Below, piece after piece: positions 1 to 64,000 of a stretch of DNA of 64,000 nucleotides. The notes beneath the pieces are model-generated. The model was not told where the DNA came from. It worked only from the letters and a program-made list of their open reading frames with translations, and made no database searches. Positions within the stretch are counted from its first letter, which is position 1. Every line of letters begins with the position of its first letter. The stretch spans positions 975-64,974 of the forward strand of contig CAJAUM010000115.1 of the NCBI GenBank assembly GCA_903945175.1. The letters run 5' to 3'. The DNA is from an uncultured Bacteroidales bacterium. GTDB lineage: Bacteria; Bacteroidota; Bacteroidia; Bacteroidales; FEN-979. The translations under genes were made by a program, and so were the position numbers.

Positions 1-245
1 TGTGTCCGGCTTTTCCGTCTGGCATACTTACTATGTTCACCGAAATGTTATTATATTTTGCATTATCTGGATTATTTCCATGCCGTATCTGAAAAAATTC
101 AAAATATATAATTTCTGTGTGTTAATGATGATGCCATGTGTTATAAACTATCTTGTATTCAGCTCAATCCAGGCAGATAATTTTACGACAGGATCTGTTT
201 GGTTATTTGTACTGTTACTTGCCACACATGAAATATATCTCTATC

Positions 246-2246
246 TCACTTCGTCAGGAAAATTTGCATCTCATCCATATAAAATACCTGCTTATCCGGA
301 TTCCAGACGTATATTTTTATTACATCTTCCGGAGATTGAAATTCAGGTAACCGTGCACTAAGAAAAACCCTGTTCCATTCGTTTTGCTTAAATTTCTGAC
401 CATTCAGATTTAATGAAATATAGCTGTATGACTCATTGTTATGTTCAACTGACATAACCAATAAAGAATTTGAGGGCTTTAAGGGCTTTAAAAGATAAAC
501 ATACAGAACTACATCAATTCCCTTAGCCTCAATTACCTGTCCGGAAGAATCACGCTGCTTAATCTGCAGATCCTTAACCTGCTGGGAAAAGCCGGGACTG
601 AACGTCGTTTTCTCATCCATCCTGAATGAGAATTTTCCATGATGTACTGTATCTTTTGACAACAACAAGGTATTCCCGACATCTGTGGACTGATCAAATG
701 AGTTCAACAACAGTGTTTTAAGCCTGTGTTCAGCTACCAGGGCATCATTCAATGAATCCCGGATGGCATAATTATCATACCTGGGATTGCCACTACACGT
801 AATAAATACCATACAGCAATATGATTTTTCACCAGAGGGAATGGCCATGTTGCTTGGATAAAAGGATTTTATCAGCTTCATGCGGGGATGGCTGAAAATG
901 GAATCTAAAGGGATTTTGGATTCGTTGTTGCCAAAACGGGATTCCCACAGTACGACTGACCCTTCATCAATGATGTTGAGCCAGACACATTCGTATATCA
1001 ACTTCCCTTTTGGCGGATTATTGAAAAAGGGATTGATCCCCAGCACATAAGGTGTTGTTAAATCGGTAAAAAATTGTAGGTTATTGACATAGGGAGAATC
1101 TTTCACCCACCGGGAGGCACGAAAAATTGTCTCCTCCTCCGATGACTGCTGATAAGGAATTGGATAGAGACGGAAAGATGAATAAATAACCAGAAGGACA
1201 AACACCCCTGAGATAATATTTCGTAGAAGTTTCGATATTCTTAAATACTGGAATAATGCAGCCAAACCCTTAAGGGATATGATCACGGCCAACGGAGTCA
1301 CACCGGCCATAACCCTTGTAAGGCCGACCGATGCTCCCAATGCCTGCCAGTAGAGAAACGAGTGCAGGGAAAGATAAAAAAGAAAAGGAAACAACGACAA
1401 TAAGCATAGGATCACTGAACTATTCCTAAGCGTGCGATCCCTTGAAAATATTTCTTTTAATACCTGCAGCGTACCTATTATAAACAATATGGCAAGCGGA
1501 AGTCCTATTATTTCATCATAATATTTTACAAAATGGAACAGTTCGCCATGTATGTTATACAACCCATGGTGAACCTGATAGGGGAATTGAGTAAAAACCC
1601 AAAAAAAGTCTTTATAATGATACCAGCCAACCAGGCTGAAAAAAAGTGTGCCCATTGCCAGCAATGGGATTGGTTTATATTTCTTTACATACAGCAGGGC
1701 CAGGAAATAGAAGAATAAAATGAAAAACCCTTCACTTCGGGCAAACGGGAGGAATGATATTACAATTGCTGAAGCATAATAATGGCCGCTTAAGAACAAA
1801 TAGCAGGAGAAAACCAGTACAAAGCTGAAAAGAATTTCTGTAAGCGCAGTGGGCATCATGATAAAATACATCGGAGTAAAACAGACAAAGATGATCACTG
1901 GCAGGGCTGGATGGATATTCAGGAGCTTTGCAATCCTATAACAATAATAGGCAGTTGCCATGCCAAGCAACACATTGAGCATTTGAACCCATTTGAATCC
2001 TAGTTGGGCGAATGGTGCACTCAAGGCGGTATATAGCGGTCTGGCCCAGGGATAAATGAAAAATTCGGGCATTTGAAAAGCCCATTTTGAGTACAGAAAA
2101 TGAGTTATGTTTTCTGTAGAACCATAATAACCAGCAGAGAAAAAGTAGTATAGAACGACAAGGATAAAAATGATGCAAAGAACACTCCAGTGGGCATATT
2201 TGGCAAAATAATTTTTCATGGCGATTGTGTATTTGTTATGTTCCAT
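246..2246 (-). CDS. Polytopic membrane protein, ArnT/PMT-like (GT-C type) glycosyltransferase candidate with a C-terminal soluble domain
   Basis: 666-aa ORF. The N-terminal ~400 aa is a series of hydrophobic helices (WSVLCIIFILVVLYYFF, ILFSFVLVFSCYLFL, etc.), followed by a ~260-aa hydrophilic tail. The family call is by resemblance only. Confidence 0.45.
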   Translation of the reverse strand: MEHNKYTIAMKNYFAKYAHWSVLCIIFILVVLYYFFSAGYYGSTENITHFLYSKWAFQMPEFFIYPWARPLYTALSAPFAQLGFKWVQMLNVLLGMATAYYCYRIAKLLNIHPALPVIIFVCFTPMYFIMMPTALTEILFSFVLVFSCYLFLSGHYYASAIVISFLPFARSEGFFILFFYFLALLYVKKYKPIPLLAMGTLFFSLVGWYHYKDFFWVFTQFPYQVHHGLYNIHGELFHFVKYYDEIIGLPLAILFIIGTLQVLKEIFSRDRTLRNSSVILCLLSLFPFLFYLSLHSFLYWQALGASVGLTRVMAGVTPLAVIISLKGLAALFQYLRISKLLRNIISGVFVLLVIYSSFRLYPIPYQQSSEEETIFRASRWVKDSPYVNNLQFFTDLTTPYVLGINPFFNNPPKGKLIYECVWLNIIDEGSVVLWESRFGNNESKIPLDSIFSHPRMKLIKSFYPSNMAIPSGEKSYCCMVFITCSGNPRYDNYAIRDSLNDALVAEHRLKTLLLNSFDQSTDVGNTLLLSKDTVHHGKFSFRMDEKTTFSPGFSQQVKDLQIKQRDSSGQVIEAKGIDVVLYVYLLKPLKPSNSLLVMSVEHNNESYSYISLNLNGQKFKQNEWNRVFLSARLPEFQSPEDVIKIYVWNPDKQVFYMDEMQIFLTK

Positions 2247-2350
2247 GGGTGGATAACATGCAAAAGTAATACTAAATCCTGAAGCACGGGGTGTTTTCTA
2301 AAATGCTACAGTGGAAACTCTGTAAGGGGCAGAAAAAAAGTAAGATGGAT

Positions 2351-3061
2351 CTATTGAATTGCACTTTGATTCATCACAGGCGCTCCGGCGCTGACAAGGT
2401 AGATCCGGTTGGTGTTTAAACAGATACACCGGTAACGGGTTCTCACCTTCTCCTTTTTTTGGAAAATTCTTCTGCCGTGGAGGGTGAAAACGGCATCAAA
2501 CGGGAGTTCTTCGAGCCGCATGGTGGTGTCGGGGGGATCGTAATTTTTCAACGCTTTCGACAGGTGATGATCGGCCGAGGAGGAGGCCCTTGGGTTTTCA
2601 AGGTATTGGATCAGCACGGGAAGGATATCGGAAGGAAACACCCCGCTGTTCAAATAGGGCTGCATCAAACGGCGAAAGGCTGCTTTCCACTCTTTTCCGT
2701 GGGGAAGAGGCCTGGATTTGCGGCGCAGACTGAACCTCTTCAGCATCCGGCTGTGCTCGAGTGTAACATGGTGGTGCGCCAGTTCATGCACCAGGGTGAT
2801 CAGAAAGGCATAGCGATTCAGGGTTCCGTTGATGGTGATGCGTGCGGGATTGTTCTTGTGAGGCGCCCGGAAATCGCCGGTTTTTGAAGTGCGGTGGTTT
2901 ACCACCTTCAGGTTGATCGGATTTTCCTGTATTTGTGAAACCATAAACTCCACTGCAGCTTCCGGAAGACGCGTACCGAGAACCGACCTGATTTTTTCCC
3001 CGAATGGGGCGTGAGCAGGTTTGACGATGGGTGGTTTTGACTGGAAGAGGGAGAGTTGCAC
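2351..3061 (-). CDS. SprT-like zinc-metalloprotease domain protein
   Basis: 236-aa ORF with an HExxH motif in the context LITLVHELAHHHV and an SprT-like layout. Confidence 0.55.
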   Translation of the reverse strand: MQLSLFQSKPPIVKPAHAPFGEKIRSVLGTRLPEAAVEFMVSQIQENPINLKVVNHRTSKTGDFRAPHKNNPARITINGTLNRYAFLITLVHELAHHHVTLEHSRMLKRFSLRRKSRPLPHGKEWKAAFRRLMQPYLNSGVFPSDILPVLIQYLENPRASSSADHHLSKALKNYDPPDTTMRLEELPFDAVFTLHGRRIFQKKEKVRTRYRCICLNTNRIYLVSAGAPVMNQSAIQ

Positions 3062-3076
3062 CTAAATAAGCTCAAA

Positions 3077-3283
3077 CTATGCTACTTCATATTCTAATTT
3101 CATCGGTTGAGGCATTTTTTTCGAAGCGTTAAGTACCTCGATCCCAATGATATTTCCAGAGTCGTTATAGTCAATGATGATTCCAGGCTTGTCTTCATCA
3201 CTCTCACCTATTTTTTCATCAGAAAACTGGATGTAGAGAACATCAACCGCTTTATCATATTTTACTTTCATAATACTTTTCAA
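3077..3283 (-). CDS. DUF2283-family small protein (putative antitoxin partner)
   Basis: 68 aa. VDVLYIQFSDEKIGESDE...GIIIDYNDSGNIIGIEVLNASKK is typical of DUF2283. It overlaps the 3' end of the upstream DUF4258 gene. The start may be the internal Met at 3271. Confidence 0.6.
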   Translation of the reverse strand: MKSIMKVKYDKAVDVLYIQFSDEKIGESDEDKPGIIIDYNDSGNIIGIEVLNASKKMPQPMKLEYEVA

Positions 3284-3515
3284 TTTTTGAAGTTCTATAA
3301 ACCGTTATAACAAGAGGAGGAATTTTATCAATATTTACAAATACCCTGATTAAGAATCTTTGCTCCTGCGAATCTTTAATAATACTTTGAAAAACTATCA
3401 GATTATCCTGTTCAACTGTTTGGTCAGGCACTGAAAGAATGCCTTCAACGGTTTCACGGGAAATATCTCTTATTCCCATTTGGTTTAATGCATGTTGTGA
3501 CAATTGATAAATCAT
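3255..3515 (-). CDS. DUF4258-family small protein (putative toxin partner)
   Basis: 86-aa ORF directly upstream of and overlapping the DUF2283 ORF. Size and the HALNQMGIRDISRETVEGIL start resemble DUF4258. Confidence 0.55.
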   Translation of the reverse strand: MIYQLSQHALNQMGIRDISRETVEGILSVPDQTVEQDNLIVFQSIIKDSQEQRFLIRVFVNIDKIPPLVITVYRTSKIEKYYESKI

Positions 3516-3763
3516 CTGCTTGACAAGTTTCCATTACAAAGGTAAATAATTAGGCGAAGACATATTTCGTGCAATTGAGATTAGATCATTTAAACTTCGG
3601 GCAATCACACCCCCTGGGTTGAGATGTACGATGAGAGGGATATCGCGTTGAACTGCACGACCCGGCAAGCAACAGCAGGACGACAGGAACAACCAGTAAA
3701 ATCAACCTTAATCGTAAAAGTCTCATGTTTCCCATTCCCCTCTATAAATTTACAAATATTTGT

Positions 3764-3783
3764 GTCACGCGTCACGCGTCACG
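3764..3783 (+). repeat. Heptamer tandem array (GTCACGC) x ~3, intergenic
   Basis: gtcacgc gtcacgc gtcacg read directly, 60 nt upstream of the mlaE start. Confidence 0.9.
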
Positions 3784-3842
3784 TTTTATTCCATCATCAA
3801 ACGCATATTCACCGAAATTTGGTATTTTAGCAAAAAGATTTT

Positions 3843-4586
3843 ATGCTGAAGATATTTTCAACCACCGGAGAGTATGTGCTTTTGATGCGGAAGGTCTTCA
3901 GCCGTCCGCAGAAACGCAGGATCTTCTGGAACCAGCTGATGACCGAAATCAACAGCCTGGGGTTGGAATCGCTGGGAATCGTTGCCTTTATCTCCGCCTT
4001 CATGGGAGCGGTAGTGGCCATTCAAACAGCCTACAACATCACCAGCCCCCTCATTCCCATGTCGATGGTTGGTTTTACCGTGCGCCAGAGCGTCATCCTC
4101 GAATTTTCTCCTACAGTGATCTCCCTGATCCTGGCCGGAAAGGTCGGATCAAGGATCGCCTCCGAGATTGGGACCATGCGGGTGACCGAGCAGATCGATG
4201 CGCTTGAAATCATGGGGGTGAATTCTGCCAACTTCCTTATTTTTCCAAAAATCGTTGCCTCCATGCTGATCAACCCGGTGCTGATCGTTTTCAGCATGTG
4301 GATGGGCATCCTGGGCGGCTGGCTGGCCATGGTTGCTACGGGGCTGGTCTCTACAAATGATTTTGTACAGGGAATCAGGATCGATTTTTTGGGATACACG
4401 ATATTTTATGCGCTGACCAAGACGGTGTTTTTTGCCTTTCTCATCTCCTCCATCTCGGGATTTTTTGGCTATATCACCCAGGGAGGCGCCCTGGAAGTTG
4501 GCCAGGCCAGCACAAAAGCAGTCGTTTTCAGCAGCGTCATGATCATCCTTTTCAACCTGGTATTAACACAACTTCTGCTCACATGA
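3843..4586 (+). CDS. mlaE: MlaE-family ABC transporter permease
   Basis: 247-aa multi-TM ORF (GIVAFISAFMGAVVAIQT..., EQIDALEIMGVN). Its stop overlaps the start of the following ATPase gene. Confidence 0.8.
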   Translation: MLKIFSTTGEYVLLMRKVFSRPQKRRIFWNQLMTEINSLGLESLGIVAFISAFMGAVVAIQTAYNITSPLIPMSMVGFTVRQSVILEFSPTVISLILAGKVGSRIASEIGTMRVTEQIDALEIMGVNSANFLIFPKIVASMLINPVLIVFSMWMGILGGWLAMVATGLVSTNDFVQGIRIDFLGYTIFYALTKTVFFAFLISSISGFFGYITQGGALEVGQASTKAVVFSSVMIILFNLVLTQLLLT

Positions 4587-5329
4587 TCGAGGCCCGGAAC
4601 ATCAGCAAGACCTTTGGCGAACATCGTGTGCTGAAGGATGTTTCCTGCTCTTTCGAGAAGGGGAAAACAAATCTGATCATCGGGCAGAGCGGCTCGGGAA
4701 AAACGGTGCTGATGAAGTGCCTCGTCGGGTTGTTCGAAGTCGATAGCGGCATCGTTGCCTACGACGACCGCAATTTCACCACCATGAACTTTGAGCAGCG
4801 AAAAACCCTCCGGCAGGAGATTGGCATGCTGTTCCAGGGCGGCGCCCTCTTTGATTACCTGGATGTTGAAGGGAATATCATGTTTCCGCTGAATATGTTT
4901 ACCAGACAATCGCATGAAGAAAAACTCGAACGGGTCAATTTCGTGCTGAAGCGCGTCAACCTTGAGAATGTCAACAAACTGATGCCCTCCGAACTCAGCG
5001 GGGGCATGCGCAAACGGGTGGCCATTGCCCGGGCCATTTCAATGAAGCCACAATACCTGTTCTGTGATGAGCCCAATTCAGGACTTGATCCGCAAACCTC
5101 AGGAGTGATCGACCGCCTCATCCAGGAAATTACCATGGAGTACAACATCACGACCATCGTCAATACCCATGACATGAATTCGGTTCTTGGCATCGGCGAC
5201 AGCGTGGCCTTTATTTTCCAGGGCGAACTGTGGTGGAAGGGAGATAAAGAGACCATCCTGCATACCCAAAACCCTGAACTGAATGAATTTGTCTTCGGAA
5301 CAGAATTGACCTCCAGGTTAAAACGATAA
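4583..5329 (+). CDS. mlaF: ABC transporter ATP-binding protein (MlaF-like)
   Basis: Walker A GQSGSGKT, ABC signature LSGGMRKR, Walker B LFCDEP. Confidence 0.85.
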   Translation: MIEARNISKTFGEHRVLKDVSCSFEKGKTNLIIGQSGSGKTVLMKCLVGLFEVDSGIVAYDDRNFTTMNFEQRKTLRQEIGMLFQGGALFDYLDVEGNIMFPLNMFTRQSHEEKLERVNFVLKRVNLENVNKLMPSELSGGMRKRVAIARAISMKPQYLFCDEPNSGLDPQTSGVIDRLIQEITMEYNITTIVNTHDMNSVLGIGDSVAFIFQGELWWKGDKETILHTQNPELNEFVFGTELTSRLKR

Positions 5330-5339
5330 TTCAACCGCC

Positions 5340-5843
5340 ATGAATTTTATTGATTATATCATACTCATCCTTGCCGTGGCCTTCATAATCGACGGCTACC
5401 GCAATGGGATCATCATCAGCCTGGCCAGTATTGCGGCGCTGATCCTGGGAATTTATATCGCCGTCCATTTTTCAAATTACCTCGATGCCACGCTCATCGA
5501 ACATGTGAATCCATCGAAAAAATGGCTGCCCATCCTCTCTTTCTGCATCACCTTCTTGTTGGTTGTGATTGCGATCATCGTGGTGGCCAAACTCATGGAA
5601 AAGCTGGTTGATGTGGTGGGCATGGGGTTCTTAAACCATCTTGGCGGCGCTGCACTCGGACTGGTAAAGGGAATCATCCTGGTAAGCATTCTGCTGTTTA
5701 TAGCCACCAGTTTTGATCCCAAGGGAAAATGGCTCACCCATGAAGATAAAAAGGAATCCTATTTTTATAAATCCGTTTCAGAGGTTTTTCCCAAACTGAT
5801 GAAGACCTTTGGCGGGGAGATCAAATTCCCGAACTGGAACTGA
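5340..5843 (+). CDS. cvpA: CvpA-family membrane protein
   Basis: 167 aa with four hydrophobic helices and a start of MNFIDYIILILAVAFIIDGYRNG, typical of CvpA. Confidence 0.7.
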   Translation: MNFIDYIILILAVAFIIDGYRNGIIISLASIAALILGIYIAVHFSNYLDATLIEHVNPSKKWLPILSFCITFLLVVIAIIVVAKLMEKLVDVVGMGFLNHLGGAALGLVKGIILVSILLFIATSFDPKGKWLTHEDKKESYFYKSVSEVFPKLMKTFGGEIKFPNWN

Positions 5844-5853
5844 ATACCAAAAA

Positions 5854-6939
5854 ATGCAATCAACTGCACTGCCCCGGCTGCTGATCGATGTATATAAAAC
5901 CAGGAATTTAAATTCGGGAATCGGCCGGTTTTCGGTCAATTTTGCGGAGACCATCTCAAAAAACAGCAACACGGGCTACGCCATTGATTTTTTATGTCCG
6001 CGAAATTTTCCTGCCGGGGATTGGGGGCATGTCCATTTACAGAAGGTCAATTTCCAGAAACGGTATTTACCATGGTTTAACAAAACCTACGATATATGGC
6101 ATTCGCTATATCAGTTTCCATCGCATATTCCAAACCGATGCTCAAAATGGATCCTGACCATACACGACCTGAATTTCATGATGGAGAAAGATAAATGGAG
6201 ATCAACCCGCTACCTCAGCACACTTCAGGATAACGTGAACAAGGCTGCTGCCATATCGGTAATCTCTGATTACACCCGGGCGCAGGTTCTGGAACATCTC
6301 GATGTAAAAGATAAACCACTGTACCGGATTTATAACGGGATCAGCGTGAACACATTCCCCGACGCCGGGCAACCCCCCTTTCTGACCAACGACAAATTCT
6401 TCTTCACCATTGGAATAATCACGGCCAAAAAAAATTTTCATGTACTTGTGCCCCTGTTACAAAAATTTCCCGGCTATGACCTTGTTATTGCCGGGGAGAA
6501 TGATTCGGCCTACGCGAAAGGGATCCTTGCATTGGTCGATGAATTAAAACTGACCGGGCGGGTACATTTTCCCGGAAAAATTTCGGAAAAGAACAAATAT
6601 TGGTTGTATTCCCATTGCCGCGCTTTTTTGTTTCCATCGCTGGCCGAGGGATTCGGGATGCCGGTGATTGAAGCCATGCTGTTAGGAAAGCCGGTTTTCA
6701 CCAGCACCTTTGCTTCACTGCCCGAGATCGGAGATAAATATGCATTTTACTGGCAGAATTTTGATCCGGACCACATGGCAGAGGTGTTGAAAGAGGGATT
6801 GTCGGCCAGTGATCGGCAAAAGGAGGAATTTTCAACCGCAATGGTTGGTTATGCTCAGAAATTTAACTGGAGCACATGTATTGACAATTACCTTACAATG
6901 TACCGGCAGGTAACAGGGCTCAATGGTGTTACTCCATGA
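5854..6939 (+). CDS. Glycosyltransferase family 4 (GT-B)
   Basis: C-terminal EGFGMPVIEAM motif. The start was moved to the ATG at 5854 to avoid overlap with cvpA. Confidence 0.75.
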   Translation: MQSTALPRLLIDVYKTRNLNSGIGRFSVNFAETISKNSNTGYAIDFLCPRNFPAGDWGHVHLQKVNFQKRYLPWFNKTYDIWHSLYQFPSHIPNRCSKWILTIHDLNFMMEKDKWRSTRYLSTLQDNVNKAAAISVISDYTRAQVLEHLDVKDKPLYRIYNGISVNTFPDAGQPPFLTNDKFFFTIGIITAKKNFHVLVPLLQKFPGYDLVIAGENDSAYAKGILALVDELKLTGRVHFPGKISEKNKYWLYSHCRAFLFPSLAEGFGMPVIEAMLLGKPVFTSTFASLPEIGDKYAFYWQNFDPDHMAEVLKEGLSASDRQKEEFSTAMVGYAQKFNWSTCIDNYLTMYRQVTGLNGVTP

Positions 6940-8119
6940 TCGCCCTGATGCCCGGGAGTTGCTTGCCTTCGATGTATTCAAGCATGGCACCGCCGCCTGT
7001 TGACACATAGCTTACCTTGTCGGCCAGGCCGTATTTATTGATGGCTGCCACGGAATCGCCACCGCCCACGAGTGTAAAAGCGCCATTTTCAGTAGCTTTC
7101 ACCAGCGCCAGGGCGATAAATTTCGTTCCCGCTTCATAGTTGTTCATTTCAAAAACACCCATGGGGCCATTCCACAGGATGGTTCCCGATTGTTCGATCA
7201 CATGGTTGAATTTTACACAGGAGGAGGGTCCGATGTCGAGGCCCATCCAGGGTATCTGGATCTCATAGGCGCTGCTCGTCCGTTTATTGGCATCATTTGA
7301 AAAGGCATCGGCCAAAACTGCATCCGCAGGAATGTAAAGGTTGATGCCTTTTGTTTTGGCATTTTCCACAATATTTTTTGCCATTTCCACATAATCCTCC
7401 TCGACCATCGAGGCCCCGATTTCTCCGCCCAGGGCTTTGATGAAGGTAAACATCATGCCGCCGCCGATGATCAGGTTGTCGACCTTGTCCATCAGATGGT
7501 TGATGATCTCGATCTTGGTCGATACCTTGGCGCCGCCTAAAATGGCTGTAAAGGGTCGTTTGCCGTCCTTCAGGCATTTGTCGATGTTGATGATCTCGTT
7601 GGCCATGACATAGCCGAACATTTTTGTTTCAGGAAAAAATTCAGCGATTACGGCCGTTGAGGCGTGGGCACGGTGTGCCGTACCAAAGGCATCGTTCACG
7701 TACATGTCGCCTAACAGGGATAACTTCCTTGCAAATTCTTTATCGCCCTTTTCCTCCTCCTTGTAAAAACGGAGGTTTTCGAGCAGCAAAACATCACCGG
7801 GTTTCAGGGATGCGGAAAGGTCCAATGCAGACTGGCCGATACAATCGTCGGCAAATTTGACGGGCCGGTTCAGCTTTTTAGTCAGATAGGGGAGAAGGTG
7901 TTTAAGAGAATATTTTTCTTCCGGCCCTCCTTTGGGACGGCCCAGATGTGACATCAGGATCACCGATCCGCCATCGTTCAGGATCCGGGTGATGGTAGGA
8001 ATGGTGGCATCAATGCGGGTGGTGTCGGTGATTTGATACTGACCATCCAGGGGAACATTGAAATCGACACGGATAAGCGCTTTTTTATTCTGAAAACTGA
8101 AATTATCAATCGTTCGCAT
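6929..8119 (-). CDS. pgk: Phosphoglycerate kinase
   Basis: 396 aa with RVDFNVPL, MSHLGRPKG and STGGGA(M)LE motifs. Confidence 0.95.
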   Translation of the reverse strand: MRTIDNFSFQNKKALIRVDFNVPLDGQYQITDTTRIDATIPTITRILNDGGSVILMSHLGRPKGGPEEKYSLKHLLPYLTKKLNRPVKFADDCIGQSALDLSASLKPGDVLLLENLRFYKEEEKGDKEFARKLSLLGDMYVNDAFGTAHRAHASTAVIAEFFPETKMFGYVMANEIINIDKCLKDGKRPFTAILGGAKVSTKIEIINHLMDKVDNLIIGGGMMFTFIKALGGEIGASMVEEDYVEMAKNIVENAKTKGINLYIPADAVLADAFSNDANKRTSSAYEIQIPWMGLDIGPSSCVKFNHVIEQSGTILWNGPMGVFEMNNYEAGTKFIALALVKATENGAFTLVGGGDSVAAINKYGLADKVSYVSTGGGAMLEYIEGKQLPGIRAIME

Positions 8120-8145
8120 AACATTGTTTATTTATAGAATGTGCG

Positions 8146-8153
8146 CAAAAATA
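8146..8153 (-). promoter_or_regulatory. Bacteroidota-type -7 promoter element (TATTTTTG on minus strand) for pgk
   Basis: Matches TAnnTTTG, 26 nt upstream of the pgk ATG. It lies inside the palindrome at 8141-8167. Confidence 0.4.
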
Positions 8154-8214
8154 AAAATTTTGCACACGTCAACGCAGATATTTTTAATTTTACCTTGATT
8201 TTAAGACTAAAAAA

Positions 8215-9015
8215 ATGGAGGATCTCAGGCTTACCCTCATACAAACAAACCTTTTCTGGGAGGATCGGGATAAGAATCTCAATCACTTCGACCATTTGCT
8301 CGACCGCATCGATGAACAAACCGATTTAATTCTTCTTCCTGAAACCTTCAATACAGGCTTCTCTATCAATCCTTCGGCATGTGCTGAGCCTATGGAGGGG
8401 CCATCCATGCAGTTTCTCCGGAACAAATCACACGATAAAAAGGCGGTGATCATGGCCACCTTGCTTATCAGCGAAGGAGGTGAAACCTTTAACCGGCTGA
8501 TATGCATCCATCCGGACGGACATTACGAAACCTACGATAAAAGACACCTTTTCCGATTGAGCGAAGAGTATCAGATTTTTAAAGCCGGACACAGTCAGCT
8601 CATATTCGAAGTGCAGGGTTGGAAAATTTCACCGATTATCTGTTATGACCTGCGTTTCCCGGTATGGAGCAAGAACACCTGGCGCGATGGGAAATATGGG
8701 TATGACCTGCTGGTATGCCTGGCCAACTGGCCTGCATCGCGTGCCCATGTGTGGAAGACCTTGCTGGTGGCCAGGGCCATGGAAAACCAGGCTTACGTAG
8801 CGGGGGTAAACCGCATCGGAAATGACGGACATGGTACACCGCATTCGGGAGATACAAGGGTCATCGATGCCAAGGGAAATGTGCTGTTCGCGGCCACCGA
8901 AGGCAGAGAAGAGATGATGACCCTCACCCTTTCGGCACAGGATCTGACCATTTTTCGTGAATCGTTTACTGTTGGAATGGACTGGGACCACTTTTCAATC
9001 AACCCCAATAATTAG
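8215..9015 (+). CDS. Carbon-nitrogen hydrolase (nitrilase superfamily, omega-amidase-like)
   Basis: Candidate E-K-C triad in typical contexts: LPETF, YDKRHLF, ICYDLRFP. Confidence 0.8.
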   Translation: MEDLRLTLIQTNLFWEDRDKNLNHFDHLLDRIDEQTDLILLPETFNTGFSINPSACAEPMEGPSMQFLRNKSHDKKAVIMATLLISEGGETFNRLICIHPDGHYETYDKRHLFRLSEEYQIFKAGHSQLIFEVQGWKISPIICYDLRFPVWSKNTWRDGKYGYDLLVCLANWPASRAHVWKTLLVARAMENQAYVAGVNRIGNDGHGTPHSGDTRVIDAKGNVLFAATEGREEMMTLTLSAQDLTIFRESFTVGMDWDHFSINPNN

Positions 9016-9018
9016 CCC

Positions 9019-9789
9019 ATGCTTAGACTATCGGTGGTCATCATTACACATAACGAAGAGCATAATGTGCTTCGTTGTCTTGAATCGGTGAAACCGGTGG
9101 CAGATGAAATCGTCGTGGTCGATTCCATGTCGGCCGACCGCACAGCAAGTTTATGCAGGGAGTTTGGTTGCAAAGTTTTTCTGCGCGAATTTGATGGATA
9201 TGGAACACAAAAGCAATTTGCCGTAGACCAGGCCTCCAACGATTGGATTTTATCGGTTGATGCCGATGAAATTCTTTCCGAAGAGTTACAAAATGAGATA
9301 AACCTTCTCTTCCGGCACAATCCGCATCCCGGAGTCCGGATTCCGCAATCGGCTTACAACATTCCTTTCAGCCTCTGTTTCATGGGACGGATTCTCAGGC
9401 ATGGCAGCGTTGGGAAGGAGGTTCACCTGCGGCTTTTCAACAGGACCCTGGGCAGATTTACCAGGGTTCCGGTGCACGAAGGGATAGAGGTGACAGGTTC
9501 AACCGGCACCCTGAAGGGGCGCATTATCCACTACTCCTATCGGGATATCAGCCATCACCTGGAAAAGATCAACACCTATACTTCGCAGGCTGCAGAAGGG
9601 TACCATGACAGGGGACGCACCTTCTCCAAATTCATGGTTGCGCTGAAATTTCCCACCGGTTTTATTTCGAATTATTTTTTCAGACTTGGCTTTCTTGATG
9701 GTTACCCGGGATTTATGTGGTCATTCCTGGCAGCCGTGTATTCCACCTTAAAAGTCGCCAAGACCATTGAATTGACAAAGAAATCATGA
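9019..9789 (+). CDS. Glycosyltransferase family 2
   Basis: LSVVIITHNEE N-terminus, VVVDSMSADRT, and a DxD-like SVDADE. Confidence 0.8.
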   Translation: MLRLSVVIITHNEEHNVLRCLESVKPVADEIVVVDSMSADRTASLCREFGCKVFLREFDGYGTQKQFAVDQASNDWILSVDADEILSEELQNEINLLFRHNPHPGVRIPQSAYNIPFSLCFMGRILRHGSVGKEVHLRLFNRTLGRFTRVPVHEGIEVTGSTGTLKGRIIHYSYRDISHHLEKINTYTSQAAEGYHDRGRTFSKFMVALKFPTGFISNYFFRLGFLDGYPGFMWSFLAAVYSTLKVAKTIELTKKS

Positions 9790-10547
9790 CGATCCTGTTT
9801 AGTTTCCTCATCCCTCCGAAAAAGGGGCTCCCGGTACTCATGTATCACAAAATCCTTCAGGAACACCCTGATGGACTTACGGTGTCTGCAGACCAGCTTG
9901 ATCATCAGCTGATGTACCTGAAGGAAAAGGGTTATCAGACCATTGGATTAAAAACCCTGAAAAACCTGTTGAAAGATGGGGGGCTGCTGCCAAAAAAGAC
10001 GATCATCCTGACATTTGATGATGCGTATACAAATTTTCGGGATTATGCTCTCCCCTTGCTGAAAAAGTATAATTTCACGGCCACCGTGTTTGTTCCTGCG
10101 GCTTTTATTGGAAAAACGAATATCTGGGACAGGGGCAATGATGCCATCATGACAGCTGAAGATTTGAAACGGCTTGTACTGCAGGATGGGATAGAGATTG
10201 GGTTACACTCATTTTTGCACAGGAGTTATGGCGACCTTGCCATTTCCGACATGGAGGAGGATCTGAACAACTGCAGGCAGACACTTGAGTTTTACGGAAT
10301 CCCCTACGTGAAGGCGCTGGCTTATCCCTACGGTGGCTATCCGAAGAGGGATCCTGAACTGAAGGCACAAATGATTTCACTTTTTCAAAAGACCGGGCTC
10401 GATTTCGCCTTGCGCATCGGCAACCGCATCAATCCCTGGCCGATTCGCCTGCCGTATGAAATCAACCGCATCGATATCAAAGGAACCGACAGTTTTTTTA
10501 CTTTCAGAACGAAGTTGACAAAAGGCCGTGCCAAACTATTTGCCTAA
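9786..10547 (+). CDS. Polysaccharide deacetylase (NodB-type)
   Basis: ILTFDDAYTNF motif. The start overlaps the GT2 stop (ATGA). Confidence 0.75.
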   Translation: MTILFSFLIPPKKGLPVLMYHKILQEHPDGLTVSADQLDHQLMYLKEKGYQTIGLKTLKNLLKDGGLLPKKTIILTFDDAYTNFRDYALPLLKKYNFTATVFVPAAFIGKTNIWDRGNDAIMTAEDLKRLVLQDGIEIGLHSFLHRSYGDLAISDMEEDLNNCRQTLEFYGIPYVKALAYPYGGYPKRDPELKAQMISLFQKTGLDFALRIGNRINPWPIRLPYEINRIDIKGTDSFFTFRTKLTKGRAKLFA

Positions 10548-10557
10548 TCCCCTTGCG

Positions 10558-12243
10558 ATGCCCAAGACCTGGAAAGAGATTCAACGTTACTGGTACATTT
10601 TCGCCCTCATCGTGACCGTGGGGTCTCTTCCTTTTTCAAAATTCGGAATCAGCTTTGGACAATTTATGCTTGCCGGTGGCTGGATTGTAGAGCGATTCAA
10701 TGCAAGGAAGCTGCTGACTTACTTGGCCGGACGATCATTCTGGCAGGTTATCCTCCTGATATTCCCCTATTCAGTGTACCTGCTGTTTGAAGGCATCATA
10801 ACCGGATTCAGGCAATTTTTCAGAAACAGGCCGGCGCTGCTGTTCAGCTCAATCATTCTGTTGCACCTGCTGGGCCTGTTTTTCACCACCGACTTTGATT
10901 ATGCGCTCAAGGATATACGGACAAAATTGCCCTTTCTGCTGTTTCCCTTGTTCCTTTCGACATCTGAAGCTTTTGACAGGAAGGCGTTTTACAGGTTTAT
11001 GCTATTCTTTGTCCTTGTCGTCCTCGTGCGATCGGGTTATAATGGCTGGATGATCCTGACCCAAAATTTTGTCGACATCCGCGATGTGTCGCACAATATT
11101 TCACACATCATCTTCAGCCTGTTGCTATCACTGAGTATTTTCACACTTGTATACCTGTCATTGAATAAGAATTATTTCAGGCCATGGATGCGGGTATTGG
11201 GATTTCTTGTGACGCTATGGTTTTTCGGATATCTTCTTATTTCACAGTCATTCACAGGCTATGCAATCACCCTGATCACGGCCTTGATTCTAACCCCGGT
11301 CTTGATTTTCAAAACCCGCAACCGGTTACTGAAAGCAGGGTTGATTTTGTGCATTCTTCTTGTGACAGGGCTCATTTTCCTGACGCTCAAATCCATCATC
11401 CACGATTATTATCATGTGAACCCGGTGGATTTTACAAAACTTGAAAAGGTTTCGTCGCGCGGAAATCCATATATCCATAGTATCAAAGAGCCGCAGACCG
11501 AAAATGGAAATTACCTGTGGATATATATTCAGTGGGATGAAATGCGCAGTGCCTGGAATAAACGCAGCAAGATTCCCTTCGACAGCCTGAACATGAAAAA
11601 GGGGCCTGTTGCGCATACGGTCATCCGGTTCCTGACCTCCAAGGGTTGGCGTAAAGATGCGGATGCCATCGAAAAGCTGACTGACCAGGAGCTCCTTGCC
11701 ATTGAAAAGGGGGTCGCAAACCAAGAGTTTCTGAAGGAATTAAGCATCCGGGGCCGGATTTATGAATTCCTGTGGGGGTTCGACAATTACATGGAAACAG
11801 GGAATCCGACCGGTTCAACGCTGATGCAACGACTTGAATTCTGGAAAGCCTCCATCGGAATCATCCGTGGAAACTGGCTTACGGGAGTCGGGACCGGAGA
11901 TATGAATCTTATCTTCAAGTCACAATACGAAAAGATGCATTCGAAGCTTTCGCCTGACCAGCGTTGGCGTTCACACAACCAGTTTTTATCCGTTTTTATC
12001 GGATTCGGGATCATCGGATTGCTTTGGTTTTTGGTGGCTGTTTTTTATCCGCCATTCATGTTGCGCAGACAGGACGATTTTTTTATGTTTGTTTTCCTGA
12101 TCATTGCTGTTTTGTCCATGCTCACCGAAGATACCATCGAATCACAAACCGGGGTGACATTTTTTGTCCTTTTCTATTCCTTTTTCCTTTTCGCCCGGAG
12201 GGAGAAAGATCTCATCTTTTCCAAACAAATCGTACATGGCTGA
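10558..12243 (+). CDS. O-antigen ligase / Wzy_C-like polytopic membrane protein
   Basis: About 10 TM helices, a large loop, and a late region (GVGTGDMN...HNQFLSVFIGFGIIG) resembling O-antigen ligase family proteins. The start was taken at the second Met to clear the deacetylase gene. Confidence 0.6.
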   Translation: MPKTWKEIQRYWYIFALIVTVGSLPFSKFGISFGQFMLAGGWIVERFNARKLLTYLAGRSFWQVILLIFPYSVYLLFEGIITGFRQFFRNRPALLFSSIILLHLLGLFFTTDFDYALKDIRTKLPFLLFPLFLSTSEAFDRKAFYRFMLFFVLVVLVRSGYNGWMILTQNFVDIRDVSHNISHIIFSLLLSLSIFTLVYLSLNKNYFRPWMRVLGFLVTLWFFGYLLISQSFTGYAITLITALILTPVLIFKTRNRLLKAGLILCILLVTGLIFLTLKSIIHDYYHVNPVDFTKLEKVSSRGNPYIHSIKEPQTENGNYLWIYIQWDEMRSAWNKRSKIPFDSLNMKKGPVAHTVIRFLTSKGWRKDADAIEKLTDQELLAIEKGVANQEFLKELSIRGRIYEFLWGFDNYMETGNPTGSTLMQRLEFWKASIGIIRGNWLTGVGTGDMNLIFKSQYEKMHSKLSPDQRWRSHNQFLSVFIGFGIIGLLWFLVAVFYPPFMLRRQDDFFMFVFLIIAVLSMLTEDTIESQTGVTFFVLFYSFFLFARREKDLIFSKQIVHG

Positions 12244-13186
12244 GACGAAGGCACTCCATCCGGATGCATGGATGATGATCGTAAATCCCAATGCCGGGAT
12301 TAAAAAAGGGACCAAGGACTGGCCCGCAATCCTTCAGCTTCTCCGCAATGAAGGGGTCGATTTTGAATACAGGACCACTGCCCATAGGGGTCATGCCATT
12401 GAGATAACATCAGAAGTAATTTCCGCGGGATACCGAAATATTTGCGTGGTGGGAGGAGACGGCACCTTGAACGAGGTGCTGAATGGAATCATGAATCAGC
12501 AGGTCATCGCATTTTCCGATGTCACGCTGGGCATGATCCCGGTTGGAACGGGCAATGACTGGTGCCGCATGTTCAATGTCCCGTTTGATTACCTGAAGGC
12601 CATACACGTCCTAAAGCAGAAGAAAACCTTTTTGCAGGATGCCGGCAAAGTGACCTATTCTCACCAGGAAAAAAGGGTGGTTCGGTATTTTATGAATGTT
12701 GCCGGGATGGGCTATGACGCCCTCGTTGCCAAGAAAACAAACTTACTGAAAGAGAGGGGAATAGGCGGGCCGCTGATCTACCTCTATTTTGTCTTTGCAA
12801 GCCTGTTTCAGTATAAATTTATAGAAGCGGTCATTGAAGTGGATGGTGCCATGGCCTATAAGGGTGAAATTTTTTCAATGAACGTCGGGATATGCAAATT
12901 CAATGGCGGCGGGATGAAGCAGGTCCCCTTTGCTGTACCCGACGATGGATTGCTTGATGTAACCCTGATCAAAAGGACATCCAAATGGATGGTGGTAAGG
13001 TATGCCCGGAAACTGTTTGACGGAACGCTGGTTGACCTTCCCTTCATCGCAACCTTCAAGGGAGAAAACATCCGTATCCGCTCGACCGGAAAGGTTTTTC
13101 TTGAAACCGACGGGGAATCGCTCGGGCACACACCCTTTACCTTTGAAATATTGGCGCGATGTGTTAACGTGGTGGTCGGAAATTAA
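12236..13186 (+). CDS. YegS/BmrU-family lipid (diacylglycerol-type) kinase
   Basis: IVNPNAG N-terminus and GGDGT motif (VVGGDGTLNEV). The start was taken at the ATG at 12236. Confidence 0.8.
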   Translation: MAETKALHPDAWMMIVNPNAGIKKGTKDWPAILQLLRNEGVDFEYRTTAHRGHAIEITSEVISAGYRNICVVGGDGTLNEVLNGIMNQQVIAFSDVTLGMIPVGTGNDWCRMFNVPFDYLKAIHVLKQKKTFLQDAGKVTYSHQEKRVVRYFMNVAGMGYDALVAKKTNLLKERGIGGPLIYLYFVFASLFQYKFIEAVIEVDGAMAYKGEIFSMNVGICKFNGGGMKQVPFAVPDDGLLDVTLIKRTSKWMVVRYARKLFDGTLVDLPFIATFKGENIRIRSTGKVFLETDGESLGHTPFTFEILARCVNVVVGN

Positions 13187-13234
13187 ATTAACCCATCCCG
13201 TTAACCAACCCCGCTGTCAGGGGCCACTACACTG

Positions 13235-14482
13235 TCAGGGAGTCGGATTGACCCAGTCCCCATTTTCCTTGATGAGATTGATCAGCGCCTCCACCGCCAG
13301 GGATTCGTCAAGATTCTTTTCTACCAGTTGCTGTTTTTTGTACAAATTGATTTTGCCTTTGCCTGCGCCCACGTAACCATAGTGTGCGTCGGCCATTTCG
13401 CCTGGTCCGTTGACAACACAGCCCATCACGGCAATTTTCAGTCCGGACAGGTGCGATGTTTTAGCCTGAATATTTTCCAGCGCCGACTGGATATTAAATT
13501 GGGTCCGGCCGCATGAGGGGCAGGCAATAAACTCTGTTTTGGTAATCCGGGCCCCTGCTGCCTGGAGGATATTGTAAGCCACCGGAATTTCAAATTCAGG
13601 ATCTTCGGTGAGGGAAACCCTGATGGTATCGCCGATGCCATCGGCCAGCAAACTGCCGATCCCGATGGCTGACTTAATCCGTCCATCTTCTCCGGCGCCA
13701 GCTTCTGTGACCCCGAGGTGGAGCGGGTAATTCATACCAGCCTCCCTCATCTTCTCAACCAGCAAACGGTTAGCGGCGATCATCACCTTGGTGCTGCTGG
13801 CTTTCATAGATAAGACCAGATTTTGAAACGAGAGACTTTCGCAGACCAGTGCAAACTCCAGGGCTGACTGAACCATGCCCAACGGGGTGTCTCCATATTC
13901 GTTCATGATGCGATCGGAGAGCGACCCATGATTCACACCGATCCGGATGGCCGTGCCGTGATCTTTACAGATTTTTAAAAGCGGGGAGAGGCGCGTGGAA
14001 ATCAGTTCCAGCACATCACCCTCCGTGACGCGTGATGGATCAATCGTGACGCGTGATGGATCAATCGTGACGCGTGACGCATCAATCGTGACGCGTGACG
14101 CGTGACGCGTGACATTGCTTTTTTGACCTGGCATGTAATTCCCAGGATTAATCCTGATTTTTTCGACAATTCCTGCGGCGATTTCAGCGATTTTAGGATT
14201 AAAATGGACATCCGCGATCAGGGGGGTATTGTATCCGCGGAGGTGTAGTGCTTTTTTAATTTCCCGCAGATTTTCAGCCTCTTTAATTCCCGGAGTGGCA
14301 ATGCGGACATATTCACAGCCGGCTTCGATCATCCGGATGGCCTGTTCAACCGTCGCTTTGGTGTCGAGGCTGTTCGTGCTTGTCATCGACTGAACACGCA
14401 CGGGATTGTCCCCTCCCATGGGCAGATGGCCCACTTCAACAACCCGGGTTGCAAACCGCTGATATAATTGCTTGCCTTTCAT
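13235..14482 (-). CDS. ispG: 4-hydroxy-3-methylbut-2-en-1-yl diphosphate synthase, carrying an in-frame repeat insertion
   Basis: RINPGN, CPSCGRT and GCVVNGPGE motifs. 415 aa. Confidence 0.9.
   Translation of the reverse strand: MKGKQLYQRFATRVVEVGHLPMGGDNPVRVQSMTSTNSLDTKATVEQAIRMIEAGCEYVRIATPGIKEAENLREIKKALHLRGYNTPLIADVHFNPKIAEIAAGIVEKIRINPGNYMPGQKSNVTRHASRVTIDASRVTIDPSRVTIDPSRVTEGDVLELISTRLSPLLKICKDHGTAIRIGVNHGSLSDRIMNEYGDTPLGMVQSALEFALVCESLSFQNLVLSMKASSTKVMIAANRLLVEKMREAGMNYPLHLGVTEAGAGEDGRIKSAIGIGSLLADGIGDTIRVSLTEDPEFEIPVAYNILQAAGARITKTEFIACPSCGRTQFNIQSALENIQAKTSHLSGLKIAVMGCVVNGPGEMADAHYGYVGAGKGKINLYKKQQLVEKNLDESLAVEALINLIKENGDWVNPTP
14025..14113 (-). repeat. Heptamer-derived array inside ispG (three 21-nt super-units plus GTGACGC x ~3.7 on the plus strand)
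   Basis: Read directly: 14025-45, 14046-66 and 14067-87 are 21-mers gtgacgcgtga(t/c)g(g/c)atcaatc; 14088-14113 is gtgacgc repeated. Translates in frame as [30 protein letters not shown]. Confidence 0.95.
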
Positions 14483-14501
14483 AATTTCGCTATTTCGCTA
14501 T

Positions 14502-15251
14502 CTAAATCAGCCCCTTCACCCTTGGCTTTCCTGCCACAAAATCTTTCAGGTAGAAGGGCTCAAAATAGGCCAGGCTTTCAAATTTTTTTTCTCTGAACTT
14601 CTCTTCTGCCAGCCTTGTGATGAATCTGGCTGATGCCTGGAATCCATCCATAAACAAAGCATTGGGATGATCGCCCAAGACAGGCTTGCATTTTTCAGCA
14701 CCTTCACCCCCGAAAGCAATCCTATGGTCAGTCAGGAGCTCCTGAAATGAAAAATCATCGATGATTTCAGCGCAAACCTCCCGAATCTCCCTGTTTTGCT
14801 GATCAAATACCGCACTGTAAACCTCCATTCTCCGCGCATCGATCATGGGACATAAAAAAATCCCGGATTGACCATTGGTCATTGGTAATTGGTCATTGGT
14901 CATTGGTAATTGGTCATCGGTCATTTGTAATTGGTCATTCATCCCCACGGCCATGGCCTGGAGTGTGTGAACGGCAATCAGGGGTTTATCGATGGCATAA
15001 CAAAGACCTTTTGCTGCAGCCACCCCAATGCGCAGACCGGTATATGAGCCGGGGCCCATGCTCACAGCAATGGCATCAAGATCAGTGATCTGAAATCCGG
15101 AAGATTTTATTAGGTCGTCGATAAACAGGGTGAGCATGGCAGAATGAACATTCCGTGCTGAAGATTCCTTTATTCCCAGGATCTTTTCATCGCGCGCCAA
15201 TGCCACGGAACAGACCTCAGTGGCCGTTTCAATGCAAAGGATCAGTGCCAT
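14502..15251 (-). CDS. tsaB: tRNA threonylcarbamoyladenosine biosynthesis protein TsaB, carrying an in-frame repeat insertion
   Basis: ILCIETATEVCSVAL N-terminus and GPGSYTGLRIGVAAAKG motif. 249 aa. Confidence 0.85.
   Translation of the reverse strand: MALILCIETATEVCSVALARDEKILGIKESSARNVHSAMLTLFIDDLIKSSGFQITDLDAIAVSMGPGSYTGLRIGVAAAKGLCYAIDKPLIAVHTLQAMAVGMNDQLQMTDDQLPMTNDQLPMTNGQSGIFLCPMIDARRMEVYSAVFDQQNREIREVCAEIIDDFSFQELLTDHRIAFGGEGAEKCKPVLGDHPNALFMDGFQASARFITRLAEEKFREKKFESLAYFEPFYLKDFVAGKPRVKGLI
14873..14942 (-). repeat. Heptamer tandem array inside tsaB (CATTGGT/AATTGGT x 10 on the plus strand)
   Basis: Ten consecutive 7-mers read directly, with a 21-nt higher-order pattern (cattggt cattggt aattggt). 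Translates in frame as the repeat tract MNDQLQMTDDQLPMTNDQLPMTNGQ within tsaB. Confidence 0.95.
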
Positions 15252-15254
15252 GCA

Positions 15255-16640
15255 CTATTTCTCTTTTTCCTTGGTAAACAGATCTTTTTTATCAACTTTC
15301 GTCACCTTATCCCCGTCTTTCAGGAGTTTCGAAACGGCACTGTAGGGCGCCGTAATAATTTCATCTCCATCCTTTAACCCGCTAATGATCTGTATGTAGG
15401 TGTTATCCTGGATCCCTGTTTTCACATCCGCTTTTTTAGCTGTGCCATCACTCAGGATAAATACACATTCAAGAATTTTCTCACTTTTCTTTGTTGTACT
15501 TACCACTTCAATCTCACGGTCGCCATCCTCTTTTTTGGTCTTGGTTTTTTCATTGATCTTGTCGAGGCTGTCCTTGGCAATTCTCGTGGTAACAGCCTGG
15601 ATGGGAAGCGTCATTGCGTGTACAACGATCTCGGTTTGAATTTCAACAGTACAGGACATGCCCGGGCGGAAAGGGGAGAAGTCGATTGGTTTTCCCTCCA
15701 GAAGATCTTTATAGGAATCTTTGATGATGTGGATCTTCACATTGAAATTGGTCACCTGGTCAACGCTGACGCCGGTGCTGTTTGCTGATGTGGCAATCTC
15801 AGTAACCACTCCTTTGAACTTCCTGTTCAGGTAAGCATCCACTTCGATCAGGGCCGTATCGTCCAAACTTACGCGTACAATGTCGTTTTCATTGACCTGC
15901 ACCTGGGCTTCCATTTCATTGAGATTGGCAATGCGCATGATCTCTGTTCCGCTTGAGAACTGAGAGGCGCCGGTAACCCGTTCACCTTTGAGCACCCCCA
16001 GCTTTGACACTGTTCCGTCGTTGGGTGCGAAAATAGCGGTCCGGTTAAGATCCTCTTTGGATCTTTTCAGGGCTGCTTCTGAATTTTTAACCATGAATTC
16101 CGAGGCTTTGATGTCCTCTTCTCCGGCTGTCACCTGGGCCTGAGAAACCTGGAATGCTGATTTAGACTGATCATGCTCGGCTTTTGAAATCACATTCTGC
16201 TGGTAGAGTTTTTCCTGGCGTTCGAAGGTGAGCCTGGTGTTTTCAAACTGAGCTTTGACTTGTGCAAGCCGTGCTTTGGAATTTGCCAGGTTGGCTTTCT
16301 GGGTGTTTACAGAAGCTTCACTTTGATCAAACTGGGAAATGTAAATCTCAGGATCTATTTTGGCCAGAAGATCCCCTTTTTTGACCTGGTTTCCCTCTTT
16401 TACATACAATTCCACCACCTCTCCGGAAATATAAGGACTGATTTTGATATCCTTTTCAGGCTGAATCTTGCCATTGGATGAAACAGTCTGAATGATGGTC
16501 CTTTTTGTTACTTTTTCAGTAGCAACCTTTATTCCGTCGCTTCCTTTGCCTTTCAAAATGGAGGCAATCACAATGATGGCTATTACTGCCACAATGGCAA
16601 TAATGATCCATATTTTTTTCTTAGAAATCTTATTGGTCAT
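15255..16640 (-). CDS. Efflux periplasmic adaptor subunit (HlyD/MacA-like membrane fusion protein)
   Basis: N-terminal TM anchor, a long coiled-coil segment, lipoyl-like and beta-barrel segments. It lies directly downstream of the TolC-family gene. Confidence 0.8.
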   Translation of the reverse strand: MTNKISKKKIWIIIAIVAVIAIIVIASILKGKGSDGIKVATEKVTKRTIIQTVSSNGKIQPEKDIKISPYISGEVVELYVKEGNQVKKGDLLAKIDPEIYISQFDQSEASVNTQKANLANSKARLAQVKAQFENTRLTFERQEKLYQQNVISKAEHDQSKSAFQVSQAQVTAGEEDIKASEFMVKNSEAALKRSKEDLNRTAIFAPNDGTVSKLGVLKGERVTGASQFSSGTEIMRIANLNEMEAQVQVNENDIVRVSLDDTALIEVDAYLNRKFKGVVTEIATSANSTGVSVDQVTNFNVKIHIIKDSYKDLLEGKPIDFSPFRPGMSCTVEIQTEIVVHAMTLPIQAVTTRIAKDSLDKINEKTKTKKEDGDREIEVVSTTKKSEKILECVFILSDGTAKKADVKTGIQDNTYIQIISGLKDGDEIITAPYSAVSKLLKDGDKVTKVDKKDLFTKEKEK

Positions 16641-16658
16641 GGAGAAAAGAGTTTTGAA

Positions 16659-18113
16659 TTATTTACGATCGATCCTGATGGGGTTTCCCATGTAAAAGTC
16701 GAGAATGGTCGTTTTAAAGATAAAATCATATTTGGCTTGAAGAAGATCAGACTCAGCTTTGGTAAGATCTTTTTTGCTGGTGTTATAATCGAATGATGTC
16801 ATTACCCCCACGTCAAATTTCTGCTGGGCATATTTAAAGGCCTCCGATTGAGCATTGACCTTTTCCTGGGAAGCATTGAATTTTTGAAGGGAAGATGTTG
16901 CATCGGCAAAGGATTGCTCAATCAGCTTCCTTAAATCCCGCGTGGTGATGCCCAGGTCGAGTTCAGCCTGGGATTTCAGAATTTTTGCCTGGTTGATGGC
17001 CGAACGGCCTTGCCATCCGTTGAAAATAGGGATATTCAGGTAAAAGCCAACCGACTGGTTGCTGTTATCCTTGAGTTGCTCCTCGAATGGTTTTACCTGA
17101 TAGGATCTGGAGATTTCAGGCATCAGCACAAGGTCCTTCGATTGTTGGGTAATGCCGATGGGAGACCAAATAGTGTCAGCCGGGACGCTTTGATCTACCT
17201 GCATGGCAGCACCTGAATACCCCGTTCCCCATGAACCACTCAGCGAAAGTGTGGGCTGAATATACCCTCTGGCAATTGCAAGTCTTTTTTGCGCACTTTC
17301 AACACGAAGTTCAGCGCTCTTGATTTCAGGCCGGGTTTTCACGGCGTGATCAAAAATTATTTCTGCAGTGATCTTCTCTTTCGGGGCCTGCACAGGTTTC
17401 AGCTGTGGCTCCTCAATGACGAAATCGCGGGTCACCGGAAGATCAATCAACTGCTGGAGTGAAAGATTTGAAATATAAAGCCGGTTTTCAGCATCCACCA
17501 CCGTCAGTTGTTCTGTGGCTTTTTGCGCCTGGATATTCAGAAGGTCTCCCTTGGCTGAAGAGCCGGCGTCGACCTTTTTCTGAATTCGTTCAACTTCGGC
17601 TGTCGTGACCCTGAGTTGCCCCCTGGCCACATCGAGCAGTTCATTGTTAAATAAAATATCGAGGTAAAATCCTGCCACAGCAAGGGAAATGCTGTTTTTG
17701 ATCACATCCAGATCGTATCGGCTGGCCAGCAGATTGATTTTATTTTCCTTTAACGTGTTTAGTTTTTGCAGTCCGCCAAACAGGGTGACGTTACTGGCGA
17801 TATAAAAGTTATTTGACCTGACGGTGTTCGTGGCAAATGTGTTGGTGTATTGGTCAATCGTTTGTCCGAAATTCCACACATTGGTACCGTTGGCATTGAG
17901 GTTTGGCAACATGCCCAAGCCACTCTGAAGCAACGCATCCTTATTCGACTGAACGGTAAGAAGCTGCTTGTTGATGTCCAGATTATTCTCAAGTGCGTAA
18001 TTGATACAATCTTCCAGCGTCCAGATTTTTTGTGATAATCCGGGTTGGGAAAATCCCAATAAAATTACCATGATCAGGGCCAGAGGCCAAAACCGAAGTC
18101 GATACGCTTGCAT
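16659..18113 (-). CDS. TolC-family outer-membrane efflux protein
   Basis: Signal peptide, then WTLEDCINYALENNLDI, a typical OEP start, and two repeat halves. Confidence 0.85.
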   Translation of the reverse strand: MQAYRLRFWPLALIMVILLGFSQPGLSQKIWTLEDCINYALENNLDINKQLLTVQSNKDALLQSGLGMLPNLNANGTNVWNFGQTIDQYTNTFATNTVRSNNFYIASNVTLFGGLQKLNTLKENKINLLASRYDLDVIKNSISLAVAGFYLDILFNNELLDVARGQLRVTTAEVERIQKKVDAGSSAKGDLLNIQAQKATEQLTVVDAENRLYISNLSLQQLIDLPVTRDFVIEEPQLKPVQAPKEKITAEIIFDHAVKTRPEIKSAELRVESAQKRLAIARGYIQPTLSLSGSWGTGYSGAAMQVDQSVPADTIWSPIGITQQSKDLVLMPEISRSYQVKPFEEQLKDNSNQSVGFYLNIPIFNGWQGRSAINQAKILKSQAELDLGITTRDLRKLIEQSFADATSSLQKFNASQEKVNAQSEAFKYAQQKFDVGVMTSFDYNTSKKDLTKAESDLLQAKYDFIFKTTILDFYMGNPIRIDRK

Positions 18114-18136
18114 TTGTAAGGGTTTTAATACGACAT

Positions 18137-18144
18137 CAAAAGTA
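18137..18144 (-). promoter_or_regulatory. -7 promoter element (TACTTTTG on minus strand) for the tolC-adaptor operon
   Basis: TAnnTTTG match 23 nt upstream of the ATG at 18113. Confidence 0.4.
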
Positions 18145-18230
18145 ATAATTTAAATATTCATCAAGGCATTAAGACGAAGAAATTGTTGTTTGGTTACATA
18201 TAACGATTTTCCGGATTCAATATTATTTTC

Positions 18231-18238
18231 TATTTTTG
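18231..18238 (+). promoter_or_regulatory. -7 promoter element (TATTTTTG) for the atp operon
   Basis: TAnnTTTG match 30 nt upstream of the atpB ATG at 18268. Confidence 0.45.
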
Positions 18239-18267
18239 CAACTCATTATAGATGCGTTATTGGTTTC

Positions 18268-19428
18268 ATGACAGCAAGCAGATCACTCGTACCCGCTTTT
18301 CGTTTCCTTGCCCTCAGTGTCCTAATGGGCTTTTTATTAATAAGCAGGATCTATGCCTCCGCCCAGGACCATACCCAGCTTAATGCGGCAAGCGACAGTG
18401 TTTCCACGCCGCAGAGTGAAGCTGAAAGCCATAAGGCAGAGGGAAAGTTCAACGCAGGCGAGATGATCCTGGAACATGTCGTTGACAACCATGAATGGCA
18501 TGTGGCCGAAATCGGCAGCCTTCACCTGACCATTCCACTCCCGATCATCCTGCTGTACGATGGCAGGATCTACACCTTTTGTTCAAGCCGCTTTCACAAT
18601 GAATCAGGCAGTTACCTTGGATTCAAGCTTGAAAAGGAGGGGCCCCACAAAGGAAAAATCATCAGGATTGGAAGCCAGGGTGAATCGGCGGAGTCCATTC
18701 CTGTTTATGACTTCTCCATCACCAAAATAGTACTTGCCATTTTCATCAGTACGTTTTTGCTGATCCTGATCTTTGTTTCTGTTGCCAACAGTTTCAAGCG
18801 AAACAGGAATAAAGCACCCAGCGGGCTGCAGTCACTTCTTGAGCCCCTGATTATTTTTATCCGGGATGACGTTGCAAAAAGTTCGATCGGAGAAAAAAAG
18901 TACGAAAAGTTTATGCCTTTTTTACTGACAGTATTCTTTTTTATTTTCTTTAATAACCTCTTCGGACTGATTCCCTTTTTTCCCGGAGGGGCCAACGTAA
19001 CCGGGAATATTGCCGTTACACTGGTCATGGCTGTGTTTACCTTTGTTATTACCACGATCAGCGGGAATAAACATTACTGGATCGATATCATCAATACGCC
19101 CGGGGTTCCCTGGTGGCTGAAGTTCCCGGTGCCTCTGATGCCGGTGGTTGAGATTATCGGAATCATCACCAAGCCATTTGTACTGATGATTCGTCTCTTT
19201 GCAAACATTACCGCCGGGCACATCATCGTGCTTGGTTTCGTTAGCCTGATCTTTATTTTCGGGGCTATCAGCGCGGCACTCGGTGTCGGAGTTTCTGTTG
19301 TTTCTGTTGCATTCATGCTTTTTATGAATTTACTGGAATTGCTGGTTGCCTTCATTCAGGCCTATGTGTTCACCCTGTTATCGGCGCTTTATTTCGGACT
19401 TGCAACAACAGAACCGGAACACCATTGA
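18268..19428 (+). CDS. atpB: F0F1 ATP synthase subunit a
   Basis: C-terminal helices with the RLFANITAGH motif. The start was taken at the ATG at 18268. The TGA stop is the first triplet of the following heptamer array. Confidence 0.9.
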   Translation: MTASRSLVPAFRFLALSVLMGFLLISRIYASAQDHTQLNAASDSVSTPQSEAESHKAEGKFNAGEMILEHVVDNHEWHVAEIGSLHLTIPLPIILLYDGRIYTFCSSRFHNESGSYLGFKLEKEGPHKGKIIRIGSQGESAESIPVYDFSITKIVLAIFISTFLLILIFVSVANSFKRNRNKAPSGLQSLLEPLIIFIRDDVAKSSIGEKKYEKFMPFLLTVFFFIFFNNLFGLIPFFPGGANVTGNIAVTLVMAVFTFVITTISGNKHYWIDIINTPGVPWWLKFPVPLMPVVEIIGIITKPFVLMIRLFANITAGHIIVLGFVSLIFIFGAISAALGVGVSVVSVAFMLFMNLLELLVAFIQAYVFTLLSALYFGLATTEPEHH

Positions 19429-19470
19429 CGAATGACGAGTGACGAATGACGAGTGACGAATGACGAATGA
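19426..19470 (+). repeat. Heptamer tandem array (TGACGAA/TGACGAG x 6.4) at the atpB stop
   Basis: tgacgaa tgacgag tgacgaa tgacgag tgacgaa tgacgaa tga read directly. Confidence 0.95.
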
Positions 19471-19764
<294 letters not shown>

Positions 19765-19776
19765 CAGCAGCGACAG

Positions 19777-19815
19777 GTTCTTTACGGTTTAACGGTTGGT
19801 TATGCCGTAAAGAAC
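19777..19815 (+). promoter_or_regulatory. Perfect 11-bp stem-loop between atpE and atpF (candidate mRNA processing or stability element)
   Basis: gttctttacgg (19777-87) pairs with ccgtaaagaac (19805-15), with a 17-nt loop and no T-run. Confidence 0.4.
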
Positions 19816-19848
19816 ATTATCCATTCATCTACTACAAAAGAAATTGAT

Positions 19849-20343
19849 ATGGAATTAATCACTCCGGGGTTAGGCCTGGTTTTCTGGATGACACTGGCAT
19901 TTTTGCTCCTGGTGTATGTCCTTGGAAAATTTGCATGGAAACCCATCCTTCAGATGTTGAAGGAGCGTGAAACCTCTATCCATGAGGCCCTGAGTTCAGC
20001 CAGCAAGGCCAGGGAAGAGATGAAGCAATTGCAATTCAGCAATGAACAGCTGCTCCAGGAGGCAAAGAATGAGCGGGATGCCCTGATGAATGAAGCCCGT
20101 AAAGTCAGGGACAGGCTGATCGAAGAGGCACGCGTCAAGGCCACCGAAGAGGCATCGCGGATCGTTGAAGGAGCCAAGGCAAGCATTCAGAATGAGAAGA
20201 TGGCTGCCATAACGGAACTGAAAAATCAGATTGCCGAAAGTTCCCTTAACCTTGCCAAGTTCATTTTGAAACGAGAACTGTCTGATCCGAAAAAACAGGA
20301 AGAATACGTTCAGGAATTATTAAAAGAGGTTAAATTCAATTAG
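19849..20343 (+). CDS. atpF: F0F1 ATP synthase subunit b
   Basis: One N-terminal TM helix plus a long charged coiled coil. Position in the operon. Confidence 0.85.
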   Translation: MELITPGLGLVFWMTLAFLLLVYVLGKFAWKPILQMLKERETSIHEALSSASKAREEMKQLQFSNEQLLQEAKNERDALMNEARKVRDRLIEEARVKATEEASRIVEGAKASIQNEKMAAITELKNQIAESSLNLAKFILKRELSDPKKQEEYVQELLKEVKFN

Positions 20344-20348
20344 CTGAA

Positions 20349-20909
20349 ATGAACATTTCCCTGGTAGCGGAACGTTATGCCGCAGCACTGTTTGAGTTGG
20401 CCACCGAAAAGAACGCGGTGGAGGCGGTTTGTGCCGACAGCAAGCTGATTTCTCAGACATGCGAAAACAGCCGGGATCTAAGGTTGTTTTTGAAAAGTCC
20501 GATTATCAACTCGGGAAAAAAGCGGGCTGTTCTGAAGGATATTTTTGAGAAGGATATTCACCAGATCACGATGACCTACATGCTCATCATGGTTCGAAAA
20601 AAAAGGGAATCTCTTATACCGGAAATCGCGCTGCAGATCATTGAACTTTATTTGCAGTATAAGAATATCATGACAGTTCATTTCAAATCGCCGGTCCTGC
20701 CCGATCCGGATGTCAGGAAAAAGGTACTTGATCTGATGAAGAAGTATACCAAATCGGATATTGATCTGAAGGCAGAAATCGATGAATCGCTGATTGGCGG
20801 TTTTATACTCTCCTGGAAGGATAAGCAATATGACGCAAGCATCCGCAGGGAGATAGAGGAGATGCGCAATGCAATAGCAAAAGTAAATTTATATAAAAAA
20901 GGTTTTTAA
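20349..20909 (+). CDS. atpH: F0F1 ATP synthase subunit delta
   Basis: 186 aa with an [11 protein letters not shown] start typical of OSCP/delta. Position in the operon. Confidence 0.8.
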
Positions 20910-20920
20910 GATATCTTATT

Positions 20921-22510
20921 ATGGCAGAGATCAAACCCGCAGAAGTTACCGCGATTTTACGGAGGGAACTGGCCGGTTACCAAAGTGAAAAAGAACTTGA
21001 AGAGGTCGGCTCCGTATTGACGGTAGGTGATGGCATCGCCCGCATCTATGGTATGAACAATGTCGAAAGCGGTGAGCTGGTCGAATTCGAGAAAAACGGG
21101 CTGAAAGGCATTGTACTGAACCTGGAAGCTGACAACGTCGGAGTTGTTTTACTTGGCGATTACTTTGAAATCAAGGAGGGGGATATTGTAAAACGTACCC
21201 GACGTATTGCCTCCATTGAAGTGGGGGAAGGGTTACTTGGCCGGGTCATTGATACCCTGGGTGAGCCCATCGACGGGAAGGGAAAGATTGAAGGAGTGCG
21301 TTACGAGATGCCCCTGGAGCGTAAGGCTCCCGGTGTTATTTTCCGTCAGCCGGTAAACCAGCCTTTGCAAACCGGCATCAAGCCCATCGATGCCATGATC
21401 CCAATTGGCCGCGGTCAGCGGGAGCTGATCATTGGCGACCGCCAGACCGGGAAAACAGCCATTGCCATTGACACCATCATCAACCAAAAGGAATTTCACG
21501 CCCGTGGGGAAACGGTTTATTGCATTTATGTTGCAGTTGGCCAGAAGGGCTCAACGGTAGCCAATATTGTTAAAACCCTCGAAGAAAAAGGCGCCATGGC
21601 CTACACGGTTGTTGTATCCGCCACCGCCTCCGATCCTGCGGCCATGCAGTACTATGCTCCCTTTGCCGGAGCTGCCATCGGCGAATTTTTCAGGGATACG
21701 GGCCGACCGGCGCTGGTCATTTATGATGACTTGTCGAAACAGGCCGTTGCCTATCGCGAAGTCTCCCTGCTGCTCCGCCGTCCCCCCGGACGCGAAGCCT
21801 ACCCGGGTGACGTATTTTACCTCCACTCCCGGCTGCTCGAACGGGCTGCACGGGTGATTTCATCCGATGACATTGCCCGTCAGATGAATGACCTCCCGGC
21901 CAATCTGAAATCAATGGTCAAGGGCGGAGGGTCGCTTACCGCACTGCCGATCATCGAAACCCAGGCGGGTGACGTATCAGCCTATATTCCTACCAATGTG
22001 ATCTCCATTACCGATGGCCAGATCTTCCTTGAAACAAGCTTGTTCAATGCCGGAATCCGGCCTGCAATCAATGTGGGTATTTCGGTATCCCGGGTGGGTG
22101 GAAATGCGCAGATCAAGTCTATGAAAAAAATCGCCGGAACACTTAAACTCGACCAGGCTGAATACCGCGAGCTCGAAGCCTTTTCAAAGTTCGGTTCCGA
22201 TCTCGACGCCGCCACCAAGGCTGTGCTTGATAAAGGCGCCCGCAACGTGGAAATCCTCAAGCAGCCGCAGTACTCCCCGATGACGGTTGAAAAACAGATC
22301 GCCATCATTTTCTGCGGAACCCGTGGTTTGATCAAGAACGTTCCGGTTCGGAGTGTAGGTAATTTTGAGGTTGAATACCTGCATTTTATGGAGTTGAATC
22401 ACCAATCGGTATTGAATAACCTGAAGGCCGGCAAACTCCTGGATGAAGATCTGAAAACCATGGAAGAGGTTGCAAAAGAGTTGTCAAAAAAATACGAGGA
22501 AAAGAAATAA
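20921..22510 (+). CDS. atpA: F0F1 ATP synthase subunit alpha
   Basis: Walker A GDRQTGKT and highly conserved alpha-subunit sequence throughout. Confidence 0.97.
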
Positions 22511-22519
22511 GACAGGTAA

Positions 22520-23410
22520 ATGGCCGGACTGAAGGAAGTACGTATTCGGATTGCATCGGTTAAATCAACCCAGCAGATCACCAATGCCATGAAGATGGTG
22601 GCGGCCTCCAAGTTGCGTAAGGCGCAGACGGCCATTATCAAATTGCGCCCCTATGCAGCCAAATTGAGGGATATTCTGCAAAACCTCAGCACATCCATCG
22701 ACAGTTCCGACGAAAACATATATTCACAGGAACGCAAAGCTGAAAAGGTGTTGCTGGTGGTGATTGCTTCAAACCGTGGTTTGTGCGGTGCCTTTAACTC
22801 CAACATCATCAAAATGGGGGTGAACCTCACTGCAACTACCTATCATCAGCAGTTCATCCAGAACAATGTCAGTTTTATCACCATCGGACGAAAAGCAACC
22901 GAGTTCTTCCGTAAGCGCAAATTCAATGTCATTGAATCGCATGATGATCTTTTTGATCAGCTTACCTTCGCCAATGCCTCTATTCTTGCCGAAAAACTGA
23001 TGAAGGGATTCGCCGCCAAGGAATATGACCGGATTGAACTGATTTATAATCAGTTCAAAAATGCTGCCGTGCAACGGTTGATCGTGGAACAATACCTCCC
23101 CATTGCCCCGGCCCAGGCGGCAGACCAGGTACCTGCGACCAAAGTGGAGTCGGATTACATTTTCGAACCGGATAAGGAGACCATTGTGCGTGAACTGATT
23201 CCGAAAACATTGCGTATTCAGCTGTTCAAAGCGGTCCTTGATTCATTTGCATCAGAACAGGGGGCCAGGATGACCGCCATGCAAAAGGCCACTGAAAACG
23301 CAAAAGATCTCCTGCGCGACCTCAACATCTCCTACAACAAAGCCCGTCAGAATGCCATCACCAATGCCATTCTTGAAATTGTTTCGGGGGCTGAAGCGCT
23401 GAAGGGATAA
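22520..23410 (+). CDS. atpG: F0F1 ATP synthase subunit gamma
   Basis: RIASVKSTQQITNAMKMVAASKLRKAQ N-terminus and ITNAILEIVSGAEAL C-terminus. Confidence 0.93.
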   Translation: MAGLKEVRIRIASVKSTQQITNAMKMVAASKLRKAQTAIIKLRPYAAKLRDILQNLSTSIDSSDENIYSQERKAEKVLLVVIASNRGLCGAFNSNIIKMGVNLTATTYHQQFIQNNVSFITIGRKATEFFRKRKFNVIESHDDLFDQLTFANASILAEKLMKGFAAKEYDRIELIYNQFKNAAVQRLIVEQYLPIAPAQAADQVPATKVESDYIFEPDKETIVRELIPKTLRIQLFKAVLDSFASEQGARMTAMQKATENAKDLLRDLNISYNKARQNAITNAILEIVSGAEALKG

Positions 23411-23425
23411 GTTCCCTTCAAACCG

Positions 23426-24037
23426 CTAATCCACAATTGCAATTCGCCTTACAACTATTCCCGCATCTGATTTCAGTCTCAGGAAGTAGTACCCTTTGGA
23501 GAAGTCAGACAGGTCGAATGTCATTTCAGCCGAACCATTGGTTAACTTGGCAGAAATGGTTTTTCCGCTGAGATCCATGAGGGAGATCTCGGCCTCCGTA
23601 TTCAAAGTATTTCCAAATGACAGCTTGAATACGCCCCTGGAGGGATTTGGGTAGACAACCATGCTGTTGTCTTTATGTTCACCAACCGCTGTGGCTAAAG
23701 TAGCAGTAAATGAACCAACCATACCCATCCCTGCATGCGGGGTGCAAACGTAATTGTAATCGCCGGCCAGCAGAACGCGATATTCATAGGAATGGTTTGC
23801 TGTACTGATATTAGCATCCCAACTGGAAGCACCGCCCGGGATCACCCCTGATGTTGTGGTATGACTCCCGTTATCCCATACCCAGCGTACAGTATCGCCA
23901 ACTGCTACATTCAGGGACGAAGGGGTAAAATAATAGTTTCCGGCATGTACGATGTGCTTAATGGCGTATGTGTCTGTATGATAACCTAGTGCCATTGCCA
24001 GAACATATATCAAGAAATAGGGTAGTTTTTTCATCAT
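23426..24037 (-). CDS. Secreted cupredoxin (plastocyanin/azurin-like type-1 copper) protein with a T9SS C-terminal sorting domain
   Basis: Signal peptide. Copper-ligand pattern H...CTPHAGMGM (C-x2-H-x4-M). C-terminal VVYPNPSRGVFKL...GYYFLRL is a Por/T9SS tail. Confidence 0.75.
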   Translation of the reverse strand: MMKKLPYFLIYVLAMALGYHTDTYAIKHIVHAGNYYFTPSSLNVAVGDTVRWVWDNGSHTTTSGVIPGGASSWDANISTANHSYEYRVLLAGDYNYVCTPHAGMGMVGSFTATLATAVGEHKDNSMVVYPNPSRGVFKLSFGNTLNTEAEISLMDLSGKTISAKLTNGSAEMTFDLSDFSKGYYFLRLKSDAGIVVRRIAIVD

Positions 24038-24078
24038 GTTTGATATTTAAATATTAAACGATTTAGACTAAATAAAAA

Positions 24079-24086
24079 CAAAAATA
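24079..24086 (-). promoter_or_regulatory. -7 promoter element (TATTTTTG on minus strand) for the cupredoxin gene
   Basis: TAnnTTTG match 41 nt upstream of the ATG at 24037. Confidence 0.35.
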
Positions 24087-24132
24087 CAACATATTGAATC
24101 ATAAGTCAAGAATTATTATCAGAAATATTCAT

Positions 24133-24140
24133 TAACTTTG
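24133..24140 (+). promoter_or_regulatory. -7 promoter element (TAACTTTG) for ferritin
   Basis: TAnnTTTG match 24 nt upstream of the ATG at 24164. Confidence 0.45.
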
Positions 24141-24163
24141 TATTTATTCAAATCAAATAACAT

Positions 24164-24703
24164 ATGATCACAAAGAACGTTGAAAAAGCGATAAACGAGC
24201 AGATCAAACGCGAAGAGCATTCTTCACGCATATACCTGTCAATGGCCTCATGGGCTGAACGGAATGGTTTTCCGGGTGCATCCAATTGGCTCTATGTACA
24301 AACGGAGGAGGAGCGCATCCATATGCTCAAACTGGTTCATTATCTCAACGACCGTGGCGGAGCGGCCGTCATTCCTGCGCTGGATGCGCCTGATGCAAAA
24401 TTCAAATCGTTGCCCGATGTATTTCAGCAGGTACTGAAACATGAGGAGTACATCTCTGCCTCGATCAATGAACTCTATGCCACCTGCACCAAGGAGAAGG
24501 ATTTCACCACGGCAAACTACCTGCAGTGGTATATTACCGAACAAATCGAAGAGGAGAGCACCGTGCGAAATATTCTCGACCAGATCAAACTGGCTGGCAG
24601 TGACAAAGGCGGTCAATTTATGATGGATAAGGAATTTGCAACCATGGCCATTGCCAAAAGAGCGGCCCTTGCCCTGAGCGGCGGCGCTACCGCAGTAATT
24701 TAG
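24164..24703 (+). CDS. ftnA: Ferritin (non-heme, Ftn-type)
   Basis: Ferroxidase-centre contexts: EEHSSRIYLSMASW, EEERIHMLKLV, EQIEEE. Confidence 0.88.
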   Translation: MITKNVEKAINEQIKREEHSSRIYLSMASWAERNGFPGASNWLYVQTEEERIHMLKLVHYLNDRGGAAVIPALDAPDAKFKSLPDVFQQVLKHEEYISASINELYATCTKEKDFTTANYLQWYITEQIEEESTVRNILDQIKLAGSDKGGQFMMDKEFATMAIAKRAALALSGGATAVI

Positions 24704-25241
24704 CGAGTTTGTTGTACCAGCTTCGCCCGTACTTACGGATCAATGCCCCTTCCAGGAACTGGTAAAGGGGTATTTTTTCATTATGGCCCTTTATCAAAGC
24801 ATTTTTACAGATGGGCCATTTGTGATAGTTGAGCAGGTCATTTACCGGGGTTGATTTAATCCGGATGGGGTAGAGGTGACAGGAGATGGGCTTGGCAAAT
24901 GGAATTAGCTTCTCCTGGAAGGCCTTTTCAATGGCGCAGCGGGCAATGCCGGCATCAAAATAGACAAAGGCACACTCCTTTCCGTGGATCAGCGGTGTGA
25001 CGAATTTTCCCTCGGCATCATAGTCGAACACGCCCAGCATCTCCACTTCGTTAATGCCTTCCTGAACCATGAAGGGCTTGATAGCATCAATAAAATCTTC
25101 GAGAAGCGAAATCTCCGCCTCATCCAGAGGCGCTCCTACATCACCCTCCACACAGCAGGCCCCTTTACATTTTGCCATGTCGCAGCAAAAAAAGAGCTCT
25201 TTTACTTCATCGGAAATCAGGGTGTTTTCTAAGTAAATCAT
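24687..25241 (-). CDS. DUF3109-family Cys-rich protein
   Basis: N-terminal FFCCDMAKCKGACCVEGDVGAPL cluster, characteristic of DUF3109. Confidence 0.6.
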   Translation of the reverse strand: MIYLENTLISDEVKELFFCCDMAKCKGACCVEGDVGAPLDEAEISLLEDFIDAIKPFMVQEGINEVEMLGVFDYDAEGKFVTPLIHGKECAFVYFDAGIARCAIEKAFQEKLIPFAKPISCHLYPIRIKSTPVNDLLNYHKWPICKNALIKGHNEKIPLYQFLEGALIRKYGRSWYNKLAKLLR

Positions 25242-25288
25242 GACTATTCAATTATAGAATGCAGATGGTGCCTGCTTTGCAGACATTT

Positions 25289-26347
25289 TTAGATTTTTGC
25301 GATCATTTGCCGTGATGGTTTATACCGTCGCCAGAATTTAAATCGTGTCAAGGATGTGAAATAAAAAAAATCCCGGATCCCGGGGATTCTCAGCAGATAA
25401 TGGTAGATGCGATAGGAGAGCACCATGACAGCGAAGGTAAGGATCCATCCGGTAAGGGTGACGCCCAGCTTCGCCCATCCATTGCCGGTAGGGATGGTGA
25501 CGAAATTACCCACCCATTGCCAGAACCAGACCATGATTCCCATATTGAGCAGGCACATGATGCCGATGATATAACCATGGGCTGTTTCGATGGCCCTTTT
25601 GGGACAGTTGTTCATGCAACGCATACAACTTTCGCAGCGGTACGACCAAAATGGGCGGGCATCCACTGTCAGAATGGCCTTGACAGGACAGTTGTCGATG
25701 CAAATGTCACATTTGTCGCAGGCACTGGTGGCGTAAAACGATTTGGCCAAAACAAAACGGCCGACGAAAAAATATCCAATGCTGATCGGAGAGATAAGCA
25801 GGTCCTGGATGATATCGCGGAAGGCCGTGTAGACCTTTTTTCCATCGAGGATTTTTGATGCAAATCTTATGGTGATGCCTTTACAATGGCTATAAATTGA
25901 TTCAACCACCTTTTCCTTCACTCCTGGATGAAAAGAGATCCAGTTTGAGGGCAGGTCGATGGAACGGAGCCCCACGATGCGATAGCCCTTCAGCAGCAGA
26001 ACCAGCGCTGAGAGCCAAAGTGCAATCCCGCTCAGTCCGGGAACAAACCACTTGGACAGTTTCAACCCGGCACGGGTATTCATCAGGAAGACGCTGTTTC
26101 CCTTAGACCGGGGAAAACGAAAAATAAAATACATCATGGCCGGGGGATAGTTGAATCCGTGGGTGGGAGATACAAACCCCACCAGGGAATGTGGTGGCGG
26201 TGGCTGTATTTTTTTCCGGTCGGTTTTCGCAATATCGATTGTTTCAGCAGGAATGTTTCGTTTCAGTGCCGTATCTGCAAACCACTGAACCACAGTGCGG
26301 GCATTGCCTGTACCAGAAAAGAAATAGATTTGAAGAGATAGTTCCAT
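25289..26347 (-). CDS. EFR1-type flavodoxin-like / 2x[4Fe-4S] ferredoxin fusion with membrane helices
   Basis: IYFFSGTGNA flavodoxin-like start. CDKCDICIDNCP and CESCMRCMNNCP clusters. Hydrophobic helices lie before and after the cluster domain. Confidence 0.65.
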   Translation of the reverse strand: MELSLQIYFFSGTGNARTVVQWFADTALKRNIPAETIDIAKTDRKKIQPPPPHSLVGFVSPTHGFNYPPAMMYFIFRFPRSKGNSVFLMNTRAGLKLSKWFVPGLSGIALWLSALVLLLKGYRIVGLRSIDLPSNWISFHPGVKEKVVESIYSHCKGITIRFASKILDGKKVYTAFRDIIQDLLISPISIGYFFVGRFVLAKSFYATSACDKCDICIDNCPVKAILTVDARPFWSYRCESCMRCMNNCPKRAIETAHGYIIGIMCLLNMGIMVWFWQWVGNFVTIPTGNGWAKLGVTLTGWILTFAVMVLSYRIYHYLLRIPGIRDFFYFTSLTRFKFWRRYKPSRQMIAKI

Positions 26348-26366
26348 GGTTGACGTTTTCGGCAGG

Positions 26367-27161
26367 TTATTTTCCTACAATGGCAACAATACGCAGCGGT
26401 GCCCCACTTCCCCCTTTGATCTTCATCGGAAGAGCTACGATATAAGCCCCTGTGGCCGGAACCTGCTCTAGGTTCGTCACATTTTCGTACATGGTAAGTC
26501 CCGCAGCACACAAAATCCGATGGGTCTGAAAATCCTTGGATTGTCCGTAATCAATGCTTGGTGTATCCAGGCCGATCGCTTTGATGTTGCGGTTTTCCAC
26601 CAGCCATCTGGCTGCTCCCGGATCCAGTCCCGGGAAATGCAATTCTGCCACCCCCTCTTCTCCTGTTTTCAGGGTCCCGGTATATTTCAGGTGATCCTCC
26701 CAGTATTTTCCAAAACCGGTGTTTAACAGGATGATTGCTCCGTGGGGGATTTTTCCATGCGCGCCTTCCCATTTTTCAAAATCTGCTACGGAAACCAGGT
26801 AGTCGCGGTTATCGGCAGCCTGCCTGGTCACATCCAGAACAACGCCCGGACCATGAAGTTGTTCAACTGGAACCTGGTGAATGAATTTCTGACCCTGTCC
26901 GAAATGAACCGGCGCATCGAAATGGGTTCCGCCATGCTCTTCAGCCGAAAATTTAAAGGATGAATAGAAGTAACCCTTTTCGGTTAGGCCATAAAAGACG
27001 GTATCATGCCTGTATGGCTCATCTTTGGGCCAGTATACCGTATTGGTATCGAAGTCGTGGGTAAGGTCGATCCATTTTGCGGAAGACAGTATCTCAGCCG
27101 GATCATCAGCGCTGCAGGAGACAAAAAAAGCCAGCGACAGAAATATAAATAAATTCTTCAT
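26367..27161 (-). CDS. Cyclase-family protein (kynurenine formamidase-like), exported or lipoprotein
   Basis: Signal peptide ending FFVSC. HGGTHFDAPVH metal-binding motif. Confidence 0.75.
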   Translation of the reverse strand: MKNLFIFLSLAFFVSCSADDPAEILSSAKWIDLTHDFDTNTVYWPKDEPYRHDTVFYGLTEKGYFYSSFKFSAEEHGGTHFDAPVHFGQGQKFIHQVPVEQLHGPGVVLDVTRQAADNRDYLVSVADFEKWEGAHGKIPHGAIILLNTGFGKYWEDHLKYTGTLKTGEEGVAELHFPGLDPGAARWLVENRNIKAIGLDTPSIDYGQSKDFQTHRILCAAGLTMYENVTNLEQVPATGAYIVALPMKIKGGSGAPLRIVAIVGK

Positions 27162-27219
27162 TTATTCTTGGAATGGTTGATCAAAGATAATGGTTTCAGG
27201 GAAATGAAAGAAAATAGAT

Positions 27220-27227
27220 TATCTTTG
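27220..27227 (+). promoter_or_regulatory. -7 promoter element (TATCTTTG) for the LytTR two-component operon
   Basis: TAnnTTTG match 19 nt upstream of the ATG at 27246. Confidence 0.4.
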
Positions 27228-27245
27228 AGTTAAAATGGGCGTATT

Positions 27246-28004
27246 ATGATTTCATGTATCATCATTGATGATGAAAAGAAGGCCAGGGAGACCTTTGAAA
27301 TGTCGGTTCAGCGGTATCTTTCGGATAAACTGAGTGTGGTAGCCATGGCTGACTCAGTGAAAGAGGGGGTGTATGCCATCCACAAAATGAGGCCCGATAT
27401 GGTGTTCCTCGACATTGAAATGCCTATCGAAAATGGATTTAAACTGTTTGATTATTTTGAAACCGTCTCTTTCGAGGTTGTGTTTCTTACCGCTTTTAAA
27501 AATTATGCCATCAACGCCATTCGCTTCTCAGCCTTTGATTACTTGCTAAAACCACTCGATCACAATGAACTGACAGAGGTTATATCCAGATTTGAAAAGA
27601 AGAAAAAGGATGCAAGCAATCAGATCAGGGTAAACGCCTTGTTAAGCAATATCAATATCGGGGCAGACATCAGCTCCAAGATTGCCCTTCCTACCGCCTC
27701 AGGATACCAGATGGAAAAGATCAATCATATTATCTATTGTGAGGCAGAGGAAAATTACACTAAAATATATACCGTGAAGGGAGATTCCTTTCTGGTTTCA
27801 CGCACGTTGAAAATAGTTGAAGAGATGCTTCCTCCTGAATATTTCTTTCGAATTCATAAGTCGTATCTTGTCAACATGAATTTTGTAAAAAACTACAACC
27901 GCACCGACGGGCACAAGATCCTTCTGGAGAATGGGGTGGAGCTGGAGATTGCCACCAGGAGGAATGAGGAGTTTGTCAAAGCGCTCACTAAAGCCAAGGA
28001 CTGA
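27246..28004 (+). CDS. LytR/AlgR-family response regulator (REC + LytTR)
   Basis: REC domain (IIIDDE..., FLDIEMP) and a C-terminal LytTR domain (FFRIHKSYLVN). Confidence 0.9.
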   Translation: MISCIIIDDEKKARETFEMSVQRYLSDKLSVVAMADSVKEGVYAIHKMRPDMVFLDIEMPIENGFKLFDYFETVSFEVVFLTAFKNYAINAIRFSAFDYLLKPLDHNELTEVISRFEKKKKDASNQIRVNALLSNINIGADISSKIALPTASGYQMEKINHIIYCEAEENYTKIYTVKGDSFLVSRTLKIVEEMLPPEYFFRIHKSYLVNMNFVKNYNRTDGHKILLENGVELEIATRRNEEFVKALTKAKD

Positions 28005-28007
28005 GTC

Positions 28008-31000
28008 ATGTATTTCCGCCACGGCGCTTATGTTTTCCCGAAGGTTTTTTTTCAGATCATTGGAATAATTGTCTTCGTAGTTATTTCAATGAGTTTATCC
28101 GGCCAGAATTATTATACCCGGAATTTTACCATTGAAGATGGTTTGCCATCGAATACCGTTCGCGCGGTATTCAAGGATTCACGCGGCATCATGTGGGTTG
28201 GTACCTCGGCAGGCCTCTGCAGGTTTGACGGACGGGAATTCACCGTATATAACTCCGCCAACGGCCTTGGTGCGGAAAATATTTTCGACATTACGGAAGA
28301 CAACAAGGGGAATCTCTGGATTGGAGGAATGGGCTGCGGCATCTCCATGTTCGACGGGACAAAATTTACCAATTATGATGAGAAAAAAGGCCTGGTGTGC
28401 AATGATGTACGGCGGGTATGGTGGTCGAAGAAATTCAATATCCTGCTTGTCGGGACCAACTTGGGCTGCAGTGTTTTTACCGGGAAAGCGTTCTATTCCT
28501 TAACGGTAGCAGCAGTCGATAAAGAATATAAATCATTGGTTGTAATCGGATTTGAGGAAAAAACGGAGGTCATCAGAATTTTTAGTTACGGTTTCCGGAC
28601 AGTTTATTGGTATAACCCGGTAGCCCATAAGTTCACCAAAGATACGGTTGGGACCGTATTGAATATACAACCCAATTGTAATCCGATATCAGGAAAAAAC
28701 GGGGATACGATCTGGAGTTGGGGAAGAACCGGCATCCTGGTATGGAATAAAAAATGTATTGCAAAGTTTGACAGTTTGGGTCAGGTGTTTCATATGGCCG
28801 CAGATGATAAAAAAAACATCTGGATTGCCGCCTGGACAGAATTTCCTATTCCTGCGATGCCGGGAGGTTTTTATATGTATGACGGCACAAAGGTAGTTTC
28901 TCTGGGTAAACAGACCGGAATCACCGAACCCGGGGTCTGGACCGTGCTTTATGATTCAATATTTCATGCCGTCTGGGTAGGAACCCTTCGCCAGGGGCTT
29001 TTCAGGATGCCCTTGCCATTTGTCGAATGCTATGGACCATCCTGGTTCGGGTTATCTTCGCTGAAAATAAATGCCATCCACGCAGGCCGGGGCAACAACC
29101 TCTGGATCGCCACCTCCAAGGATATCATCAGGAAAAACCCGGATAGTGGCTTATACATATACCCGCGCGACGTGCTCAGAAAGATTCAGCATCTTGCTTA
29201 TTTAAAGTACTTTGACCTGAACTACATGCAATACAGGGATAAGGATGGCTCATTTGAGAAATATAAAAAACTGATTGCCGAAGGGAAATTTCCTTATCCA
29301 AATCCGTATCATCAAATTTTCCTTGAATGGGGAGAAGAGCGTATTTTACCTGCTGGTTCACTTTATGATCCAGCCTTGTATAACCAAGCCAGGCGGGATA
29401 TAATAAAAGAAAGCAAAGACACGACAGTCTTCGGTTTTTTAGGTATCGGTGAAGATTCCCGTCACAATATCTATGTCAAAGGAAGGTTTTTACTCATCCG
29501 GTTTAATGATAGGACAAATTTTATGCGTCCGGAAGTAATCCCCATTGCCCAAAATAATTCACTTTATATAATGGCGTTCGATAAGACAGACACATTATTT
29601 TGCTCTTCTTACTGGTTTTGGGGAATATCCAGGTGTGCCATTTTTCCTGAAGTGAAATATCCTGATCCGTTTTTTTCTTTAGCTGGCAAGGATAATGCCA
29701 CAGACCGCCCGGTGCGTATGTATTCCCGGGGTAATGAAATCTGGAGTGCAAGCAAGGTCGGGGGGCTTTTTCTTACTTTTGGGAGAAAAAATTACGCTTT
29801 CTGCAAGGCTGATTCGACCCTTCCCAGGAGTTTCAATGATCTTTGTTTCGATGGAGAGCACAATGTGATTGCCGGAGCGAACAACGGGGAGGTGTTTGTT
29901 TTTCGTTGGGATGGAGAAAAACTAAATCTACTTCACAGGTTAAACCGGAAAAACGGCATTGTTGGAAACAGCATTCGTTGGGTAAAAACCGACGGGCAAT
30001 CGAATTTATTTATCGGGACTAACGAGGGATTGAATCTGGTTGATCTGAAAGAGTTATATGCAGGGGGGAAGGCCAGGGTGAGATTTTTTTCAAAGGAGTC
30101 AGGGTATGTTGATCCAACTGCTGAATTTTCGGAAGTTGATTCAACCGGTGACCTTTGGATTGCATCAAGTAAACAGCTTTTCAGGTTGAACCGGAAACTT
30201 CTTTTTGACTATACTTCACATGTTGCAAATCTTTTGCTTACGGGGATGGAAATCAATCAGGTTCCCTTGAACCAGGTGGATGGATTTACTGCTGATCCAT
30301 GGTTCGGATCCCCGACAGAAAAACTGAAACTGACCCATGATCAGAACAATGTGATGTTTTATTTTGATGCCGTGAATTACCTGGATGCCAATCAGCAGCG
30401 GTTCAGGCACAGGCTTTTACCGGTAAACAAGCAATGGAGTGAGTATTCGTCCGACCGCAAGGCTTTTTTCCCAATGCTTCGTCCCGGTCATTACACCTTT
30501 GAGATTGAATCGTACAGTACCATTGATAACAGTCAAATCAGCCATTTATCCTATCAGTTCGTCATCCGGCCGCCCTTTTATTTTACCTGGTGGTTTATTC
30601 TTTTATCGATGTTGCTGATCACAGCCATTGCAATATCAGCCTGGCGACTTAGGATAAATCAGATCAGGAATCAGGAAAAACTTAAGGCCAGTATCCAGTT
30701 AGAGCTTACCAATATGGAGATGAAGGCGCTGAAAGCCCAAATGAATCCCCATTTTATTTTCAATGCCCTTAACTCCATTCAGAGCTATATCCTGAGCAGC
30801 AATATCGACAAGGCTTTGTATTATCTTTCCATGTTTTCAAAACTGGTGAGGAAAACCCTGGAGAATGCCACCAAGGAGTTCGTTCCCCTGGTGGAAGAGC
30901 TGGAATTCCTTAATTTTTACATTGAATTGGAGAAGATGCGGGTTGAAGGACAATTTAATTGTGTAACAGAATTGGATCCTGATCTCCCGCTCGACACCAC

Positions 31001-31349
31001 CATGATCCCACCCATGATCATTCAGCCTTTTGTGGAGAATGCGATCAAGCATGGACTCCTGAAACTCAAAGTGGTTGGGGTGCTTAGGGTACAGGTAAAA
31101 AAACTCAATGAGATCCAATACCAGATAGTCATTGAGGACAATGGCATTGGCCGGAGGAAAGCTGCGGAGTTAAAAAACAGCGAGGGGAAAGTGCATAATT
31201 CGAAGGGGCTTGACATCACCAACACCCGGATTCGCCTGTTGAATGCCAACGGGAATACGGGCAAATTCAGTATAACAACGATTGACCTGTTTGATGCTGA
31301 AGGCCATCCGGCCGGAACCCGGATTGAGGTTAATTTTCCGCTGGCTTAA
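28008..31349 (+). CDS. Sensor histidine kinase with periplasmic two-component-regulator propeller / Y_Y_Y domains and a LytS-type kinase core
   Basis: 1113 aa. Repeated propeller motifs (GLPSNTVRAVFKDSRGIMWVGT, etc.), one late TM helix, and NPHFIFNALNSIQ (His_kinase) plus an HATPase-like end. Confidence 0.85.
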   Translation: MYFRHGAYVFPKVFFQIIGIIVFVVISMSLSGQNYYTRNFTIEDGLPSNTVRAVFKDSRGIMWVGTSAGLCRFDGREFTVYNSANGLGAENIFDITEDNKGNLWIGGMGCGISMFDGTKFTNYDEKKGLVCNDVRRVWWSKKFNILLVGTNLGCSVFTGKAFYSLTVAAVDKEYKSLVVIGFEEKTEVIRIFSYGFRTVYWYNPVAHKFTKDTVGTVLNIQPNCNPISGKNGDTIWSWGRTGILVWNKKCIAKFDSLGQVFHMAADDKKNIWIAAWTEFPIPAMPGGFYMYDGTKVVSLGKQTGITEPGVWTVLYDSIFHAVWVGTLRQGLFRMPLPFVECYGPSWFGLSSLKINAIHAGRGNNLWIATSKDIIRKNPDSGLYIYPRDVLRKIQHLAYLKYFDLNYMQYRDKDGSFEKYKKLIAEGKFPYPNPYHQIFLEWGEERILPAGSLYDPALYNQARRDIIKESKDTTVFGFLGIGEDSRHNIYVKGRFLLIRFNDRTNFMRPEVIPIAQNNSLYIMAFDKTDTLFCSSYWFWGISRCAIFPEVKYPDPFFSLAGKDNATDRPVRMYSRGNEIWSASKVGGLFLTFGRKNYAFCKADSTLPRSFNDLCFDGEHNVIAGANNGEVFVFRWDGEKLNLLHRLNRKNGIVGNSIRWVKTDGQSNLFIGTNEGLNLVDLKELYAGGKARVRFFSKESGYVDPTAEFSEVDSTGDLWIASSKQLFRLNRKLLFDYTSHVANLLLTGMEINQVPLNQVDGFTADPWFGSPTEKLKLTHDQNNVMFYFDAVNYLDANQQRFRHRLLPVNKQWSEYSSDRKAFFPMLRPGHYTFEIESYSTIDNSQISHLSYQFVIRPPFYFTWWFILLSMLLITAIAISAWRLRINQIRNQEKLKASIQLELTNMEMKALKAQMNPHFIFNALNSIQSYILSSNIDKALYYLSMFSKLVRKTLENATKEFVPLVEELEFLNFYIELEKMRVEGQFNCVTELDPDLPLDTTMIPPMIIQPFVENAIKHGLLKLKVVGVLRVQVKKLNEIQYQIVIEDNGIGRRKAAELKNSEGKVHNSKGLDITNTRIRLLNANGNTGKFSITTIDLFDAEGHPAGTRIEVNFPLA

Positions 31350-31355
31350 AAAGGG

Positions 31356-31697
31356 TTACGCCAGTTGTGTCTGCTCTTCCATTGCAACACAGGGGGCCTG
31401 GTTACCAGCAGGCGCATATAAATTAATCCACCTCTCCTTCATCGCTTCCAATTGTTCATAGGAGGATGTGTTTTTCAGTACCTCGTATTGCAGGATTTTG
31501 GGTTTTACCGACTGCATGAAGTACCGCAAGGGGATATTGGGCTCATTGGGTCTGAAATGAGCAAGCATGGCCTGATGGAGGTTGTCAGTCACCCCTACGA
31601 AACGGCAGTTTGCTGATGAGAAAATGGCATAAACGGCCGTAGATACCGGCAAATTCACCTTTTCAGAATTTAACAGGATTTGTATTGCTTCATTCAT
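31356..31697 (-). CDS. Hypothetical protein (weak, degenerate GIY-YIG-like N-terminus)
   Basis: 113-aa ORF. AVYAIFSSANCRFVGVTDNLHQAMLAHF loosely resembles a GIY-x10-YIG nuclease core but lacks the tyrosines. The function is not supported. Confidence 0.4.
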   Translation of the reverse strand: MNEAIQILLNSEKVNLPVSTAVYAIFSSANCRFVGVTDNLHQAMLAHFRPNEPNIPLRYFMQSVKPKILQYEVLKNTSSYEQLEAMKERWINLYAPAGNQAPCVAMEEQTQLA

Positions 31698-32015
31698 GGT
31701 TATTACGTTTTTTGATAATGTTCATCCCCATAATAAAACTATAACATAGCTATATAAGTCTGCAAATATATAACAATCTTAATGCACTCGGTTACGAATT
31801 TATTTAACGTGGGGTTTTATATGTGAATGAATACTTCTATACAAGGAACGCACAATTAGTGGAGGAGAATTATAATCAACCCCAAATTGACATATATCAA
31901 TCCATTCCTTGATATTTGACAATACTGTTTTGTTATTTCACACCTAATCAATTCATTAAAATATAAAATTGGAATCAGCTTGATATGTCAGGTTAGGTTG
32001 TTTCAGATTAATTTT

Positions 32016-32023
32016 TAACTTTG
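32016..32023 (+). promoter_or_regulatory. -7 promoter element (TAACTTTG) for the nuo operon
   Basis: TAnnTTTG match 27 nt upstream of the nuoA ATG, at the end of a 352-nt AT-rich intergenic region. Confidence 0.45.
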
Positions 32024-32049
32024 CCCCCACTTCTGTTAAAAGATTCACT

Positions 32050-32400
32050 ATGAGTGCTGAAAGTCTGATTCTTTTCTTTATTGTTGGGGCCTTTCTGGTG
32101 GGGTTTGCCATTGTGTTCGCCACCCTTGTTGCACCCACTTCAACAAACCCGCAAAAGGCTGAACCTTACGAATGTGGTATCCCCACCGAGGGACTGACCT
32201 GGCTTCAGTTCAATGTGGGGTATTACCTTTTTGCCATCATCTTTTTGGTTTTCGATGTGGAAAGTGTCTTTATCTTCCCATGGGCTGTGGTGATGAAAGA
32301 ACTTGGCATGGTTGCCTTTATTGAGATCATCATCTTCTTTTTTGTTCTCGGATTGGGTCTGTTATATGCCTGGAAGAAAGGAGCTTTGAAATGGGAATAA
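32050..32400 (+). CDS. nuoA: NADH-quinone oxidoreductase subunit A
   Basis: 116 aa, three TM helices, YECG motif, first gene of the operon. Confidence 0.9.
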
Positions 32401-32942
32401 AAAATATGAAAGAGGCGGATTTCCGCGATAATGAAAGTCTGGAGCTATTTAAGCAATCGGGTGGTAATATTCTGATGACCACCATCGATGCCGTGATTGA
32501 CTGGGGCCGTTCAAATTCCATCTGGCCGCTCACCTTTGCCACCAGTTGCTGCGGCATTGAAATGATGGCTACCGGCGCTTCGCGCCACGATTTTGCCCGG
32601 TTCGGGATTGAAGTGTACCGTGCCTCTCCCCGTCAGGCCGATGTTATTGTGGTGGCCGGAACCGTTGTTAACAAAATGGCCCCGGTGCTCAAACGGTTGT
32701 ACGACCAAATGTCGGATCCCAAATATGTGATCGCCATGGGCGCCTGCGCAGTTTCCGGCGGCCCCTTCTTTTACAATACCTATCACGTTGTACGTGGCGT
32801 TGACCACGTGATTCCGGTCGATGTGTACGTTCCCGGCTGCCCGCCGCGTCCCGAAGCCCTGCTCTATGGCGTGATGCAGCTTCAGCGCAAAATAAAACTG
32901 GAATCCATGACCAATCCAAGAAAAACCGAAGAATTAAAATAG
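32391..32942 (+). CDS. nuoB: NADH-quinone oxidoreductase subunit B
   Basis: [17 protein letters not shown] and PGCPPRPE (N2 cluster ligands). Confidence 0.95.
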
Positions 32943-32955
32943 ATAATTTCCCAAG

Positions 32956-33414
32956 ATGGATAACGCAGCATTGAAGGAGCGTATTCTGGGTCTGGTTCCC
33001 GACGCAGAATACCAGGAGAACAAGCAATTCCTTACCTTCATCATCCCGCCGGCAAAAATGCATGACCTCGCCTTCAAACTCAAGTCTGAGGCAGACCTTG
33101 CATTCGATTTTCTCTTCTGCCTTAGCGGAGTTGACATGGTGAAATTCCTTGAAGTGGTTTATCACCTCGAATCAACTTCCCACAAGCATCAACTGGAACT
33201 CAAAGTGCGCACGGAAGATCGTGTTAACGGAGCTGTTGACACCGTTTGCGATATATGGAGAACGGCCGAGTTTCATGAACGGGAGGCCTTCGACCTTGTT
33301 GGTATCCGGTTCAACAACCATCCCGACCTCCGGAGGATTTTCCTCGAAGAGGGCTGGCTTGGTCACCCGCTCCGTAAAGATTATGTTGATGAAGTTAACA
33401 TCGTAGAACTTTAA
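32956..33414 (+). CDS. nuoC: NADH-quinone oxidoreductase subunit C
   Basis: WRTAEFHEREAFDLVGIRFNNHPDLRRI motif. Confidence 0.9.
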   Translation: MDNAALKERILGLVPDAEYQENKQFLTFIIPPAKMHDLAFKLKSEADLAFDFLFCLSGVDMVKFLEVVYHLESTSHKHQLELKVRTEDRVNGAVDTVCDIWRTAEFHEREAFDLVGIRFNNHPDLRRIFLEEGWLGHPLRKDYVDEVNIVEL

Positions 33415-33417
33415 GGT

Positions 33418-34545
33418 ATGAAAGAAGTCATTCACCTGCCTGTCCAGAATGTTGAGGAGGAGGAATACCATATTAATATGGGGCCGCAGCACCCATCCAC
33501 CCATGGCGTGCTCCGGTTGGTTGTTTCACTCCAGGGAGAGATCGTAAAAAGCCTGAAGCCGCATTGCGGGTATATCCACCGCGGCATTGAGAAGATGTGT
33601 GAGAAGGATACCTATCCCCAGATCATCCATCTCACCGACCGGATGGATTATCTCTCAGCCCACATCAACAACCACGCTGTATGTATGCTGGTTGAGAAGG
33701 CACTCGAAGTCGAAGTCCCAGAAAGGGTAAAATACATCCGGACCATTGTCGATGAACTCAACCGGATTGCCTCCCACCAGTTATGGTGGTGCAGCTTCGG
33801 CATGGATATGGGCGGACTGACCTGTTTTTTCTATGGATTGCGCGACCGTGAAAAAATTCTCGATATTTTCGAAGAATCATTCGGGTCACGATTGCTTCAC
33901 TCTTATTACACGCCGGGCGGACTCATGATGGACATTCACCCTGACTTCCAGAAGAATGTCAAGGCTTTTATCAAGTATTTCCGCAAGAAGATCAAGGACT
34001 ATGATGAACTGCTTACCGGCAACATCATCATGCAGCTGCGTACCCAGGGTATCGGAATTCTTTCAAAGGAAGATGCCATCAGTTACGGGGTAACAGGTCC
34101 GTCGGGCCGTGCCTCGGGGTTTGCCTGCGATGTTCGCAAACATCACCCGTATGGGGTATACGATAAAGCAGATTTCAAGGAAATTCTCGGAACCAAAGGC
34201 GATACCTTTGAACGCTACATGATGAGAATGGACGAAATGCTTGAATCGATGAAGATCATCGAGCAGCTCATTGACAATATTCCTGCCGGGGACCACACCG
34301 CAAAGATGAAAGCAGTGCTCAAACTTCCTGCCGGTGAGTATTTCCAACGCGTGGAGGCAGCCCGTGGTGAATTGGGGGTGTATGTTGTCAGCGATGGCAA
34401 TAAAAGCCCGTATCGCATGAAATTCCGTTCCCCGAATTTCTCCAACCTGAGTGTACTTGATCATATCAGCCGTGGGTGTAAGATTGCTGACCTGGTAGCC
34501 ATTGGGGCCTCATTAGACTATGTTATTCCGGATATTGACAGATAA
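33418..34545 (+). CDS. nuoD: NADH-quinone oxidoreductase subunit D
   Basis: NMGPQHPSTHGVLRL near the N-terminus and VIPDIDR at the C-terminus. Confidence 0.95.
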   Translation: MKEVIHLPVQNVEEEEYHINMGPQHPSTHGVLRLVVSLQGEIVKSLKPHCGYIHRGIEKMCEKDTYPQIIHLTDRMDYLSAHINNHAVCMLVEKALEVEVPERVKYIRTIVDELNRIASHQLWWCSFGMDMGGLTCFFYGLRDREKILDIFEESFGSRLLHSYYTPGGLMMDIHPDFQKNVKAFIKYFRKKIKDYDELLTGNIIMQLRTQGIGILSKEDAISYGVTGPSGRASGFACDVRKHHPYGVYDKADFKEILGTKGDTFERYMMRMDEMLESMKIIEQLIDNIPAGDHTAKMKAVLKLPAGEYFQRVEAARGELGVYVVSDGNKSPYRMKFRSPNFSNLSVLDHISRGCKIADLVAIGASLDYVIPDIDR

Positions 34546-34557
34546 TAAAATTTATCT

Positions 34558-35646
34558 ATGAACTTTAGCATATACGACTTTACGTCATTCACCCAATGGA
34601 TCGATAAGTTCCTCTACGACAACCTGCCGGCCTTCTGGGCCATCGCCGTGGAAATGACCCTCATCGGCCTGGTTATCCTCGTTTTTTATGCGCTGGTCGG
34701 GCTTTTCCTGGTGTATGCAGAGCGAAAGGTTTGTGCATTCATGCAGAACCGGGTCGGACCAAACCGGGTTGGCCCGTTTGGATTTTTCCAGACAATCGCC
34801 GACTTTGTTAAGCTTATGATGAAGGAGTTGGTGTACATCAAGAATGCAGACAAACTGCTGTTCAACATTGCACCATTCATAATCATCATAGCTTCATTCA
34901 TGGCCATTGCAGCCATCCCGTTTGCCAAGGGGCTGCATGCCATTGATTTTGATATAGGGGTCCTTTATGTGATTGCTGTATCATCTCTGGGTGTTGTGGG
35001 AATCCTGCTGGCCGGCTGGTCGAGCAACAACAAGTATTCACTCATCGGCGCCATGCGTTCAGGAGCCCAGATTGTGAGCTATGAACTCTCGGTAGGGCTG
35101 TCGCTGGTCACCATCATCATCCTGGCTGGTACCATGCAGTTTTCGGCCATTGTAGAGGGACAGGCCAATGGTTGGTTTATATTTAAAGGGCACATCCCTG
35201 CTTTTATCGCTTTTATTATTTTCCTGATCTCCAGCACTGCTGAAACAAATCGGGGTCCTTTTGACCTGGCCGAAGCCGAATCGGAACTTACAGCCGGGTT
35301 CCATACCGAATATTCAGGGATCAAGTTCGCCTTTTTCTTTCTGGCTGAATATATGAACATGTTTATTGTGGCCTCCATTGCAGCAACCGTATTCCTGGGC
35401 GGCTGGATGCCGTTCCATGTCAGCGGATGGGCGGGATTCAACCACATCATGGATTTTATCCCGCCATTTGTATGGTATATCGGGAAAACCTTCTTTATTA
35501 TCTGGATTATGATGTGGTTCAAATGGACCTTCCCGAGATTAAGGATCGACCAGTTATTGACACTGGAATGGAAATATCTATTACCCATCAACCTGGTCAA
35601 TATTCTTATCATGGCATTTATCGTATTAATGGGTTGGCATTTTTAG
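34558..35646 (+). CDS. nuoH: NADH-quinone oxidoreductase subunit H
   Basis: [19 protein letters not shown] and [14 protein letters not shown] motifs. Confidence 0.95.
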
Positions 35647-35652
35647 AAAACT

Positions 35653-36135
35653 ATGAACAGCTTTTTCGAATATTTTACAGATATCTACCGCGCGGTTAAA
35701 TCTCTCCTTACGGGGATGAAGGTAACCGGGAGATACTTCTTCAGCCCCTGGGAGATCGTAACCCAGCAGTACCCGGAGAACCGGAAGACCCTGAAAATGT
35801 ACGACCGGTTCAAGGGCGAAGTGATCATGCCACACAATGAGCACAACGAACATCGCTGTACCGGATGCGGGATATGTGAAACGGCTTGCCCGAACGGAAC
35901 CATCGAGATCATTCAGGCAAAGATCGATATGCCCGACGGCAAAAAGAAACGCATCATCGACAAGCATATTTACCACCTGGGGATGTGCACCTTTTGCGGG
36001 TTGTGCATCAAAGCGTGCCCCTCGGATGCACTGGCCTGGGGACAGGAGTTCGAACATGCGGTATTTGACCGGTCGAAACTGAACAAGACCTTGAATCAAC
36101 CCGGATCATCCATCATTAAAGATATTGTAGAATGA
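35653..36135 (+). CDS. nuoI: NADH-quinone oxidoreductase subunit I
   Basis: Two 4Fe-4S motifs, CTGCGICETACP and CTFCGLCIKACP. Confidence 0.92.
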   Translation: MNSFFEYFTDIYRAVKSLLTGMKVTGRYFFSPWEIVTQQYPENRKTLKMYDRFKGEVIMPHNEHNEHRCTGCGICETACPNGTIEIIQAKIDMPDGKKKRIIDKHIYHLGMCTFCGLCIKACPSDALAWGQEFEHAVFDRSKLNKTLNQPGSSIIKDIVE

Positions 36136-36644
36136 CACCAAATCAATTGATGTTTGCGATATTTTCCGCAGTCATTATCATCTTTTCCATCCTGACTGTG
36201 ACCAGCCGGCGTATTCTGCGGGCAGCCATCTTTCTCTTGTTTGTACTTGTTGCAACAGGTGGCTTGTACTTTCTGCTGAGGTTTAACTACCTTGCAGCCA
36301 TTCAGCTTACCCTGTATGCCGGCGGCATCGTGGTCATGATCATTTTTTCGATCCTTCTTACAAGTCATATTGCAGAAAAACTGGAAGCGCCGGGTCTGAA
36401 AAAGATCATCCCTGCTTTTTTTGCTGCGGCCGGAGGCGCCTTGATTACCATTGCAACCATCCTGCAGCACAAATTTCCTACTGAGGTTATTTCGGGCAGC
36501 GAACGTACCGACATCCGGTTGATCGCCAAAAGCCTTATCAGCACAGAAAAATTCGGATATGCACTGCCCTTCGAAGTGATCAGCATCCTGTTGCTCGCAG
36601 CGATGGTGGGGGCTATCATCCTTGCAAAAAAACGTAAAGATTAA
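36132..36644 (+). CDS. nuoJ: NADH-quinone oxidoreductase subunit J
   Basis: 170-aa membrane protein, operon position, YAGGIVVM motif. Confidence 0.85.
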   Translation: MTPNQLMFAIFSAVIIIFSILTVTSRRILRAAIFLLFVLVATGGLYFLLRFNYLAAIQLTLYAGGIVVMIIFSILLTSHIAEKLEAPGLKKIIPAFFAAAGGALITIATILQHKFPTEVISGSERTDIRLIAKSLISTEKFGYALPFEVISILLLAAMVGAIILAKKRKD

Positions 36645-36666
36645 TTCACAATAATACCAAGACGAT

Positions 36667-36984
36667 ATGTTTGAAGGCGTTCCTTTAACCTGGTTTTTAA
36701 TCACCGGCACCATCATGTTCTTTGTCGGTATTTATGGATTTCTGGTCAGGAAAAACCTGATCACAATCCTCATGTCGACAGAGCTGATCCTGAATTCGGT
36801 CAACATCAACTTTGTTGCATTTAATAAAATCCTTTACCCGGATCATCTGGAGGGGATGTTTTTCAGCATTTTCATCATTGCAGTTGCCGCAGCGGAAGCA
36901 TCGGTGGCCATCGCCATCATCATCAACATCTACCGCCGCCTGGTCGATATCAATGTGGAGAAGATGAATGAAATGAAATATTAG
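36667..36984 (+). CDS. nuoK: NADH-quinone oxidoreductase subunit K
   Basis: 105 aa, three TM helices, conserved Glu residues (STELILNSVN, AAAEASVAIAI). Confidence 0.9.
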   Translation: MFEGVPLTWFLITGTIMFFVGIYGFLVRKNLITILMSTELILNSVNINFVAFNKILYPDHLEGMFFSIFIIAVAAAEASVAIAIIINIYRRLVDINVEKMNEMKY

Positions 36985-36990
36985 GGGTTA

Positions 36991-37060
36991 GGAATTAGCC
37001 AATAGCCATTAGGGAAAAGGAAAGCCTCAATGGCCAATGGCTAATGGCTAATGCCTTTTT
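36991..37060 (+). repeat. Inverted heptamer arrays forming an 18/20-bp hairpin plus T5 between nuoK and nuoL
   Basis: Left arm ggaattagccaatagccatt (36991-37010) pairs with right arm aatggctaatggctaatgcc (37036-37055). 25-nt loop, then ttttt. The units are AGCCAAT/AGCCATT and their complement AATGGCT. Confidence 0.9.
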
Positions 37061-37113
37061 AAACCAAATAACCGAATAAAATTATCAGAATAACAACGTA
37101 ATTCAAGCCTCAT

Positions 37114-39039
37114 ATGATCGATTTCTCTTACACTGTCTGGATCCTGCTGATACCGCTGATCATGTTCGTGGTGGTTGGCCTGTTCGGGAACCGTTTTAAA
37201 CCGCTGGTCTCGGGAATCGCCGGAACTGCCGGCTTGTTTGTTATATGGATCCTGTCGCTGATCACGGCCTACAAGTACTTTTTTGTACTCGAAAAGGCTG
37301 CCGATGGTTCGTTTCAGAAATTCCTGGCGTTTAACGTGCGCTGGCTGAACCTGACCGATACCCTGCATATTGACATGGGCGTCCTTCTTGATCCAATCTC
37401 CATCATGATGCTGATCGTGATCACGACCGTATCATTTATGGTGCATGTTTATTCAATCGGATATATGGATGGAGAGAAGGGATTCATGCGCTTTTTTGCA
37501 ACCCTGTCCTTGTTCAGTTTCTCGATGCTCGGGCTGGTGGTGGCCACCAACATCTTTCAGATGTATATTTTCTGGGAGCTGGTAGGCGTTTCATCCTATC
37601 TGCTGATCGGATTTTATTATACCAGGGATTCCGCAGTTTCAGCCTCAAAAAAAGCATTTATTGTTACCCGGTTTGCTGACCTTGGATTCCTCATCGGGAT
37701 CCTGATGCTTTCCTTTGCAACCGGAACCTTCGATTTTCTGACCCTTACCGGACCGAATAGCCCTGCATTTTCCTCGGGAACCGGGATCATGTTCCTTGGA
37801 TTGTCAACCATGACCTGGTCCATGATCTTTGTCTTCATGGGAGGCGCCGGTAAATCGGCCATGTTCCCGCTGCACATCTGGCTCCCCGATGCCATGGAAG
37901 GTCCCACCCCCGTGTCGGCCCTTATCCATGCGGCCACGATGGTTGTTGCCGGGGTATACCTGGTTGCGCGATTATTCCCGATTTACGTTTTTGCCGCCCC
38001 CGTAGCCCTTGATGTGGTGATGTATGTCGGGGCGTTCAGTTCAATTTTTGCCGCCGTCATCGCCTGTACCCAGTTTGATATCAAGCGTGTTCTGGCCTAT
38101 TCCACCATGTCGCAGATTGGTTTGATGATGTTCGCCCTGGGCGTTTCAGGATACGGTGGGCACGAGGGACTCGGATACATGGCCTCCATGTTCCACCTCT
38201 TCACCCATGCATTTTTTAAATCGCTGTTATTTCTTGGCGCAGGAGCCATCATTCATGCCGTTCACAGCAATGTAATGAATGAAATGGGGGGCTTGCGGAA
38301 ACACCTTCCCATCACCCATATCACCTTTCTCATTGCGTGTCTCGCCATAGCCGGTGTTCCGCCTTTATCGGGTTTCTTCAGCAAGGACGAGATCCTGGCT
38401 GCCGGCCACGAAAGAAGTTTGATGCTATATTGGGTTGAAATGATCGTATCGGGTTTAACGGCCTTCTATATGTTCCGCCTCTATTTCTCCATCTTCTGGG
38501 GGAAAGACAGACATTATCATCACACCCCGCATGAAGGATCAAAAACGATGACCATTCCATTGATGCTCCTTGCCATTGGGGCACTCCTCTCAGGGTTGAT
38601 TCCTTTCTCACATTTTGTGACAACCGACCGTTTGCCTTTCGCTGCCCACCTCGATTACGGCATTGCCATTCCGGCTGTGCTGGTTGGATTGCTTGGGATC
38701 GGCATCGCAATGGTTTTTTACAGAAAAGAGACCGATTTACCCGACAGGATTTACAATGCGCTGGGTGGTTTCTCAAAGGCAGCCTTTCACAAATTCTACA
38801 TTGATGAGGTGTACCTTTTTATCACCAAAAAAATCATATTTAACTACATTTCACGTCCGGTCGCCTGGTTCGACCGCCACATTGTGGATGGGGCCATGAA
38901 TGGTATCTCTTTTGTCACCAATGAGGCTGCCGATCGTATCAAAAGATTTCAATCGGGGCAACTGCAGCAGTATGCGCTTGTTTTGGTTTCGGGCGTTGTG
39001 CTCCTTACCCTGTTATTCACCTATTTAATGACCAACTAA
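37114..39039 (+). CDS. nuoL: NADH-quinone oxidoreductase subunit L
   Basis: 641-aa antiporter-like subunit (WLPDAMEGPTPVSALIHAATMV). Confidence 0.95.
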   Translation: MIDFSYTVWILLIPLIMFVVVGLFGNRFKPLVSGIAGTAGLFVIWILSLITAYKYFFVLEKAADGSFQKFLAFNVRWLNLTDTLHIDMGVLLDPISIMMLIVITTVSFMVHVYSIGYMDGEKGFMRFFATLSLFSFSMLGLVVATNIFQMYIFWELVGVSSYLLIGFYYTRDSAVSASKKAFIVTRFADLGFLIGILMLSFATGTFDFLTLTGPNSPAFSSGTGIMFLGLSTMTWSMIFVFMGGAGKSAMFPLHIWLPDAMEGPTPVSALIHAATMVVAGVYLVARLFPIYVFAAPVALDVVMYVGAFSSIFAAVIACTQFDIKRVLAYSTMSQIGLMMFALGVSGYGGHEGLGYMASMFHLFTHAFFKSLLFLGAGAIIHAVHSNVMNEMGGLRKHLPITHITFLIACLAIAGVPPLSGFFSKDEILAAGHERSLMLYWVEMIVSGLTAFYMFRLYFSIFWGKDRHYHHTPHEGSKTMTIPLMLLAIGALLSGLIPFSHFVTTDRLPFAAHLDYGIAIPAVLVGLLGIGIAMVFYRKETDLPDRIYNALGGFSKAAFHKFYIDEVYLFITKKIIFNYISRPVAWFDRHIVDGAMNGISFVTNEAADRIKRFQSGQLQQYALVLVSGVVLLTLLFTYLMTN

Positions 39040-39051
39040 TACCGTAGAAGA

Positions 39052-40563
39052 ATGAGTATTCTCACGCTATTTATCATTATACCGGTTCTCACCATAATTG
39101 GTATTTTATTCAGTAAATCCCATATGCAAGTCAAATGGGTGTCGGTGGTAGGCATGGGCCTGCAGTTGCTGAGCGCCATCGGACTGATCCTGCTGTACCT
39201 GGCCGAGCGTAAAGCCGGCAACATGGCCGAAGTACTCTTCGTACAGGATAATTTATGGTATGAAACCCTCAACATCCATTTTTACGTTGGCGTTGACGGC
39301 GTATCGGTAGCCATGATCGGGCTGACAGCCCTGGTGGTATTTGCCGGGATCTTTGCAAGCTGGGATATTGTTGACCTGCCCCGCGAGTTTTTCACCTCGT
39401 TGATTCTCTTAGCCTCAGGTGTATTTGGATTCTTTATCTCCCTCGACCTTTTTACCATGTTCCTTTTTTACGAACTGGCAGTAATCCCGATGTACCTGCT
39501 CATTGGTATCTGGGGAAGCGGCCCGCGGCATTATTCAGCCATGAAGCTGACATTGATGCTTATGGGCGGCTCAGCTTTCATTCTGTTGGGCATCATCGGC
39601 ATCTATATGCACTCTGCCCCCAATGGAGGCCCGCTGACCTTTGACCTTATCAAAATCTCCAAAGAAACAATTCCCCTGGATATTCAATGCTTTCTCTTCC
39701 CCTTTCTTTTTGTGGGATTTGGCGTATTGGGCGCATTGTTCCCTTTCCACACGTGGTCGCCCGATGGTCATGCCTCGGCGCCTACTGCCGTTTCGATGCT
39801 CCATGCCGGCGTGCTGATGAAACTGGGCGGATATGGTTGCTACCGTGTTGCTGTGTTTCTCCTTCCTGCAGCAGCGCATGAGCTGGGATGGATCTTCCTG
39901 ATCCTTGCTACCATTGGCGTCATTTACGGAGCATTCGGAGCAATCTGGCAGAAAGATCTTAAATACATCAATGCCTATTCTTCGGTGAGCCATTGCGCCC
40001 TGGTGCTTTTTGCCATCCTGATGTTCAACCAGACTGCCATGAACGGCGCCATCATGCAAATGATCTCCCACGGAATCATGACAGCCCTTTTCTTTGCATT
40101 AATCGGGATGATCTATGGAAGAACCCATACGCGGTATATCAACGAGATGGGCGGACTGATGAAGGTCATGCCCTTCCTGGCTGTCGCTTACGTAATCGCC
40201 GGTTTGGCCTCCCTCGGACTCCCGGGGTTCAGCGGTTTTGTGGCGGAGATGACCATTTTCATTGGCGCTTTCCAAAATGTTGATACCTTCCATCGCGTTG
40301 CTACCATCATCGCCGCCTCATCCATTGTCGTAACGGCGGTGTACGTGCTCAGAGTGGTGGGTATTCTATTGCTGGGAAAAATAAAGAATGAACATTTTGA
40401 AGAGATCAAGGATGCCAAATGGCATGATAAAATTAGCGTGGTTACACTCATTTTCGGGATTACCCTGATCGGAATGGCGCCACTCTGGCTTTCGGATATG
40501 ATAACAGGCGGACTGGGCCCCATTGTGCAGAAATTGCTTGCCGCGGCACCGATATTACCATAA
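39052..40563 (+). CDS. nuoM: NADH-quinone oxidoreductase subunit M
   Basis: 503-aa antiporter-like subunit (HTWSPDGHASAPTAVSMLHAGVLMKLG). Confidence 0.93.
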   Translation: MSILTLFIIIPVLTIIGILFSKSHMQVKWVSVVGMGLQLLSAIGLILLYLAERKAGNMAEVLFVQDNLWYETLNIHFYVGVDGVSVAMIGLTALVVFAGIFASWDIVDLPREFFTSLILLASGVFGFFISLDLFTMFLFYELAVIPMYLLIGIWGSGPRHYSAMKLTLMLMGGSAFILLGIIGIYMHSAPNGGPLTFDLIKISKETIPLDIQCFLFPFLFVGFGVLGALFPFHTWSPDGHASAPTAVSMLHAGVLMKLGGYGCYRVAVFLLPAAAHELGWIFLILATIGVIYGAFGAIWQKDLKYINAYSSVSHCALVLFAILMFNQTAMNGAIMQMISHGIMTALFFALIGMIYGRTHTRYINEMGGLMKVMPFLAVAYVIAGLASLGLPGFSGFVAEMTIFIGAFQNVDTFHRVATIIAASSIVVTAVYVLRVVGILLLGKIKNEHFEEIKDAKWHDKISVVTLIFGITLIGMAPLWLSDMITGGLGPIVQKLLAAAPILP

Positions 40564-40613
40564 TTTACGATGTACGATTTTAGATTTATTAAGTAATTAA
40601 AAAGTTCTGAACG

Positions 40614-42023
40614 ATGTTGATAATGAGACATGAATTGCTGCTGATTGCCATCACAGTAATCTTATTGATTGTCGAAATTTTTCTGCCCAATACACAGAAG
40701 CGCAAGATCATTTTACCGGCTATCCTGTTAATGGCTGCCGTGACGGTCCTGGGATTTTTTCCGGGAACACCCGGAATCCTGTTTGGCGGTATGTTTCAAT
40801 CGTCACAACTCACCATGATGCTCAAGAATATCCTGAACATCGGTGTGCTGATCATATTTATCCAGTCGGTCGATTGGCTTAAACAAGATCAGAATAAGGA
40901 AAAGGTAAGCGAATTTTTCCTGCTGATGCTTTCAACGCTGATCGGGATGAACTTTATGATATCTTCGGGCGATTTCCTGATGTTCTACATCGGCCTGGAA
41001 TTGGCAACTATTCCGGTTGCAGCATTGGCCGCCTATGAAAGACTGAAAGAAAAATCAGCCGAGGCAGGGGTTAAACTGATCTTCATCTCTGCACTTTCGT
41101 CCGGCATTTTATTGTACGGGTTATCCATGATTTATGGTACTACAGGAACAATGTATTTCGTTGATGTAGCCCCGATGATAACCGGTGCGCCGCTGCAGGT
41201 ACTCGCCTTCATCTTCTTCTTTGCAGGCATGGCCTTTAAAATTTCCCTGGTTCCCTTCCATCTTTGGACTGCCGACGTTTATGAAGGAGCGCCTGTCAAT
41301 GTAACCTCGTATCTGTCGGTGATTTCGAAGGGAGCCGCCGTATTTATTTTCACCATCATTCTGTATACTGTATTTTCCAAGATTGCCGTGATGTGGAGTG
41401 AATTGCTCTATGTCATTACACTTCTGACCATAACGGTTGGTAACCTGTTTGCCATGCGCCAGCAGAACCTCAAGCGGTTCCTTGCTTTTTCATCCATAGC
41501 CCAGGCCGGATTCATTCTGTTGGGTGTCATCGGACAAAGCCAGCTCGGGATGACCACGGTCATTTATTTTGCCCTGGTGTACATCTTCTCTAACCTGGGA
41601 GCCTTTGGCGTGGTTGGAATTATATCAAACCGCACAGGCAAAGAGAACATCAACGATTATGACGGACTTTACCGGACCAACCCCAATCTGAGCCTGGTCA
41701 TGATGCTTGCGCTCTTTTCATTGGCCGGTATTCCACCCCTTGCAGGGTTTTTCGGAAAATTTTTCCTGTTTACAGCCGCAGCAAAACAGGGATATTACTG
41801 GCTGGTTCTCATTGCCCTTGTCAACACCATCATTTCACTATACTATTATTTACTGGTGATAAAGGCGATGTTGTTAAATAACAGCGATCAGCCAATTGCT
41901 AAATTTAAAAGCGACGGTTACACCCGGCTTGGACTACTTCTGTGTGTTGCCGGTATTGTTATCATTGGTTTTACCAGTTCAGTTTATGAGTTGGTATTCA
42001 ACCTGAGTTTTGGATTGAATTAA
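40614..42023 (+). CDS. nuoN: NADH-quinone oxidoreductase subunit N
   Basis: 469-aa antiporter-like subunit (FHLWTADVYEGAPVNVTSYLSV). Last gene of the operon. Confidence 0.92.
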   Translation: MLIMRHELLLIAITVILLIVEIFLPNTQKRKIILPAILLMAAVTVLGFFPGTPGILFGGMFQSSQLTMMLKNILNIGVLIIFIQSVDWLKQDQNKEKVSEFFLLMLSTLIGMNFMISSGDFLMFYIGLELATIPVAALAAYERLKEKSAEAGVKLIFISALSSGILLYGLSMIYGTTGTMYFVDVAPMITGAPLQVLAFIFFFAGMAFKISLVPFHLWTADVYEGAPVNVTSYLSVISKGAAVFIFTIILYTVFSKIAVMWSELLYVITLLTITVGNLFAMRQQNLKRFLAFSSIAQAGFILLGVIGQSQLGMTTVIYFALVYIFSNLGAFGVVGIISNRTGKENINDYDGLYRTNPNLSLVMMLALFSLAGIPPLAGFFGKFFLFTAAAKQGYYWLVLIALVNTIISLYYYLLVIKAMLLNNSDQPIAKFKSDGYTRLGLLLCVAGIVIIGFTSSVYELVFNLSFGLN

Positions 42024-42079
42024 TCTTCCCCGGTAAGGACAGGGTTCCCTTGTTTTTACGTTAATGAAAAAAAACCATT

Positions 42080-42409
42080 ATGGCACTGACGAAAGGAAAG
42101 CACAATATAGCCGAAATTGAAGGTATGCGTTGCAGCGTTATTGAAAATGGCGCTACCCAAGAACGGTCTCAGTTTTTAAAAGAGCTTCTCATTTTCAACG
42201 GATATGAGGTGAAGATGGAAAAGGAAAAGGCAAAGGATGGCTCTGTACTTGACACCTACGTTATCGGATTGACAGATATTCTTTTCAACGCCATGATCGT
42301 CGTGTATGAAAAGAAACTTGTCAGGAAGGATGGTCTTACAGTAACACCTGCTTACTGGAATCAATGGTCAAAGCAGGAAACCATCCCATACTGGCGTGTT
42401 CAACTGTAA
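42080..42409 (+). CDS. Hypothetical soluble protein
   Basis: 109-aa ORF immediately after nuoN. No motif recognised. Confidence 0.45.
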   Translation: MALTKGKHNIAEIEGMRCSVIENGATQERSQFLKELLIFNGYEVKMEKEKAKDGSVLDTYVIGLTDILFNAMIVVYEKKLVRKDGLTVTPAYWNQWSKQETIPYWRVQL

Positions 42410-42414
42410 TCAGC

Positions 42415-42612
42415 ATGCAAAAATTCGCCAAGTATTTCTCCTGGTTTGTCATCCTGCTTTATTTCGTTCTGGGCGTTTATATTCTTGTAAGTCCGCGATT
42501 TCAGTACCTTTCAAAGGAGATAAAAATAATTTTTGCCGTCTTCCTGTTTCTATACGGGGGATTCCGGCTTGCGCGTCTTTGGACAAAAAACAGGGAGCAA
42601 AACGAAGAATAA
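42415..42612 (+). CDS. Hypothetical small membrane protein (two TM helices)
   Basis: ATG at 42415, 5 nt after the previous stop. FSWFVILLYFVLGVYILV and IIFAVFLFLYGGFRLA helices. Confidence 0.4.
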   Translation: MQKFAKYFSWFVILLYFVLGVYILVSPRFQYLSKEIKIIFAVFLFLYGGFRLARLWTKNREQNEE

Positions 42613-42643
42613 TAAAATTTGTCCCGGGCAATAATAAATTTTA

Positions 42644-42651
42644 TACTTTTG
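42644..42651 (+). promoter_or_regulatory. -7 promoter element (TACTTTTG), with TTTG 22 nt upstream, for the PstS-like/TPR genes
   Basis: TAnnTTTG match 42 nt upstream of the ATG at 42693. TTTG at 42618-42621. Confidence 0.4.
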
Positions 42652-42692
42652 TGTTTGATCAAAAGAAACTGCTGATTTATAGCAATTAAGAG

Positions 42693-43652
42693 ATGAAGAG
42701 CCAAATTGGGAACGTATACTGGGCTACCGGCATGGCGTGGGTAACCTGCTTTCTGCTGTTTACCTCCTGTGGGGGGAATCCGAATCTTAAAAATCACGAT
42801 ACGCCTACTGCAGGAACCATCAAGGTTGGAATCGACGATTCCTATCACCTGCTGCTCGAGGCTGAGATTTTTACGTTTCAAACCGTTTATAAATATGCGC
42901 ACATTGACACGCTTTTTAAATCAGAAGCTGATGTGATCAATGATTTTATGAATGATTCGGTACCCTTGATCATTGTAAACCGGAAGCTTTCTGAACAACA
43001 AGTGGCTTATCTCAGGGAAAGGCAATACATCCCGAAAACAACCAAGATTGCCATTGATGCGGTCGCGCTGATCGTGAACAATGAAAACCCGGATACGGCG
43101 CTGTTTTATAAGACCGTTAAAGAAATTTTCCAGGGGAAAATCAAATCATGGGACCAAATTAACCCCAAGTCAAAGTTGAAGGATGTCAAGGTTGTGTTCG
43201 ACAATTTCAAATCGGGGAATCCGCGCTATTTTAAGGATAGATTTGCGCTCGATTCATTTCCATCCACCTGCTTTGCTGCCCTGACCAACTCAGAGGTGAT
43301 CAGCTATGTGGAGAAAAACAAGAATGCAATTGGGGTGATCAGTGTAAACTGGATCAGTGACCCTGCCGATACAGTTTCACATAATTTTCTGAAACGGTTT
43401 AAGGTTGTTGGCGTTGCGATGGAGGGCGACAATGATCCCGGAACTAAATTTTACAGGCCCTTCCCTGGTTATATTGCTGAAGGCTCCTATCCATTTACCC
43501 GTGACGTATTTTGCATTAACCGCCAGACCTATACCGGAATGGCACATGGTTTTTCATCGTTTCTTGCAGGTGAAAAGGGACAGCTCATTGTTCTTCATTC
43601 CGGCCTGGTTCCCGCTGCAATGCCGGTGAGATTAGTTGAAATTAAACATTAA
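42693..43652 (+). CDS. PstS-family (phosphate-binding-like) periplasmic substrate-binding lipoprotein
   Basis: Lipoprotein-like signal (LLFTSCGG) and a PBP-like fold signature (TIKVGIDDSY..., GVISVNW). Confidence 0.7.
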   Translation: MKSQIGNVYWATGMAWVTCFLLFTSCGGNPNLKNHDTPTAGTIKVGIDDSYHLLLEAEIFTFQTVYKYAHIDTLFKSEADVINDFMNDSVPLIIVNRKLSEQQVAYLRERQYIPKTTKIAIDAVALIVNNENPDTALFYKTVKEIFQGKIKSWDQINPKSKLKDVKVVFDNFKSGNPRYFKDRFALDSFPSTCFAALTNSEVISYVEKNKNAIGVISVNWISDPADTVSHNFLKRFKVVGVAMEGDNDPGTKFYRPFPGYIAEGSYPFTRDVFCINRQTYTGMAHGFSSFLAGEKGQLIVLHSGLVPAAMPVRLVEIKH

Positions 43653-43671
43653 AACAGAGGAGATACAGATT

Positions 43672-45384
43672 ATGTCGAGATTTACTAAACCGGTTGGTGT
43701 CGTTGTTGCGCTGATGCTTTTCTTTCCTTTTACTGCCAGACTTTATTCGCAGGACCTGAATGCTGCTATAAAGCTTACCAAAAGTGAACAGTTCGCTCTT
43801 GCTGCCTCGATGTTCAAACAATTGATCCAGCAAACGCCTTCCAATGGCGATATTTACTATTATTATGGCCGAAATTGTCTGGAAAAGTATAATTCGGACA
43901 CGATGAATGTATCATTTCAGGAAAAGTCCGATTCAGCGAAGGCCATCTTTGAACTTGGTATCAAACAGGATCCGACAAATCCTCTGAATTTTGTCGGTCT
44001 GGGTGGGCTCGAAATGATTAACAAAGATCTTGCGGGTGCAAAGGTTGAATTTGACAAAGCCCAGGCCCTGCTGCCATCGAAAGCAAACAAAACGATAAAG
44101 ATGCTTCCTGAGCGTCAAGCCAAAATTTTGATTCAGATTGCTGAATCATACGTCATCGCCGGTGTCAAGGACACAGCCATTGCATTTTCCTATTTGCGGA
44201 ATGCAGAAAAGCTGGATAAAAAGAACCCCGAGCTTTATATTGTCAGGGGGGATGTTTATTTTTACCTGTTGAACGATGGCTCAAAGGCAATTTCCTGTTA
44301 CAATATTGCCCAGGGACTTGATCCAAAATCGCCTGAGGCCAAACTGCGCGTCGGGCAATTGTGGCTCCGGGCAAGGCAATACACCACAGCTTTGAATTAT
44401 TACCAGGAGGTTGTTAAGATGGACTCTACCTTTGCGCCTGCATACCGTGAATTGGGCTCGTTGCTTGCACGCGCCGGCCGGCCTGAAGAGGCAAAAAAGA
44501 ATTTCGCAAAGTTTCTTGAACTCTCCCGGAATACTGCTGCCCGTAAGCAATACGTCAATACCCTCATCGAATTGAAAGATTATAAAGAGGCCATAAATCA
44601 ACTCAATATGATTCTGAAGGTCGATGATTCAGATAATGATGTCAACAGGGCTTTAGCCTATTCCTATTATGAGACCCAGAGATATGATTCAGGTCTTTTT
44701 TATATCCACAAATTCATTACGAATTCAAAACCTGAAAAGGTCCGCTCACTTGATTATACTTACTACGGGCGGCTGTTGGCAAAAACAAAACAGGATTCAC
44801 TTGCGACAGAACAACTGATGAAGGCCTATTCATTGGATACAACGAAAGTGGAGCTTGTTTCAGAAGCAGCCTTGTGTTATACCAGGGTAAAAAAGTATGA
44901 TAAGGCAAAGGAACATTATGAGCTCAAGATAGCTACCAAGAAGGGGGTTCCGATGGATTACTATAACCTGGGAAAAGTTTACTACAGCCTCCAGGATTAT
45001 GTGAATGCCGACACCAACCTCGCCATTTTCAACACCCTCCAGCCCGAATACATTCCGGGTTTTGCATGGAGGGCACGCACCAAGTCAAATCTCGATATAA
45101 AGGATCCCAAAGGGTTTAATACAACAGGATATGCGGTTCCCGTATATGAGGGGCTGATCGAAAAAACCCAATCCGATACCGTGAAATATATGAAAGAACG
45201 GTTTGAATCATTCGATTACCTGGCATTTTACCATTACAGCCAGTGGTCACGCGATCAAAAGCTCAAGGATGAAGCAGCAAAAGCACTGGATAATTACCTT
45301 AGAATGAGTATTGTAGATCCAAATAATGAAAAAGTAGTTGTGGTTAAGCCGGTCATTGATATGCTGAAAACGAAGATCAAATAA
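43672..45384 (+). CDS. Tetratricopeptide-repeat protein (exported)
   Basis: Signal peptide, then many TPR-like 34-aa units (AxxYYxxGxxxL patterns). The start was taken at the ATG at 43672. Confidence 0.8.
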   Translation: MSRFTKPVGVVVALMLFFPFTARLYSQDLNAAIKLTKSEQFALAASMFKQLIQQTPSNGDIYYYYGRNCLEKYNSDTMNVSFQEKSDSAKAIFELGIKQDPTNPLNFVGLGGLEMINKDLAGAKVEFDKAQALLPSKANKTIKMLPERQAKILIQIAESYVIAGVKDTAIAFSYLRNAEKLDKKNPELYIVRGDVYFYLLNDGSKAISCYNIAQGLDPKSPEAKLRVGQLWLRARQYTTALNYYQEVVKMDSTFAPAYRELGSLLARAGRPEEAKKNFAKFLELSRNTAARKQYVNTLIELKDYKEAINQLNMILKVDDSDNDVNRALAYSYYETQRYDSGLFYIHKFITNSKPEKVRSLDYTYYGRLLAKTKQDSLATEQLMKAYSLDTTKVELVSEAALCYTRVKKYDKAKEHYELKIATKKGVPMDYYNLGKVYYSLQDYVNADTNLAIFNTLQPEYIPGFAWRARTKSNLDIKDPKGFNTTGYAVPVYEGLIEKTQSDTVKYMKERFESFDYLAFYHYSQWSRDQKLKDEAAKALDNYLRMSIVDPNNEKVVVVKPVIDMLKTKIK

Positions 45385-45413
45385 TTACTGTTTGATTGCG
45401 TATTATATTTTTT

Positions 45414-45421
45414 TATCTTTG
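45414..45421 (+). promoter_or_regulatory. -7 promoter element (TATCTTTG), with TTTG 19 nt upstream, for exbB
   Basis: TTTG 45391-94, 19-nt spacer, then TAnnTTTG. 62 nt upstream of the exbB ATG. Confidence 0.45.
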
Positions 45422-45482
45422 TGGGCCTTTTAGTAAGAAAATCAATTAATTCATTCAATTTTTAATCTAAAACTTTTTAACG

Positions 45483-46304
45483 ATGAGCAAGACAAATAAA
45501 CAAGGCGGAGCCCTCGGTGAAGCCTTAAGGTCAGTGTTTACAGTGGGCGTTATGGTAATCGCCCTCATTATCTCCTACATCATTTACAAGTATGTGTTTG
45601 GTAATCCTCTGTTTTTTGAAGGAGGCAACCCTGAAGGAAGTCCGCTTCCAGGCAACTACCTGGCCATCATTTATAAGGGCGGTGTCATCGTTCCGTTCCT
45701 GATCGCCTTAAACCTTATTCTTGTCATCTTTGCCGTGGAACGCGGAATCGTTCTTTTCCGTGCCAAAGGAAAAGGCCGGCTCAATGTCTTTGTTAAGACC
45801 CTTCAGACAAATCTTGACAACAATAAAATTGAAGACGCCATTGTCGCCTGTGACAAACAAAGAGGTTCACTCGCCAATGTTATGAAAGCAGGCTTGCTCC
45901 GATATCGTGCCCTGCAGAATGATCAAACGCTGGAAAAAGATCAAAAGATCCTCGCCCTTCAGAAGGAATTCGAAGAGGCCTCAGCCTTAGAACTTCCGAT
46001 GTTATCGCGTAACCTCGTTATCCTGTCCACCATTGCTTCTATCTCCGTGTTAACCGGTTTGATGGGAACGGTTATTGGTATGATCAAGGCCTTCGGTGCT
46101 TTGGCTCAGGCCGGCGCTCCCGATGCACTTGCCCTTGCAAACGGTATCTCTGAGGCCCTTATCAACACCGCCTTTGGTATTTTCGGATCATTGCTGGCCA
46201 TCGTATTGTATAACTTCTATTCCACGCAGATCGACAGCTTCACCTATAAAATTGATGAAGCCGGATTCAGTCTTGTTCAGTCATTTGCCGCTGCAACCAA
46301 ATAG
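45483..46304 (+). CDS. exbB: MotA/TolQ/ExbB proton-channel protein
   Basis: Three TM helices and an LTGLMGTVIGMIKAF motif. Confidence 0.85.
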   Translation: MSKTNKQGGALGEALRSVFTVGVMVIALIISYIIYKYVFGNPLFFEGGNPEGSPLPGNYLAIIYKGGVIVPFLIALNLILVIFAVERGIVLFRAKGKGRLNVFVKTLQTNLDNNKIEDAIVACDKQRGSLANVMKAGLLRYRALQNDQTLEKDQKILALQKEFEEASALELPMLSRNLVILSTIASISVLTGLMGTVIGMIKAFGALAQAGAPDALALANGISEALINTAFGIFGSLLAIVLYNFYSTQIDSFTYKIDEAGFSLVQSFAAATK

Positions 46305-46320
46305 TTAAAAAAAGAGCTGT

Positions 46321-46956
46321 ATGCCAAAAATTAAACCACCGGCACGAAGTCCACACATAGACATGACGCCTATGGTGGATTTATTTTCCTTGCTGCTGAC
46401 ATTTTTTATGTTGACTACATCTTTCCGTCCTCAGGAAGCTGCACCCATTGAAACCCCATCTTCGGTTTCGGAAAAGCAGGCGCCTGACAATGATATCATG
46501 ACGATTTTCATTGACAAAGATGGCAGGGTTTTTTTCAACATCGACAATGGAAAAGATACCTCTACCCATTTCAGGGAAAAGTTGCTTCAGAAAATGGCCG
46601 AGCAGTATAAACTGACCTTTACACCGAAGGAACTGGATAAATTCAGCAAGATGTCCTCATTCGGCATGCCAATCAAGAATCTGAAGGCTTGGATTAATGT
46701 TAAAGATCCGAAAGATCGTGACAAATTACAGGAGGGGATTCCCACAGATTCAACTGACAACCAGCTGGCCTGGTGGGTCCGAATGGCCCGCTTAACCAAT
46801 CTGGGGGCTGAAGTTGCCATCAAGGGCGATGCTGATACCAAATACACCGACGTGAAGAAGATTATGGATCTGTTGCAGGAAAACAAGGTAAATAAATTTA
46901 ATCTCGTTACCAACCTTCTGAGAGAAGAAATCAGCCTGAAGGATATACCAAAATAG
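46321..46956 (+). CDS. exbD: ExbD/TolR-family biopolymer transport protein
   Basis: IDMTPMVDLFSLLLTFFML N-terminal motif. Confidence 0.8.
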   Translation: MPKIKPPARSPHIDMTPMVDLFSLLLTFFMLTTSFRPQEAAPIETPSSVSEKQAPDNDIMTIFIDKDGRVFFNIDNGKDTSTHFREKLLQKMAEQYKLTFTPKELDKFSKMSSFGMPIKNLKAWINVKDPKDRDKLQEGIPTDSTDNQLAWWVRMARLTNLGAEVAIKGDADTKYTDVKKIMDLLQENKVNKFNLVTNLLREEISLKDIPK

Positions 46957-46992
46957 GTAACGTGATTCTAATCCCTAAAAGATAAAACCAGT

Positions 46993-47631
46993 ATGGGTGA
47001 AATAATTGTTGAAGAAAAAGGGAAAAAGGGTGGAAAGCGTAAAGCGAAGAAACATAGCACCCGCATCGACATGACCCCCATGGTCGACCTGATGTGTTTG
47101 CTCATTACCTTCTTTATGCTTACCACGGCTTTTAGTAAGCCCAAGGTCATGGTCATTACCATGCCCGAAAAAGATACGCCAGAGGATAAAAACCGTCCGG
47201 AAATTCCGAAAAACAGAACCTTGAATATTTTGCTTACAGAAGGTCATAAGGTCTATTATTACATTGGTATTGCAGACCCCAAGAAACCTGCTGAATTGCC
47301 ACAGCTCATCAAAACCGACTTTAGTAAAGATGGGATCAGAAAGTTCTTATTGATCAAAAATAAGGATCTTTTTACCAAAATTGCCGAATATCGTGATAAC
47401 CGGGTGACCGGCAAGACGGAGGTGGCAGATACAACAGCTGATAATGCGATCAAGAAGATGAAAAAGGACGACCAAAAAGGTCCGATCGTTTTGATCAAGG
47501 CTGACGAAAATGCAAAATATAAGGACATGGTTGACATCATTGACGAAATGGCCATATGCAATATCGCCAGTTATGCCGTGGTTGATCCATCCCCAACAGA
47601 GCTGGAGATGTTGAAAAACGCTCCAAAATAA
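46993..47631 (+). CDS. exbD: ExbD/TolR-family biopolymer transport protein (second copy)
   Basis: IDMTPMVDLMCLLITFFML N-terminal motif. Confidence 0.8.
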   Translation: MGEIIVEEKGKKGGKRKAKKHSTRIDMTPMVDLMCLLITFFMLTTAFSKPKVMVITMPEKDTPEDKNRPEIPKNRTLNILLTEGHKVYYYIGIADPKKPAELPQLIKTDFSKDGIRKFLLIKNKDLFTKIAEYRDNRVTGKTEVADTTADNAIKKMKKDDQKGPIVLIKADENAKYKDMVDIIDEMAICNIASYAVVDPSPTELEMLKNAPK

Positions 47632-47669
47632 TCAGAGATATTGTGTTTAACACGTTAAAAAAATAGTGT

Positions 47670-48452
47670 ATGGCAATTGAAAAACAGCATGTAGAATCGC
47701 TGGAGGATATTGTTTTCAAAAACAGGAACAAGGAGTATGGCTCATATTATCTGCGAAAAAAATACAGAAAGTTTGTGATCATCTCCATGATTTTTGGTTT
47801 TGTATTAACAGCAGTTATTGTGGCCTATCCACTGATCAATGCCTATATCAATAAGGAAAGACTGATCAGGGAAAAGGAAAAAGAGGTTGGTGTGACCATC
47901 GATAACATTAAACAGGAAGAGGCACCACCACCACCACCTCCTCCTCCTCCTCCCGAAGCCATGGTTGAAAAAGTTAAGTTTACAGCTCCCGTTGTTGTCG
48001 AAGATACAACCATTGAAGTCAGCATGGCCAATATGGATGATCTGAATAAAAAAGGCAATGTCGAAGCTCCAAGCGAAGATGTAGTCGTTGAGGTAAAGGA
48101 TGAGGGACCAAAGGTTATTGAAACCCCGCAACAAGCTGAAATATTTACGGTTGTTGAAGAGCAGCCCGGCTATCCCGGGGGTGAAGAGGCCCGTATATCT
48201 TACTTGCAACAGAATATTAAATATCCTGAAGAGGCCAAGGAATTGGGTATTCAGGGTAAGGTATTTGTGACGTTCGTGGTTGAAGTTGATGGATCAATCT
48301 CTGATGTACGCGTACTTCGTGGCATCGGAGGAGGTTGCGACGAAGAGGCCATCCGTGTGGTGAAATCGATGCCCAAATGGGTTCCCGGCAAACAACGCGG
48401 AGTTCCTGTTCGTGTACAATTTAACTTACCGATCAAATTTACCTTGCAGTAA
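47670..48452 (+). CDS. tonB: TonB-family energy transducer
   Basis: N-terminal TM anchor, Pro10 linker, and a C-terminal TonB domain (GIQGKVFVTFVVEVDGSISDVRVLRG...). Confidence 0.85.
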   Translation: MAIEKQHVESLEDIVFKNRNKEYGSYYLRKKYRKFVIISMIFGFVLTAVIVAYPLINAYINKERLIREKEKEVGVTIDNIKQEEAPPPPPPPPPPEAMVEKVKFTAPVVVEDTTIEVSMANMDDLNKKGNVEAPSEDVVVEVKDEGPKVIETPQQAEIFTVVEEQPGYPGGEEARISYLQQNIKYPEEAKELGIQGKVFVTFVVEVDGSISDVRVLRGIGGGCDEEAIRVVKSMPKWVPGKQRGVPVRVQFNLPIKFTLQ

Positions 48453-48455
48453 GAT

Positions 48456-48483
48456 CGTGATGCGTGAAGCGTGACACGTGACA
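48456..48483 (+). repeat. Heptamer tandem array (CGTGATG CGTGAAG CGTGACA CGTGACA) 3 nt after the tonB stop
   Basis: Read directly. It belongs to the GTGAC/GTCAC class. Confidence 0.85.
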
Positions 48484-48490
48484 AAAATCA

Positions 48491-48521
48491 AAAAGGCGGT
48501 TCCTGATGGGGTCGCCTTTTT
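48491..48521 (+). terminator. Rho-independent terminator after tonB
   Basis: aaaaggcg (48491-98) pairs with cgcctttt (48513-20), with a 14-nt loop. The T-run is the 3' stem arm itself (tttt, 48517-20) plus one further t at 48521. Confidence 0.6.
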
Positions 48522-48540
48522 AATTAAACATCCTCAGCCA

Positions 48541-49419
48541 ATGCGTATAAAAAACATTGAACAGGTTATCTCCCCGCCGGCTCCCCATATGGTGGGTGAT
48601 GGATTCAGGGTCCACAATTTTATTCCGGGTAGTTATCCGATGGATATGGAAAGGATGAGCCCATTTATTTTAATGGATTACAATTCAAAAGTTGTAATTA
48701 AACCATCAGACCAGCCCAAAGGTGTTGGCGTTCATCCGCACCGTGGTTTTGAAACGGTGTCGATTGCTTACCATGGCAAGATTGCTCATCACGACAGTGC
48801 CGGAAACAGTGGTGTAATTGGCGAAGGGGAGGTGCAATGGATGACCGCAGCTTCAGGTATTTTGCATAAGGAGTACCACGAACTGGAATTCAGTAAAAAA
48901 GGAGGCGATTTTCAGATGGTCCAGCTTTGGGTCAATTTACCGGCAAAGTACAAAATGACATCGCCTAAGTACCAGGCTATTACCAGGGAAATGATGCCAA
49001 AGGTTGAGCTCCCGGATAATGGAGGAACAGTGGAGGTGATTTCAGGCCGATACCAGGATGTAGCCGGTGCAGCATCAACCTTCACCCCGATCCATCTGTT
49101 CAATGTAAAGATAAACCAGGGCGCAAAGGCCTTCTTTGGTTTTCCTTCTGCCTTCAATACGGGGTTATTGGTTGTGGAAGGGAGTATCCGCATAAATGGG
49201 ACTGACACCGCGCCAACCGACCATTTTGTTTTGTTTCGCAATGACGGGGAAGAATTCTCTATCCAGGCAGATGAAAAATCAGTTGTACTGGTTCTTAGCG
49301 GTGAACCCATTCCTGAACCGGTGGCAGCTGCAGGTCCGTTTGTTATGAACACCAGGGCCGAGTTGAGGCAGGCTTATGAAGATGTGAACTCCGGAAAATT
49401 CGGATATCTCGAAGATTGA
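48541..49419 (+). CDS. Pirin-family protein
   Basis: HPHRGFETVSIAYHGKIAHHDSAGN cupin metal motif. The start was set at the ATG at 48541, because the longer track ORF (48478) would read through the heptamer array and the terminator. Confidence 0.88.
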   Translation: MRIKNIEQVISPPAPHMVGDGFRVHNFIPGSYPMDMERMSPFILMDYNSKVVIKPSDQPKGVGVHPHRGFETVSIAYHGKIAHHDSAGNSGVIGEGEVQWMTAASGILHKEYHELEFSKKGGDFQMVQLWVNLPAKYKMTSPKYQAITREMMPKVELPDNGGTVEVISGRYQDVAGAASTFTPIHLFNVKINQGAKAFFGFPSAFNTGLLVVEGSIRINGTDTAPTDHFVLFRNDGEEFSIQADEKSVVLVLSGEPIPEPVAAAGPFVMNTRAELRQAYEDVNSGKFGYLED

Positions 49420-49540
49420 TGATCGTAAGCTAATCGTTTAGCAACCCTCGCCATTGCATATTCTATGGGAGGTACAACCAGTCTAAGTCATTGATTGTCA
49501 TTACCCGATAATTTAGAATACTTCCAAAAAAAACTTTTTG

Positions 49541-49548
49541 TAACTTTG
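49541..49548 (+). promoter_or_regulatory. -7 promoter element (TAACTTTG) for the hdr-flx operon
   Basis: TAnnTTTG match 35 nt upstream of the hdrC ATG. Confidence 0.45.
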
Positions 49549-49582
49549 TGCTGTTAATTTATTAACAATACAAAAATATCTT

Positions 49583-50152
49583 ATGATAACACTTGGATCT
49601 CAGGGGAAAAACACATTTCTGGAAGCCGTTAATAAAAAAAGCGGCGCCAATGTGCTTGAATGTTATCAATGCGGCAAATGTGTGAGTACCTGCCCGGTGT
49701 CGCAATACATGGATTTTCCGCCCCGGGAGATCATGCAAATGATCAAGCTGGGGTTGAAAAACGAGTCATACATGGCCAATTCCCACTGGTTTTGCCTCAC
49801 CTGTTCAGCCTGTTCAGGCCGCTGCCCGCGCGAAATCGATATTCCTGCGGTGATGGAGGCGGTTCGCCATCTGGCCATCGACGAAAATTACATCAATGAT
49901 TCGAAAAAGGTGAAGGAGATCCGTAAGTTCCATGAGATCTTCCTATCCATGATCAAGCGTTACGGCCGCAACTATGAACTACGCATGATGGCCGAGTTCA
50001 ACATCCGTACCCGCAACCTGTTCAAAGATATGCACCTCGCCCCGAAGGCGTTGCTCAAAGGAAAAATCCCCCTGGGTGTAAAACCTCTTAAAAGCGCCAA
50101 AGCCATCAAGCGCATGTATGAAGTAGCTGAAAAACTGGAAAAGAATAAATAA
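49583..50152 (+). CDS. hdrC: Heterodisulfide reductase subunit C-like (2x[4Fe-4S])
   Basis: CYQCGKCVSTCP and CLTCSACSGRCP motifs. HdrC size and its position before HdrB. Confidence 0.8.
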   Translation: MITLGSQGKNTFLEAVNKKSGANVLECYQCGKCVSTCPVSQYMDFPPREIMQMIKLGLKNESYMANSHWFCLTCSACSGRCPREIDIPAVMEAVRHLAIDENYINDSKKVKEIRKFHEIFLSMIKRYGRNYELRMMAEFNIRTRNLFKDMHLAPKALLKGKIPLGVKPLKSAKAIKRMYEVAEKLEKNK

Positions 50153-50163
50153 CCTGACCGAAG

Positions 50164-51108
50164 ATGAAGAAATTAACCTATTTCCCGGGTTGTTCTGCAC
50201 ATGGTACCAGTGAGGAATTTGACAGTACCCTCAAATTGGTACTCAAAACCCTGGATGTGGAACTGGAAGACATTCCTGATTGGAATTGCTGTGGCGCCAC
50301 CTCTGCCCATGTGATGACCGAAAACCTGGCCTATGCGCTCCCATTACGCAACCTGGTGCTGGCCGAAAAGCTGGAAAACACCACCATGGGCATTGCCTGT
50401 GCATCATGTTACCAGCGCATGAAGGTGACCAAGGTAAAAATGGACGGAAACCCCGAGTTGGCGAAACGGATCAATACCACTGTTGTGGAAGAGGGTACTT
50501 ACGAGGGTAAGGTAGATGTGAAATCGATGCTGCAATATGCTTACGAAGATATCGGGCTGGAGATTATCAAGAGCAAAGTTACCAAGCCCCTCACCGGTTT
50601 GAAGGTAGCCTGCTACTATGGTTGCCTTCTCACCCGGCCCAAAGAGATTACCAAATTCGACTCCCCGGAGTACCCGGTCTCCATGGACCAGATCTGCGAG
50701 GCGCTGGGAGCTACGGCCACCGAATTTGATTACAAGACCGAATGCTGCGGCGCCTCCTTCTCAATCTCCAATACAGAGGTGGTGGAAAACCTGAGCGGTC
50801 AGATCCTGGCCATGGCCAAAGAGAGCGGCGCCCACGCCATTGTGGTTGCATGTCCGCTTTGCCAGTCGAACCTTGACATGCGTCAACCCGATATTGAAAA
50901 GCTGCAGGGCGTCAAATATGACATCCCCATTTTTTATTTTACTCAGCTTATGGCGCTTGCCTTCGGATACCCGATCGAACAGTTGAAATTTCCAAAACAC
51001 ATCGTTCCCGTTGAAGGAGCATTGGCCAACATCGGAAAGGTTGAACCCGTGCCTGAGAAAGTTAAAAAACCCATCAAAGCTGTTGAAGCAGAAAGCGAGG
51101 TTAAATAA
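50164..51108 (+). CDS. hdrB: Heterodisulfide reductase subunit B-like (two CCG domains)
   Basis: NCCGATSAH and ECCGASFS CCG motifs, with accompanying Cys patterns (CASCYQ, CPLCQ). Confidence 0.85.
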   Translation: MKKLTYFPGCSAHGTSEEFDSTLKLVLKTLDVELEDIPDWNCCGATSAHVMTENLAYALPLRNLVLAEKLENTTMGIACASCYQRMKVTKVKMDGNPELAKRINTTVVEEGTYEGKVDVKSMLQYAYEDIGLEIIKSKVTKPLTGLKVACYYGCLLTRPKEITKFDSPEYPVSMDQICEALGATATEFDYKTECCGASFSISNTEVVENLSGQILAMAKESGAHAIVVACPLCQSNLDMRQPDIEKLQGVKYDIPIFYFTQLMALAFGYPIEQLKFPKHIVPVEGALANIGKVEPVPEKVKKPIKAVEAESEVK

Positions 51109-53081
51109 TGGCAAGAGTAGGAGTTTTCGTTTGTTTTTGCGGCGCCAACATTGCCGACTATGTGGATGTTCCCCAGGTTGTTGAGGAGGTCAAACGCATC
51201 AAGGAGGTTAAGTACGCCGTTGAATATAAGTATATGTGCTCCGATCCGGGGCAGGGAATGATTCGCGATGCCATTGTGCAGTATAAACTGACTTCTATTG
51301 TCGTTGCGGCCTGTTCGCCCCGCATGCACGAAAAGACCTTCCGCAAGGCACTGTCAGATGCAGGGATGAATCCCTATTTGCTGGAAGTCGCCAACATCCG
51401 GGAGCATTCTTCATGGGTTCATCAGAAAGATAAAAAGGCGGCTACAGAGAAGGCCATGGATCTTTGCCGTATGGCTGTGGCGAAATCCATTGCCAACGAG
51501 CAGTTGCATGAGATTTCAGTTCCTGTAACCAAACGCGCCCTTGTGATCGGCGGCGGGATTGCCGGAATACAGGCTGCTCTTGATATTGCCGATGCACGCA
51601 TTCCTGTTGTACTGGTTGAAAAGAGCTCCTCCATCGGTGGCAAAATGGCCCAGCTCGATGAGACCTTCCCAACCCTCGACTGCGCCCAGTGCATCCTCAC
51701 ACCTAAAATGGTGGATGTAGCCTCCCATCCCTATATTGAACTGATTCCTTATGCAGAAGTTCTTGAATTACAGGGATTTGTTGGCAACTACAAGGTCAAG
51801 ATCAAAAAGAAAGCATCCTATGTGAATTTCAAAACCTGCACCGGTTGTGGCGCCTGCTGGCAAAAATGCCCTGTCAAGGTTCCCAACGAGTACAACATGG
51901 GCATCGACAAGCGGAAGGCGATCTATACGCCATTCCCGCAAGCAGTTCCGAACAAGCCGGTCATCGATGCCGAACATTGCACCATGTTGCAGAAAGGAAA
52001 ATGCGGCATCTGCGCCAAAGTTTGCCTGCCGGGGGCCATTGACTACCAGATGCAGGACGAGATCATCGAACGGGAAATCGGGGCGGTGGTTGTAGCTACA
52101 GGATACGATATGTGGGATCCGACGCCGTATGAAGAATATGGCGTAGGCCGTTTCAAAGACATCATCACATCTCTGGAGTTTGAACGCATGGTTTCAGCCA
52201 ACGGTCCCACCAACGGCGTACCCCAGAGACCATCCGATGGAAAAGTACCTAAAAATGTTGTGTTCATAAAGTGTGTTGGCTCCCGCGACGAGGCCAAGGG
52301 CATTGAATACTGCTCGAAGATCTGCTGCATGTACACTACCAAACACACCATTCTGCTGCATCATAAGGTGCACGATTCCCATGCCTATGTCTTTTATATG
52401 GATATCCGTGCGGCAGGAAAAGGGTATGAGGAATTTGTGAAGAAAGCCCAGGTTGACACCGGTACAACCTACCTTCGTGGGCGGGTGTCAAAAATTTACA
52501 AGAAGGGTGACAAGCTGATGGTTCGCGGCGAAGATGCCCAGATCGGACAGGTGGTGGAGGTGGAGGCTGATCTCGTTGTGCTGGCCACTGCCGTAAGCGC
52601 CCCCAAAGATAATCCTGAACTTGCCCGTTTGCTGGGGATTTCGTACGACAAATATGGTTACCTGTCGGAAGCACATCCCAAACTTCGCCCGGTGGAAACA
52701 GCCAAGGCTGGAATTTTCCTGGCGGGTTGCACCCAGGCTCCCAAGGATATTCCCGAAACGGTATCGCAGGCCTCTGCCTGTGCAGCCAAGGTTTGCGGAC
52801 TTTTTGCCGGTGATACCATGAAGAAGGACCCGATGGTTTCAACCATCAACAACGAGTACTGCTCGGGCTGCCAGAATTGTGTGCTGGTTTGTCCATACGG
52901 AGCAATTGTCACAGAAGAGGTTCCGATGGGGCATGGCTCGAAGGAGCTCCGCACCGTTGCAAAAATTAACGAAGGCGTTTGCCAGGGTTGCGGATCCTGT
53001 GTGGCGATCTGCCGTAGTCAGGCAATAAATCTTGCAGGATTTACCGATCCTCAAATCATTAACGAGATAGTTTCAATCTGA
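51108..53081 (+). CDS. hdrA: Heterodisulfide reductase subunit A-like (FAD plus multiple FeS clusters)
   Basis: VGVFVCFCGANIADYVD N-terminus, FAD fold ALVIGGGIAGIQAALDIAD, several CxxCxxCxxxCP motifs. No in-frame TGA. Confidence 0.9.
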   Translation: MARVGVFVCFCGANIADYVDVPQVVEEVKRIKEVKYAVEYKYMCSDPGQGMIRDAIVQYKLTSIVVAACSPRMHEKTFRKALSDAGMNPYLLEVANIREHSSWVHQKDKKAATEKAMDLCRMAVAKSIANEQLHEISVPVTKRALVIGGGIAGIQAALDIADARIPVVLVEKSSSIGGKMAQLDETFPTLDCAQCILTPKMVDVASHPYIELIPYAEVLELQGFVGNYKVKIKKKASYVNFKTCTGCGACWQKCPVKVPNEYNMGIDKRKAIYTPFPQAVPNKPVIDAEHCTMLQKGKCGICAKVCLPGAIDYQMQDEIIEREIGAVVVATGYDMWDPTPYEEYGVGRFKDIITSLEFERMVSANGPTNGVPQRPSDGKVPKNVVFIKCVGSRDEAKGIEYCSKICCMYTTKHTILLHHKVHDSHAYVFYMDIRAAGKGYEEFVKKAQVDTGTTYLRGRVSKIYKKGDKLMVRGEDAQIGQVVEVEADLVVLATAVSAPKDNPELARLLGISYDKYGYLSEAHPKLRPVETAKAGIFLAGCTQAPKDIPETVSQASACAAKVCGLFAGDTMKKDPMVSTINNEYCSGCQNCVLVCPYGAIVTEEVPMGHGSKELRTVAKINEGVCQGCGSCVAICRSQAINLAGFTDPQIINEIVSI

Positions 53082-53569
53082 TGGAAACAGAAGTAAAAGA
53101 TCAACTTGTAAGCATTGAAAAGCCCGAATTGGTTGCCCCTCCCAACTGGGAACCGGTGATCATGGGTATTCTGTGCAACTGGTGTTCCTATGCAGGATCG
53201 GACCTCACGGGAACTTCCAGGATCCAGTATCCGCCCAACATCCGCATTATCCGGGTGCCCTGTTCATCGCGCGTTGATCCGTGGTTTCTGATCAAATCAC
53301 TTCAGACCACGGCCGATGGCGTGTTGGTTTCGGGATGCCACCCGGGCGACTGTCACTACATCACCGGGAATTACTATGCCCGTCGGCGTTTCCTGGTAAC
53401 CAAGAAACTACTGAATTTCGTTGGCTTCCATGAAAACAGGATTCAATTTTCCTGGGTTTCAGCTGCCGAAGGCCCCAAATTCGCCAAGGTGGTGAACAAG
53501 GTGACGGAAGAGATCAAGAAACTCGGACCGCTTCATTTATACAAAAAAGAAAATTTCGAAAAGAAATGA
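53081..53569 (+). CDS. flxD: MvhD/FlpD-like hydrogenase iron-sulfur subunit (FlxD)
   Basis: ILCNWCSYAGSDL...RVPCSSRV...VSGCHPGDCHY, the canonical MvhD pattern. Confidence 0.85.
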   Translation: METEVKDQLVSIEKPELVAPPNWEPVIMGILCNWCSYAGSDLTGTSRIQYPPNIRIIRVPCSSRVDPWFLIKSLQTTADGVLVSGCHPGDCHYITGNYYARRRFLVTKKLLNFVGFHENRIQFSWVSAAEGPKFAKVVNKVTEEIKKLGPLHLYKKENFEKK

Positions 53570-54417
53570 ACTATACAAAACAGATCCAGGACATCGCGGC
53601 GAAGCTGTTTACTGAAGGAAAGATCGACGTTTTTGTTGGTTATCGCATGAACGGTTTCGACGATAACCAGGTTCCGGTGCTGATTACCGACCCGCAAGAC
53701 GTGTCCAAACTTGTGTTCACCGACAAATCGGTTTTCAACCTTGTGAATTACCTCAAGACTGACCATACACGCAGAAAACGGGTTGGGTTGGTCGTCAAGG
53801 GATGCGACAGCCGATCGCTCAACCTGATGCTGACCGAAAGCCAGGTGAAACGTGAAAATCTATATGTTGTCGGAATTTGCTGCGAAGGAATAGTGGATGA
53901 TTCGGGGCACAAGATGCAGAATTGCGTGGAATGCGTGGTTCCCGATGCAGTGGTGAGTGATGAACTTCTCGGGACTCCTTCGGGACAGAAACCTTATATG
54001 GTAAATGTCGATATTGCCGCGCTTGCTGCAAAGCCACTTACAGAAAGGACGGCCTATTTTGAAGAGGTCTTCGAAAACTGCATCCGCTGCAATGCCTGCC
54101 GCCATTCATGTCCGTTGTGCTATTGTGCCAAATGCTGTATTGACCAGGAGACGGCCACCTTATACAACGGTGCAAATACCACCTCCGCTGCGTTCCATGC
54201 CCTGATGACCTGGTCGCTGCACCTGGCAGGCCGCTGCGTTGATTGCCGAAACTGCGAAAAAGCCTGTCCGAGCCACCTGCCATTGCATTTACTGCACAAA
54301 CAGAATGAAAGTGTGATCTATGAGAACTTCCAGGAGCACCTGGCCGGGGTCATTCCCGAGGATCGCGGCGCATTTTACAAGTACAGTCTGAAAGATCCCG
54401 ATGATTTTATCATGTAA
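53566..54417 (+). CDS. flxC: 4Fe-4S dicluster protein (FlxC-like)
   Basis: CIRCNACRHSCPLCYC and CVDCRNCEKACP motifs. Position between the MvhD-like and AsrA/HydB-like genes. Confidence 0.65.
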   Translation: MNYTKQIQDIAAKLFTEGKIDVFVGYRMNGFDDNQVPVLITDPQDVSKLVFTDKSVFNLVNYLKTDHTRRKRVGLVVKGCDSRSLNLMLTESQVKRENLYVVGICCEGIVDDSGHKMQNCVECVVPDAVVSDELLGTPSGQKPYMVNVDIAALAAKPLTERTAYFEEVFENCIRCNACRHSCPLCYCAKCCIDQETATLYNGANTTSAAFHALMTWSLHLAGRCVDCRNCEKACPSHLPLHLLHKQNESVIYENFQEHLAGVIPEDRGAFYKYSLKDPDDFIM

Positions 54418-54432
54418 TCCGAATCCGAACTT

Positions 54433-55466
54433 ATGAGCGTTGAAACATTTGTTACCGATAAAGCCGGCTTGATCACATTCTATGAAGCCATCATGGCCAG
54501 TCACGAAACCTATGCCCCGGTCGAGAAATTCGGCAAATTTGATTTTAAGCAGGTGAAAAGCCTGGCGGAATGTGACCCAGAATCGCCCATTGCAAAGACC
54601 CAGAGCATCAAGCCCCTTTTCTTCCCCAGGTCGGCCAAGGTGATGAAATATGTTGCCACAAGCACAGGAACGGAAGTTTCGGAGGTTGATGAGGATCCGC
54701 TTGCCGTTAAACGCGTCATCCTGGGCGCAAAACATTGCGATGCCCGTGCATTGCAGGTTCTTGACAAGGTATACAACTGGGATTACATCGATACCGATTA
54801 CCAGAAGCGCCGGGAAAATACTGTGATTATCTCGACCCGTTGCGACAAGGCTGACACCCATTGTTTCTGCACTTCGCTCGATTACGATGTTGAAAATCTC
54901 AATGCCATGGATGTTTTGGTTGTACATGGATCCGATGGAAAGGTTTACATCAAAGCCAGGACAGAGAAAGGTTCTACACTTTTAAATACAGAGGTCACGC
55001 GTCACGCGTCACGTGTCACGGAAGAAGCCGCAGCACCCGACCTGAAAAAGCAATACGAAGCCTTTGCGGGTTCTTTCAGGCTTAAGATGGATTATTCGGA
55101 GGTTAATTCAAAATTGTCGAAGATCTTCGACACCCCGGAATTTGAAAATGTCTCGGGAAATTGTGTGAGCTGCAACACCTGTGCCTTTGTTTGTCCGACC
55201 TGCCATTGCTTCAAAATCTCCGATGAAAAAATCAAAGATACAGGGTTGCGATATAAAAGCTATGACTCCTGTAACAACGGATATTTTACCCTGATGGCGG
55301 GCGGTCACAATCCCCGTCCGGCCAAGTACCGTCGCTGGCGGCAGCGTGCCATGCACAAGTTTGTATACTACAAGGAGCGCTTTGGCGAGAACCTTTGTGT
55401 GGGGTGCGGTAAATGTACCATAGCCTGCCCGGTAAACATCAGTATTTTTGAGGTGGTTAATCAGGT

Positions 55467-55488
<22 letters not shown>
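54433..55488 (+). CDS. flxB: AsrA / sulfhydrogenase-beta-like 4Fe-4S protein (FlxB-like) with an in-frame heptamer insertion and a repeat-encoded C-terminus
   Basis: [16 protein letters not shown] and [12 protein letters not shown] motifs. The last 7 codons and the TAG stop lie in the GGCAGTA array. Confidence 0.65.
54994..55021 (+). repeat. Heptamer tandem array (GTCACGC x 4, last two degenerate) inside flxB
   Basis: gtcacgc gtcacgc gtcacgt gtcacgg read directly. Translates in frame as VTRHASRVT. Confidence 0.95.
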
Positions 55489-55627
<139 letters not shown>

Positions 55628-55633
55628 AAGGGG

Positions 55634-56020
55634 ATGGAAGTGGAAAAGAAAAAAATTGTTTCCTATAAAGATCTTGAGGTCTGGAAAAAGGGGGTCCGAT
55701 TTACCATTGAAATCTACAGAATTACCAGCGAGTTTCCAAGTAGGGAACAATTCGGGCTTACCAATCAGTTGCGCAGGGCCGCATCCTCTATCCCTGCCAA
55801 TATTGCAGAAGGATATGGTCGTGAGAGCACGAAAAATTATATTCAGTTCCTTAAAACTGCCAGAGGTTCATTGAATGAAGTCGAAACTTTTCTTTATATA
55901 GGATTTGAATTGGAATATCTTAATAAACAAACCCTTGACAACTTGATTATTAAAACCACTGAACTTGGAAAAATGATGAATAGCCTGATCAAAAAACTAA
56001 ACCCTAACCCCACTGCCTAA
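55634..56020 (+). CDS. Four-helix-bundle protein (23S rRNA intervening-sequence protein / Avd family)
   Basis: [10 protein letters not shown]...[30 protein letters not shown]...[16 protein letters not shown] are hallmark motifs of the family. Confidence 0.9.
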
Positions 56021-56045
56021 TGCCTACTGCCTATTGCCTATTGCC
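56011..56045 (-). repeat. Inverted copy of the GGCAGTA/GGCAATA array (5 units)
   Basis: cactgcc taatgcc tactgcc tattgcc tattgcc. Its reverse complement matches array units 13-17 (55551-55585) at 33/35 positions. It contains the TAA stop of the four-helix-bundle gene. Confidence 0.95.
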
Positions 56046-56085
56046 TTATCCCAATCAAGATTAACAAAACATCACACACATAACT

Positions 56086-56919
56086 ATGGAAACGCTTCTC
56101 GTCCCGATGATCTGCAAGGTTGACAAAGTCATCCAGGAAACACCCGATATCCGTACCTACCGCCTGAAATTCAGAGACGAAGGGATGATGGAGAAATTCA
56201 CTTTTCTTCCCGGTCAGTTCGTGGAATTCTCATTGCTCGGCTCAGGCGAATGTACCTTTTGCATCGCCTCCTCAGGTACCCGCAAAGGATATTTCGACTG
56301 CTCCATCAAGAAGGCGGGTGTAGTGACTGCCGATATTCACACAAGCATCGAAGAGGGGGATGAAGTAGGCATCCGCGGTCCGTTCGGGAATTGGTTCCCC
56401 TTGGAAGATATCAAAGGAAAAAACCTGCTGTTTGTTGGTGGTGGCATAGGCCTGGCTCCCCTGCGTTCACTCATTCAGTATTGTATTGACAACCGAAGCG
56501 ATTACAAGGATTTCACCATCCTTTATGGTGCCCGTACTTCTGCTGATCTGTGTTACAAGGATGAAATCAAGGAATGGCAGGATAACAAAAGCCTGAAAGT
56601 GGTTCTCACCATTGATAAACCGGAAGATACCTGGACCACCCATGTCGGGGTTGTACCTAAAATCCTTGAAGAGATTGTAAAGCCAGTCATCGAAAACACG
56701 AAGGTAATCACCTGCGGTCCGCCGATTATGATCAAATACACCATCCAGTCGCTTCTAAAGCTTGGATTTGCCGACAAGGACATCATTACCACCCTCGAAA
56801 TGAAGATGCAGTGCGGCCTTGGAAAATGCGGCCGATGCAACATTGGTTCGACCTATGTATGCAAGGATGGGCCGGTTTTCACCAATGAGCAGTTGAAAAA
56901 CTTGCCTGACGAGTTTTAA
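56086..56919 (+). CDS. flxA: FAD/NAD(P)-binding oxidoreductase with a C-terminal [2Fe-2S] (AsrB / sulfhydrogenase-gamma / PyrK-like; FlxA-like)
   Basis: FNR-like fold (FLPGQFVEF, LLFVGGGIGLAPLRS) and a C-terminal CGLGKCGRCNIG...CKDGP cluster. Confidence 0.75.
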   Translation: METLLVPMICKVDKVIQETPDIRTYRLKFRDEGMMEKFTFLPGQFVEFSLLGSGECTFCIASSGTRKGYFDCSIKKAGVVTADIHTSIEEGDEVGIRGPFGNWFPLEDIKGKNLLFVGGGIGLAPLRSLIQYCIDNRSDYKDFTILYGARTSADLCYKDEIKEWQDNKSLKVVLTIDKPEDTWTTHVGVVPKILEEIVKPVIENTKVITCGPPIMIKYTIQSLLKLGFADKDIITTLEMKMQCGLGKCGRCNIGSTYVCKDGPVFTNEQLKNLPDEF

Positions 56920-56933
56920 GCTATCACGAAAAA

Positions 56934-57380
56934 TTATTTCAATTTTTTATTTTTCGAATAGGCCGTCGATGGTTCCTGAGCCATTTCGTACCGGACTTGT
57001 TTTTTCCTTTTGGGTAGTTGATCGTTAACGACAAGATTGGATGGTGACTCTTTTTTAGGTTTTCGCTTTGCCTTTATTTCAAAAGTAATGTCCAGCGCTT
57101 TTTCAAACTTAGCAATGGTCATCAGGTTCAAAAGTTTGTTGCCACGATAGAGTTGTGTTAAATAGCTTGCCGATGTGCCGATTTTTTGTGCTAACTCTTT
57201 TTGTGTCATCTCTCGTTCTTCTGATAGAATCTCAATCTCGCTGAGAAAGCGGAACATGATCATGTGAGCCCCATGTCCTATTTCTTCTTCATATGAATTA
57301 AAAGCAAGGAGACCCTGGAAAGCCTTCCTGATCTCCTCAGAATTCCGGAATTTCGTACGCATAACTTCCTGCTTTTTCAA
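56934..57380 (-). CDS. XRE-family helix-turn-helix protein (putative HigA-like antitoxin) with a Lys-rich tail
   Basis: MTQKELAQKIGTSASYLTQLYRGNKLL is an HTH_XRE motif. It lies downstream of and overlaps the toxin-like ORF. The start is uncertain (57380 or 57362). Confidence 0.7.
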   Translation of the reverse strand: MKKQEVMRTKFRNSEEIRKAFQGLLAFNSYEEEIGHGAHMIMFRFLSEIEILSEEREMTQKELAQKIGTSASYLTQLYRGNKLLNLMTIAKFEKALDITFEIKAKRKPKKESPSNLVVNDQLPKRKKQVRYEMAQEPSTAYSKNKKLK

Positions 57381-57738
57381 TGATTGAAATTTCTCTGTGT
57401 GTTAATTCTTTTTGTTTCTTTCTCATTAGCAATTCTGATGCAATTACAATTTGAGTGTTATCAGGAGTTTCATATTCCTTGCAATAGATACGATCATTTT
57501 CCTGCCCCGGGAAAAATTTCATCGCTGTTACACCTTTTGTTCGGTGGTCTATTTCTTCTTTTGAATAGATCTGATAATTTGAGTGACCGATTAACAATAA
57601 ATCACAGATAAACCTGAATTTTTTAATGTGTCTTGGATCTTGCCTGATATAATCAAATATTTCACCAGAATTGATTTCATCAATATAAATATGTCTTTTA
57701 TTATCCGGAGAACTATCAAATAATATACATTTCTGCAT
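57337..57738 (-). CDS. RelE/HigB (phage Gp49-like) toxin candidate
   Basis: GVTAMKFFPGQENDRIYCKEY...IVIASELLMRKKQKELTHREISIIEKA resembles the Gp49/HigB pattern (R-I-x-Y ... KKtqk ... A). The toxin-first gene order is as in higBA. Confidence 0.5.
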   Translation of the reverse strand: MQKCILFDSSPDNKRHIYIDEINSGEIFDYIRQDPRHIKKFRFICDLLLIGHSNYQIYSKEEIDHRTKGVTAMKFFPGQENDRIYCKEYETPDNTQIVIASELLMRKKQKELTHREISIIEKAGSYAYEIPEF

Positions 57739-58047
57739 ACAAAATTAAGCTATAGGTTAATTATATCCAAATTTTAATTGCATAATTTGCGAATTGAAGG
57801 AATCTCTTAATCAGGAAAAAGAGAAAAGGTAATACACCCCGTTGATTAAAAATGAAAATTTTTAAGACAATCGCAGTAAAACCCCCTTGAAATTAATAAA
57901 GCGTTGAAAAGTTTGCCGGATTATGGCCAGGGACTGTTAATCGGGGAAACAAGAAATTAAATTGATTTCCAATCAGGATAGTTATTCTTTGACAATGCCT
58001 GATAGAAGTTGGAAATATCATTGGTGTTTATTTATTTATCTCAATTC

Positions 58048-58338
58048 TTAAAATTTTATAAATTTATCAAACCCGGGCGCAAAGCTCCTTGGTTCGAATT
58101 CAATAAAAAAATATTCTGCGACCCCATGAATTACATATGGGTCGTTTTTCATGATCTCACGCGCTTCTGCTTTGCTTTCAGTATTCATCAGGATGAATCC
58201 GCCGGTTCGCGGTATCTGCGGGCCGGAACAGATGGCAATTCCTTTTTCATAAAATGTTTTCAGAAATGCACGATGTGCTTCGAGATGTTTGTCCACCTCT
58301 TCAATGGGCCTAACGTAGACTGAATGGATCGCGACCAT
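58048..58338 (-). CDS. YciI-family protein
   Basis: 96 aa. HRAFLKTFYEKGIAICSGPQIPRTGGFILMN...DPYVIHGVAEY matches the YCII pattern. Confidence 0.75.
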   Translation of the reverse strand: MVAIHSVYVRPIEEVDKHLEAHRAFLKTFYEKGIAICSGPQIPRTGGFILMNTESKAEAREIMKNDPYVIHGVAEYFFIEFEPRSFAPGFDKFIKF

Positions 58339-58465
58339 AAAATTAATTTTGCTGCAAATTTATTGGAATTATCGTTCCAAATCACGCTGTCATGGTGTCA
58401 ATGCCCGGTCAGGGCTGGGGGAATCCTTGCTGTGTGTGGGTGAAAAAAAACAGTATTTTTGCAGT

Positions 58466-60181
58466 ATGAAAAATTTTTCGACCCAAGTCTTGATTTTTAT
58501 GGCCATTCTTTTGATCGGCCCTTTGGCATCCTACAATCAAAATGTGCGCATTCCTGCTGCTCAAAAAGCAAGAATGCACCAGGAAGTTCCCGATCAAAAA
58601 TATCAGGCGCCATCGGCAGAGACAAAAAAAACCTCTCCGGCTCCCCTTCTGAAAAGTACCGGGTTTTTTACGGCACAGGTCAATGTGGATGCAAACGGAG
58701 ACAATATTCTCGGGGATGCAGCCAACGAACCATCCATTGCTGTTGACCCGACCAATCCCAACCATATCGTCATCGGGTGGCGGCAATTTGACGATGTGAA
58801 CAATAATTTCAGACAGGCAGGGTATGGCTATTCAACCGATGGCGGAATGAGCTGGACATTTCCTGGGGTAATTGAAGCGGGTATTTTCCGGTCAGATCCC
58901 GTACTCGACTTTGATGCGGAAGGAAACTTTTATTATAACAGCCTGACAAGTAATTCAGGTGTTTATACATGCAAGGTATTTAAAAGCACCAATGGCGGTG
59001 CCTCATGGGATTTGGGAACCGAAGCCCGCGGAGGAGACAAACAATGGATGACGATCGACCGTACCACCGGGCCGGGTAGTGGAAATATCTATTCCTTCTG
59101 GACCTCTTACTTCAGTTCATGCCAGCCTGGGTTTTTCACCCGCTCGGCCAATGCAGGCGAGAGCTATGAAAATTGTGTGACCGTGACCGGCAGCCCCTAT
59201 TGGGGCACCATGGCGGTTGGACCGTCAGGAGCATTGTACATTGCAGGAGTCGGTGCTTTAGAAGGCATCACCGTTGCAAAATCTATCAATGCACAAACCC
59301 CCGGATCAACAATTTCATGGGGTTATCCATCTTCCGCTGATGTAGATGGAAATATCGTGGGGCAGGATCCAATCAACCCGGTTGGCATCCTAGGTCAGGC
59401 GAATATTGACGTTGATTGTTCCAATGGTCCTGGCCGTGGCAATGTTTACGTCATGGCCTCCGTTGCCCGGCAGTCAGTGACTGATCCCGCTGATGTAATG
59501 TTCGCTAAAAGCACGGATGGCGGGCTTACATTCGGTCCTGCGCAACGTCTCAATACCGATGTAAGTACCAGTAATTACCAGTGGTTCGGGACCATGTCGG
59601 TAGCGCCAAACGGGCGGATTGATGTAATCTGGCTCGATACACGAGATGCTCCTTATACCGGTTCCTATTTATCGGCGCTCTATTATTGTTATTCTGATAA
59701 TCAGGGACAAACATGGTCGATCAACAAAAAACTCTCTGAGCTGTTTGACCCAAAGGTGGGATATCCACAGCAGGAAAAAATGGGAGATTATTTCGATATG
59801 GTATCTGATGACGAAGGGGCACATCTCGCCTGGGCCAACACCCTGAACGGAGAGCAGGATGTCTATTATACACACATAATTCCCACGATTGTCGGCCTGG
59901 ATGAAGGACTGTTGAATCCGGACCCTCTTTCGCTATCATGTTATCCCAATCCATTCCGGGATCAAACGACCATCCGGTATCAAATCCCTGAGGATTGCAT
60001 GGTGAAGGTGGCAATATGCAACCTGTATGGCGCAGAAGTGAGCGTACTGGTCGATAAATTTCAACCAACGGGCAGCTACAACGTGGCATTTTCCGATGAA
60101 CTCCTGCCTGCAGGGTTTTATTTATGCCGGGTGTCTGCTGGTTCACACAACGAAACCTCCAGGTTGGTGAAGTTGAAATAG
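58466..60181 (+). CDS. BNR/Asp-box repeat (sialidase-fold-like) secreted protein with a T9SS C-terminal sorting domain
   Basis: Signal peptide from the ATG at 58466. Asp-boxes STDGGMSW, STNGGASW, SDNQGQTW. C-terminal CYPNPFRDQTTIRY...GFYLCRV is a Por tail. Confidence 0.75.
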   Translation: MKNFSTQVLIFMAILLIGPLASYNQNVRIPAAQKARMHQEVPDQKYQAPSAETKKTSPAPLLKSTGFFTAQVNVDANGDNILGDAANEPSIAVDPTNPNHIVIGWRQFDDVNNNFRQAGYGYSTDGGMSWTFPGVIEAGIFRSDPVLDFDAEGNFYYNSLTSNSGVYTCKVFKSTNGGASWDLGTEARGGDKQWMTIDRTTGPGSGNIYSFWTSYFSSCQPGFFTRSANAGESYENCVTVTGSPYWGTMAVGPSGALYIAGVGALEGITVAKSINAQTPGSTISWGYPSSADVDGNIVGQDPINPVGILGQANIDVDCSNGPGRGNVYVMASVARQSVTDPADVMFAKSTDGGLTFGPAQRLNTDVSTSNYQWFGTMSVAPNGRIDVIWLDTRDAPYTGSYLSALYYCYSDNQGQTWSINKKLSELFDPKVGYPQQEKMGDYFDMVSDDEGAHLAWANTLNGEQDVYYTHIIPTIVGLDEGLLNPDPLSLSCYPNPFRDQTTIRYQIPEDCMVKVAICNLYGAEVSVLVDKFQPTGSYNVAFSDELLPAGFYLCRVSAGSHNETSRLVKLK

Positions 60182-60247
60182 GGTCATCATTCTCCAAAGG
60201 TGGACCATTTTTTTTATCTTTACGCCTGAACCCTTCACCTGTACCTT

Positions 60248-61618
60248 ATGCTTCATCCAAAACGCCTACTGAACGCATTTTTCATCTCCCTTACCCTGGC
60301 TGTCATTGTTCACCTGGCCGATCATTTTACCGTATTGGAACTCCCGGGATGGTTGCTGTTAATCCTTCGCTGGATCCCGCTGATCATCTATTTCCTCTAT
60401 GCCATCACCAAAAGGAAGCTGACCACCTGGATTTTCGTAAGCATGTTGGCCGGGGTGGAGTTTGGACATGATTTGCCTATGGTGGCCAAAGAGCTGAACC
60501 TTGTCAGCCAGATCTTCATCCACCTGGTGAAAACCATAATTGCACCACTGATTTTTGCAACCCTGGTGACAGGAATTGCAGGTCATGCCAATCTCAAACA
60601 GGTTGGCCGCATGGGATGGAAATCGCTGGTATACTTTGAGGTGGTATCTACCATTGCACTCTTCATCGGGCTGGCAGCCATTAATCTCAGCGGAGCAGGA
60701 ATGGGCGTGGTAGTGCCTCCTGAAATGACCAAAGGAACGCTACCGGAGGTACATTCTCAGAGTTGGCAGGATGTAATACTTCATGTTTTTCCGGAGAATA
60801 TAGCGAAGTCAATTGCAGAGGGGCAGGTTTTGCAGATTGTTGTGTTCAGCATCTTGTTCGGCATTGCCCTGGCAATGGTCAAGGAGCAATACCGTTCACC
60901 CATGTTGCGGTTTACTGAATCACTCACCGCCGTGATGTTCAAGTTCACCAACATCATCATGCTTTTTGCCCCGTTTGCCGTCTTCTCCGCCCTTGCATAC
61001 AGTGTTGGACATATGGGGCTGAATGTACTTGTAAACCTGTTTGAATTGCTGGCAACCCTTTACGTAGCGTTGCTTGTTTTCATATTTGTTGTGCTGCTTC
61101 CCATTATGCTTGTGTTGAAGATCCCGGTGAAGAAGTTCATCAAAGCCATTGCCGAACCCGCCACCATTGCCTTTGCAACAACAAGTAGCGAATCGGCCCT
61201 GCCACGGGCCATGGAAAACATGGAGCAATTCGGCGTTCCGCGGAAAATAGTCTCCTTTGTCATGCCTACTGGTTATAGTTTTAACCTGGATGGCACAACC
61301 CTTTATCTTGCGATGGCATCAATCTTTGTAGCTAACATGGCGGGAATTCATCTCTCATTCGAAACCCAGATCGTGATGATGCTAACGCTGATGCTTACAA
61401 GCAAGGGTGTGGCGGCTGTTCCCCGTGCATCCCTTGTCATTCTCCTGGGCACAGCAGCCAGCTTTGGCCTTCCGGTCTGGCCTATTTTTATCATTCTGGG
61501 GATTGATGAATTAATGGACATGGCCCGCACGGCCATCAATGTGATTGGAAACTGCCTGGCCACCGTGGTGGTGGCAAAATGGGAGGGTGAATTTGACAAT
61601 GAAAAGGCAGGCTCATGA
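60248..61618 (+). CDS. Dicarboxylate/amino acid:cation symporter (DAACS/GltP family)
   Basis: TSSESALP and PTGYSFNLDGT motifs. About 8 TM helices plus hairpins. Confidence 0.9.
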   Translation: MLHPKRLLNAFFISLTLAVIVHLADHFTVLELPGWLLLILRWIPLIIYFLYAITKRKLTTWIFVSMLAGVEFGHDLPMVAKELNLVSQIFIHLVKTIIAPLIFATLVTGIAGHANLKQVGRMGWKSLVYFEVVSTIALFIGLAAINLSGAGMGVVVPPEMTKGTLPEVHSQSWQDVILHVFPENIAKSIAEGQVLQIVVFSILFGIALAMVKEQYRSPMLRFTESLTAVMFKFTNIIMLFAPFAVFSALAYSVGHMGLNVLVNLFELLATLYVALLVFIFVVLLPIMLVLKIPVKKFIKAIAEPATIAFATTSSESALPRAMENMEQFGVPRKIVSFVMPTGYSFNLDGTTLYLAMASIFVANMAGIHLSFETQIVMMLTLMLTSKGVAAVPRASLVILLGTAASFGLPVWPIFIILGIDELMDMARTAINVIGNCLATVVVAKWEGEFDNEKAGS

Positions 61619-63039
61619 AAATTCTTCTCACAGGTTCCACAGGTTATATCGCCAAACGTCTATTGCCGGTTTTGCTGGCAAACAGACATGAAGTAGTTTG
61701 TTGTGTCAGGGATATCAACCGGTTTGAAACGAGCCGTTTTCACAGCGACAAACTGCATGTTGTCGAAGTTGATTTTTTAATTGAAGAAGAATTAAAAAGG
61801 ATTCCTGAAGATATTGATGTCGCCTACTACCTGATTCATTCCATGGCGACTACCCGTGGAAAGTTTGAGGAAATGGAGGCCATTTCTGCCGGGAATTTTA
61901 AGAGGCGGATTGAGCAAACCAAGGTAAAACAAGTCATCTATCTTAGTGGCATCGTCAACGAAAAACAGCTATCAAAACATCTTTCCTCACGAAAAAATGT
62001 TGAAGAAATTCTGACCTCAGAAGTTTATGCCCTGACCACCCTTAAAGCTGGGATCATTGTCGGATCAGGCAGCGCCTCCTTTGAAATTATCCGTGACCTG
62101 GTCGAAAAATTACCCGTTATGATCGCTCCGAAATGGTTGGGGACTAGATGCCAGCCCATCTCGATACGGAACGTTGTGCAATATTTATCGGGTGTTATGC
62201 TGAAACGGGAAACCTTCAGTAAAAGCTATGATATTGGCGGTCCGGATATACTTACCTATAAAGAGATGTTACTCCGCTTTGCCCGCATACGTGGTTTACG
62301 CAGATGGATCGGGATCATGCCGATAATGACTGCCAGGTTATCTTCCTATTGGCTCTATTTTGTAACGTCCATTTCCTACCCGTTGGCCACCAAACTGGTA
62401 AACAGTATGAAGGTAGAGGTTGTGTGTAAAGACAATGAACTGGAAAAGATGCTTGGGATCGTTCCAATCTCCTATGATAAATCCATCGAACTGGCTTTCG
62501 ACCGGATTGAGCAGCACCAAGTGCTGTCAAGCTGGAAAGATGCGCAGACCAGTACAAAACTTGAAAAGGGATTGTCGAACTTTATTGAGGTGCCGGTGTT
62601 TGGATGTTATAGTGATATCAGGAAACGAAAAGTATCTGATTCCCGAAAGGCTTTGGAAAGAATCTGGTCCATCGGCGGGGAAAATGGATGGTACTATGCT
62701 GATTTGCTATGGAATATCAGGGGTTTTATTGACAAAATGGTTGGCGGGGTAGGCATTCGCAGGGGAAGAACCAGTCCTGAAGAAATTGCAGCCGGTGACG
62801 CCCTTGATTTCTGGAGGGTCATTTATGCTGATAAAAAGGAAAAGAGATTTTTACTTTATGCTGAAATGAAGCTTCCCGGAGAGGCATGGCTCGAATTTAC
62901 CATCGACCGGGATAATATCCTTAATCAAACGGCGACATTTCGCCCGACTGGCATATGGGGAAGGCTTTACTGGCTTTCACTGTTTCCATTCCATGCCGTG
63001 ATATTCAGAGGAATGATACGGAATATAGCCAAGCCCTGA
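61615..63039 (+). CDS. NAD(P)H-binding (NmrA/SDR-like) protein fused to a DUF2867-like C-terminal domain
   Basis: MKILLTGSTGYIAKRLL Rossmann start. The C-terminal half (GENGWYYADLLWNIRG...) resembles DUF2867. Confidence 0.75.
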   Translation: MKILLTGSTGYIAKRLLPVLLANRHEVVCCVRDINRFETSRFHSDKLHVVEVDFLIEEELKRIPEDIDVAYYLIHSMATTRGKFEEMEAISAGNFKRRIEQTKVKQVIYLSGIVNEKQLSKHLSSRKNVEEILTSEVYALTTLKAGIIVGSGSASFEIIRDLVEKLPVMIAPKWLGTRCQPISIRNVVQYLSGVMLKRETFSKSYDIGGPDILTYKEMLLRFARIRGLRRWIGIMPIMTARLSSYWLYFVTSISYPLATKLVNSMKVEVVCKDNELEKMLGIVPISYDKSIELAFDRIEQHQVLSSWKDAQTSTKLEKGLSNFIEVPVFGCYSDIRKRKVSDSRKALERIWSIGGENGWYYADLLWNIRGFIDKMVGGVGIRRGRTSPEEIAAGDALDFWRVIYADKKEKRFLLYAEMKLPGEAWLEFTIDRDNILNQTATFRPTGIWGRLYWLSLFPFHAVIFRGMIRNIAKP

Positions 63040-63049
63040 TTTTCAAAAG

Positions 63050-63799
63050 CTACTTGATATCGCTGGCTTTTGCTTCTTCCATGATGACATCATAGGCATA
63101 GCCGGAACCGAAATCTTTGTTCAGGTTGATGATCCCTTTAAAAGTAACCGTGTTGCCAACTGCAACGCTGTCCAAGGTGGTCACTGTAAGGTCGAATAGA
63201 TCTGAAAATTCAGTGCCATCCTGGATATGTGCCCAGTTTTTGTTCATCACAACGGGATTGTACCTGACTACCTTGCCGCGAATGGTTACCATCTTCCCTG
63301 CATAGGTAGTTTTATTTTTATAAAGTTCCGAAATGGTGATCCCGCCATTTGGCCTCTCTACAGAAATTTCGGACCAACGAACGATTTTTACCTTTTTGGG
63401 TGTCAATTCCTGTTGAGATGCAGCCTGGGTCGCTACAAGCTTATTACTGGGATCATCTACAAAAAAGATCGAAGGAAAGGTGCGTCCCAACTCCTTGCTC
63501 ACAAAATCTTTCATTTCAGAAGCCCTGGTATAGTAAACTGAATCCCCTGTCTTGATATCAACCTTCACAATGGCAATCCAGAATTTATTTTTATTTTCTT
63601 CAACCTGGAGGTAGGTATAGTTTGTCGTTTGAATGACCTCAATCACGCTGACGCCATGGGTGCCGGGAGGCAGCGTCGGCGCCTTGCTGTTTTCACCACT
63701 TCGGTAAAAGAGTGTTACAATAAAAAATATTCCAAGTATGGCCAGAAGGACGATAAGAATTATTTTGCTTTTATTCATAAAAGTGAATGGTTTATTCAT
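63050..63799 (-). CDS. Hypothetical membrane-anchored protein with two OB-fold-like halves
   Basis: 249 aa with an N-terminal TM helix (IILIVLLAILGIFFIVTLF). It lies 41 nt downstream of the cytochrome c gene fragment. No family recognised. Confidence 0.5.
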   Translation of the reverse strand: MNKPFTFMNKSKIILIVLLAILGIFFIVTLFYRSGENSKAPTLPPGTHGVSVIEVIQTTNYTYLQVEENKNKFWIAIVKVDIKTGDSVYYTRASEMKDFVSKELGRTFPSIFFVDDPSNKLVATQAASQQELTPKKVKIVRWSEISVERPNGGITISELYKNKTTYAGKMVTIRGKVVRYNPVVMNKNWAHIQDGTEFSDLFDLTVTTLDSVAVGNTVTFKGIINLNKDFGSGYAYDVIMEEAKASDIK

Positions 63800-63840
63800 G
63801 TTTAGAGCGCAAAGATAGATATTTATTCATTGCACATCCC

Positions 63841-63999
63841 CTATTCAGTTCTAATGGTGTTATTCATCATTTTGCCGGCATTTCCAGTCGGGTGACAGTT
63901 GTAACAGGCGGCACTGTTATAAGAATATCCTGAAACGCCCTGATGGTCATTGTTTGTAGAGCTTTGTGGGTGACAGGAGGTGGTGCAGGTAAACACCGC
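63841..63999 (-). CDS. c-type (multi)heme cytochrome, C-terminal fragment (gene continues beyond the window)
   Basis: My own minus-strand translation: AVFTCTTSCHPQSSTNNDHQGVSGYSYNSAACYNCHPTGNAGKMMNNTIRTE*. It has one CxxCH (CYNCH) and one CxxxCH (CTTSCH) heme-binding motif. Too short for the ORF track. Confidence 0.45.
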   Translation of the reverse strand, partial: AVFTCTTSCHPQSSTNNDHQGVSGYSYNSAACYNCHPTGNAGKMMNNTIRTE

Positions 64000-64000
64000 A

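What the first reader, a model, noticed from the sequence alone, without database searches (positions are those of the whole stretch)
14025..14113. In-frame 89-nt repeat array inside the essential isoprenoid gene ispG
Seen: three perfect or near-perfect 21-nt units plus about 3.7 GTGACGC heptamers sit inside the ispG ORF. They translate as [30 protein letters not shown], just after the conserved RINPGN segment and before the IRIGVNHGSL segment. The ORF stays open and both catalytic halves (TIM-barrel part, CPSCGRT/GCVVNGPGE cluster part) are intact. Inference: a recent repeat expansion tolerated as a surface loop. A single-unit (7-nt) change would frameshift an essential gene, so the tract is a potential mutational hazard or switch.
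Basis: partly seen in the sequence, partly recalled or inferred. Interest (0 to 1): 0.7.

Follow-up and report, generated by a model that had tools for sequence, protein, structure and literature searches.

The report
Heptamer microsatellite loop inside ispG
A 90-base tract built from the 7-base unit GTCACGC sits in frame in a floppy loop of the isoprenoid enzyme IspG. It is one of many 7-base microsatellites in this Bacteroidota genome. In nature it changes length only in 21-base (7-amino-acid) steps, so it is a real but essentially known kind of repeat.

Summary
Window 14024-14113 (minus strand, ispG 13235-14482) holds 12 full heptamers plus a 6-nt partial unit. They derive from GTCACGC and now form 21-nt units that encode [28 protein letters not shown] and VT. 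It is not an assembly artefact: the exact protein occurs on 18 contigs from independent assemblies. Sister alleles of 408 and 401 aa differ only by whole 7-aa units, giving four tract alleles on 37 contigs, all in frame.

The tract is not special to ispG. Period-7 repeats are the only enriched period in the window (11 exact runs, against 0 for periods 5, 6 and 8-13). GTCACGC arrays occur at four window loci, and one puts the same VTRHASRVT peptide into an unrelated Fe-S protein.

The seed is old. RVTRHASR at this site is the modal state in related Bacteroidota IspGs. Other lineages carry different heptamers at the same site (GGGACGC, GGGACAC, AGGGACG, GAACCCG, GCAAAGC), and the loop ranges from 23 to 90 aa.

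The tract lies between strand 108-111 and helix 154-175 of the TIM barrel, between two substrate-binding arginines, and is predicted to be disordered.

Best reading: a slippage-prone heptanucleotide microsatellite in a permissive loop, filtered by selection to 21-nt steps. I found no evidence for an on/off switch. It is a new member of a known kind, of moderate interest.

The parts
13235..14482 (-). ispG (gcpE) coding sequence, 415 aa, short two-domain type
   Evidence: ORF; PF04551 GcpE E 1e-124; PDB hits 3NOY, 4MWA, 2Y0F; Foldseek top hits are IspG structures.
14024..14113 (-). Heptamer-derived in-frame tract: 12 full heptamers plus a 6-nt partial unit, 90 nt, aa 124-153, [30 protein letters not shown]
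   Evidence: Predicted disordered (pLDDT < 50 for residues 119-151).
14087..14113 (-). Perfect (GTCACGC)x3.9 run, the only remaining pure heptamer stretch. It is the ancestral core that encodes VTRHASR
   Evidence: Exact period-7 run. The same core is present in orthologues L004, L005, L085, L086, L087 and L090.
14030..14092 (-). Three 21-nt higher-order units (GTCACGA TTGATSC RTCACGC) encoding VTIDASR, VTIDPSR and VTIDPSR. This is the part that varies in copy number between natural alleles
   Evidence: TRF period 21, 96% matches. Alleles with 1, 2 or 3 such units: L091, L084, P0122-P0125 and the window.
3764..3783 (+). Same motif, (GTCACGC)x2.9, intergenic, about 60 nt upstream of mlaE (3843-4586)
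   Evidence: It is 42 nt longer in the same-species contig L091. An array of the same motif lies upstream of mlaE in L004.
54994..55020 (+). Same motif, (GTCACGC)x3.9, in frame in an unrelated Fe-S protein gene (54433-55488, PF17179 Fer4_22). It encodes VTRHASRVT
   Evidence: The [10 protein letters not shown] segment is shared by many orthologues.
48456..48482 (-). Degenerate GTCACGC-family array (GTCACGT GTCACGC TTCACGC ATCACG), intergenic
14873..14939 (-). A different heptamer array (AATGACC/AATTACC, x9.6) in frame in the neighbouring gene tsaB (14502-15251). It encodes QLPMTND-type repeats and shows the phenomenon is general
   Evidence: Orthologous TsaB proteins are 235, 249, 253 and 256 aa, with other heptamers at the same site.

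Best explanation
The tract is a heptanucleotide microsatellite, (GTCACGC)n, embedded in ispG. It is one member of a genome-wide and clade-wide population of 7-nt tandem repeats in these Bacteroidota.

Because 7 and 3 share no factor, three heptamers always encode the same cyclic 7-aa peptide (VTRHASR), whatever the phase. The sense orientation has no stop codon. The antisense unit GCGTGAC puts TGA in every frame, which fixes the orientation inside genes.

The array sits in the loop after the fourth barrel strand (RINPGN), just before the following helix of the TIM-barrel domain, and is translated as a disordered loop. The array grows and shrinks by replication slippage or unequal recombination. 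In an indispensable gene only changes of 21 nt (three units) survive.

In this lineage, point mutations turned part of the array into a 21-nt higher-order unit (VTIDxSR). That unit is now what is gained and lost, and it is frame-safe.

Shown here: the sequence anatomy, the in-frame allele series, the orthologous hot spot, and the predicted disorder. Inferred: slippage as the mechanism, near-neutrality of the loop, and the essentiality of ispG in this organism.
For: Anatomy and frame.

Period 7 is the only enriched period. The window has 11 exact runs of at least 18 nt, against 0 for periods 5, 6 and 8-13. The same bias holds across 80 or more related loci.

The same motif occurs at 4 window loci against 0 expected. 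It yields the same peptide in an unrelated protein.

Natural alleles: 415 aa on 18 contigs, 408 aa on 4 contigs and 401 aa on 15 contigs. There are four different tract compositions, on proteins that are otherwise identical or nearly so. All are in frame, and the DNA was seen in L084 and L091.

The same site carries (CGTCACG)x4 in L004, L005, L007 and L008. It carries GGGACAC plus GTCACGC in L087 and L090, GGGACGC in L088, about 20 units of AGGGACG in L089, GAACCCG in L009 and GCAAAGC in L017. Further heptamers sit there in the Porphyromonadaceae-labelled MAGs L015 and L016. Loop length is 23-90 aa, and 29 of 120 homologues show 7-aa periodicity.

Structure: the tract is an insertion relative to 3NOY, 4MWA and 2Y0F. 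pLDDT is 24-35 over residues 119-151, between strand 108-111 and helix 154-175.

Literature: heptanucleotide repeats are the most abundant class of 5-11-nt long simple repeats in most of the bacterial genomes surveyed, and were attributed to polymerase slippage (Mrazek 2007, as summarised in PMC4679880). Heptamer arrays also occur in Bacteroidetes and inside ORFs (PMC4679880), and are usually under-represented in coding DNA (PMC4692102).
Against: Slippage itself was not observed; only its presumed products were.

Codons inside the tract are more conserved between species than synonymous divergence predicts. Pooled over L004, L005, L007 and L008, 18 of 24 codons are identical, against about 0.33 outside the tract. 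Pure neutrality does not predict this. It needs either repeated homogenisation by slippage or some DNA-level constraint.

The loop lies on the catalytic face, between two substrate-binding arginines (window R110 and R180, matching T. thermophilus Arg110 and Arg141, PMC11218510). 'Harmless surface loop' is therefore assumed, not shown.

An orthologue with about 20 near-perfect heptamers in ispG (L089) is hard to reconcile with frequent single-unit slippage.
Confidence: 0.8

Rival explanations
1. Contingency (phase-variation) locus. Gain or loss of one heptamer switches ispG off and on, producing non-growing or metabolically altered subpopulations.
For: The unit length is not a multiple of 3. 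A perfect 27-nt heptamer run remains. Arrays of this motif change length between strains. An orthologue carries about 20 near-perfect units in ispG (L089).
Against: All alleles on the 37 contigs of the same-species cluster are in frame and full length, as are the 120 closest homologues. The units that differ between alleles are 21-nt units, not 7-nt units. ispG is essential where it has been tested (E. coli, PMC11218510). Only 3.9 perfect units remain, which is short for a hypermutable tract (my own knowledge of phase-variable simple repeats). Assemblies and gene calls would under-report frameshifted minority variants, so this is not a strict exclusion.
Confidence: 0.04
2. Selected functional loop. 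The arginine- and histidine-rich flexible segment next to the active site is kept, and length-tuned, because it helps dock the Fe-S domain or an acidic electron donor (flavodoxin or ferredoxin), or gates the active site.
For: RVTRHASR is retained in 58 of 120 homologues at a fixed loop length of 40 aa. The position is between substrate-binding R110 and R180, on the catalytic face (PMC11218510). Codon-level conservation exceeds that of the flanks. The docking site of the electron donor on IspG is unknown (PMC11218510).
Against: Expansions in sister lineages have quite different chemistry (GTRDTGHG, GRGTKDE, GSRVTGS, QSAMRKA). Loop lengths range from 23 to 90 aa, and some close relatives have lost the segment (P0017 and P0093, 23-aa loops). 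The same peptide occurs in an unrelated protein and the same DNA occurs in intergenic spacers, so the sequence is dictated by DNA and not by IspG function. Model confidence in this region is very low.
Confidence: 0.1
3. The GTCACGC arrays are products of a dedicated spreading mechanism, such as a tiny mobile repeat or a sequence-specific writer. On this view the ispG tract is an insertion, not a local slippage product.
For: The same motif occurs at four loci within 64 kb and at two loci in L004. Particular heptamers dominate particular genomes in the literature, and horizontal spread has been proposed for them (TAACTGA, PMC4679880; GGGNATC, PMC4692102).
Against: The arrays sit at orthologous positions (ispG loop, upstream of mlaE, Fer4_22 linker) in species that share only 72-90% protein identity. 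This points to vertical inheritance. No flanking target duplications or terminal structures are visible in the sequence. Dozens of unrelated heptamer motifs occur in related loci, which fits a general bias toward period 7 better than one mobile sequence.
Confidence: 0.05
4. Assembly artefact: a collapsed or chimeric repeat.
For: Short-read assemblers can misjudge the copy number of tandem repeats. The window's tract of 90 nt is close to read length.
Against: Loci L001-L003 have tract DNA identical to the window, and their ispG CDS is 99.9-100% identical to it. They come from three separate ENA assemblies, and further placements are in ENA, JGI and NCBI samples. The 415-aa protein occurs on 18 contigs. 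The ORF is intact in every case.
Confidence: 0.01

Closest known systems
Heptanucleotide long simple sequence repeats of bacterial genomes (Mrazek, Guo and Shah 2007, as summarised in PMC4679880)
   Same: The unit is 7 nt and the copies are tandem. Period 7 is specifically enriched across the genome. Copy number differs between strains. Slippage is the proposed mechanism.
   Different: That survey found repeats inside genes mainly for unit lengths that are multiples of three. Here a 7-nt unit lies in the middle of a housekeeping enzyme gene, and it persists there across a whole clade.
TAACTGA heptamer repeats of Beggiatoaceae, cyanobacteria and some Bacteroidetes (MacGregor 2015, PMC4679880)
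   Same: One favoured heptamer is dispersed at many loci. It is mostly intergenic, near gene starts or ends. The occasional in-ORF copies occur only in the orientation without stop codons and give a 7-aa repeat. Bacteroidetes are among the carriers.
   Different: The motif is different (GTCACGC). The in-ORF TAACTGA sets were mostly at protein termini or in hypothetical proteins. Here the array is internal, in a loop between a strand and a helix of the catalytic domain of IspG.
GGGNATC G-quadruplex-forming heptamer repeats of Xanthomonas and Nostoc (Rehm 2015, PMC4692102)
   Same: Heptamer arrays are dispersed, with a preference for about four units. They are common close to ORF ends.
   Different: GTCACGC has no G-tracts, so the window's tract is not a G-quadruplex motif. 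Several orthologous ispG arrays (GGGACGC, GGGACAC, AGGGACG) do fit G3-N4 on the coding strand. Those repeats are under-represented in coding DNA.
Phase-variable simple-repeat contingency loci (for example the tetranucleotide repeats of Haemophilus influenzae, PMC2651432)
   Same: A tandem repeat whose unit is not a multiple of 3 lies inside a reading frame.
   Different: The gene is a core metabolic enzyme, not a surface or restriction-modification gene. Only in-frame alleles were seen, and the active unit is 21 nt.

Membership tests
IspG/GcpE (HMBPP synthase), two-domain bacterial type | GcpE family signature over the whole protein | tested here: met
   PF04551 E 1e-124 over residues 12-405. 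PDB IspG chains 3NOY, 4MWA and 2Y0F match at E 8e-70 to 1e-49. The Foldseek top hits are IspG structures.
IspG/GcpE (HMBPP synthase), two-domain bacterial type | [quoted passage not shown] | tested here: met
   C321, C324, C355, E362, R110 and R180 are invariant in 31 aligned sequences. By the alignment, R110 and R180 match T. thermophilus Arg110 and Arg141, which PMC11218510 lists as substrate-binding.
Heptanucleotide simple sequence repeat (bacterial long SSR) | Head-to-tail copies of a 7-nt unit, beyond chance | tested here: met
   12 full units plus a 6-nt partial unit, of which 3.9 are perfect. 0.00 expected in shuffles.
Heptanucleotide simple sequence repeat (bacterial long SSR) | Genome-wide over-representation of period 7 relative to neighbouring periods | tested here: met
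   Within the 64-kb window, 11 exact runs for period 7 and 0 for periods 5, 6 and 8-13. Related loci show the same bias. The whole genome is not available.
Heptanucleotide simple sequence repeat (bacterial long SSR) | Copy-number polymorphism between close strains | tested here: met
   ispG tract of 48, 69 or 90 nt. The array upstream of mlaE is 20 or 62 nt.
Phase-variable contingency locus | Out-of-frame (OFF) alleles coexist with in-frame (ON) alleles in natural populations | tested here: not met
   All alleles on the 37 contigs of the same-species cluster are in frame and full length. Read-level minority variants could not be examined.
Phase-variable contingency locus | Long uninterrupted tract of the frameshifting unit | tested here: not met
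   Only 3.9 perfect heptamers remain. The rest is interrupted and organised as 21-nt units.
G-quadruplex-forming heptamer repeats (GGGNATC type) | Four or more G-tracts of at least 3 G spaced by short loops | tested here: not met
   GTCACGC has no G-tract. The orthologous arrays in L087, L088 and L089 do have GGG every 7 nt.
Structured RNA or regulatory element in the tract | Match to a curated RNA family, or unusually stable folding | tested here: not met
   No Rfam family reaches its gathering score anywhere in the window. The DNA fold z-score is -1.03.

The most novel reading that the evidence does not exclude
The heptamer arrays are not passive slippage debris. On this reading the loop after strand 4 of IspG, next to the active site, is kept as a heptamer landing pad across Bacteroidia because of one of two things. 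Either a DNA- or RNA-level property of the array or its tunable peptide length modulates IspG (docking of the Fe-S domain or of the electron donor, or translation rate). Or an unrecognised sequence-specific process maintains and re-homogenises particular heptamers such as GTCACGC at fixed genomic addresses. Either would explain three observations: codon-level conservation above the synonymous background, the same motif at orthologous loci in species with only about 73% protein identity, and the tolerance of about 20 frameshift-prone units in an essential gene.
Probability: 0.1. Interest if true: 0.7.

Novelty: new member of a known kind. Interest (0 to 1): 0.38.

Why it matters
This case is a clean natural experiment on how a frameshift-prone microsatellite survives inside an indispensable gene. 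A 7-nt repeat is filtered to 21-nt steps. It then decays into a frame-safe 21-nt unit that takes over as the variable element.

It also shows that one loop on the catalytic face of IspG, between two substrate-binding arginines, tolerates 23 to 90 residues of almost arbitrary sequence. That is useful for engineering or tagging this enzyme, which is a drug target and a bottleneck of the MEP pathway.

For annotation, it warns that 7-aa periodic low-complexity inserts in Bacteroidota proteins are dictated by DNA, not by functional motifs. If the minority reading were true, it would point to an unknown process that maintains specific heptamers at fixed sites.

Tried and rejected
- **Assembly artefact:** rejected. 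L001-L003 carry tract DNA identical to the window, from three separate assemblies, and the 415-aa protein is on 18 contigs.
- **RNA element:** no Rfam hit in the window. Folding of the tract as single-stranded DNA is not unusual (z -1.03).
- **Species identity:** the GTDB species-representative scan found no genome of the same species. The best match is 74% identity, in Bacteroidetes and Bacteroidales MAGs from lakes. The organism can therefore only be called an uncultured Bacteroidota (Bacteroidales-like) bacterium.
- **Metagenome flank scan:** the exact 23-nt flank gave only one extra contig, L091.
- **P0025:** its DNA could not be fetched.
- **Protein-level repeat domain or coiled coil:** rejected. 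The units contain proline, the model is disordered, and the same peptide occurs in an unrelated protein.
- **Fer4_22 site:** I checked whether the GTCACGC array in this gene is also a length hot spot. It is not. Orthologues are 345-357 aa, with [10 protein letters not shown] widely conserved.
- **PF05635 genes and heptamer arrays:** I looked for a link in the loci held and in the literature. There is only one such gene in all the data held and no paper.
- **Loop geometry:** distances from the loop to the active site could not be measured, because model coordinates are not exposed.

Full report
**1. The observation**

The window carries a 415-aa ORF on the minus strand (13235-14482). It is IspG/GcpE: PF04551 matches at E 1e-124, solved IspG chains 3NOY, 4MWA and 2Y0F match by sequence, and Foldseek places the model on IspG structures.

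Tandem Repeats Finder reports an array of period 21 at 14024-14098 (3.6 copies, 96% matches, score 136). It also reports period 7 at 14066-14113.

Read on the gene strand, the 90 nt are 12 full heptamers plus a 6-nt partial unit: GTCACGC x3, GTCACGA, TTGATGC, GTCACGC, GTCACGA, TTGATCC, ATCACGC, GTCACGA, TTGATCC, ATCACGC, GTCACG. They encode aa 124-153, [30 protein letters not shown].

A 20-nt probe of the motif (up to 2 mismatches) matches 7 times at 4 loci in the window, where 100 dinucleotide-preserving shuffles give none.

**2. It is real, and it varies in 21-nt steps**

- The exact 415-aa protein is recorded on 18 contigs from ENA, JGI and NCBI material.
- Three independent assemblies (L001-L003) have tract DNA identical to the window. 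Their ispG CDS is 99.9-100% identical to it.
- The same 90%-identity cluster holds only three lengths: 415, 408 and 401 aa.
- The sequences show four tract alleles:
  - A-B-C-C, 415 aa
  - A-B-C, 408 aa
  - A-C, 401 aa
  - A-B, 401 aa; this is L091, where the DNA was seen directly
  - Here A = VTRHASR, B = VTIDASR and C = VTIDPSR.
- P0121, P0122, P0124 and P0125 are identical outside the tract. The tract therefore changes faster than the rest of the protein, and always by whole 7-aa units.
- No out-of-frame form was seen.

**3. It is not a peculiarity of ispG**

Exact tandem runs of at least 2 units plus 4 nt number 11 for period 7 in the window, and 0 for periods 5, 6 and 8-13.

The arrays in the window:

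| Position | Unit and copies | Context |
|---|---|---|
| 3764 | GTCACGC x2.9 | intergenic, about 60 nt upstream of mlaE |
| 14024-14113 | GTCACGC-derived | in frame in ispG |
| 14873-14939 | AATGACC/AATTACC x9.6 | in frame in tsaB |
| 19426 | TGACGAA x6.4 | starts on a stop codon |
| 37028 | CAATGGC x3.7 | intergenic |
| 48456 | degenerate GTCACGC | intergenic |
| 54994 | GTCACGC x3.9 | in frame in a Fer4_22 protein gene, encodes VTRHASRVT |
| 55467-55624 | GGCAGTA x22.6 | intergenic |
| 56014 | TGCCTAY x4.7 | overlaps the end of the PF05635 ORF (55634-56020) |

The same heptamer therefore writes the same peptide into two unrelated proteins. This follows from arithmetic: 7 and 3 are coprime, so three heptamers give the same cyclic 7-aa peptide in any phase. 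GTCACGC has no stop codon in the sense orientation. Its complement GCGTGAC gives TGA in every frame, which explains the orientation inside genes.

**4. The site is an old hot spot**

Among the 120 closest homologues (67-98% identity, Bacteroidota MAGs), the segment between RINPGN and IRIGVNHGS is 23-90 aa long. In 58 of them it is 40 aa, typically YLPSRVTRHASRENNPG... In 29 of them it shows 7-aa periodicity.

DNA from orthologous loci at this site:

| Locus | Array at the site |
|---|---|
| L004, L005, L007, L008 | (CGTCACG)x4 |
| L090 | (CACGGGA)x3 then (GTCACGC)x4 |
| L087 | long (CACGGGA) arrays then (GTCACGC)x3 |
| L088 | (GGGACGC) arrays |
| L089 | about 20 units of AGGGACG/AAGGACG |
| L009 | (GAACCCG)x4 |
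| L017 | (GCAAAGC)n |

IspGs at only 53-54% identity from Porphyromonadaceae-labelled MAGs (L015, L016) also carry heptamer-derived inserts there.

The GTCACGC core is thus ancestral to a broad clade. Only the VTIDxSR units are recent.

At identical residues with four or more codons, codon identity between the window and L004, L005, L007 or L008 is about 0.33 outside the tract. Inside it, 18 of 24 codons are identical when the four comparisons are pooled. These are small, phylogenetically dependent numbers. They fit repeated homogenisation by slippage, or some DNA-level constraint.

Other arrays also persist at orthologous places:
- GTCACGC upstream of mlaE in L004.
- The stop-codon array at 19426 in L086, and the tsaB site with different heptamers in L086, L087 and L090.
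- [10 protein letters not shown] in many Fer4_22 orthologues, at constant length.

**5. Place in the protein**

HMMER alignments to solved structures break exactly here. Query residues 117-168 face A. aeolicus residues 116-126.

The AlphaFold2 model (31-sequence alignment, mean pLDDT 71.8) has a strand at 108-111 and pLDDT below 50 for residues 119-151 (block means 24-35). A helix at 154-175 starts right after the tract.

By the alignment, window R110 and R180 correspond to T. thermophilus Arg110 and Arg141, which bind the substrate (PMC11218510). The insert is therefore in the loop between a strand and the following helix, on the catalytic face of the barrel. I could not measure distances, so 'harmless' remains an inference. 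It rests on the very wide range of lengths and chemistries that relatives tolerate.

**6. Mechanism**

The best-supported reading is a slippage-prone heptanucleotide microsatellite in a permissive loop. Heptanucleotide repeats are the most abundant class of 5-11-nt simple repeats in most of the bacterial genomes surveyed, and were attributed to polymerase slippage (Mrazek 2007, cited in PMC4679880). They occur in some Bacteroidetes and occasionally in ORFs (PMC4679880). They are generally under-represented in coding DNA (PMC4692102).

In an indispensable gene, only 21-nt changes survive. ispG is essential in E. coli (PMC11218510); essentiality here is inferred.

In this lineage, point mutations produced a 21-nt higher-order unit. 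That unit is now the one that is gained and lost, which removes most of the frameshift risk. Only the 27-nt perfect run remains a hazard.

**7. Rivals**

- **Phase-variation switch:** not supported. All alleles are in frame, the active unit is 21 nt and the perfect run is short.
- **Selected functional loop:** cannot be excluded. The RVTRHASR core is widely kept and lies near the active site. But the expansions differ radically in chemistry, some relatives lack the segment, and the sequence is clearly dictated by DNA.
- **Dedicated spreading mechanism:** suggested by the recurrence of one motif. It is countered by orthologous positions across species and by the dozens of other motifs in related loci.
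- **Artefact:** excluded.

**8. Verdict**

The finding is real and correctly described. It misses that this is a genome-wide and clade-wide heptamer phenomenon with an ancient seed, and the 'switch' idea has no support. It is a new member of a known kind, of moderate interest.

Noticed in passing
window 55467-56046: A 128-aa gene of the '23S rRNA intervening sequence protein' / four-helix-bundle (bAvd-like) family sits at 55634-56020 (PF05635, E 1e-40). It is wedged between two genes of an Fe-S/FAD oxidoreductase operon. It is flanked by inverted heptamer arrays: (GGCAGTA/GGCAATA)x22.6 upstream and the reverse-complement units (TGCCTAY)x4.7 downstream. The arms are 33-47 nt long and 87-94% complementary. 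On an operon transcript the arms could pair into a long stem around the gene, reminiscent of the RNase III-processed stems of rRNA intervening sequences (my own knowledge).
   Followed up: partly
window 14873-14939 (tsaB, 14502-15251, minus strand): A second in-frame heptamer array, (AATGACC/AATTACC)x9.6, lies in the gene next to ispG and encodes NDQLQMTDDQLPMTNDQLPMTNG. Orthologous TsaB proteins are 235, 249, 253 and 256 aa and carry different heptamers (AATTACC, AATTAAA, GTGCAAA) at the same site. tsaB therefore has its own heptamer hot spot.
   Followed up: partly
window 3764-3783; L091 about 10895-10915; L004 17959-17979: The (GTCACGC) array about 60 nt upstream of mlaE is 42 nt (6 units) longer in a same-species contig that is 99.3% identical over the flanks. 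An array of the same motif also lies upstream of mlaE in a species whose IspG is only 74% identical, apparently in the opposite orientation relative to mlaE.
   Followed up: partly
window 54994-55020 (gene 54433-55488): (GTCACGC)x3.9 lies in frame in a Fer4_22 4Fe-4S dicluster protein and gives VTRHASRVT. The [10 protein letters not shown] segment is shared by many orthologues down to about 80% identity, at nearly constant protein length (345-357 aa). This copy of the array is therefore old and static, unlike the one in ispG.
   Followed up: yes
window 19426-19470: (TGACGAA/TGACGAG)x6.4 begins exactly on the TGA stop codon of ORF 18190-19428. A degenerate version is at the same place in L086, the species whose IspG is 83% identical.
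   Followed up: partly
L087 6371-6469; L088 6381-6504; L089 6348-6484: Orthologous ispG genes carry G-rich heptamer arrays (GGGACAC, GGGACGC, AGGGACG) on the coding strand, with GGG every 7 nt. That is the canonical G-quadruplex spacing. L089 has about 20 units with a 41-nt perfect run inside this essential gene.
   Followed up: no
L015 2540-4864; L016 9971-11170: A Porphyromonadaceae-labelled MAG contig has 10 exact heptamer runs in 5.7 kb. Its IspG has heptamer-derived peptides at two internal sites: VTRHSSPVT before PLIADVHF, and PATRTLQPATRNLQPATRHSSLVTRH after RINPGN. This shows the phenomenon extends to more distant Bacteroidales.
   Followed up: partly

What the first reader, a model, noticed from the sequence alone, without database searches (positions are those of the whole stretch)
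14873..14942. Ten-unit heptamer array in frame inside tsaB, 800 nt from the ispG array
Seen: CATTGGT/AATTGGT x 10 on the plus strand, organised as a 21-nt super-unit (cattggt cattggt aattggt). It reads in the tsaB frame as the repeat tract MNDQLQMTDDQLPMTNDQLPMTNGQ. tsaB is 249 aa. Two neighbouring essential genes each carry a different heptamer class, so this is not a single duplication event. The cyclic unit TTGGTCA equals the cyanobacterial STRR2 unit as I recall it.
Basis: partly seen in the sequence, partly recalled or inferred. Interest (0 to 1): 0.65.

Follow-up and report, generated by a model that had tools for sequence, protein, structure and literature searches.

The report
In-frame heptamer repeat inside tsaB
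Ten copies of a 7-base repeat sit in frame in the flexible hinge of the housekeeping protein TsaB, in an uncultured Bacteroidota bacterium whose genome is full of such repeats. It looks like a tolerated, length-variable microsatellite of a known kind, not a new functional element.

Summary
Window 14873-14942 holds about 10 tandem heptamers (sense strand AATGACC/AATTACC) inside tsaB (14502-15251, minus strand, 249 aa, TIGR03725).

- **Position in the protein:** the tract encodes residues about 104-128. That is the end of helix alpha3 plus a low-confidence loop joining the two ASKHA subdomains.
- **The 21-nt super-unit:** a pure (AATGACC)n array has TGA in all three frames. Exactly the three in-frame units (2, 5, 8) carry TGA->TTA.
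- **Variation:** strain variants differ by +7 or -14 aa, and a sister species by -7 aa. No frameshift allele was seen. Relatives carry other heptapeptide repeats at the same site, or none at all (227 aa).
- **Genome context:** the lineage has about 15 period-7 arrays per 100 kb, against about 2 in other Bacteroidota loci. The arrays fall into a few unit families per genome. One intergenic array elsewhere in this genome shares 37-39 identical bases with the tsaB array.

Best reading: a slippage-generated heptanucleotide array of the STRR/LSSR type, tolerated in a permissive linker and limited by selection to 21-nt steps.

Still open:
- Some contigs join the tsaB array reciprocally to the second locus. 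This is either assembly chimerism or real ectopic recombination.
- The identity of the unit with cyanobacterial STRR2 rests on memory only.

The parts
14873..14942 (-). Heptamer array. Sense-strand units are AATGACC AATTACA AATGACC GATGACC AATTACC AATGACC AATGACC AATTACC AATGACC AATGGTC. It encodes TsaB residues about 105-128 (NDQLQMTDDQLPMTNDQLPMTNGQ).
   Evidence: TRF period 7 score 99 and period 21 score 120. Units 2, 5 and 8 carry the TGA->TTA change that keeps the frame open.
14502..15251 (-). tsaB (TsaB/YeaZ, t6A complex dimerisation subunit), 249 aa.
   Evidence: TIGR03725, 153.7 bits; PF00814; AF2 model; Foldseek to 1okj/4ydu YeaZ chains.
14024..14113 (-). Heptamer-derived array in ispG (sense GTCACGC class, amplified as a 21-nt unit). 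It encodes SRVTID[AP] repeats. Strain variants give IspG of 415 or 401 aa.
13235..14482 (-). ispG (GcpE), immediately downstream of tsaB.
19424..19471 (+). AATGACG array, one mismatch from the tsaB unit. It supplies the atpB stop codon and fills the atpB-atpE spacer. It is the same unit family as the tsaB array.
37026..37057 (+). CAATGGC/TAATGGC array upstream of a NuoL-like gene, one mismatch from the tsaB unit class.
3764..3783 (+). GTCACGC array upstream of mlaE (ispG unit family).
48456..48483 (+). CGTGAAG/CGTGACA array between the tonB-like and pirin genes, one mismatch from the ispG unit family.
54992..55022 (+). GTCACGC array in frame inside a Fer4_22 protein gene. It encodes VTRHASRVT.
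55462..55628 (+). GGCAGTA/GGCAATA array, about 23 copies. It contains the stop codon of the Fer4_22 gene and ends 6 nt before a PF05635 gene.
56012..56049 (+). TGCCTAT/TGCCTAC array, the reverse-complement class of the 55462 array, at the 3' end of the PF05635 gene.

Best explanation
The tract is a heptanucleotide microsatellite of the STRR / long-simple-sequence-repeat type. It sits in the interdomain linker of TsaB and is carried along as a tolerated, disordered heptapeptide-repeat insertion.

**Shown:**
- The array is real and in frame.
- It maps to the end of helix alpha3 and a low-confidence loop.
- The linker is dispensable in relatives.
- Copy number differs between strains and species only in steps of three heptamers (21 nt, 7 aa).
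- A pure (AATGACC)n array has TGA in all three frames. Exactly the heptamers that fall in phase carry G->T (TGA->TTA), which produces the 21-nt super-unit.
- The host lineage is about 8-fold enriched in period-7 arrays, which fall into a few unit families per genome.

**Inferred:**
- Arrays grow and shrink by replication slippage in 7-nt steps. In this essential gene every change that is not a multiple of 3 nt puts a stop codon in frame inside the array and is removed by selection, so only 21-nt changes survive.
- The first heptapeptide block (N-x-[QKE]-[LF]-x-[MI]-x, from AATnnnn) descends from one old array in the common ancestor of the clade. Unit sequences then drifted and secondary arrays arose next to it.
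- Arrays at different loci exchange sequence by ectopic gene conversion.
For: - **Array and frame:**
- **TsaB identity:**
- **Linker position:** one search gives helix 96-114, pLDDT below 50 for 114-128, and strand 131-138. One search shows 11 E. coli residues where this protein has 31.
- **Permissive site:** in alignment A1 the flanks TLQAMAxGM and CPMIDARRMEVY are nearly invariant. Between them the length runs from almost none (P0053, 227 aa) to a much longer insert (P0119, 286 aa). Different 7-aa repeats occur there: NDQLPMT, NYELKIK, LPTANCQ x5, RFQVPGS, ISDFRFQ, IRNPKSE. The GPGS-to-DARR distance is 50-62 aa in the other Bacteroidota loci, against 72 here and 79 in L165.
- **21-nt steps only:** P0125 and P0123 are +7 aa and P0002 is -14 aa. 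In the sister species P0132 and P0133 are each -7 aa, at two different sub-arrays. No frameshift allele occurs among 16 cluster members. IspG is 415 versus 401 aa.
- **Stop avoidance:**
- **No competing signal:** there is no strand secondary structure (z-scores +1.0 and +0.7) and no Rfam family.
- **Lineage enrichment:** 15.3 period-7 arrays per 100 kb in the window plus three relatives, against 1.9 in 160 other loci. No other period is enriched.
- **Unit families:** 15 of 64 within-genome array pairs are within one mismatch, against 1.8% expected.
- **Second locus:** it carries the same 21-nt super-unit.
- **Literature:** heptanucleotide repeats are the most abundant long SSR class in prokaryotes, are mostly intergenic and occur in some Bacteroidetes (PMC4679880; PMC4692102).
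Against: - No read-level data were available, so slippage and the absence of low-frequency alleles that are not multiples of 3 nt are inferred from assemblies and called proteins only.
- Between the window and L167 the aligned array codons are 94% identical, third positions included. Flanking tsaB third positions are only 56% identical. Strict neutrality does not predict this. L169 weakens the argument, because it is equally divergent (53%) yet has changed unit class in tsaB and ispG.
- The intergenic locus-X array has the same stop-avoiding 21-nt pattern although nothing there requires an open frame. Either sequence moved between the loci, or some factor prefers this pattern.
- The reason why periods of exactly 7 nt are favoured in this lineage was not addressed.
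Confidence: 0.8

Rival explanations
1. Contingency (phase-variation) switch. Gain or loss of single heptamers shifts the frame and turns TsaB off and on, as tetra- and heptanucleotide repeats do in Haemophilus or Neisseria surface genes.
For: The unit length is not a multiple of 3. The two other frames carry a stop every 7 codons, so any change of one or two units would end translation right after domain I. Copy number is clearly unstable.
Against: All full-length variants differ by multiples of 21 nt, and no frameshift allele was seen among cluster members from dozens of contigs. TsaB is a housekeeping t6A subunit, not a surface or restriction-modification gene. The neighbouring ispG and a Fer4 gene carry in-frame arrays too. 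Truncated 'proteins' in the cluster are explained by contig ends or by junctions with a second locus, not by frameshifts.
Confidence: 0.03
2. Selected protein feature. The heptapeptide repeat is an adaptive, tunable linker that sets the spacing or flexibility between the two TsaB subdomains, or contacts TsaD or TsaE.
For: The array sequence is well conserved between the window and L167 (94% against 56% at flanking third positions). The pattern N-x-[QKE]-[LF]-x-[MI]-x persists over much of the clade. Residues 104-114 are predicted to extend helix alpha3.
Against: Relatives at 67-74% identity have no tract (P0053, 227 aa) or quite different repeat peptides. pLDDT is below 50 across most of the tract. 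The N/[LF]/[IM] pattern is what any AATnnnn heptamer gives in this frame, so it reflects the DNA and not the peptide. From published YgjD-YeaZ structures (my own knowledge, not computed here) the TsaB-TsaD interface uses helices alpha1 and alpha2 of domain I, not this linker.
Confidence: 0.06
3. Cis-acting nucleic-acid element. The heptamer families are binding sites on DNA or mRNA for a trans-acting factor, as has been proposed for the TAACTGA repeats. The tsaB copy would then be one such site that happens to lie in coding sequence, for example modulating tsaB-ispG expression.
For: A few unit families recur at many loci in one genome. Most intergenic arrays lie directly upstream of start codons or at stop codons within operons. 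The unit class was retained at three orthologous sites in L167. The same super-unit occurs at an intergenic site.
Against: Both orientations relative to transcription occur within one family (48456 against 3764 and 54992; 56012 against 55462). Unit classes turn over at orthologous sites between equally related genomes (L169, L170). No candidate factor was identified, no structure is predicted and there is no Rfam match. No expression data are available.
Confidence: 0.08
4. Assembly artefact. The array, or its length, was created by the assembler.
For: Assemblies do break at these repeats. There is a scaffold gap of Ns next to the ispG array in L081, and contigs end at an octamer array.
Against: The identical 249-aa protein was found on 19 contigs that were read (50 index blocks), from different samples and assembly styles. 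The three loci inspected have the same array DNA. Orthologous arrays are present in related species.
Confidence: 0.01

Closest known systems
Cyanobacterial STRR (short tandemly repeated repetitive) heptamers (Mazel et al. 1990, from my own knowledge; mentioned in PMC2670836 and PMC4692102)
   Same: Both are tandem 7-nt units. A few unit families each occur at many dispersed loci in one genome, copy number varies, and most copies are intergenic near gene ends. Function is unknown in both. The unit here rotates to TTGGTCA, which I recall as STRR2.
   Different: The host is an uncultured Bacteroidota, not a filamentous cyanobacterium. This copy is in frame in the middle of an essential gene and carries a periodic stop-avoiding substitution. 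The STRR2 sequence could not be verified in the library.
Long simple sequence repeats (LSSR) of prokaryotes, heptanucleotide class (Mrazek et al. 2007, as summarised in PMC4679880)
   Same: Heptanucleotides are the dominant long-SSR class, and slippage is the proposed origin. Lineage-specific abundance is seen here too (15 against 2 per 100 kb).
   Different: That survey noted that repeat units in coding regions are mostly multiples of three. Here a 7-nt unit is accommodated in frame as triplets of units.
TAACTGA heptamer repeats of Beggiatoaceae, Cyanobacteria and five Bacteroidetes (MacGregor 2015, PMC4679880)
   Same: These are heptamer direct repeats in Bacteroidetes too, often immediately upstream of start codons. 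One set lies inside a gene (purC). The stop codons contained in the unit limit where arrays can sit in coding sequence.
   Different: The unit sequences differ. TAACTGA arrays end ORFs, whereas here the in-frame stop has been mutated away in every third unit, so the array is read through.
GGGNATC G-quadruplex heptamer repeats of Xanthomonas and Nostoc (Rehm et al. 2015, PMC4692102)
   Same: These are genome-wide heptamer arrays of 2-26 units, located near stop and start codons and under-represented in coding regions.
   Different: The units here are not G-rich, no structure is predicted, and there is no preference for four units.
SSR contingency loci (for example the heptanucleotide repeats controlling HMW1A in Haemophilus influenzae, PMC8262952)
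   Same: Both are unstable tandem repeats whose unit length is not a multiple of three, associated with a gene.
   Different: No ON/OFF alleles were seen, and the gene is housekeeping. Only frame-preserving changes are observed.

Membership tests
STRR / heptanucleotide LSSR arrays | Head-to-tail tandem copies of a 7-nt unit, several copies, beyond chance | tested here: met
   TRF reports period 7, 9.6 copies, score 99. There are 8 pattern matches against 0.06 expected. Only lag 7 is enriched.
STRR / heptanucleotide LSSR arrays | The same unit family present at several dispersed loci of the same genome | tested here: met
   The AATGACC family occurs at tsaB, the atpB-atpE spacer, position 37026 and locus X (L173). 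The GTCACGC family occurs at four sites. 15 of 64 within-genome pairs are within one mismatch, against 1.8% expected.
STRR / heptanucleotide LSSR arrays | Copy-number polymorphism between strains | tested here: met
   TsaB occurs as 249-aa and 256-aa forms, with a -14 aa form at 84% identity. IspG occurs as 415 and 401 aa.
STRR / heptanucleotide LSSR arrays | Predominantly intergenic location | tested here: met
   This holds for the genome: 6 of the 9 window arrays are intergenic or overlap only a stop codon. This particular copy is one of three coding exceptions.
Cyanobacterial STRR2 specifically | Unit TTGGTCA in a cyanobacterial genome | not testable with these tools
   The unit rotates to TTGGTCA. 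The published STRR2 sequence could not be retrieved. The host is Bacteroidota, so this is a resemblance of unit at most, not membership.
TsaB (TIGR03725) | Profile score above the curated cut-off and a two-subdomain ASKHA fold | tested here: met
   The score is 153.7 bits against a cut-off of 69.3. The AF2 model matches YeaZ 1okj with E=7.9e-18 and target-normalised TM-score 0.81.
SSR phase-variation (contingency) locus | Frame-shifted OFF alleles coexisting with ON alleles in populations | tested here: not met
   Only changes in multiples of 21 nt occur among cluster members. Truncated entries are explained otherwise. Read-level data were not available.
SSR phase-variation (contingency) locus | Gene for a surface, host-interaction or restriction-modification function | tested here: not met
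   The gene is tsaB, a t6A housekeeping gene.
Structured protein tandem repeat (heptad or coiled-coil type domain) | Repeat conserved among orthologues and predicted to fold | tested here: not met
   pLDDT is below 50 for residues 114-128. The repeat is absent or different in orthologues.

The most novel reading that the evidence does not exclude
The heptamer arrays may not be passive microsatellites. They could be an interacting, genome-wide family kept similar by frequent ectopic recombination, and the reciprocal junction contigs would then be real. The junctions are tolC-MFP-tsaB 5' half-array-wbuC, and ABC-F-array-tsaB 3' half-ispG. They were seen in at least two samples and two strain backgrounds, with flanks 100% identical to the window. 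On this reading, recombination between the tsaB array and the identical-class array at the ABC-F/WbuC locus recurrently inverts a chromosome segment. That would split TsaB exactly at its interdomain linker into two separately encoded domains. The 3' half keeps an in-frame ATG inside the array, giving MTNGQSGIFLCPMIDARR...
Probability: 0.12. Interest if true: 0.7.

Novelty: new member of a known kind. Interest (0 to 1): 0.35.

Why it matters
Heptanucleotide arrays (STRR/LSSR) have been known since 1990, but neither their origin nor their function is understood.

This lineage offers a clean natural experiment. Arrays of several unit families sit in frame in essential genes (tsaB, ispG). Selection there shows which changes are tolerated: steps of 21 nt only, and a stop-destroying substitution in every third unit. 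Sister arrays of the same family sit in intergenic DNA without that filter.

Public metagenomes already contain multiple length alleles. Read-level analysis could therefore measure the slippage spectrum and test for exchange between arrays.

For annotation, it is a reminder that odd low-complexity heptapeptide inserts in housekeeping proteins of such genomes are products of DNA repeats, not domains. Assemblies may also break or mis-join at these arrays.

Tried and rejected
- **Genome scans.** A genome-contig scan with the single protein found nothing. Close relatives therefore had to be fetched one at a time by exact protein look-up.
- **Missing DNA.** DNA for P0022 (LPTANCQ x5) and P0020 was not available.
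- **STRR2 sequence.** Four attempts to verify that STRR2 is TTGGTCA failed: two searches, one primer false positive, and the Mazel 1990 DOI, which is not held. Mrazek 2007 is not held either.
- **Frameshift alleles.** The truncated cluster members (114, 133 and 134 aa) looked like candidates. They turned out to be junctions with a second locus, or contig ends. The 'split' ispG in L081 is a scaffold N-gap.
- **Hairpin or slipped-structure element.** Rejected. Folding energies are no better than shuffles on either strand.
- **Known RNA family.** None in the whole window.
- **Link to PF05635 genes.** Only one such gene occurs in the window and about 1 Mb of fetched loci, so there is no general link between heptamer arrays and these four-helix-bundle genes.
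- **Fixed orientation relative to transcription.** Rejected, because both orientations occur within a family.
- **Strong purifying selection on the unit.** Suggested by L167, but L169 at equal divergence has changed class. I do not claim it.
- **Blocked look-up.** I reached the locus through a homology search instead.

Full report

Yes. Window 14873-14942 reads CATTGGT CATTGGT AATTGGT CATTGGT CATTGGT AATTGGT CATCGGT CATTTGT AATTGGT CATTCAT. Tandem Repeats Finder reports period 7 (9.6 copies, score 99) and period 21 (3.2 copies, 93% matches, score 120). A degenerate 17-mer of the unit matches 8 times in the window, all here, against 0.06 expected from shuffles. A lag-autocorrelation scan of the window finds arrays only at lag 7 and at none of lags 4-6 or 8-12.

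The array lies in ORF 14502..15251 on the minus strand (249 aa) and reads MNDQLQMTDDQLPMTNDQLPMTNGQ in that frame. The ORF is TsaB: TIGR03725 at 153.7 bits against a cut-off of 69.3, plus PF00814.

The identical protein is indexed on contigs in 50 blocks of the public collection. Of these, 19 contigs were read, from different samples and assembly styles. The three loci whose DNA I inspected have exactly the same array. It is therefore not an assembly artefact.

**2. Where does it sit in the protein?**

An AlphaFold2 model built on 37 relatives has mean pLDDT 84.5 and pTM 0.83. It has a helix at 96-114, a segment with pLDDT below 50 at 114-128, and the first strand of the second subdomain at 131-138. 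The model superposes on E. coli YeaZ (1okj) with E=7.9e-18 and a TM-score of 0.81 normalised to the target. In the sequence alignment to E. coli TsaB, query residue 103 pairs with residue 101 and query 135 with residue 113. E. coli thus has 11 residues where this protein has 31.

From published YgjD-YeaZ structures (my knowledge, not computed here), the TsaD interface is formed by helices alpha1 and alpha2 and not by this linker.

**3. Why the 21-nt super-unit?**

On the sense strand the units are AATGACC, AATTACA, AATGACC, GATGACC, AATTACC, AATGACC, AATGACC, AATTACC, AATGACC, AATGGTC. A pure (AATGACC)n array translates as NDQ*PMT in every frame, because the TGA cycles through all three frames every 21 nt. 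In tsaB, exactly units 2, 5 and 8 are the ones whose TGA would be in frame, and those three carry G->T (TGA->TTA, Leu). The other two frames keep a stop every seven codons.

The super-unit is thus a mark of selection for an open reading frame. The same logic fits the relatives:
- AGGTTCC (L170) and GTCACGC (ispG) contain no stop trinucleotide.
- In L170 the array is pure over about 12 copies.
- AATTAAA (L169) would give an in-frame TAA, and its first unit is AATTATG.

**4. Variation.**

Within the 90% identity cluster of this protein there are in-frame length alleles:
- 249 aa: P0001 on 30 contigs, and P0121 with one T->A change.
- 256 aa: P0125, one extra MTDDQLP.
- P0123: an N-terminally truncated entry (192 aa) whose tract carries one extra 7-aa unit, at a different place from P0125.
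- P0002 (84% identity): 14 aa shorter.

In a sister species (about 72% identity), P0132 and P0133 are each 7 aa shorter than P0131, at two different sub-arrays. IspG likewise occurs as 415 and 401 aa. Every difference is a multiple of 21 nt, and no frameshift allele was seen.

Across 37 relatives at 60-89% identity, the flanks TLQAMAxGM and CPMIDARRMEVY are nearly invariant. Between them the insert ranges from almost nothing (P0053, 227 aa) to much longer inserts (P0119, 286 aa). It contains other heptapeptide repeats: NYELKIK, EVQSAKC, LPTANCQ x5, RFQVPGS, ISDFRFQ, IRNPKSE. DNA from L169, L170 and L003 shows that these are heptamer arrays of other classes: AATTAAA, AGTGCAA, AGGTTCC and AAATCGA.

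Many relatives share the pattern N-x-[QKE]-[LF]-x-[MI]-x directly after GM. Any AATnnnn heptamer gives this pattern in this frame. I infer one old array whose unit has drifted, with younger arrays beside it.

In 160 other Bacteroidota loci the GPGS-to-DARR distance is 50-62 aa, against 72 here and 79 in L165. A few unrelated lineages (L003, L106, L114) also have period-7 arrays at this spot. The linker is a naturally permissive site.

**5. Genome context.**

All relatives are Bacteroidota. The nearest named genome is a Bacteroidales MAG at 62% identity. The window has nine period-7 arrays. Three are coding and in frame: tsaB, ispG and a Fer4_22 gene. The rest lie at stop codons or just upstream of start codons.

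The window plus three syntenic relatives carry 15.3 period-7 arrays per 100 kb, against 1.9 in 888 kb from other Bacteroidota. No other period is enriched.

Arrays fall into a few unit families per genome:
- AATGACC-like: tsaB, the atpB-atpE spacer, 37026, and a second locus outside the window.
- GTCACGC: upstream of mlaE, ispG, Fer4_22, and 48456.
- GGCAGTA: 55462 and 56012.

Of 64 within-genome pairs, 15 are within one mismatch, against 1.8% expected. This is the behaviour described for cyanobacterial STRRs and for prokaryotic long SSRs, among which heptanucleotides are the commonest class, mostly intergenic (PMC4679880; PMC4692102).

Orthologous arrays at tsaB, ispG and the atp spacer keep their class in L167. 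They have changed class in L169 and L170.

**6. Mechanism.**

The best-supported reading has four parts:
- Arrays arise and change length by replication slippage in a lineage prone to 7-nt repeats.
- In tsaB, any change that is not a multiple of 3 nt puts a stop in frame inside the array and is eliminated.
- Changes of 21 nt are nearly neutral, because the tract is a disordered and dispensable linker.
- Unit sequence drifts and is homogenised within arrays, and probably between them.

Slippage itself and the absence of rare out-of-frame alleles are inferred, because no reads were available.

Two observations are not fully explained:
- Aligned array codons of the window and L167 are 94% identical, third positions included, while flanking third positions are 56% identical. 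L169, at the same divergence, has switched class.
- The intergenic array at the second locus (L173: ABC-F stop TAG, then (ACCAATG ACCAATT ACCAATG) x2, then the wbuC-like gene) has the same stop-avoiding 21-nt pattern and 37-39 identical bases. This suggests sequence transfer between the two arrays.

**7. Rivals.**

- **Phase variation.** The architecture would allow it, but no OFF alleles are seen, the gene is housekeeping, and neighbouring genes carry in-frame arrays too.
- **A selected linker peptide.** Contradicted by relatives without a tract and by the low model confidence.
- **A cis-acting binding-site family.** Not excluded. It would account for the family structure and the positions near start codons. 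However, orientation is not fixed, classes turn over, and there is no structure or Rfam match.

**8. Side lead: junction contigs.**

Contig L084 runs tolC-MFP-tsaB 5' half-array and then continues into the wbuC-like gene. Contigs L171 and L172 run ABC-F-TAG-array-tsaB 3' half-ispG. These are the two reciprocal junctions expected from an exchange between the tsaB array and the locus-X array.

They occur in at least two samples and on two strain backgrounds (IspG 415 and 401 aa). Their tsaB-side flanks are 100% identical to the window or to L165.

This is either repeat-induced chimerism, in library preparation or assembly, or real and recurrent ectopic recombination. The latter would be an inversion that splits tsaB at its linker. 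I lean towards artefact, because tsaB is normally essential and the intact arrangement dominates, but the tools here cannot decide.

**9. Verdict.**

It is a new instance, in Bacteroidota and in frame in an essential gene, of the known heptanucleotide STRR/LSSR phenomenon. The stop-avoidance explanation for the 21-nt super-unit, and the evidence for array families and array-to-array similarity, are the useful additions. Interest is moderate.

Noticed in passing
window 55462-55628, 55634-56020, 56012-56049: A 128-aa PF05635 gene ('23S rRNA intervening sequence protein', bAvd-like) is wedged between a Fer4_22 gene and an FAD/NAD oxidoreductase gene. It is bracketed by inverted heptamer arrays: (GGCAGTA/GGCAATA) x about 23 upstream, and the reverse-complement class (TGCCTAT/TGCCTAC) x about 5 at its 3' end. 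This looks like an inserted cassette with repeat ends. It is the only PF05635 gene in the window and the fetched loci.
   Followed up: partly
L084 3294-3400; L171 1700-1760; L172 1880-1940; L173 1813-1860: Reciprocal junction contigs join the tsaB array to an identical-class array between an ABC-F ATPase gene and a WbuC-like cupin gene. The flanks are 100% identical to the window. The junctions occur in at least two samples and on two strain backgrounds. They are either chimeric assemblies or real ectopic recombination that splits tsaB.
   Followed up: partly
L172 1-190; L173 90-125; L171 1-12: An octamer array (YTGTTACC) lies just upstream of the ABC-F gene. It has about 3 copies in L173 and more than 20 in L172, and contig L171 starts inside it. 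Not all unstable arrays in this organism are heptamers, and contigs end at them.
   Followed up: no
window 19424-19471 and the atpB-atpE spacers of L167, L169, L170: The atpB stop codon (TGA) is the first unit of an AATGACG array. The atpB-atpE spacer holds a heptamer array in every relative examined, with the unit class changing (AATGACG, AATKACS, CCTTGAA x8). In L169 an inverted copy of the array follows, which could form a hairpin.
   Followed up: partly
window 54992-55022 and 55462-55488: The Fer4_22 protein (54433-55488) carries an in-frame GTCACGC array that encodes VTRHASRVT, the same heptapeptide as in IspG. Its stop codon TAG lies inside the next array, GGCAATAGG.
   Followed up: partly
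L081 3672-3771: The ispG gene is called as a 223-aa fragment there only because a run of Ns (a scaffold gap) lies next to the ispG repeat. It is an example of assemblies failing at these arrays, not a frameshift allele.
   Followed up: yes
L170 11424-11487 and 18252-18289: In the relative GCA_026391715.1, further heptamer arrays lie within the spans of called genes. TCGGATT x8 lies in a MeaB-like GTPase gene and a CCTCGTC-like array in a peptidase M17 gene. In-frame heptamer arrays in housekeeping genes may therefore be common in this clade. Frame and protein position were not checked.
   Followed up: no
window, whole: No Rfam family reaches its gathering score anywhere in the 64 kb.
   Followed up: yes

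What the first reader, a model, noticed from the sequence alone, without database searches (positions are those of the whole stretch)
36991..37060. Gene-less inverted heptamer hairpin with a T-run inside the nuo operon (between nuoK and nuoL)
Seen: all other nuo junctions are 49 nt or less, and most are 22 nt or less or overlap. nuoK-nuoL is 129 nt and contains two inverted heptamer arrays (AGCCAAT/AGCCATT against AATGGCT) forming an 18/20-bp stem with a 25-nt loop, followed by TTTTT. That is the shape of an intrinsic terminator in the sense direction of the operon. Inference: (a) a miniature or empty relative of the cassette at 55467-56045, with the same architecture minus the ORF, and (b) a possible attenuator or processing site that would lower nuoLMN relative to nuoA-K.
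Basis: partly seen in the sequence, partly recalled or inferred. Interest (0 to 1): 0.62.

Follow-up and report, generated by a model that had tools for sequence, protein, structure and literature searches.

The report
Empty heptamer-repeat hairpin in nuo operon
The hairpin between nuoK and nuoL is real, but it is most likely not a terminator: it looks like the gene-less form of a repeat-flanked insertion, common in this lake Bacteroidales lineage, whose full form carries a small four-helix-bundle gene also found in 23S rRNA intervening sequences.

Summary
The 129-nt nuoK-nuoL spacer carries two inverted arrays of four 7-nt units (36983-37010 and 37029-37056). They start at the nuoK stop codon and fold at -32.8 kcal/mol, with only 2 of 200 shuffles as stable. 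Period-7 arrays are a lineage trait: 8 in the window, against 0-1 for every other period from 4 to 12.

Inference (a) is supported. A metagenome contig (L151) has nearly the same arms around a 127-aa four-helix-bundle gene (TIGR02436, the 23S-rRNA-IVS/Avd-like family), inserted at the sdhA stop codon. About 20 of 80 loci with (AATGGCT)n arrays are gene-less hairpins like this one.

Inference (b), a terminator or attenuator, is not supported. The stem and loop are not terminator-shaped. The T-run is seen only in orthologous copies of this hairpin. A 936-nt metatranscriptome contig runs straight through. No Bacteroidetes-type promoter motif is evident before nuoL.

Among genomes with 96-100% identical NuoK, the site holds three unrelated hairpin families, direct-only arrays, or only 18 nt.

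Best reading: a tolerated, probably selfish, IVS-like element that is co-transcribed with the operon. RNase III cleavage of its stem is plausible but untested.

The parts
36667..36984 (+). nuoK. Its stop codon TAG (36982-36984) is part of the first heptamer unit.
   Evidence: NCBIfam NuoK models; sequence
36983..37010 (+). Left arm: four 7-nt units, AGGGGTT AGGAATT AGCCAAT AGCCATT. TAG recurs every 7 nt, so there is a stop in all three frames.
37011..37028 (+). Loop, AGGGAAAAGGAAAGCCTC: 18 nt in the 28-nt register, 25 nt in the 21-nt register. No ORF.
37029..37056 (+). Right arm: AATGGCC AATGGCT AATGGCT AATGCCT, the complement of the left arm. Shares the exact 20-mer AATGGCTAATGGCTAATGCC (27 of 30 by eye) with the right arm of the four-helix-bundle cassette in L151.
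37056..37060 (+). T-run (TTTTT). It is kept, as TTTTTT, in the orthologous copies of this hairpin (L232, L226), and is absent after the L005/L010 hairpins and the unrelated hairpins at this site.
37061..37113 (+). A-rich, unstructured leader of nuoL, left intact by the insertion. No Bacteroidetes-type promoter motif (TAnnTTTG) seen by inspection.
37114..39039 (+). nuoL
   Evidence: NCBIfam NF005141
55466..55627 (+). Related element, left arm of the full cassette: (GGCARTA) x 22.6. It supplies the stop codon of the upstream hydrogenase-beta-like ORF (54433-55488).
55634..56020 (+). Related element, cargo: a 128-aa four-helix-bundle protein (TIGR02436 / PF05635, the 23S rRNA IVS protein family; weak Avd match).
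56009..56047 (+). Related element, right arm of the full cassette: (TAYTGCC)n, complementary to the left arm (33 nt, 94%).

Best explanation
The structure is the gene-less form of a repeat-armed insertion that is common in this freshwater Bacteroidales lineage. It consists of two inverted arrays of a 7-nt unit: AGSSWTT on the left, starting in the stop codon of the upstream gene, and its complement on the right. The full form has a ~125-aa four-helix-bundle gene between the arms. That gene belongs to the family found inside 23S rRNA intervening sequences and is related to Avd of diversity-generating retroelements.

Shown:
- The arms are built by period-7 repetition.
- Arms of this kind travel with the gene to different loci.
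- A filled cassette with almost the same arms exists.
- Gene-less hairpins with these arms far outnumber filled ones.
- Arm copy number changes between strains.
- The nuoK-nuoL site has been occupied by three unrelated hairpin families, or by none, in genomes with nearly identical NuoK.
- RNA from the lakes includes a contig that runs through the hairpin.

Inferred:
- The element is tolerated rather than needed. It sits in one of the few nuo junctions that can take extra sequence, directly after a stop codon and 53 nt before the next start. It spreads or persists through its own dynamics: slippage, inverted duplication or transposition, and loss of the gene by decay.
- In the nuo mRNA it folds into a 21-28 bp stem that RNA polymerase passes.
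- By analogy with IVS stems, this stem is a likely RNase III substrate. Cleavage would split nuoA-K from nuoLMN without silencing either part. That cleavage is the least secure step.
For: - Anatomy and non-randomness.
- Cassette ORF is TIGR02436.
- The same GGCARTA/TAYTGCC arms flank orthologues at the hydrogenase junction (L081, L083, L084). L083 and L084 carry the identical protein P0053 yet have 4 and 10 right-arm units. The same arms also flank a 75%-identical homologue in a different context, tRNA-MeaB (L086-L088).
- L151: sdhA ... AAA TAG CCATTAGCCATTAGCCATTAGGGATTAGGGATT - 127-aa TIGR02436 gene - CCCTTAATGGCTAATGGCTAATGGCTAATGCCC - sdhB.
- L151 and the window share the exact 20-mer AATGGCTAATGGCTAATGCC, found in only 2 of 80 (AATGGCT)3 loci. 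They also share the arm junction AGCCATTAGGGA, found in only 2 of 80; among those 80 loci only L151 carries both.
- 21 of 32 inverted (AATGGCT)n/(AGCCATT)n array pairs, in about 20 of the 80 loci, have 70 nt or less between arms and no ORF. Four loci hold a four-helix-bundle match, and in two of them (L149, L151) it lies between the arms. The L149 copy is truncated at profile position 93 of 118, and the remainder looks frameshifted on reading the sequence. P0067 in the L001 genome is truncated to 92 aa.
- Turnover at the site.
- An empty-site allele (18 nt) occurs in L004 and in runs X8 and X28.
- Read-through RNA contig 36548-37483 in X25. The run behaves as true RNA, with depth ranging from 0.2 to 58 along the window.
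- Coxiella IVS precedent: an S23p ORF, a 28-bp terminal stem cut by RNase III, and heptamer repeats of variable copy number (PMC4990558).
Against: - No filled cassette was found at any nuoK-nuoL junction: 80 species and 27 further contigs, longest spacer 201 nt. Descent from a filled copy at this site is therefore not shown. The reverse order, a hairpin first and a gene inserted later, or independent origin by slippage plus fold-back, is not excluded.
- Sister genomes show GTGACRC direct arrays next to GTGACRC/GTCACGC perfect palindromes (L229 against L217). This suggests hairpins can arise in place.
- Stable hairpins of three unrelated families at the same spot could mean that a hairpin there is selected.
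- The T-run is kept, and is one T longer, in the orthologous copies L232 and L226.
- RNA evidence comes only from assembled contigs. There are no read ends, so partial termination or cleavage cannot be measured.
- RNase III cleavage is pure analogy.
Confidence: 0.55

Rival explanations
1. A selected RNA element. A stable stem-loop directly after nuoK is kept by selection because it sets the relative stability of the nuoA-K and nuoLMN parts of the transcript, as a 3'-exonuclease barrier or an RNase III site. Its sequence is free to change as long as it pairs.
For: - Strong hairpins (z below -3) of three unrelated sequence families lie at the same position in close relatives, and further ones in more distant species: window, L001, L002, L008, L005, L010, L014, L063, L075.
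- The two arms stay matched while the unit differs between genomes: AGCCATT/AATGGCT in the window, AGCGATT/AATCRCT in L005, AGGGATT/AAYCCCT in L010.
- L232 keeps -32.7 kcal/mol despite changes.
- The highest RNA contig depth in the operon lies over the hairpin.
Against: - About 10 of 27 close relatives have direct-only arrays with no significant fold (z -1 to -1.5). L004 and the X8/X28 strains have only 18 nt.
- In the orthologous copy L226 five right-arm changes are uncompensated, and stability falls to -24.8.
- Mismatches are often A.C on the sense strand, so the antisense fold is stronger: L005 -29.4 against -40.1, L010 -39.5 against -52.5. Across 10 hairpins there is no bias towards the sense strand.
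- Similar arrays also occupy the nuoD-H and nuoM-N junctions and lie inside coding genes.
Confidence: 0.2
2. A pure simple-sequence repeat. A heptamer array arose by replication slippage at the nuoK stop codon and was later duplicated in inverted orientation by a fold-back or template switch. The likeness to four-helix-bundle cassette arms is convergence on a favoured unit.
For: - Period-7 arrays are abundant and mostly direct in this lineage.
- Copy number varies between strains.
- L229 (direct GTGACRC) and L217 (the same array followed at once by its reverse complement, centre GTGACATGTCAC) look like before and after a fold-back.
- (AATGGCT)n arrays occur in contigs from 33 to 70% GC, so the unit is reused widely.
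- Heptamers are the commonest long SSR class in bacteria (Mrazek 2007, as cited in PMC4679880).
Against: The window and L151 share more than the unit: the exact 20-mer that includes the degenerate terminal unit AATGCC, the AGCCATT-to-AGGGA transition in the left arm, and the start at a TAG stop codon. Each marker occurs in only 2 of 80 loci with the same unit. Arms demonstrably move together with the gene.
Confidence: 0.12
3. An intrinsic terminator or attenuator. The hairpin plus T-run stops a fraction of RNA polymerases and lowers nuoLMN relative to nuoA-K.
For: - A stable stem is followed directly by TTTTT.
- The T-run is kept as TTTTTT in orthologues L232 and L226.
- Mean RNA contig depth is somewhat lower downstream than upstream in X25, roughly 2.4 against 3.9. 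This is my own average of the bins, and contig depth is a poor measure.
Against: - The 21-28 bp mismatched, AU-rich stem with an 18-25 nt loop is outside terminator geometry. The scan finds only a 6-bp sub-hairpin, and site counts equal chance.
- There is no T-run after the hairpins of L001, L002, L008, L005, L010, L217 or L209.
- The RNA contig runs through, and depth stays at 5-7 for 700 nt beyond the site.
- A ribosome stopping at the TAG would melt the base of the stem.
- nuoLMN have no evident promoter of their own.
Confidence: 0.08
4. A protein-binding array. The heptamers are iterated binding sites, on DNA or RNA, for a lineage-specific factor, possibly the four-helix-bundle protein itself, giving global post-transcriptional control.
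For: - Iterated 7-nt units next to start or stop codons have been proposed as regulator sites in Beggiatoaceae, Nostoc and Geobacter (PMC4679880, bioRxiv 10.1101/2022.06.06.494920, PMC2700814).
- Avd-like four-helix bundles bind nucleic acid in DGRs (from my own knowledge of the family).
Against: - The units differ completely between sites and between sister genomes: AGCCATT, GTGACGC, GGCARTA, TGACGAR, C-runs. One factor cannot read them all.
- The same units also sit inside coding sequences, translated in frame.
Confidence: 0.05

Closest known systems
23S rRNA intervening sequences (IVS) carrying an S23p / four-helix-bundle ORF (Coxiella, Leptospira, Salmonella)
   Same: Terminal inverted repeats form a stem of more than 20 bp around a PF05635/TIGR02436 ORF. 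In Coxiella, tandem heptamers (GACAGAT) of variable copy number lie beside the ORF, the ORF decays while the RNA stem stays, and RNase III cuts in the stem (PMC4990558). The window's cassette at 55466-56047 and the L151 cassette have the same plan.
   Different: Here the host RNA is an mRNA operon spacer, not an rRNA helix. The arms consist entirely of heptamer arrays and begin in a stop codon. The nuoK-nuoL copy has no ORF. RNase III cleavage has not been tested.
Long heptamer simple-sequence repeats: cyanobacterial STRR, and TAACTGA repeats of Beggiatoaceae, Cyanobacteria and Bacteroidetes
   Same: Period-7 tandem arrays, mostly intergenic, abut or overlap stop and start codons. They give stop codons in all three frames, vary in copy number, and have a patchy phylogenetic spread that includes Bacteroidetes (PMC4679880; STRR from my own knowledge of Mazel et al. 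1990).
   Different: Those are described as direct repeats of one favoured unit. Here two arrays lie in inverted orientation and make a hairpin. Many different units coexist in one genome, and there is a link to a cargo gene.
Paired heptanucleotide elements of Geobacter metallireducens
   Same: Multicopy elements made of four or five tandem heptanucleotides, some drawn as two strands looping back, both between and inside genes, of unknown function (PMC2700814).
   Different: Different units (GGACCGG, MTYCTGA) in a high-GC deltaproteobacterium. No cargo gene was reported. They were interpreted there as regulator binding sites.
REP / BIME / REPIN elements of Enterobacteria and Pseudomonas
   Same: Short palindromic extragenic elements that sit between genes of an operon, are transcribed, can protect upstream mRNA, and behave as non-autonomous mobile DNA (PMC3116915 was listed; their properties are from my own knowledge).
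   Different: REPs are not built of tandem heptamers and depend on RAYT transposases. No RAYT and no multicopy identical sequence was seen in these 64 kb.
Rho-independent terminator
   Same: A hairpin followed by a run of T on the sense strand.
   Different: Stem length, loop size, GC content, T-run length, lack of conservation and the read-through RNA all depart from the class.

Membership tests
Intrinsic (Rho-independent) terminator | Compact GC-rich stem (about 5-14 bp) with a 3-8 nt loop | tested here: not met
   21-28 bp AU-rich stem with mismatches and an 18-25 nt loop. The scan reports only an internal 6-bp sub-hairpin, and site counts equal shuffle expectation.
Intrinsic (Rho-independent) terminator | U-tract directly after the stem, conserved with the hairpin | tested here: inconclusive
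   TTTTT at 37056-37060. It is kept (TTTTTT) in the orthologous copies L232 and L226 but is absent after the hairpins of L001, L002, L008, L005, L010, L217 and L209.
Intrinsic (Rho-independent) terminator | RNA 3' ends and a coverage drop at the site | tested here: not met
   A 936-nt RNA contig covers 36548-37483 without mismatch. Depth is 7.0 over the site and 5.4 in the next bin. Only contigs were available, not reads, so partial termination cannot be excluded.
Heptamer simple-sequence repeat (LSSR / STRR-like) | Tandem head-to-tail copies of a 7-nt unit, three or more units | tested here: met
   TRF reports period 7 with 3.7 copies. There are four units in each arm.
Heptamer simple-sequence repeat (LSSR / STRR-like) | Genome-wide excess of period 7 over other periods | tested here: met
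   Window: 8 arrays against 0-1 for other periods. 80 related loci: 24 against 6 or fewer.
Heptamer simple-sequence repeat (LSSR / STRR-like) | Copy-number change between strains (slippage) | tested here: inconclusive
   Seen for cassette arms: 22.6 left-arm units in the window against 4 in L081, and 4 against 10 right-arm units in L083 and L084, which carry the identical protein. It was not seen for the nuoK-nuoL hairpin in four DNA runs or in L227, L230 and L234.
IVS-type four-helix-bundle cassette | Terminal inverted repeats able to form a stem of 20 bp or more | tested here: met
   19/21 and 22/28 complementary arms. The arms nearly match those of the filled cassette L151.
IVS-type four-helix-bundle cassette | PF05635 / TIGR02436 ORF between the arms | tested here: not met
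   The loop is 18-25 nt and holds no ORF. For this reason I file it as a gene-less derivative or relative, not as a cassette.
IVS-type four-helix-bundle cassette | Excision of the stem by RNase III | not testable with these tools
   Only assembled RNA contigs were available. No read ends and no enzyme assay.
MITE / REP-like non-autonomous mobile element | Several near-identical dispersed copies in one genome, target-site duplication, a cognate transposase | tested here: inconclusive
   Only one copy of this arm pair lies in the 64 kb. A 35-nt look-alike of the left arm with foreign flanks is present in runs X1 and X8. No target duplication is evident, and the whole genome is not to hand.
Any described RNA family (Rfam 15) | Covariance-model match at the gathering score | tested here: not met
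   No match in the window at gathering thresholds. The only sub-threshold hit is a spurious miRNA-precursor match (21 bits against 97) on the hairpin.

The most novel reading that the evidence does not exclude
Heptamer-armed hairpins are the non-autonomous members of a widespread, undescribed class of mobile insertions. The full members carry the four-helix-bundle (23S-IVS / Avd-like) gene. They settle at stop codons inside operons as well as in rRNA helices. They are made harmless because the host's RNase III excises the stem from the transcript, and the four-helix-bundle protein has a role in their spread or maintenance.
Probability: 0.2. Interest if true: 0.75.

Novelty: new variant of a known kind. 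Interest (0 to 1): 0.5.

Why it matters
- Annotation. It warns against calling every hairpin-plus-T-run inside an operon a terminator. In this lineage such hairpins are repeat-born insertions that come and go between strains.
- The IVS protein family. It ties two poorly understood things together: the heptamer tandem repeats long noted in Cyanobacteria, Beggiatoaceae, Geobacter and some Bacteroidetes, and the enigmatic four-helix-bundle 'IVS protein' family. It does so by showing filled and empty versions with the same arms in respiratory operons (nuo, sdh, a hydrogenase-like operon). If the RNase III analogy holds, IVS-like excision would apply to mRNAs and not only to rRNA. That gives a testable handle on what the IVS protein family is for.
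- Metagenome assembly. These arrays are places where metagenome and metatranscriptome assemblies break.

Tried and rejected
- Rfam search of the region and of the whole window found nothing.
- Read-level RNA evidence was not available. Only Logan contigs exist for the six metatranscriptome runs found, so 3'/5' ends could not be mapped.
- A four-helix-bundle gene at any nuo junction of the 80 related species was looked for and not found.
- The test 'G.U pairs favour the sense strand' gave no sense bias, so it does not support a selected sense-RNA structure.
- 'Heptamer units always carry a stop codon' was checked by eye on the nuo-junction arrays. It held for only about half, so I did not use it as an argument.
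- Literature searches linking four-helix-bundle genes to flanking heptamers found only the Coxiella IVS paper. Searches for the cyanobacterial small-dispersed-repeat literature found no usable text (one search was a malformed query).
- Conservation in strain X11/X13 was rejected as evidence of constraint. The whole nuoK-plus-spacer block is about 99% identical there, and divergence starts only from about 37200, which points to a recombination tract.

Full report
**1. What is there.**
The window comes from an uncultured freshwater Bacteroidales/Prolixibacteraceae-like genome. The closest loci are lake and sediment MAGs, and the sequence is present in at least 20 lake metagenome runs. It carries an 11-gene nuoABCDHIJKLMN operon at 32050-42023 (Pfam labels).

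All junctions are tight except K-L (129 nt) and M-N (50 nt). The K-L spacer starts with a period-7 structure that begins inside the nuoK stop codon.
- Left arm: AGGGGTT AGGAATT AGCCAAT AGCCATT (36983-37010).
- Loop: 18 nt.
- Right arm: AATGGCC AATGGCT AATGGCT AATGCCT (37029-37056).
- Then TTTTT, followed by a 53-nt A-rich leader before the nuoL ATG.

The fold is -32.8 kcal/mol, with 2 of 200 dinucleotide shuffles as stable.

**2. It is one instance of a lineage-wide habit.**
With one fixed criterion the window holds 8 period-7 arrays against 0-1 for each other period from 4 to 12, and none in a shuffled window. The 80 related nuo loci hold 24 against 6 or fewer.

The units differ from site to site: GTCACGC, CATTGGT, TGACGAR, GGCARTA and AGCCAWT.
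- Some arrays abut or contain the stop codon of the upstream gene (atpB, the hydrogenase-beta-like ORF, nuoK).
- Some lie in frame inside ispG, tsaB and the hydrogenase-like ORF.
- In relatives, arrays also occupy the nuoD-H and nuoM-N junctions.

**3. Relation to the cassette at 55467-56045.**
The ORF there is a TIGR02436 / PF05635 four-helix-bundle protein. The family is named after 23S rRNA intervening sequences and is distantly related to DGR Avd.
- The gene with the same GGCARTA/TAYTGCC arms is at the orthologous junction in L081 (the genome of L005) and in L083/L084. It is truncated to 92 aa in the genome of L001.
- Arm lengths differ widely: 22.6 left-arm units in the window against 4 in L081, and 4 against 10 right-arm units in L083 and L084, which carry the identical protein.
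- A 75%-identical homologue sits in a quite different place, between a tRNA gene and meaB (L086-L088). It still has GGCAATA and TATTGCC arms. The arms therefore belong to the gene, not to the site.

**4. A filled cassette with the nuoK-nuoL arms.**
A scan of metagenome contigs for (AATGGCT)3, a pattern the window itself does not contain, gave 80 loci.
- 21 of the 32 inverted array pairs, in about 20 loci, have 70 nt or less between the arms and no gene.
- Four loci hold a four-helix-bundle match, and in two of them (L149, L151) it lies between the arms.
- L151 (46% GC, like the window) reads: sdhA ... AAA TAG CCATTAGCCATTAGCCATTAGGGATTAGGGATT - 127-aa TIGR02436 gene - CCCTTAATGGCTAATGGCTAATGGCTAATGCCC - sdhB. 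Its protein is 54% identical to the window's.
- Its right arm shares the exact 20-mer AATGGCTAATGGCTAATGCC with window 37036-37055 (27 of 30 by eye). This includes the odd terminal unit AATGCC.
- Its left arm shares the AGCCATT-to-AGGGA transition and the start at a TAG stop codon.
- Each of these two markers occurs in only 2 of the 80 loci, and among the 80 only L151 carries both.
- L149 has the same arms around a copy truncated at profile position 93 of 118. On reading the sequence, the remainder continues in another frame.

This is the strongest evidence that the nuoK-nuoL hairpin is the empty form of such a cassette. It does not tell whether empties arise by loss of the gene or whether genes enter pre-existing hairpins.

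**5. History at the site.**
Across 80 species most nuoK-nuoL spacers are 9-35 nt, but about 20 hold heptamer or octamer arrays.
- L005 (NuoL 85% identical) and L010 (76%) have hairpins of the same AGSSWTT type, starting at a TAG stop. Their middle bases differ, and the right arm follows the left: AGCGATT/AATCRCT and AGGGATT/AAYCCCT.
- L013 looks to me like a remnant of the same type.

Contigs whose NuoK protein is 96-100% identical fall into groups:
- the window type, orthologous in L226-L228, L230-L232 and L234;
- GTGACRC/GTCACGC hairpins (L235, L217, L218, L220; weak in L215);
- C-run/G-run hairpins (L209, L210, L212, L214, L216);
- direct GTGACRC plus AATCGTA arrays without a significant fold (L229, L233, L219, L221-L225, L211, L213).

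L004, and a co-occurring strain seen in runs X8 and X28, have only 18 nt. The site is therefore a hot spot with fast turnover.

In the orthologous copies the left arm is nearly unchanged. The right arm of L226 has five uncompensated changes, and its stability falls from -32.6 to -24.8 kcal/mol. Sense and antisense folds show no preference for the sense strand. These points argue against strong selection on a sense-RNA structure. The recurrence of strong hairpins keeps that rival alive.

**6. Terminator or attenuator?**
- The geometry is wrong: the stem is long, mismatched and AU-rich, and the loop is large.
- The consensus scan finds only a 6-bp internal hairpin, and site counts match chance.
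- The T-run is seen only in orthologous copies of this hairpin (window, L232, L226). It is absent after the L005/L010 hairpins and the other hairpin families.
- In metatranscriptome run X25 a 936-nt contig covers 36548-37483 with no mismatch, at depth 7.0, the highest in the operon. The next bins are 5.4 and 3.6.
- That run behaves as RNA, not contaminating DNA. Depth along 15300-33000 ranges from 0.2 to 58, with atpE highest.
- The leader shows no Bacteroidetes-type promoter motif (my own reading).
- A ribosome stopping at TAG would open the base of the stem.

Strong termination is therefore unlikely. A small effect cannot be excluded with contig data.

**7. How it most likely works.**
Shown:
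- It is a repeat-built inverted pair.
- It is related to cassette arms.
- It is dispensable in sister strains.
- It is co-transcribed with the operon.

Inferred:
- It is tolerated because it lies directly after a stop codon and leaves the nuoL initiation region free. All arrays at this junction abut the stop codon and never the start.
- Its arms are made and reshaped by slippage and inverted duplication or transfer.
- In RNA the 21-28 bp stem is the kind of substrate RNase III cuts in IVS elements (PMC4990558). That would separate nuoA-K from nuoLMN mRNA without loss of either. This last step is analogy only.

**8. What is known.**
- Heptamer tandem repeats are documented in Cyanobacteria, Beggiatoaceae, a few Bacteroidetes and Geobacter, without an established function (PMC4679880, PMC2700814, bioRxiv 10.1101/2022.06.06.494920).
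- IVS elements with the four-helix-bundle ORF, terminal stems, RNase III excision and, in Coxiella, variable heptamers are documented for 23S rRNA.
- In the searchable literature I found no description of heptamer-armed four-helix-bundle cassettes, or their empty hairpins, inside protein-coding operons. That search is limited.

I therefore rate this as a new variant of a known kind, of moderate interest.

Noticed in passing
window 19426-19470: A direct (TGACGAR) x 6.4 array begins with the atpB stop codon TGA and fills most of the atpB-atpE spacer. Metatranscriptome contig depth rises from 14-16 (atpB) to 58 (the atpE bin) in X25 and from 6.8 to 19.9 in X26. RNA contigs of both runs end at 19452, inside the array.
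   Followed up: partly
window 14024-14113 (ispG, - strand), 14873-14939 (tsaB, - strand), 54993-55020 (hydrogenase-beta-like ORF): Heptamer arrays lie in frame inside coding genes and add roughly 20-40 residues relative to the family profiles. In tsaB a 21-nt super-period (CATTGGT CATTGGT AATTGGT) keeps the reading frame free of stop codons.
   Followed up: partly
window 3762-3784, 14024-14113, 48456-48474, 54993-55020; L001, L235, L217 nuoK-nuoL spacers; L005 6551-6577: The unit GTCACGC/GCGTGAC recurs at many unrelated sites in this genome and its relatives. In sister species it forms the nuoK-nuoL hairpin. This suggests a dispersed repeat family of its own.
   Followed up: partly
window about 37100-37200: In the strain seen in runs X11 and X13 and in contig L227, nuoK plus the spacer is 99-100% identical to the window, but nuoL from about 37200 on is only 87-90% identical. 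A recombination boundary therefore lies 50-150 nt downstream of the hairpin.
   Followed up: partly
L209, L210, L212, L214, L216, L002, L008 (nuoK-nuoL spacers): A third, unrelated hairpin family (a C-run arm against a G-run arm, -40 to -51 kcal/mol) occupies the same position directly after the nuoK stop codon in close relatives.
   Followed up: partly
L094, L111, L126, L142 (soil metagenome contigs, 63-66% GC): (RATGGCT)n / (AGCCATY)n hairpins share a conserved core, GGCTAAACG..GGGTTAACCCC..CTTTAGCC, and occur twice per contig in two cases. This looks like a separate dispersed element family in high-GC bacteria.
   Followed up: no
L113, L124, L135 (35-38% GC; L113 carries a GCGATCGC site typical of cyanobacteria): The same inverted (AATGGCT)n/(AGCCATT)n arrays flank 150-470 nt of non-coding cargo, with no four-helix-bundle similarity.
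   Followed up: partly
runs X1 and X8, contig piece matching window 36983-37017: A low-depth contig carries a 35-nt look-alike of the left arm (4 differences) with unrelated flanks. A similar array therefore exists at another locus or in another organism in the same lakes.
   Followed up: no
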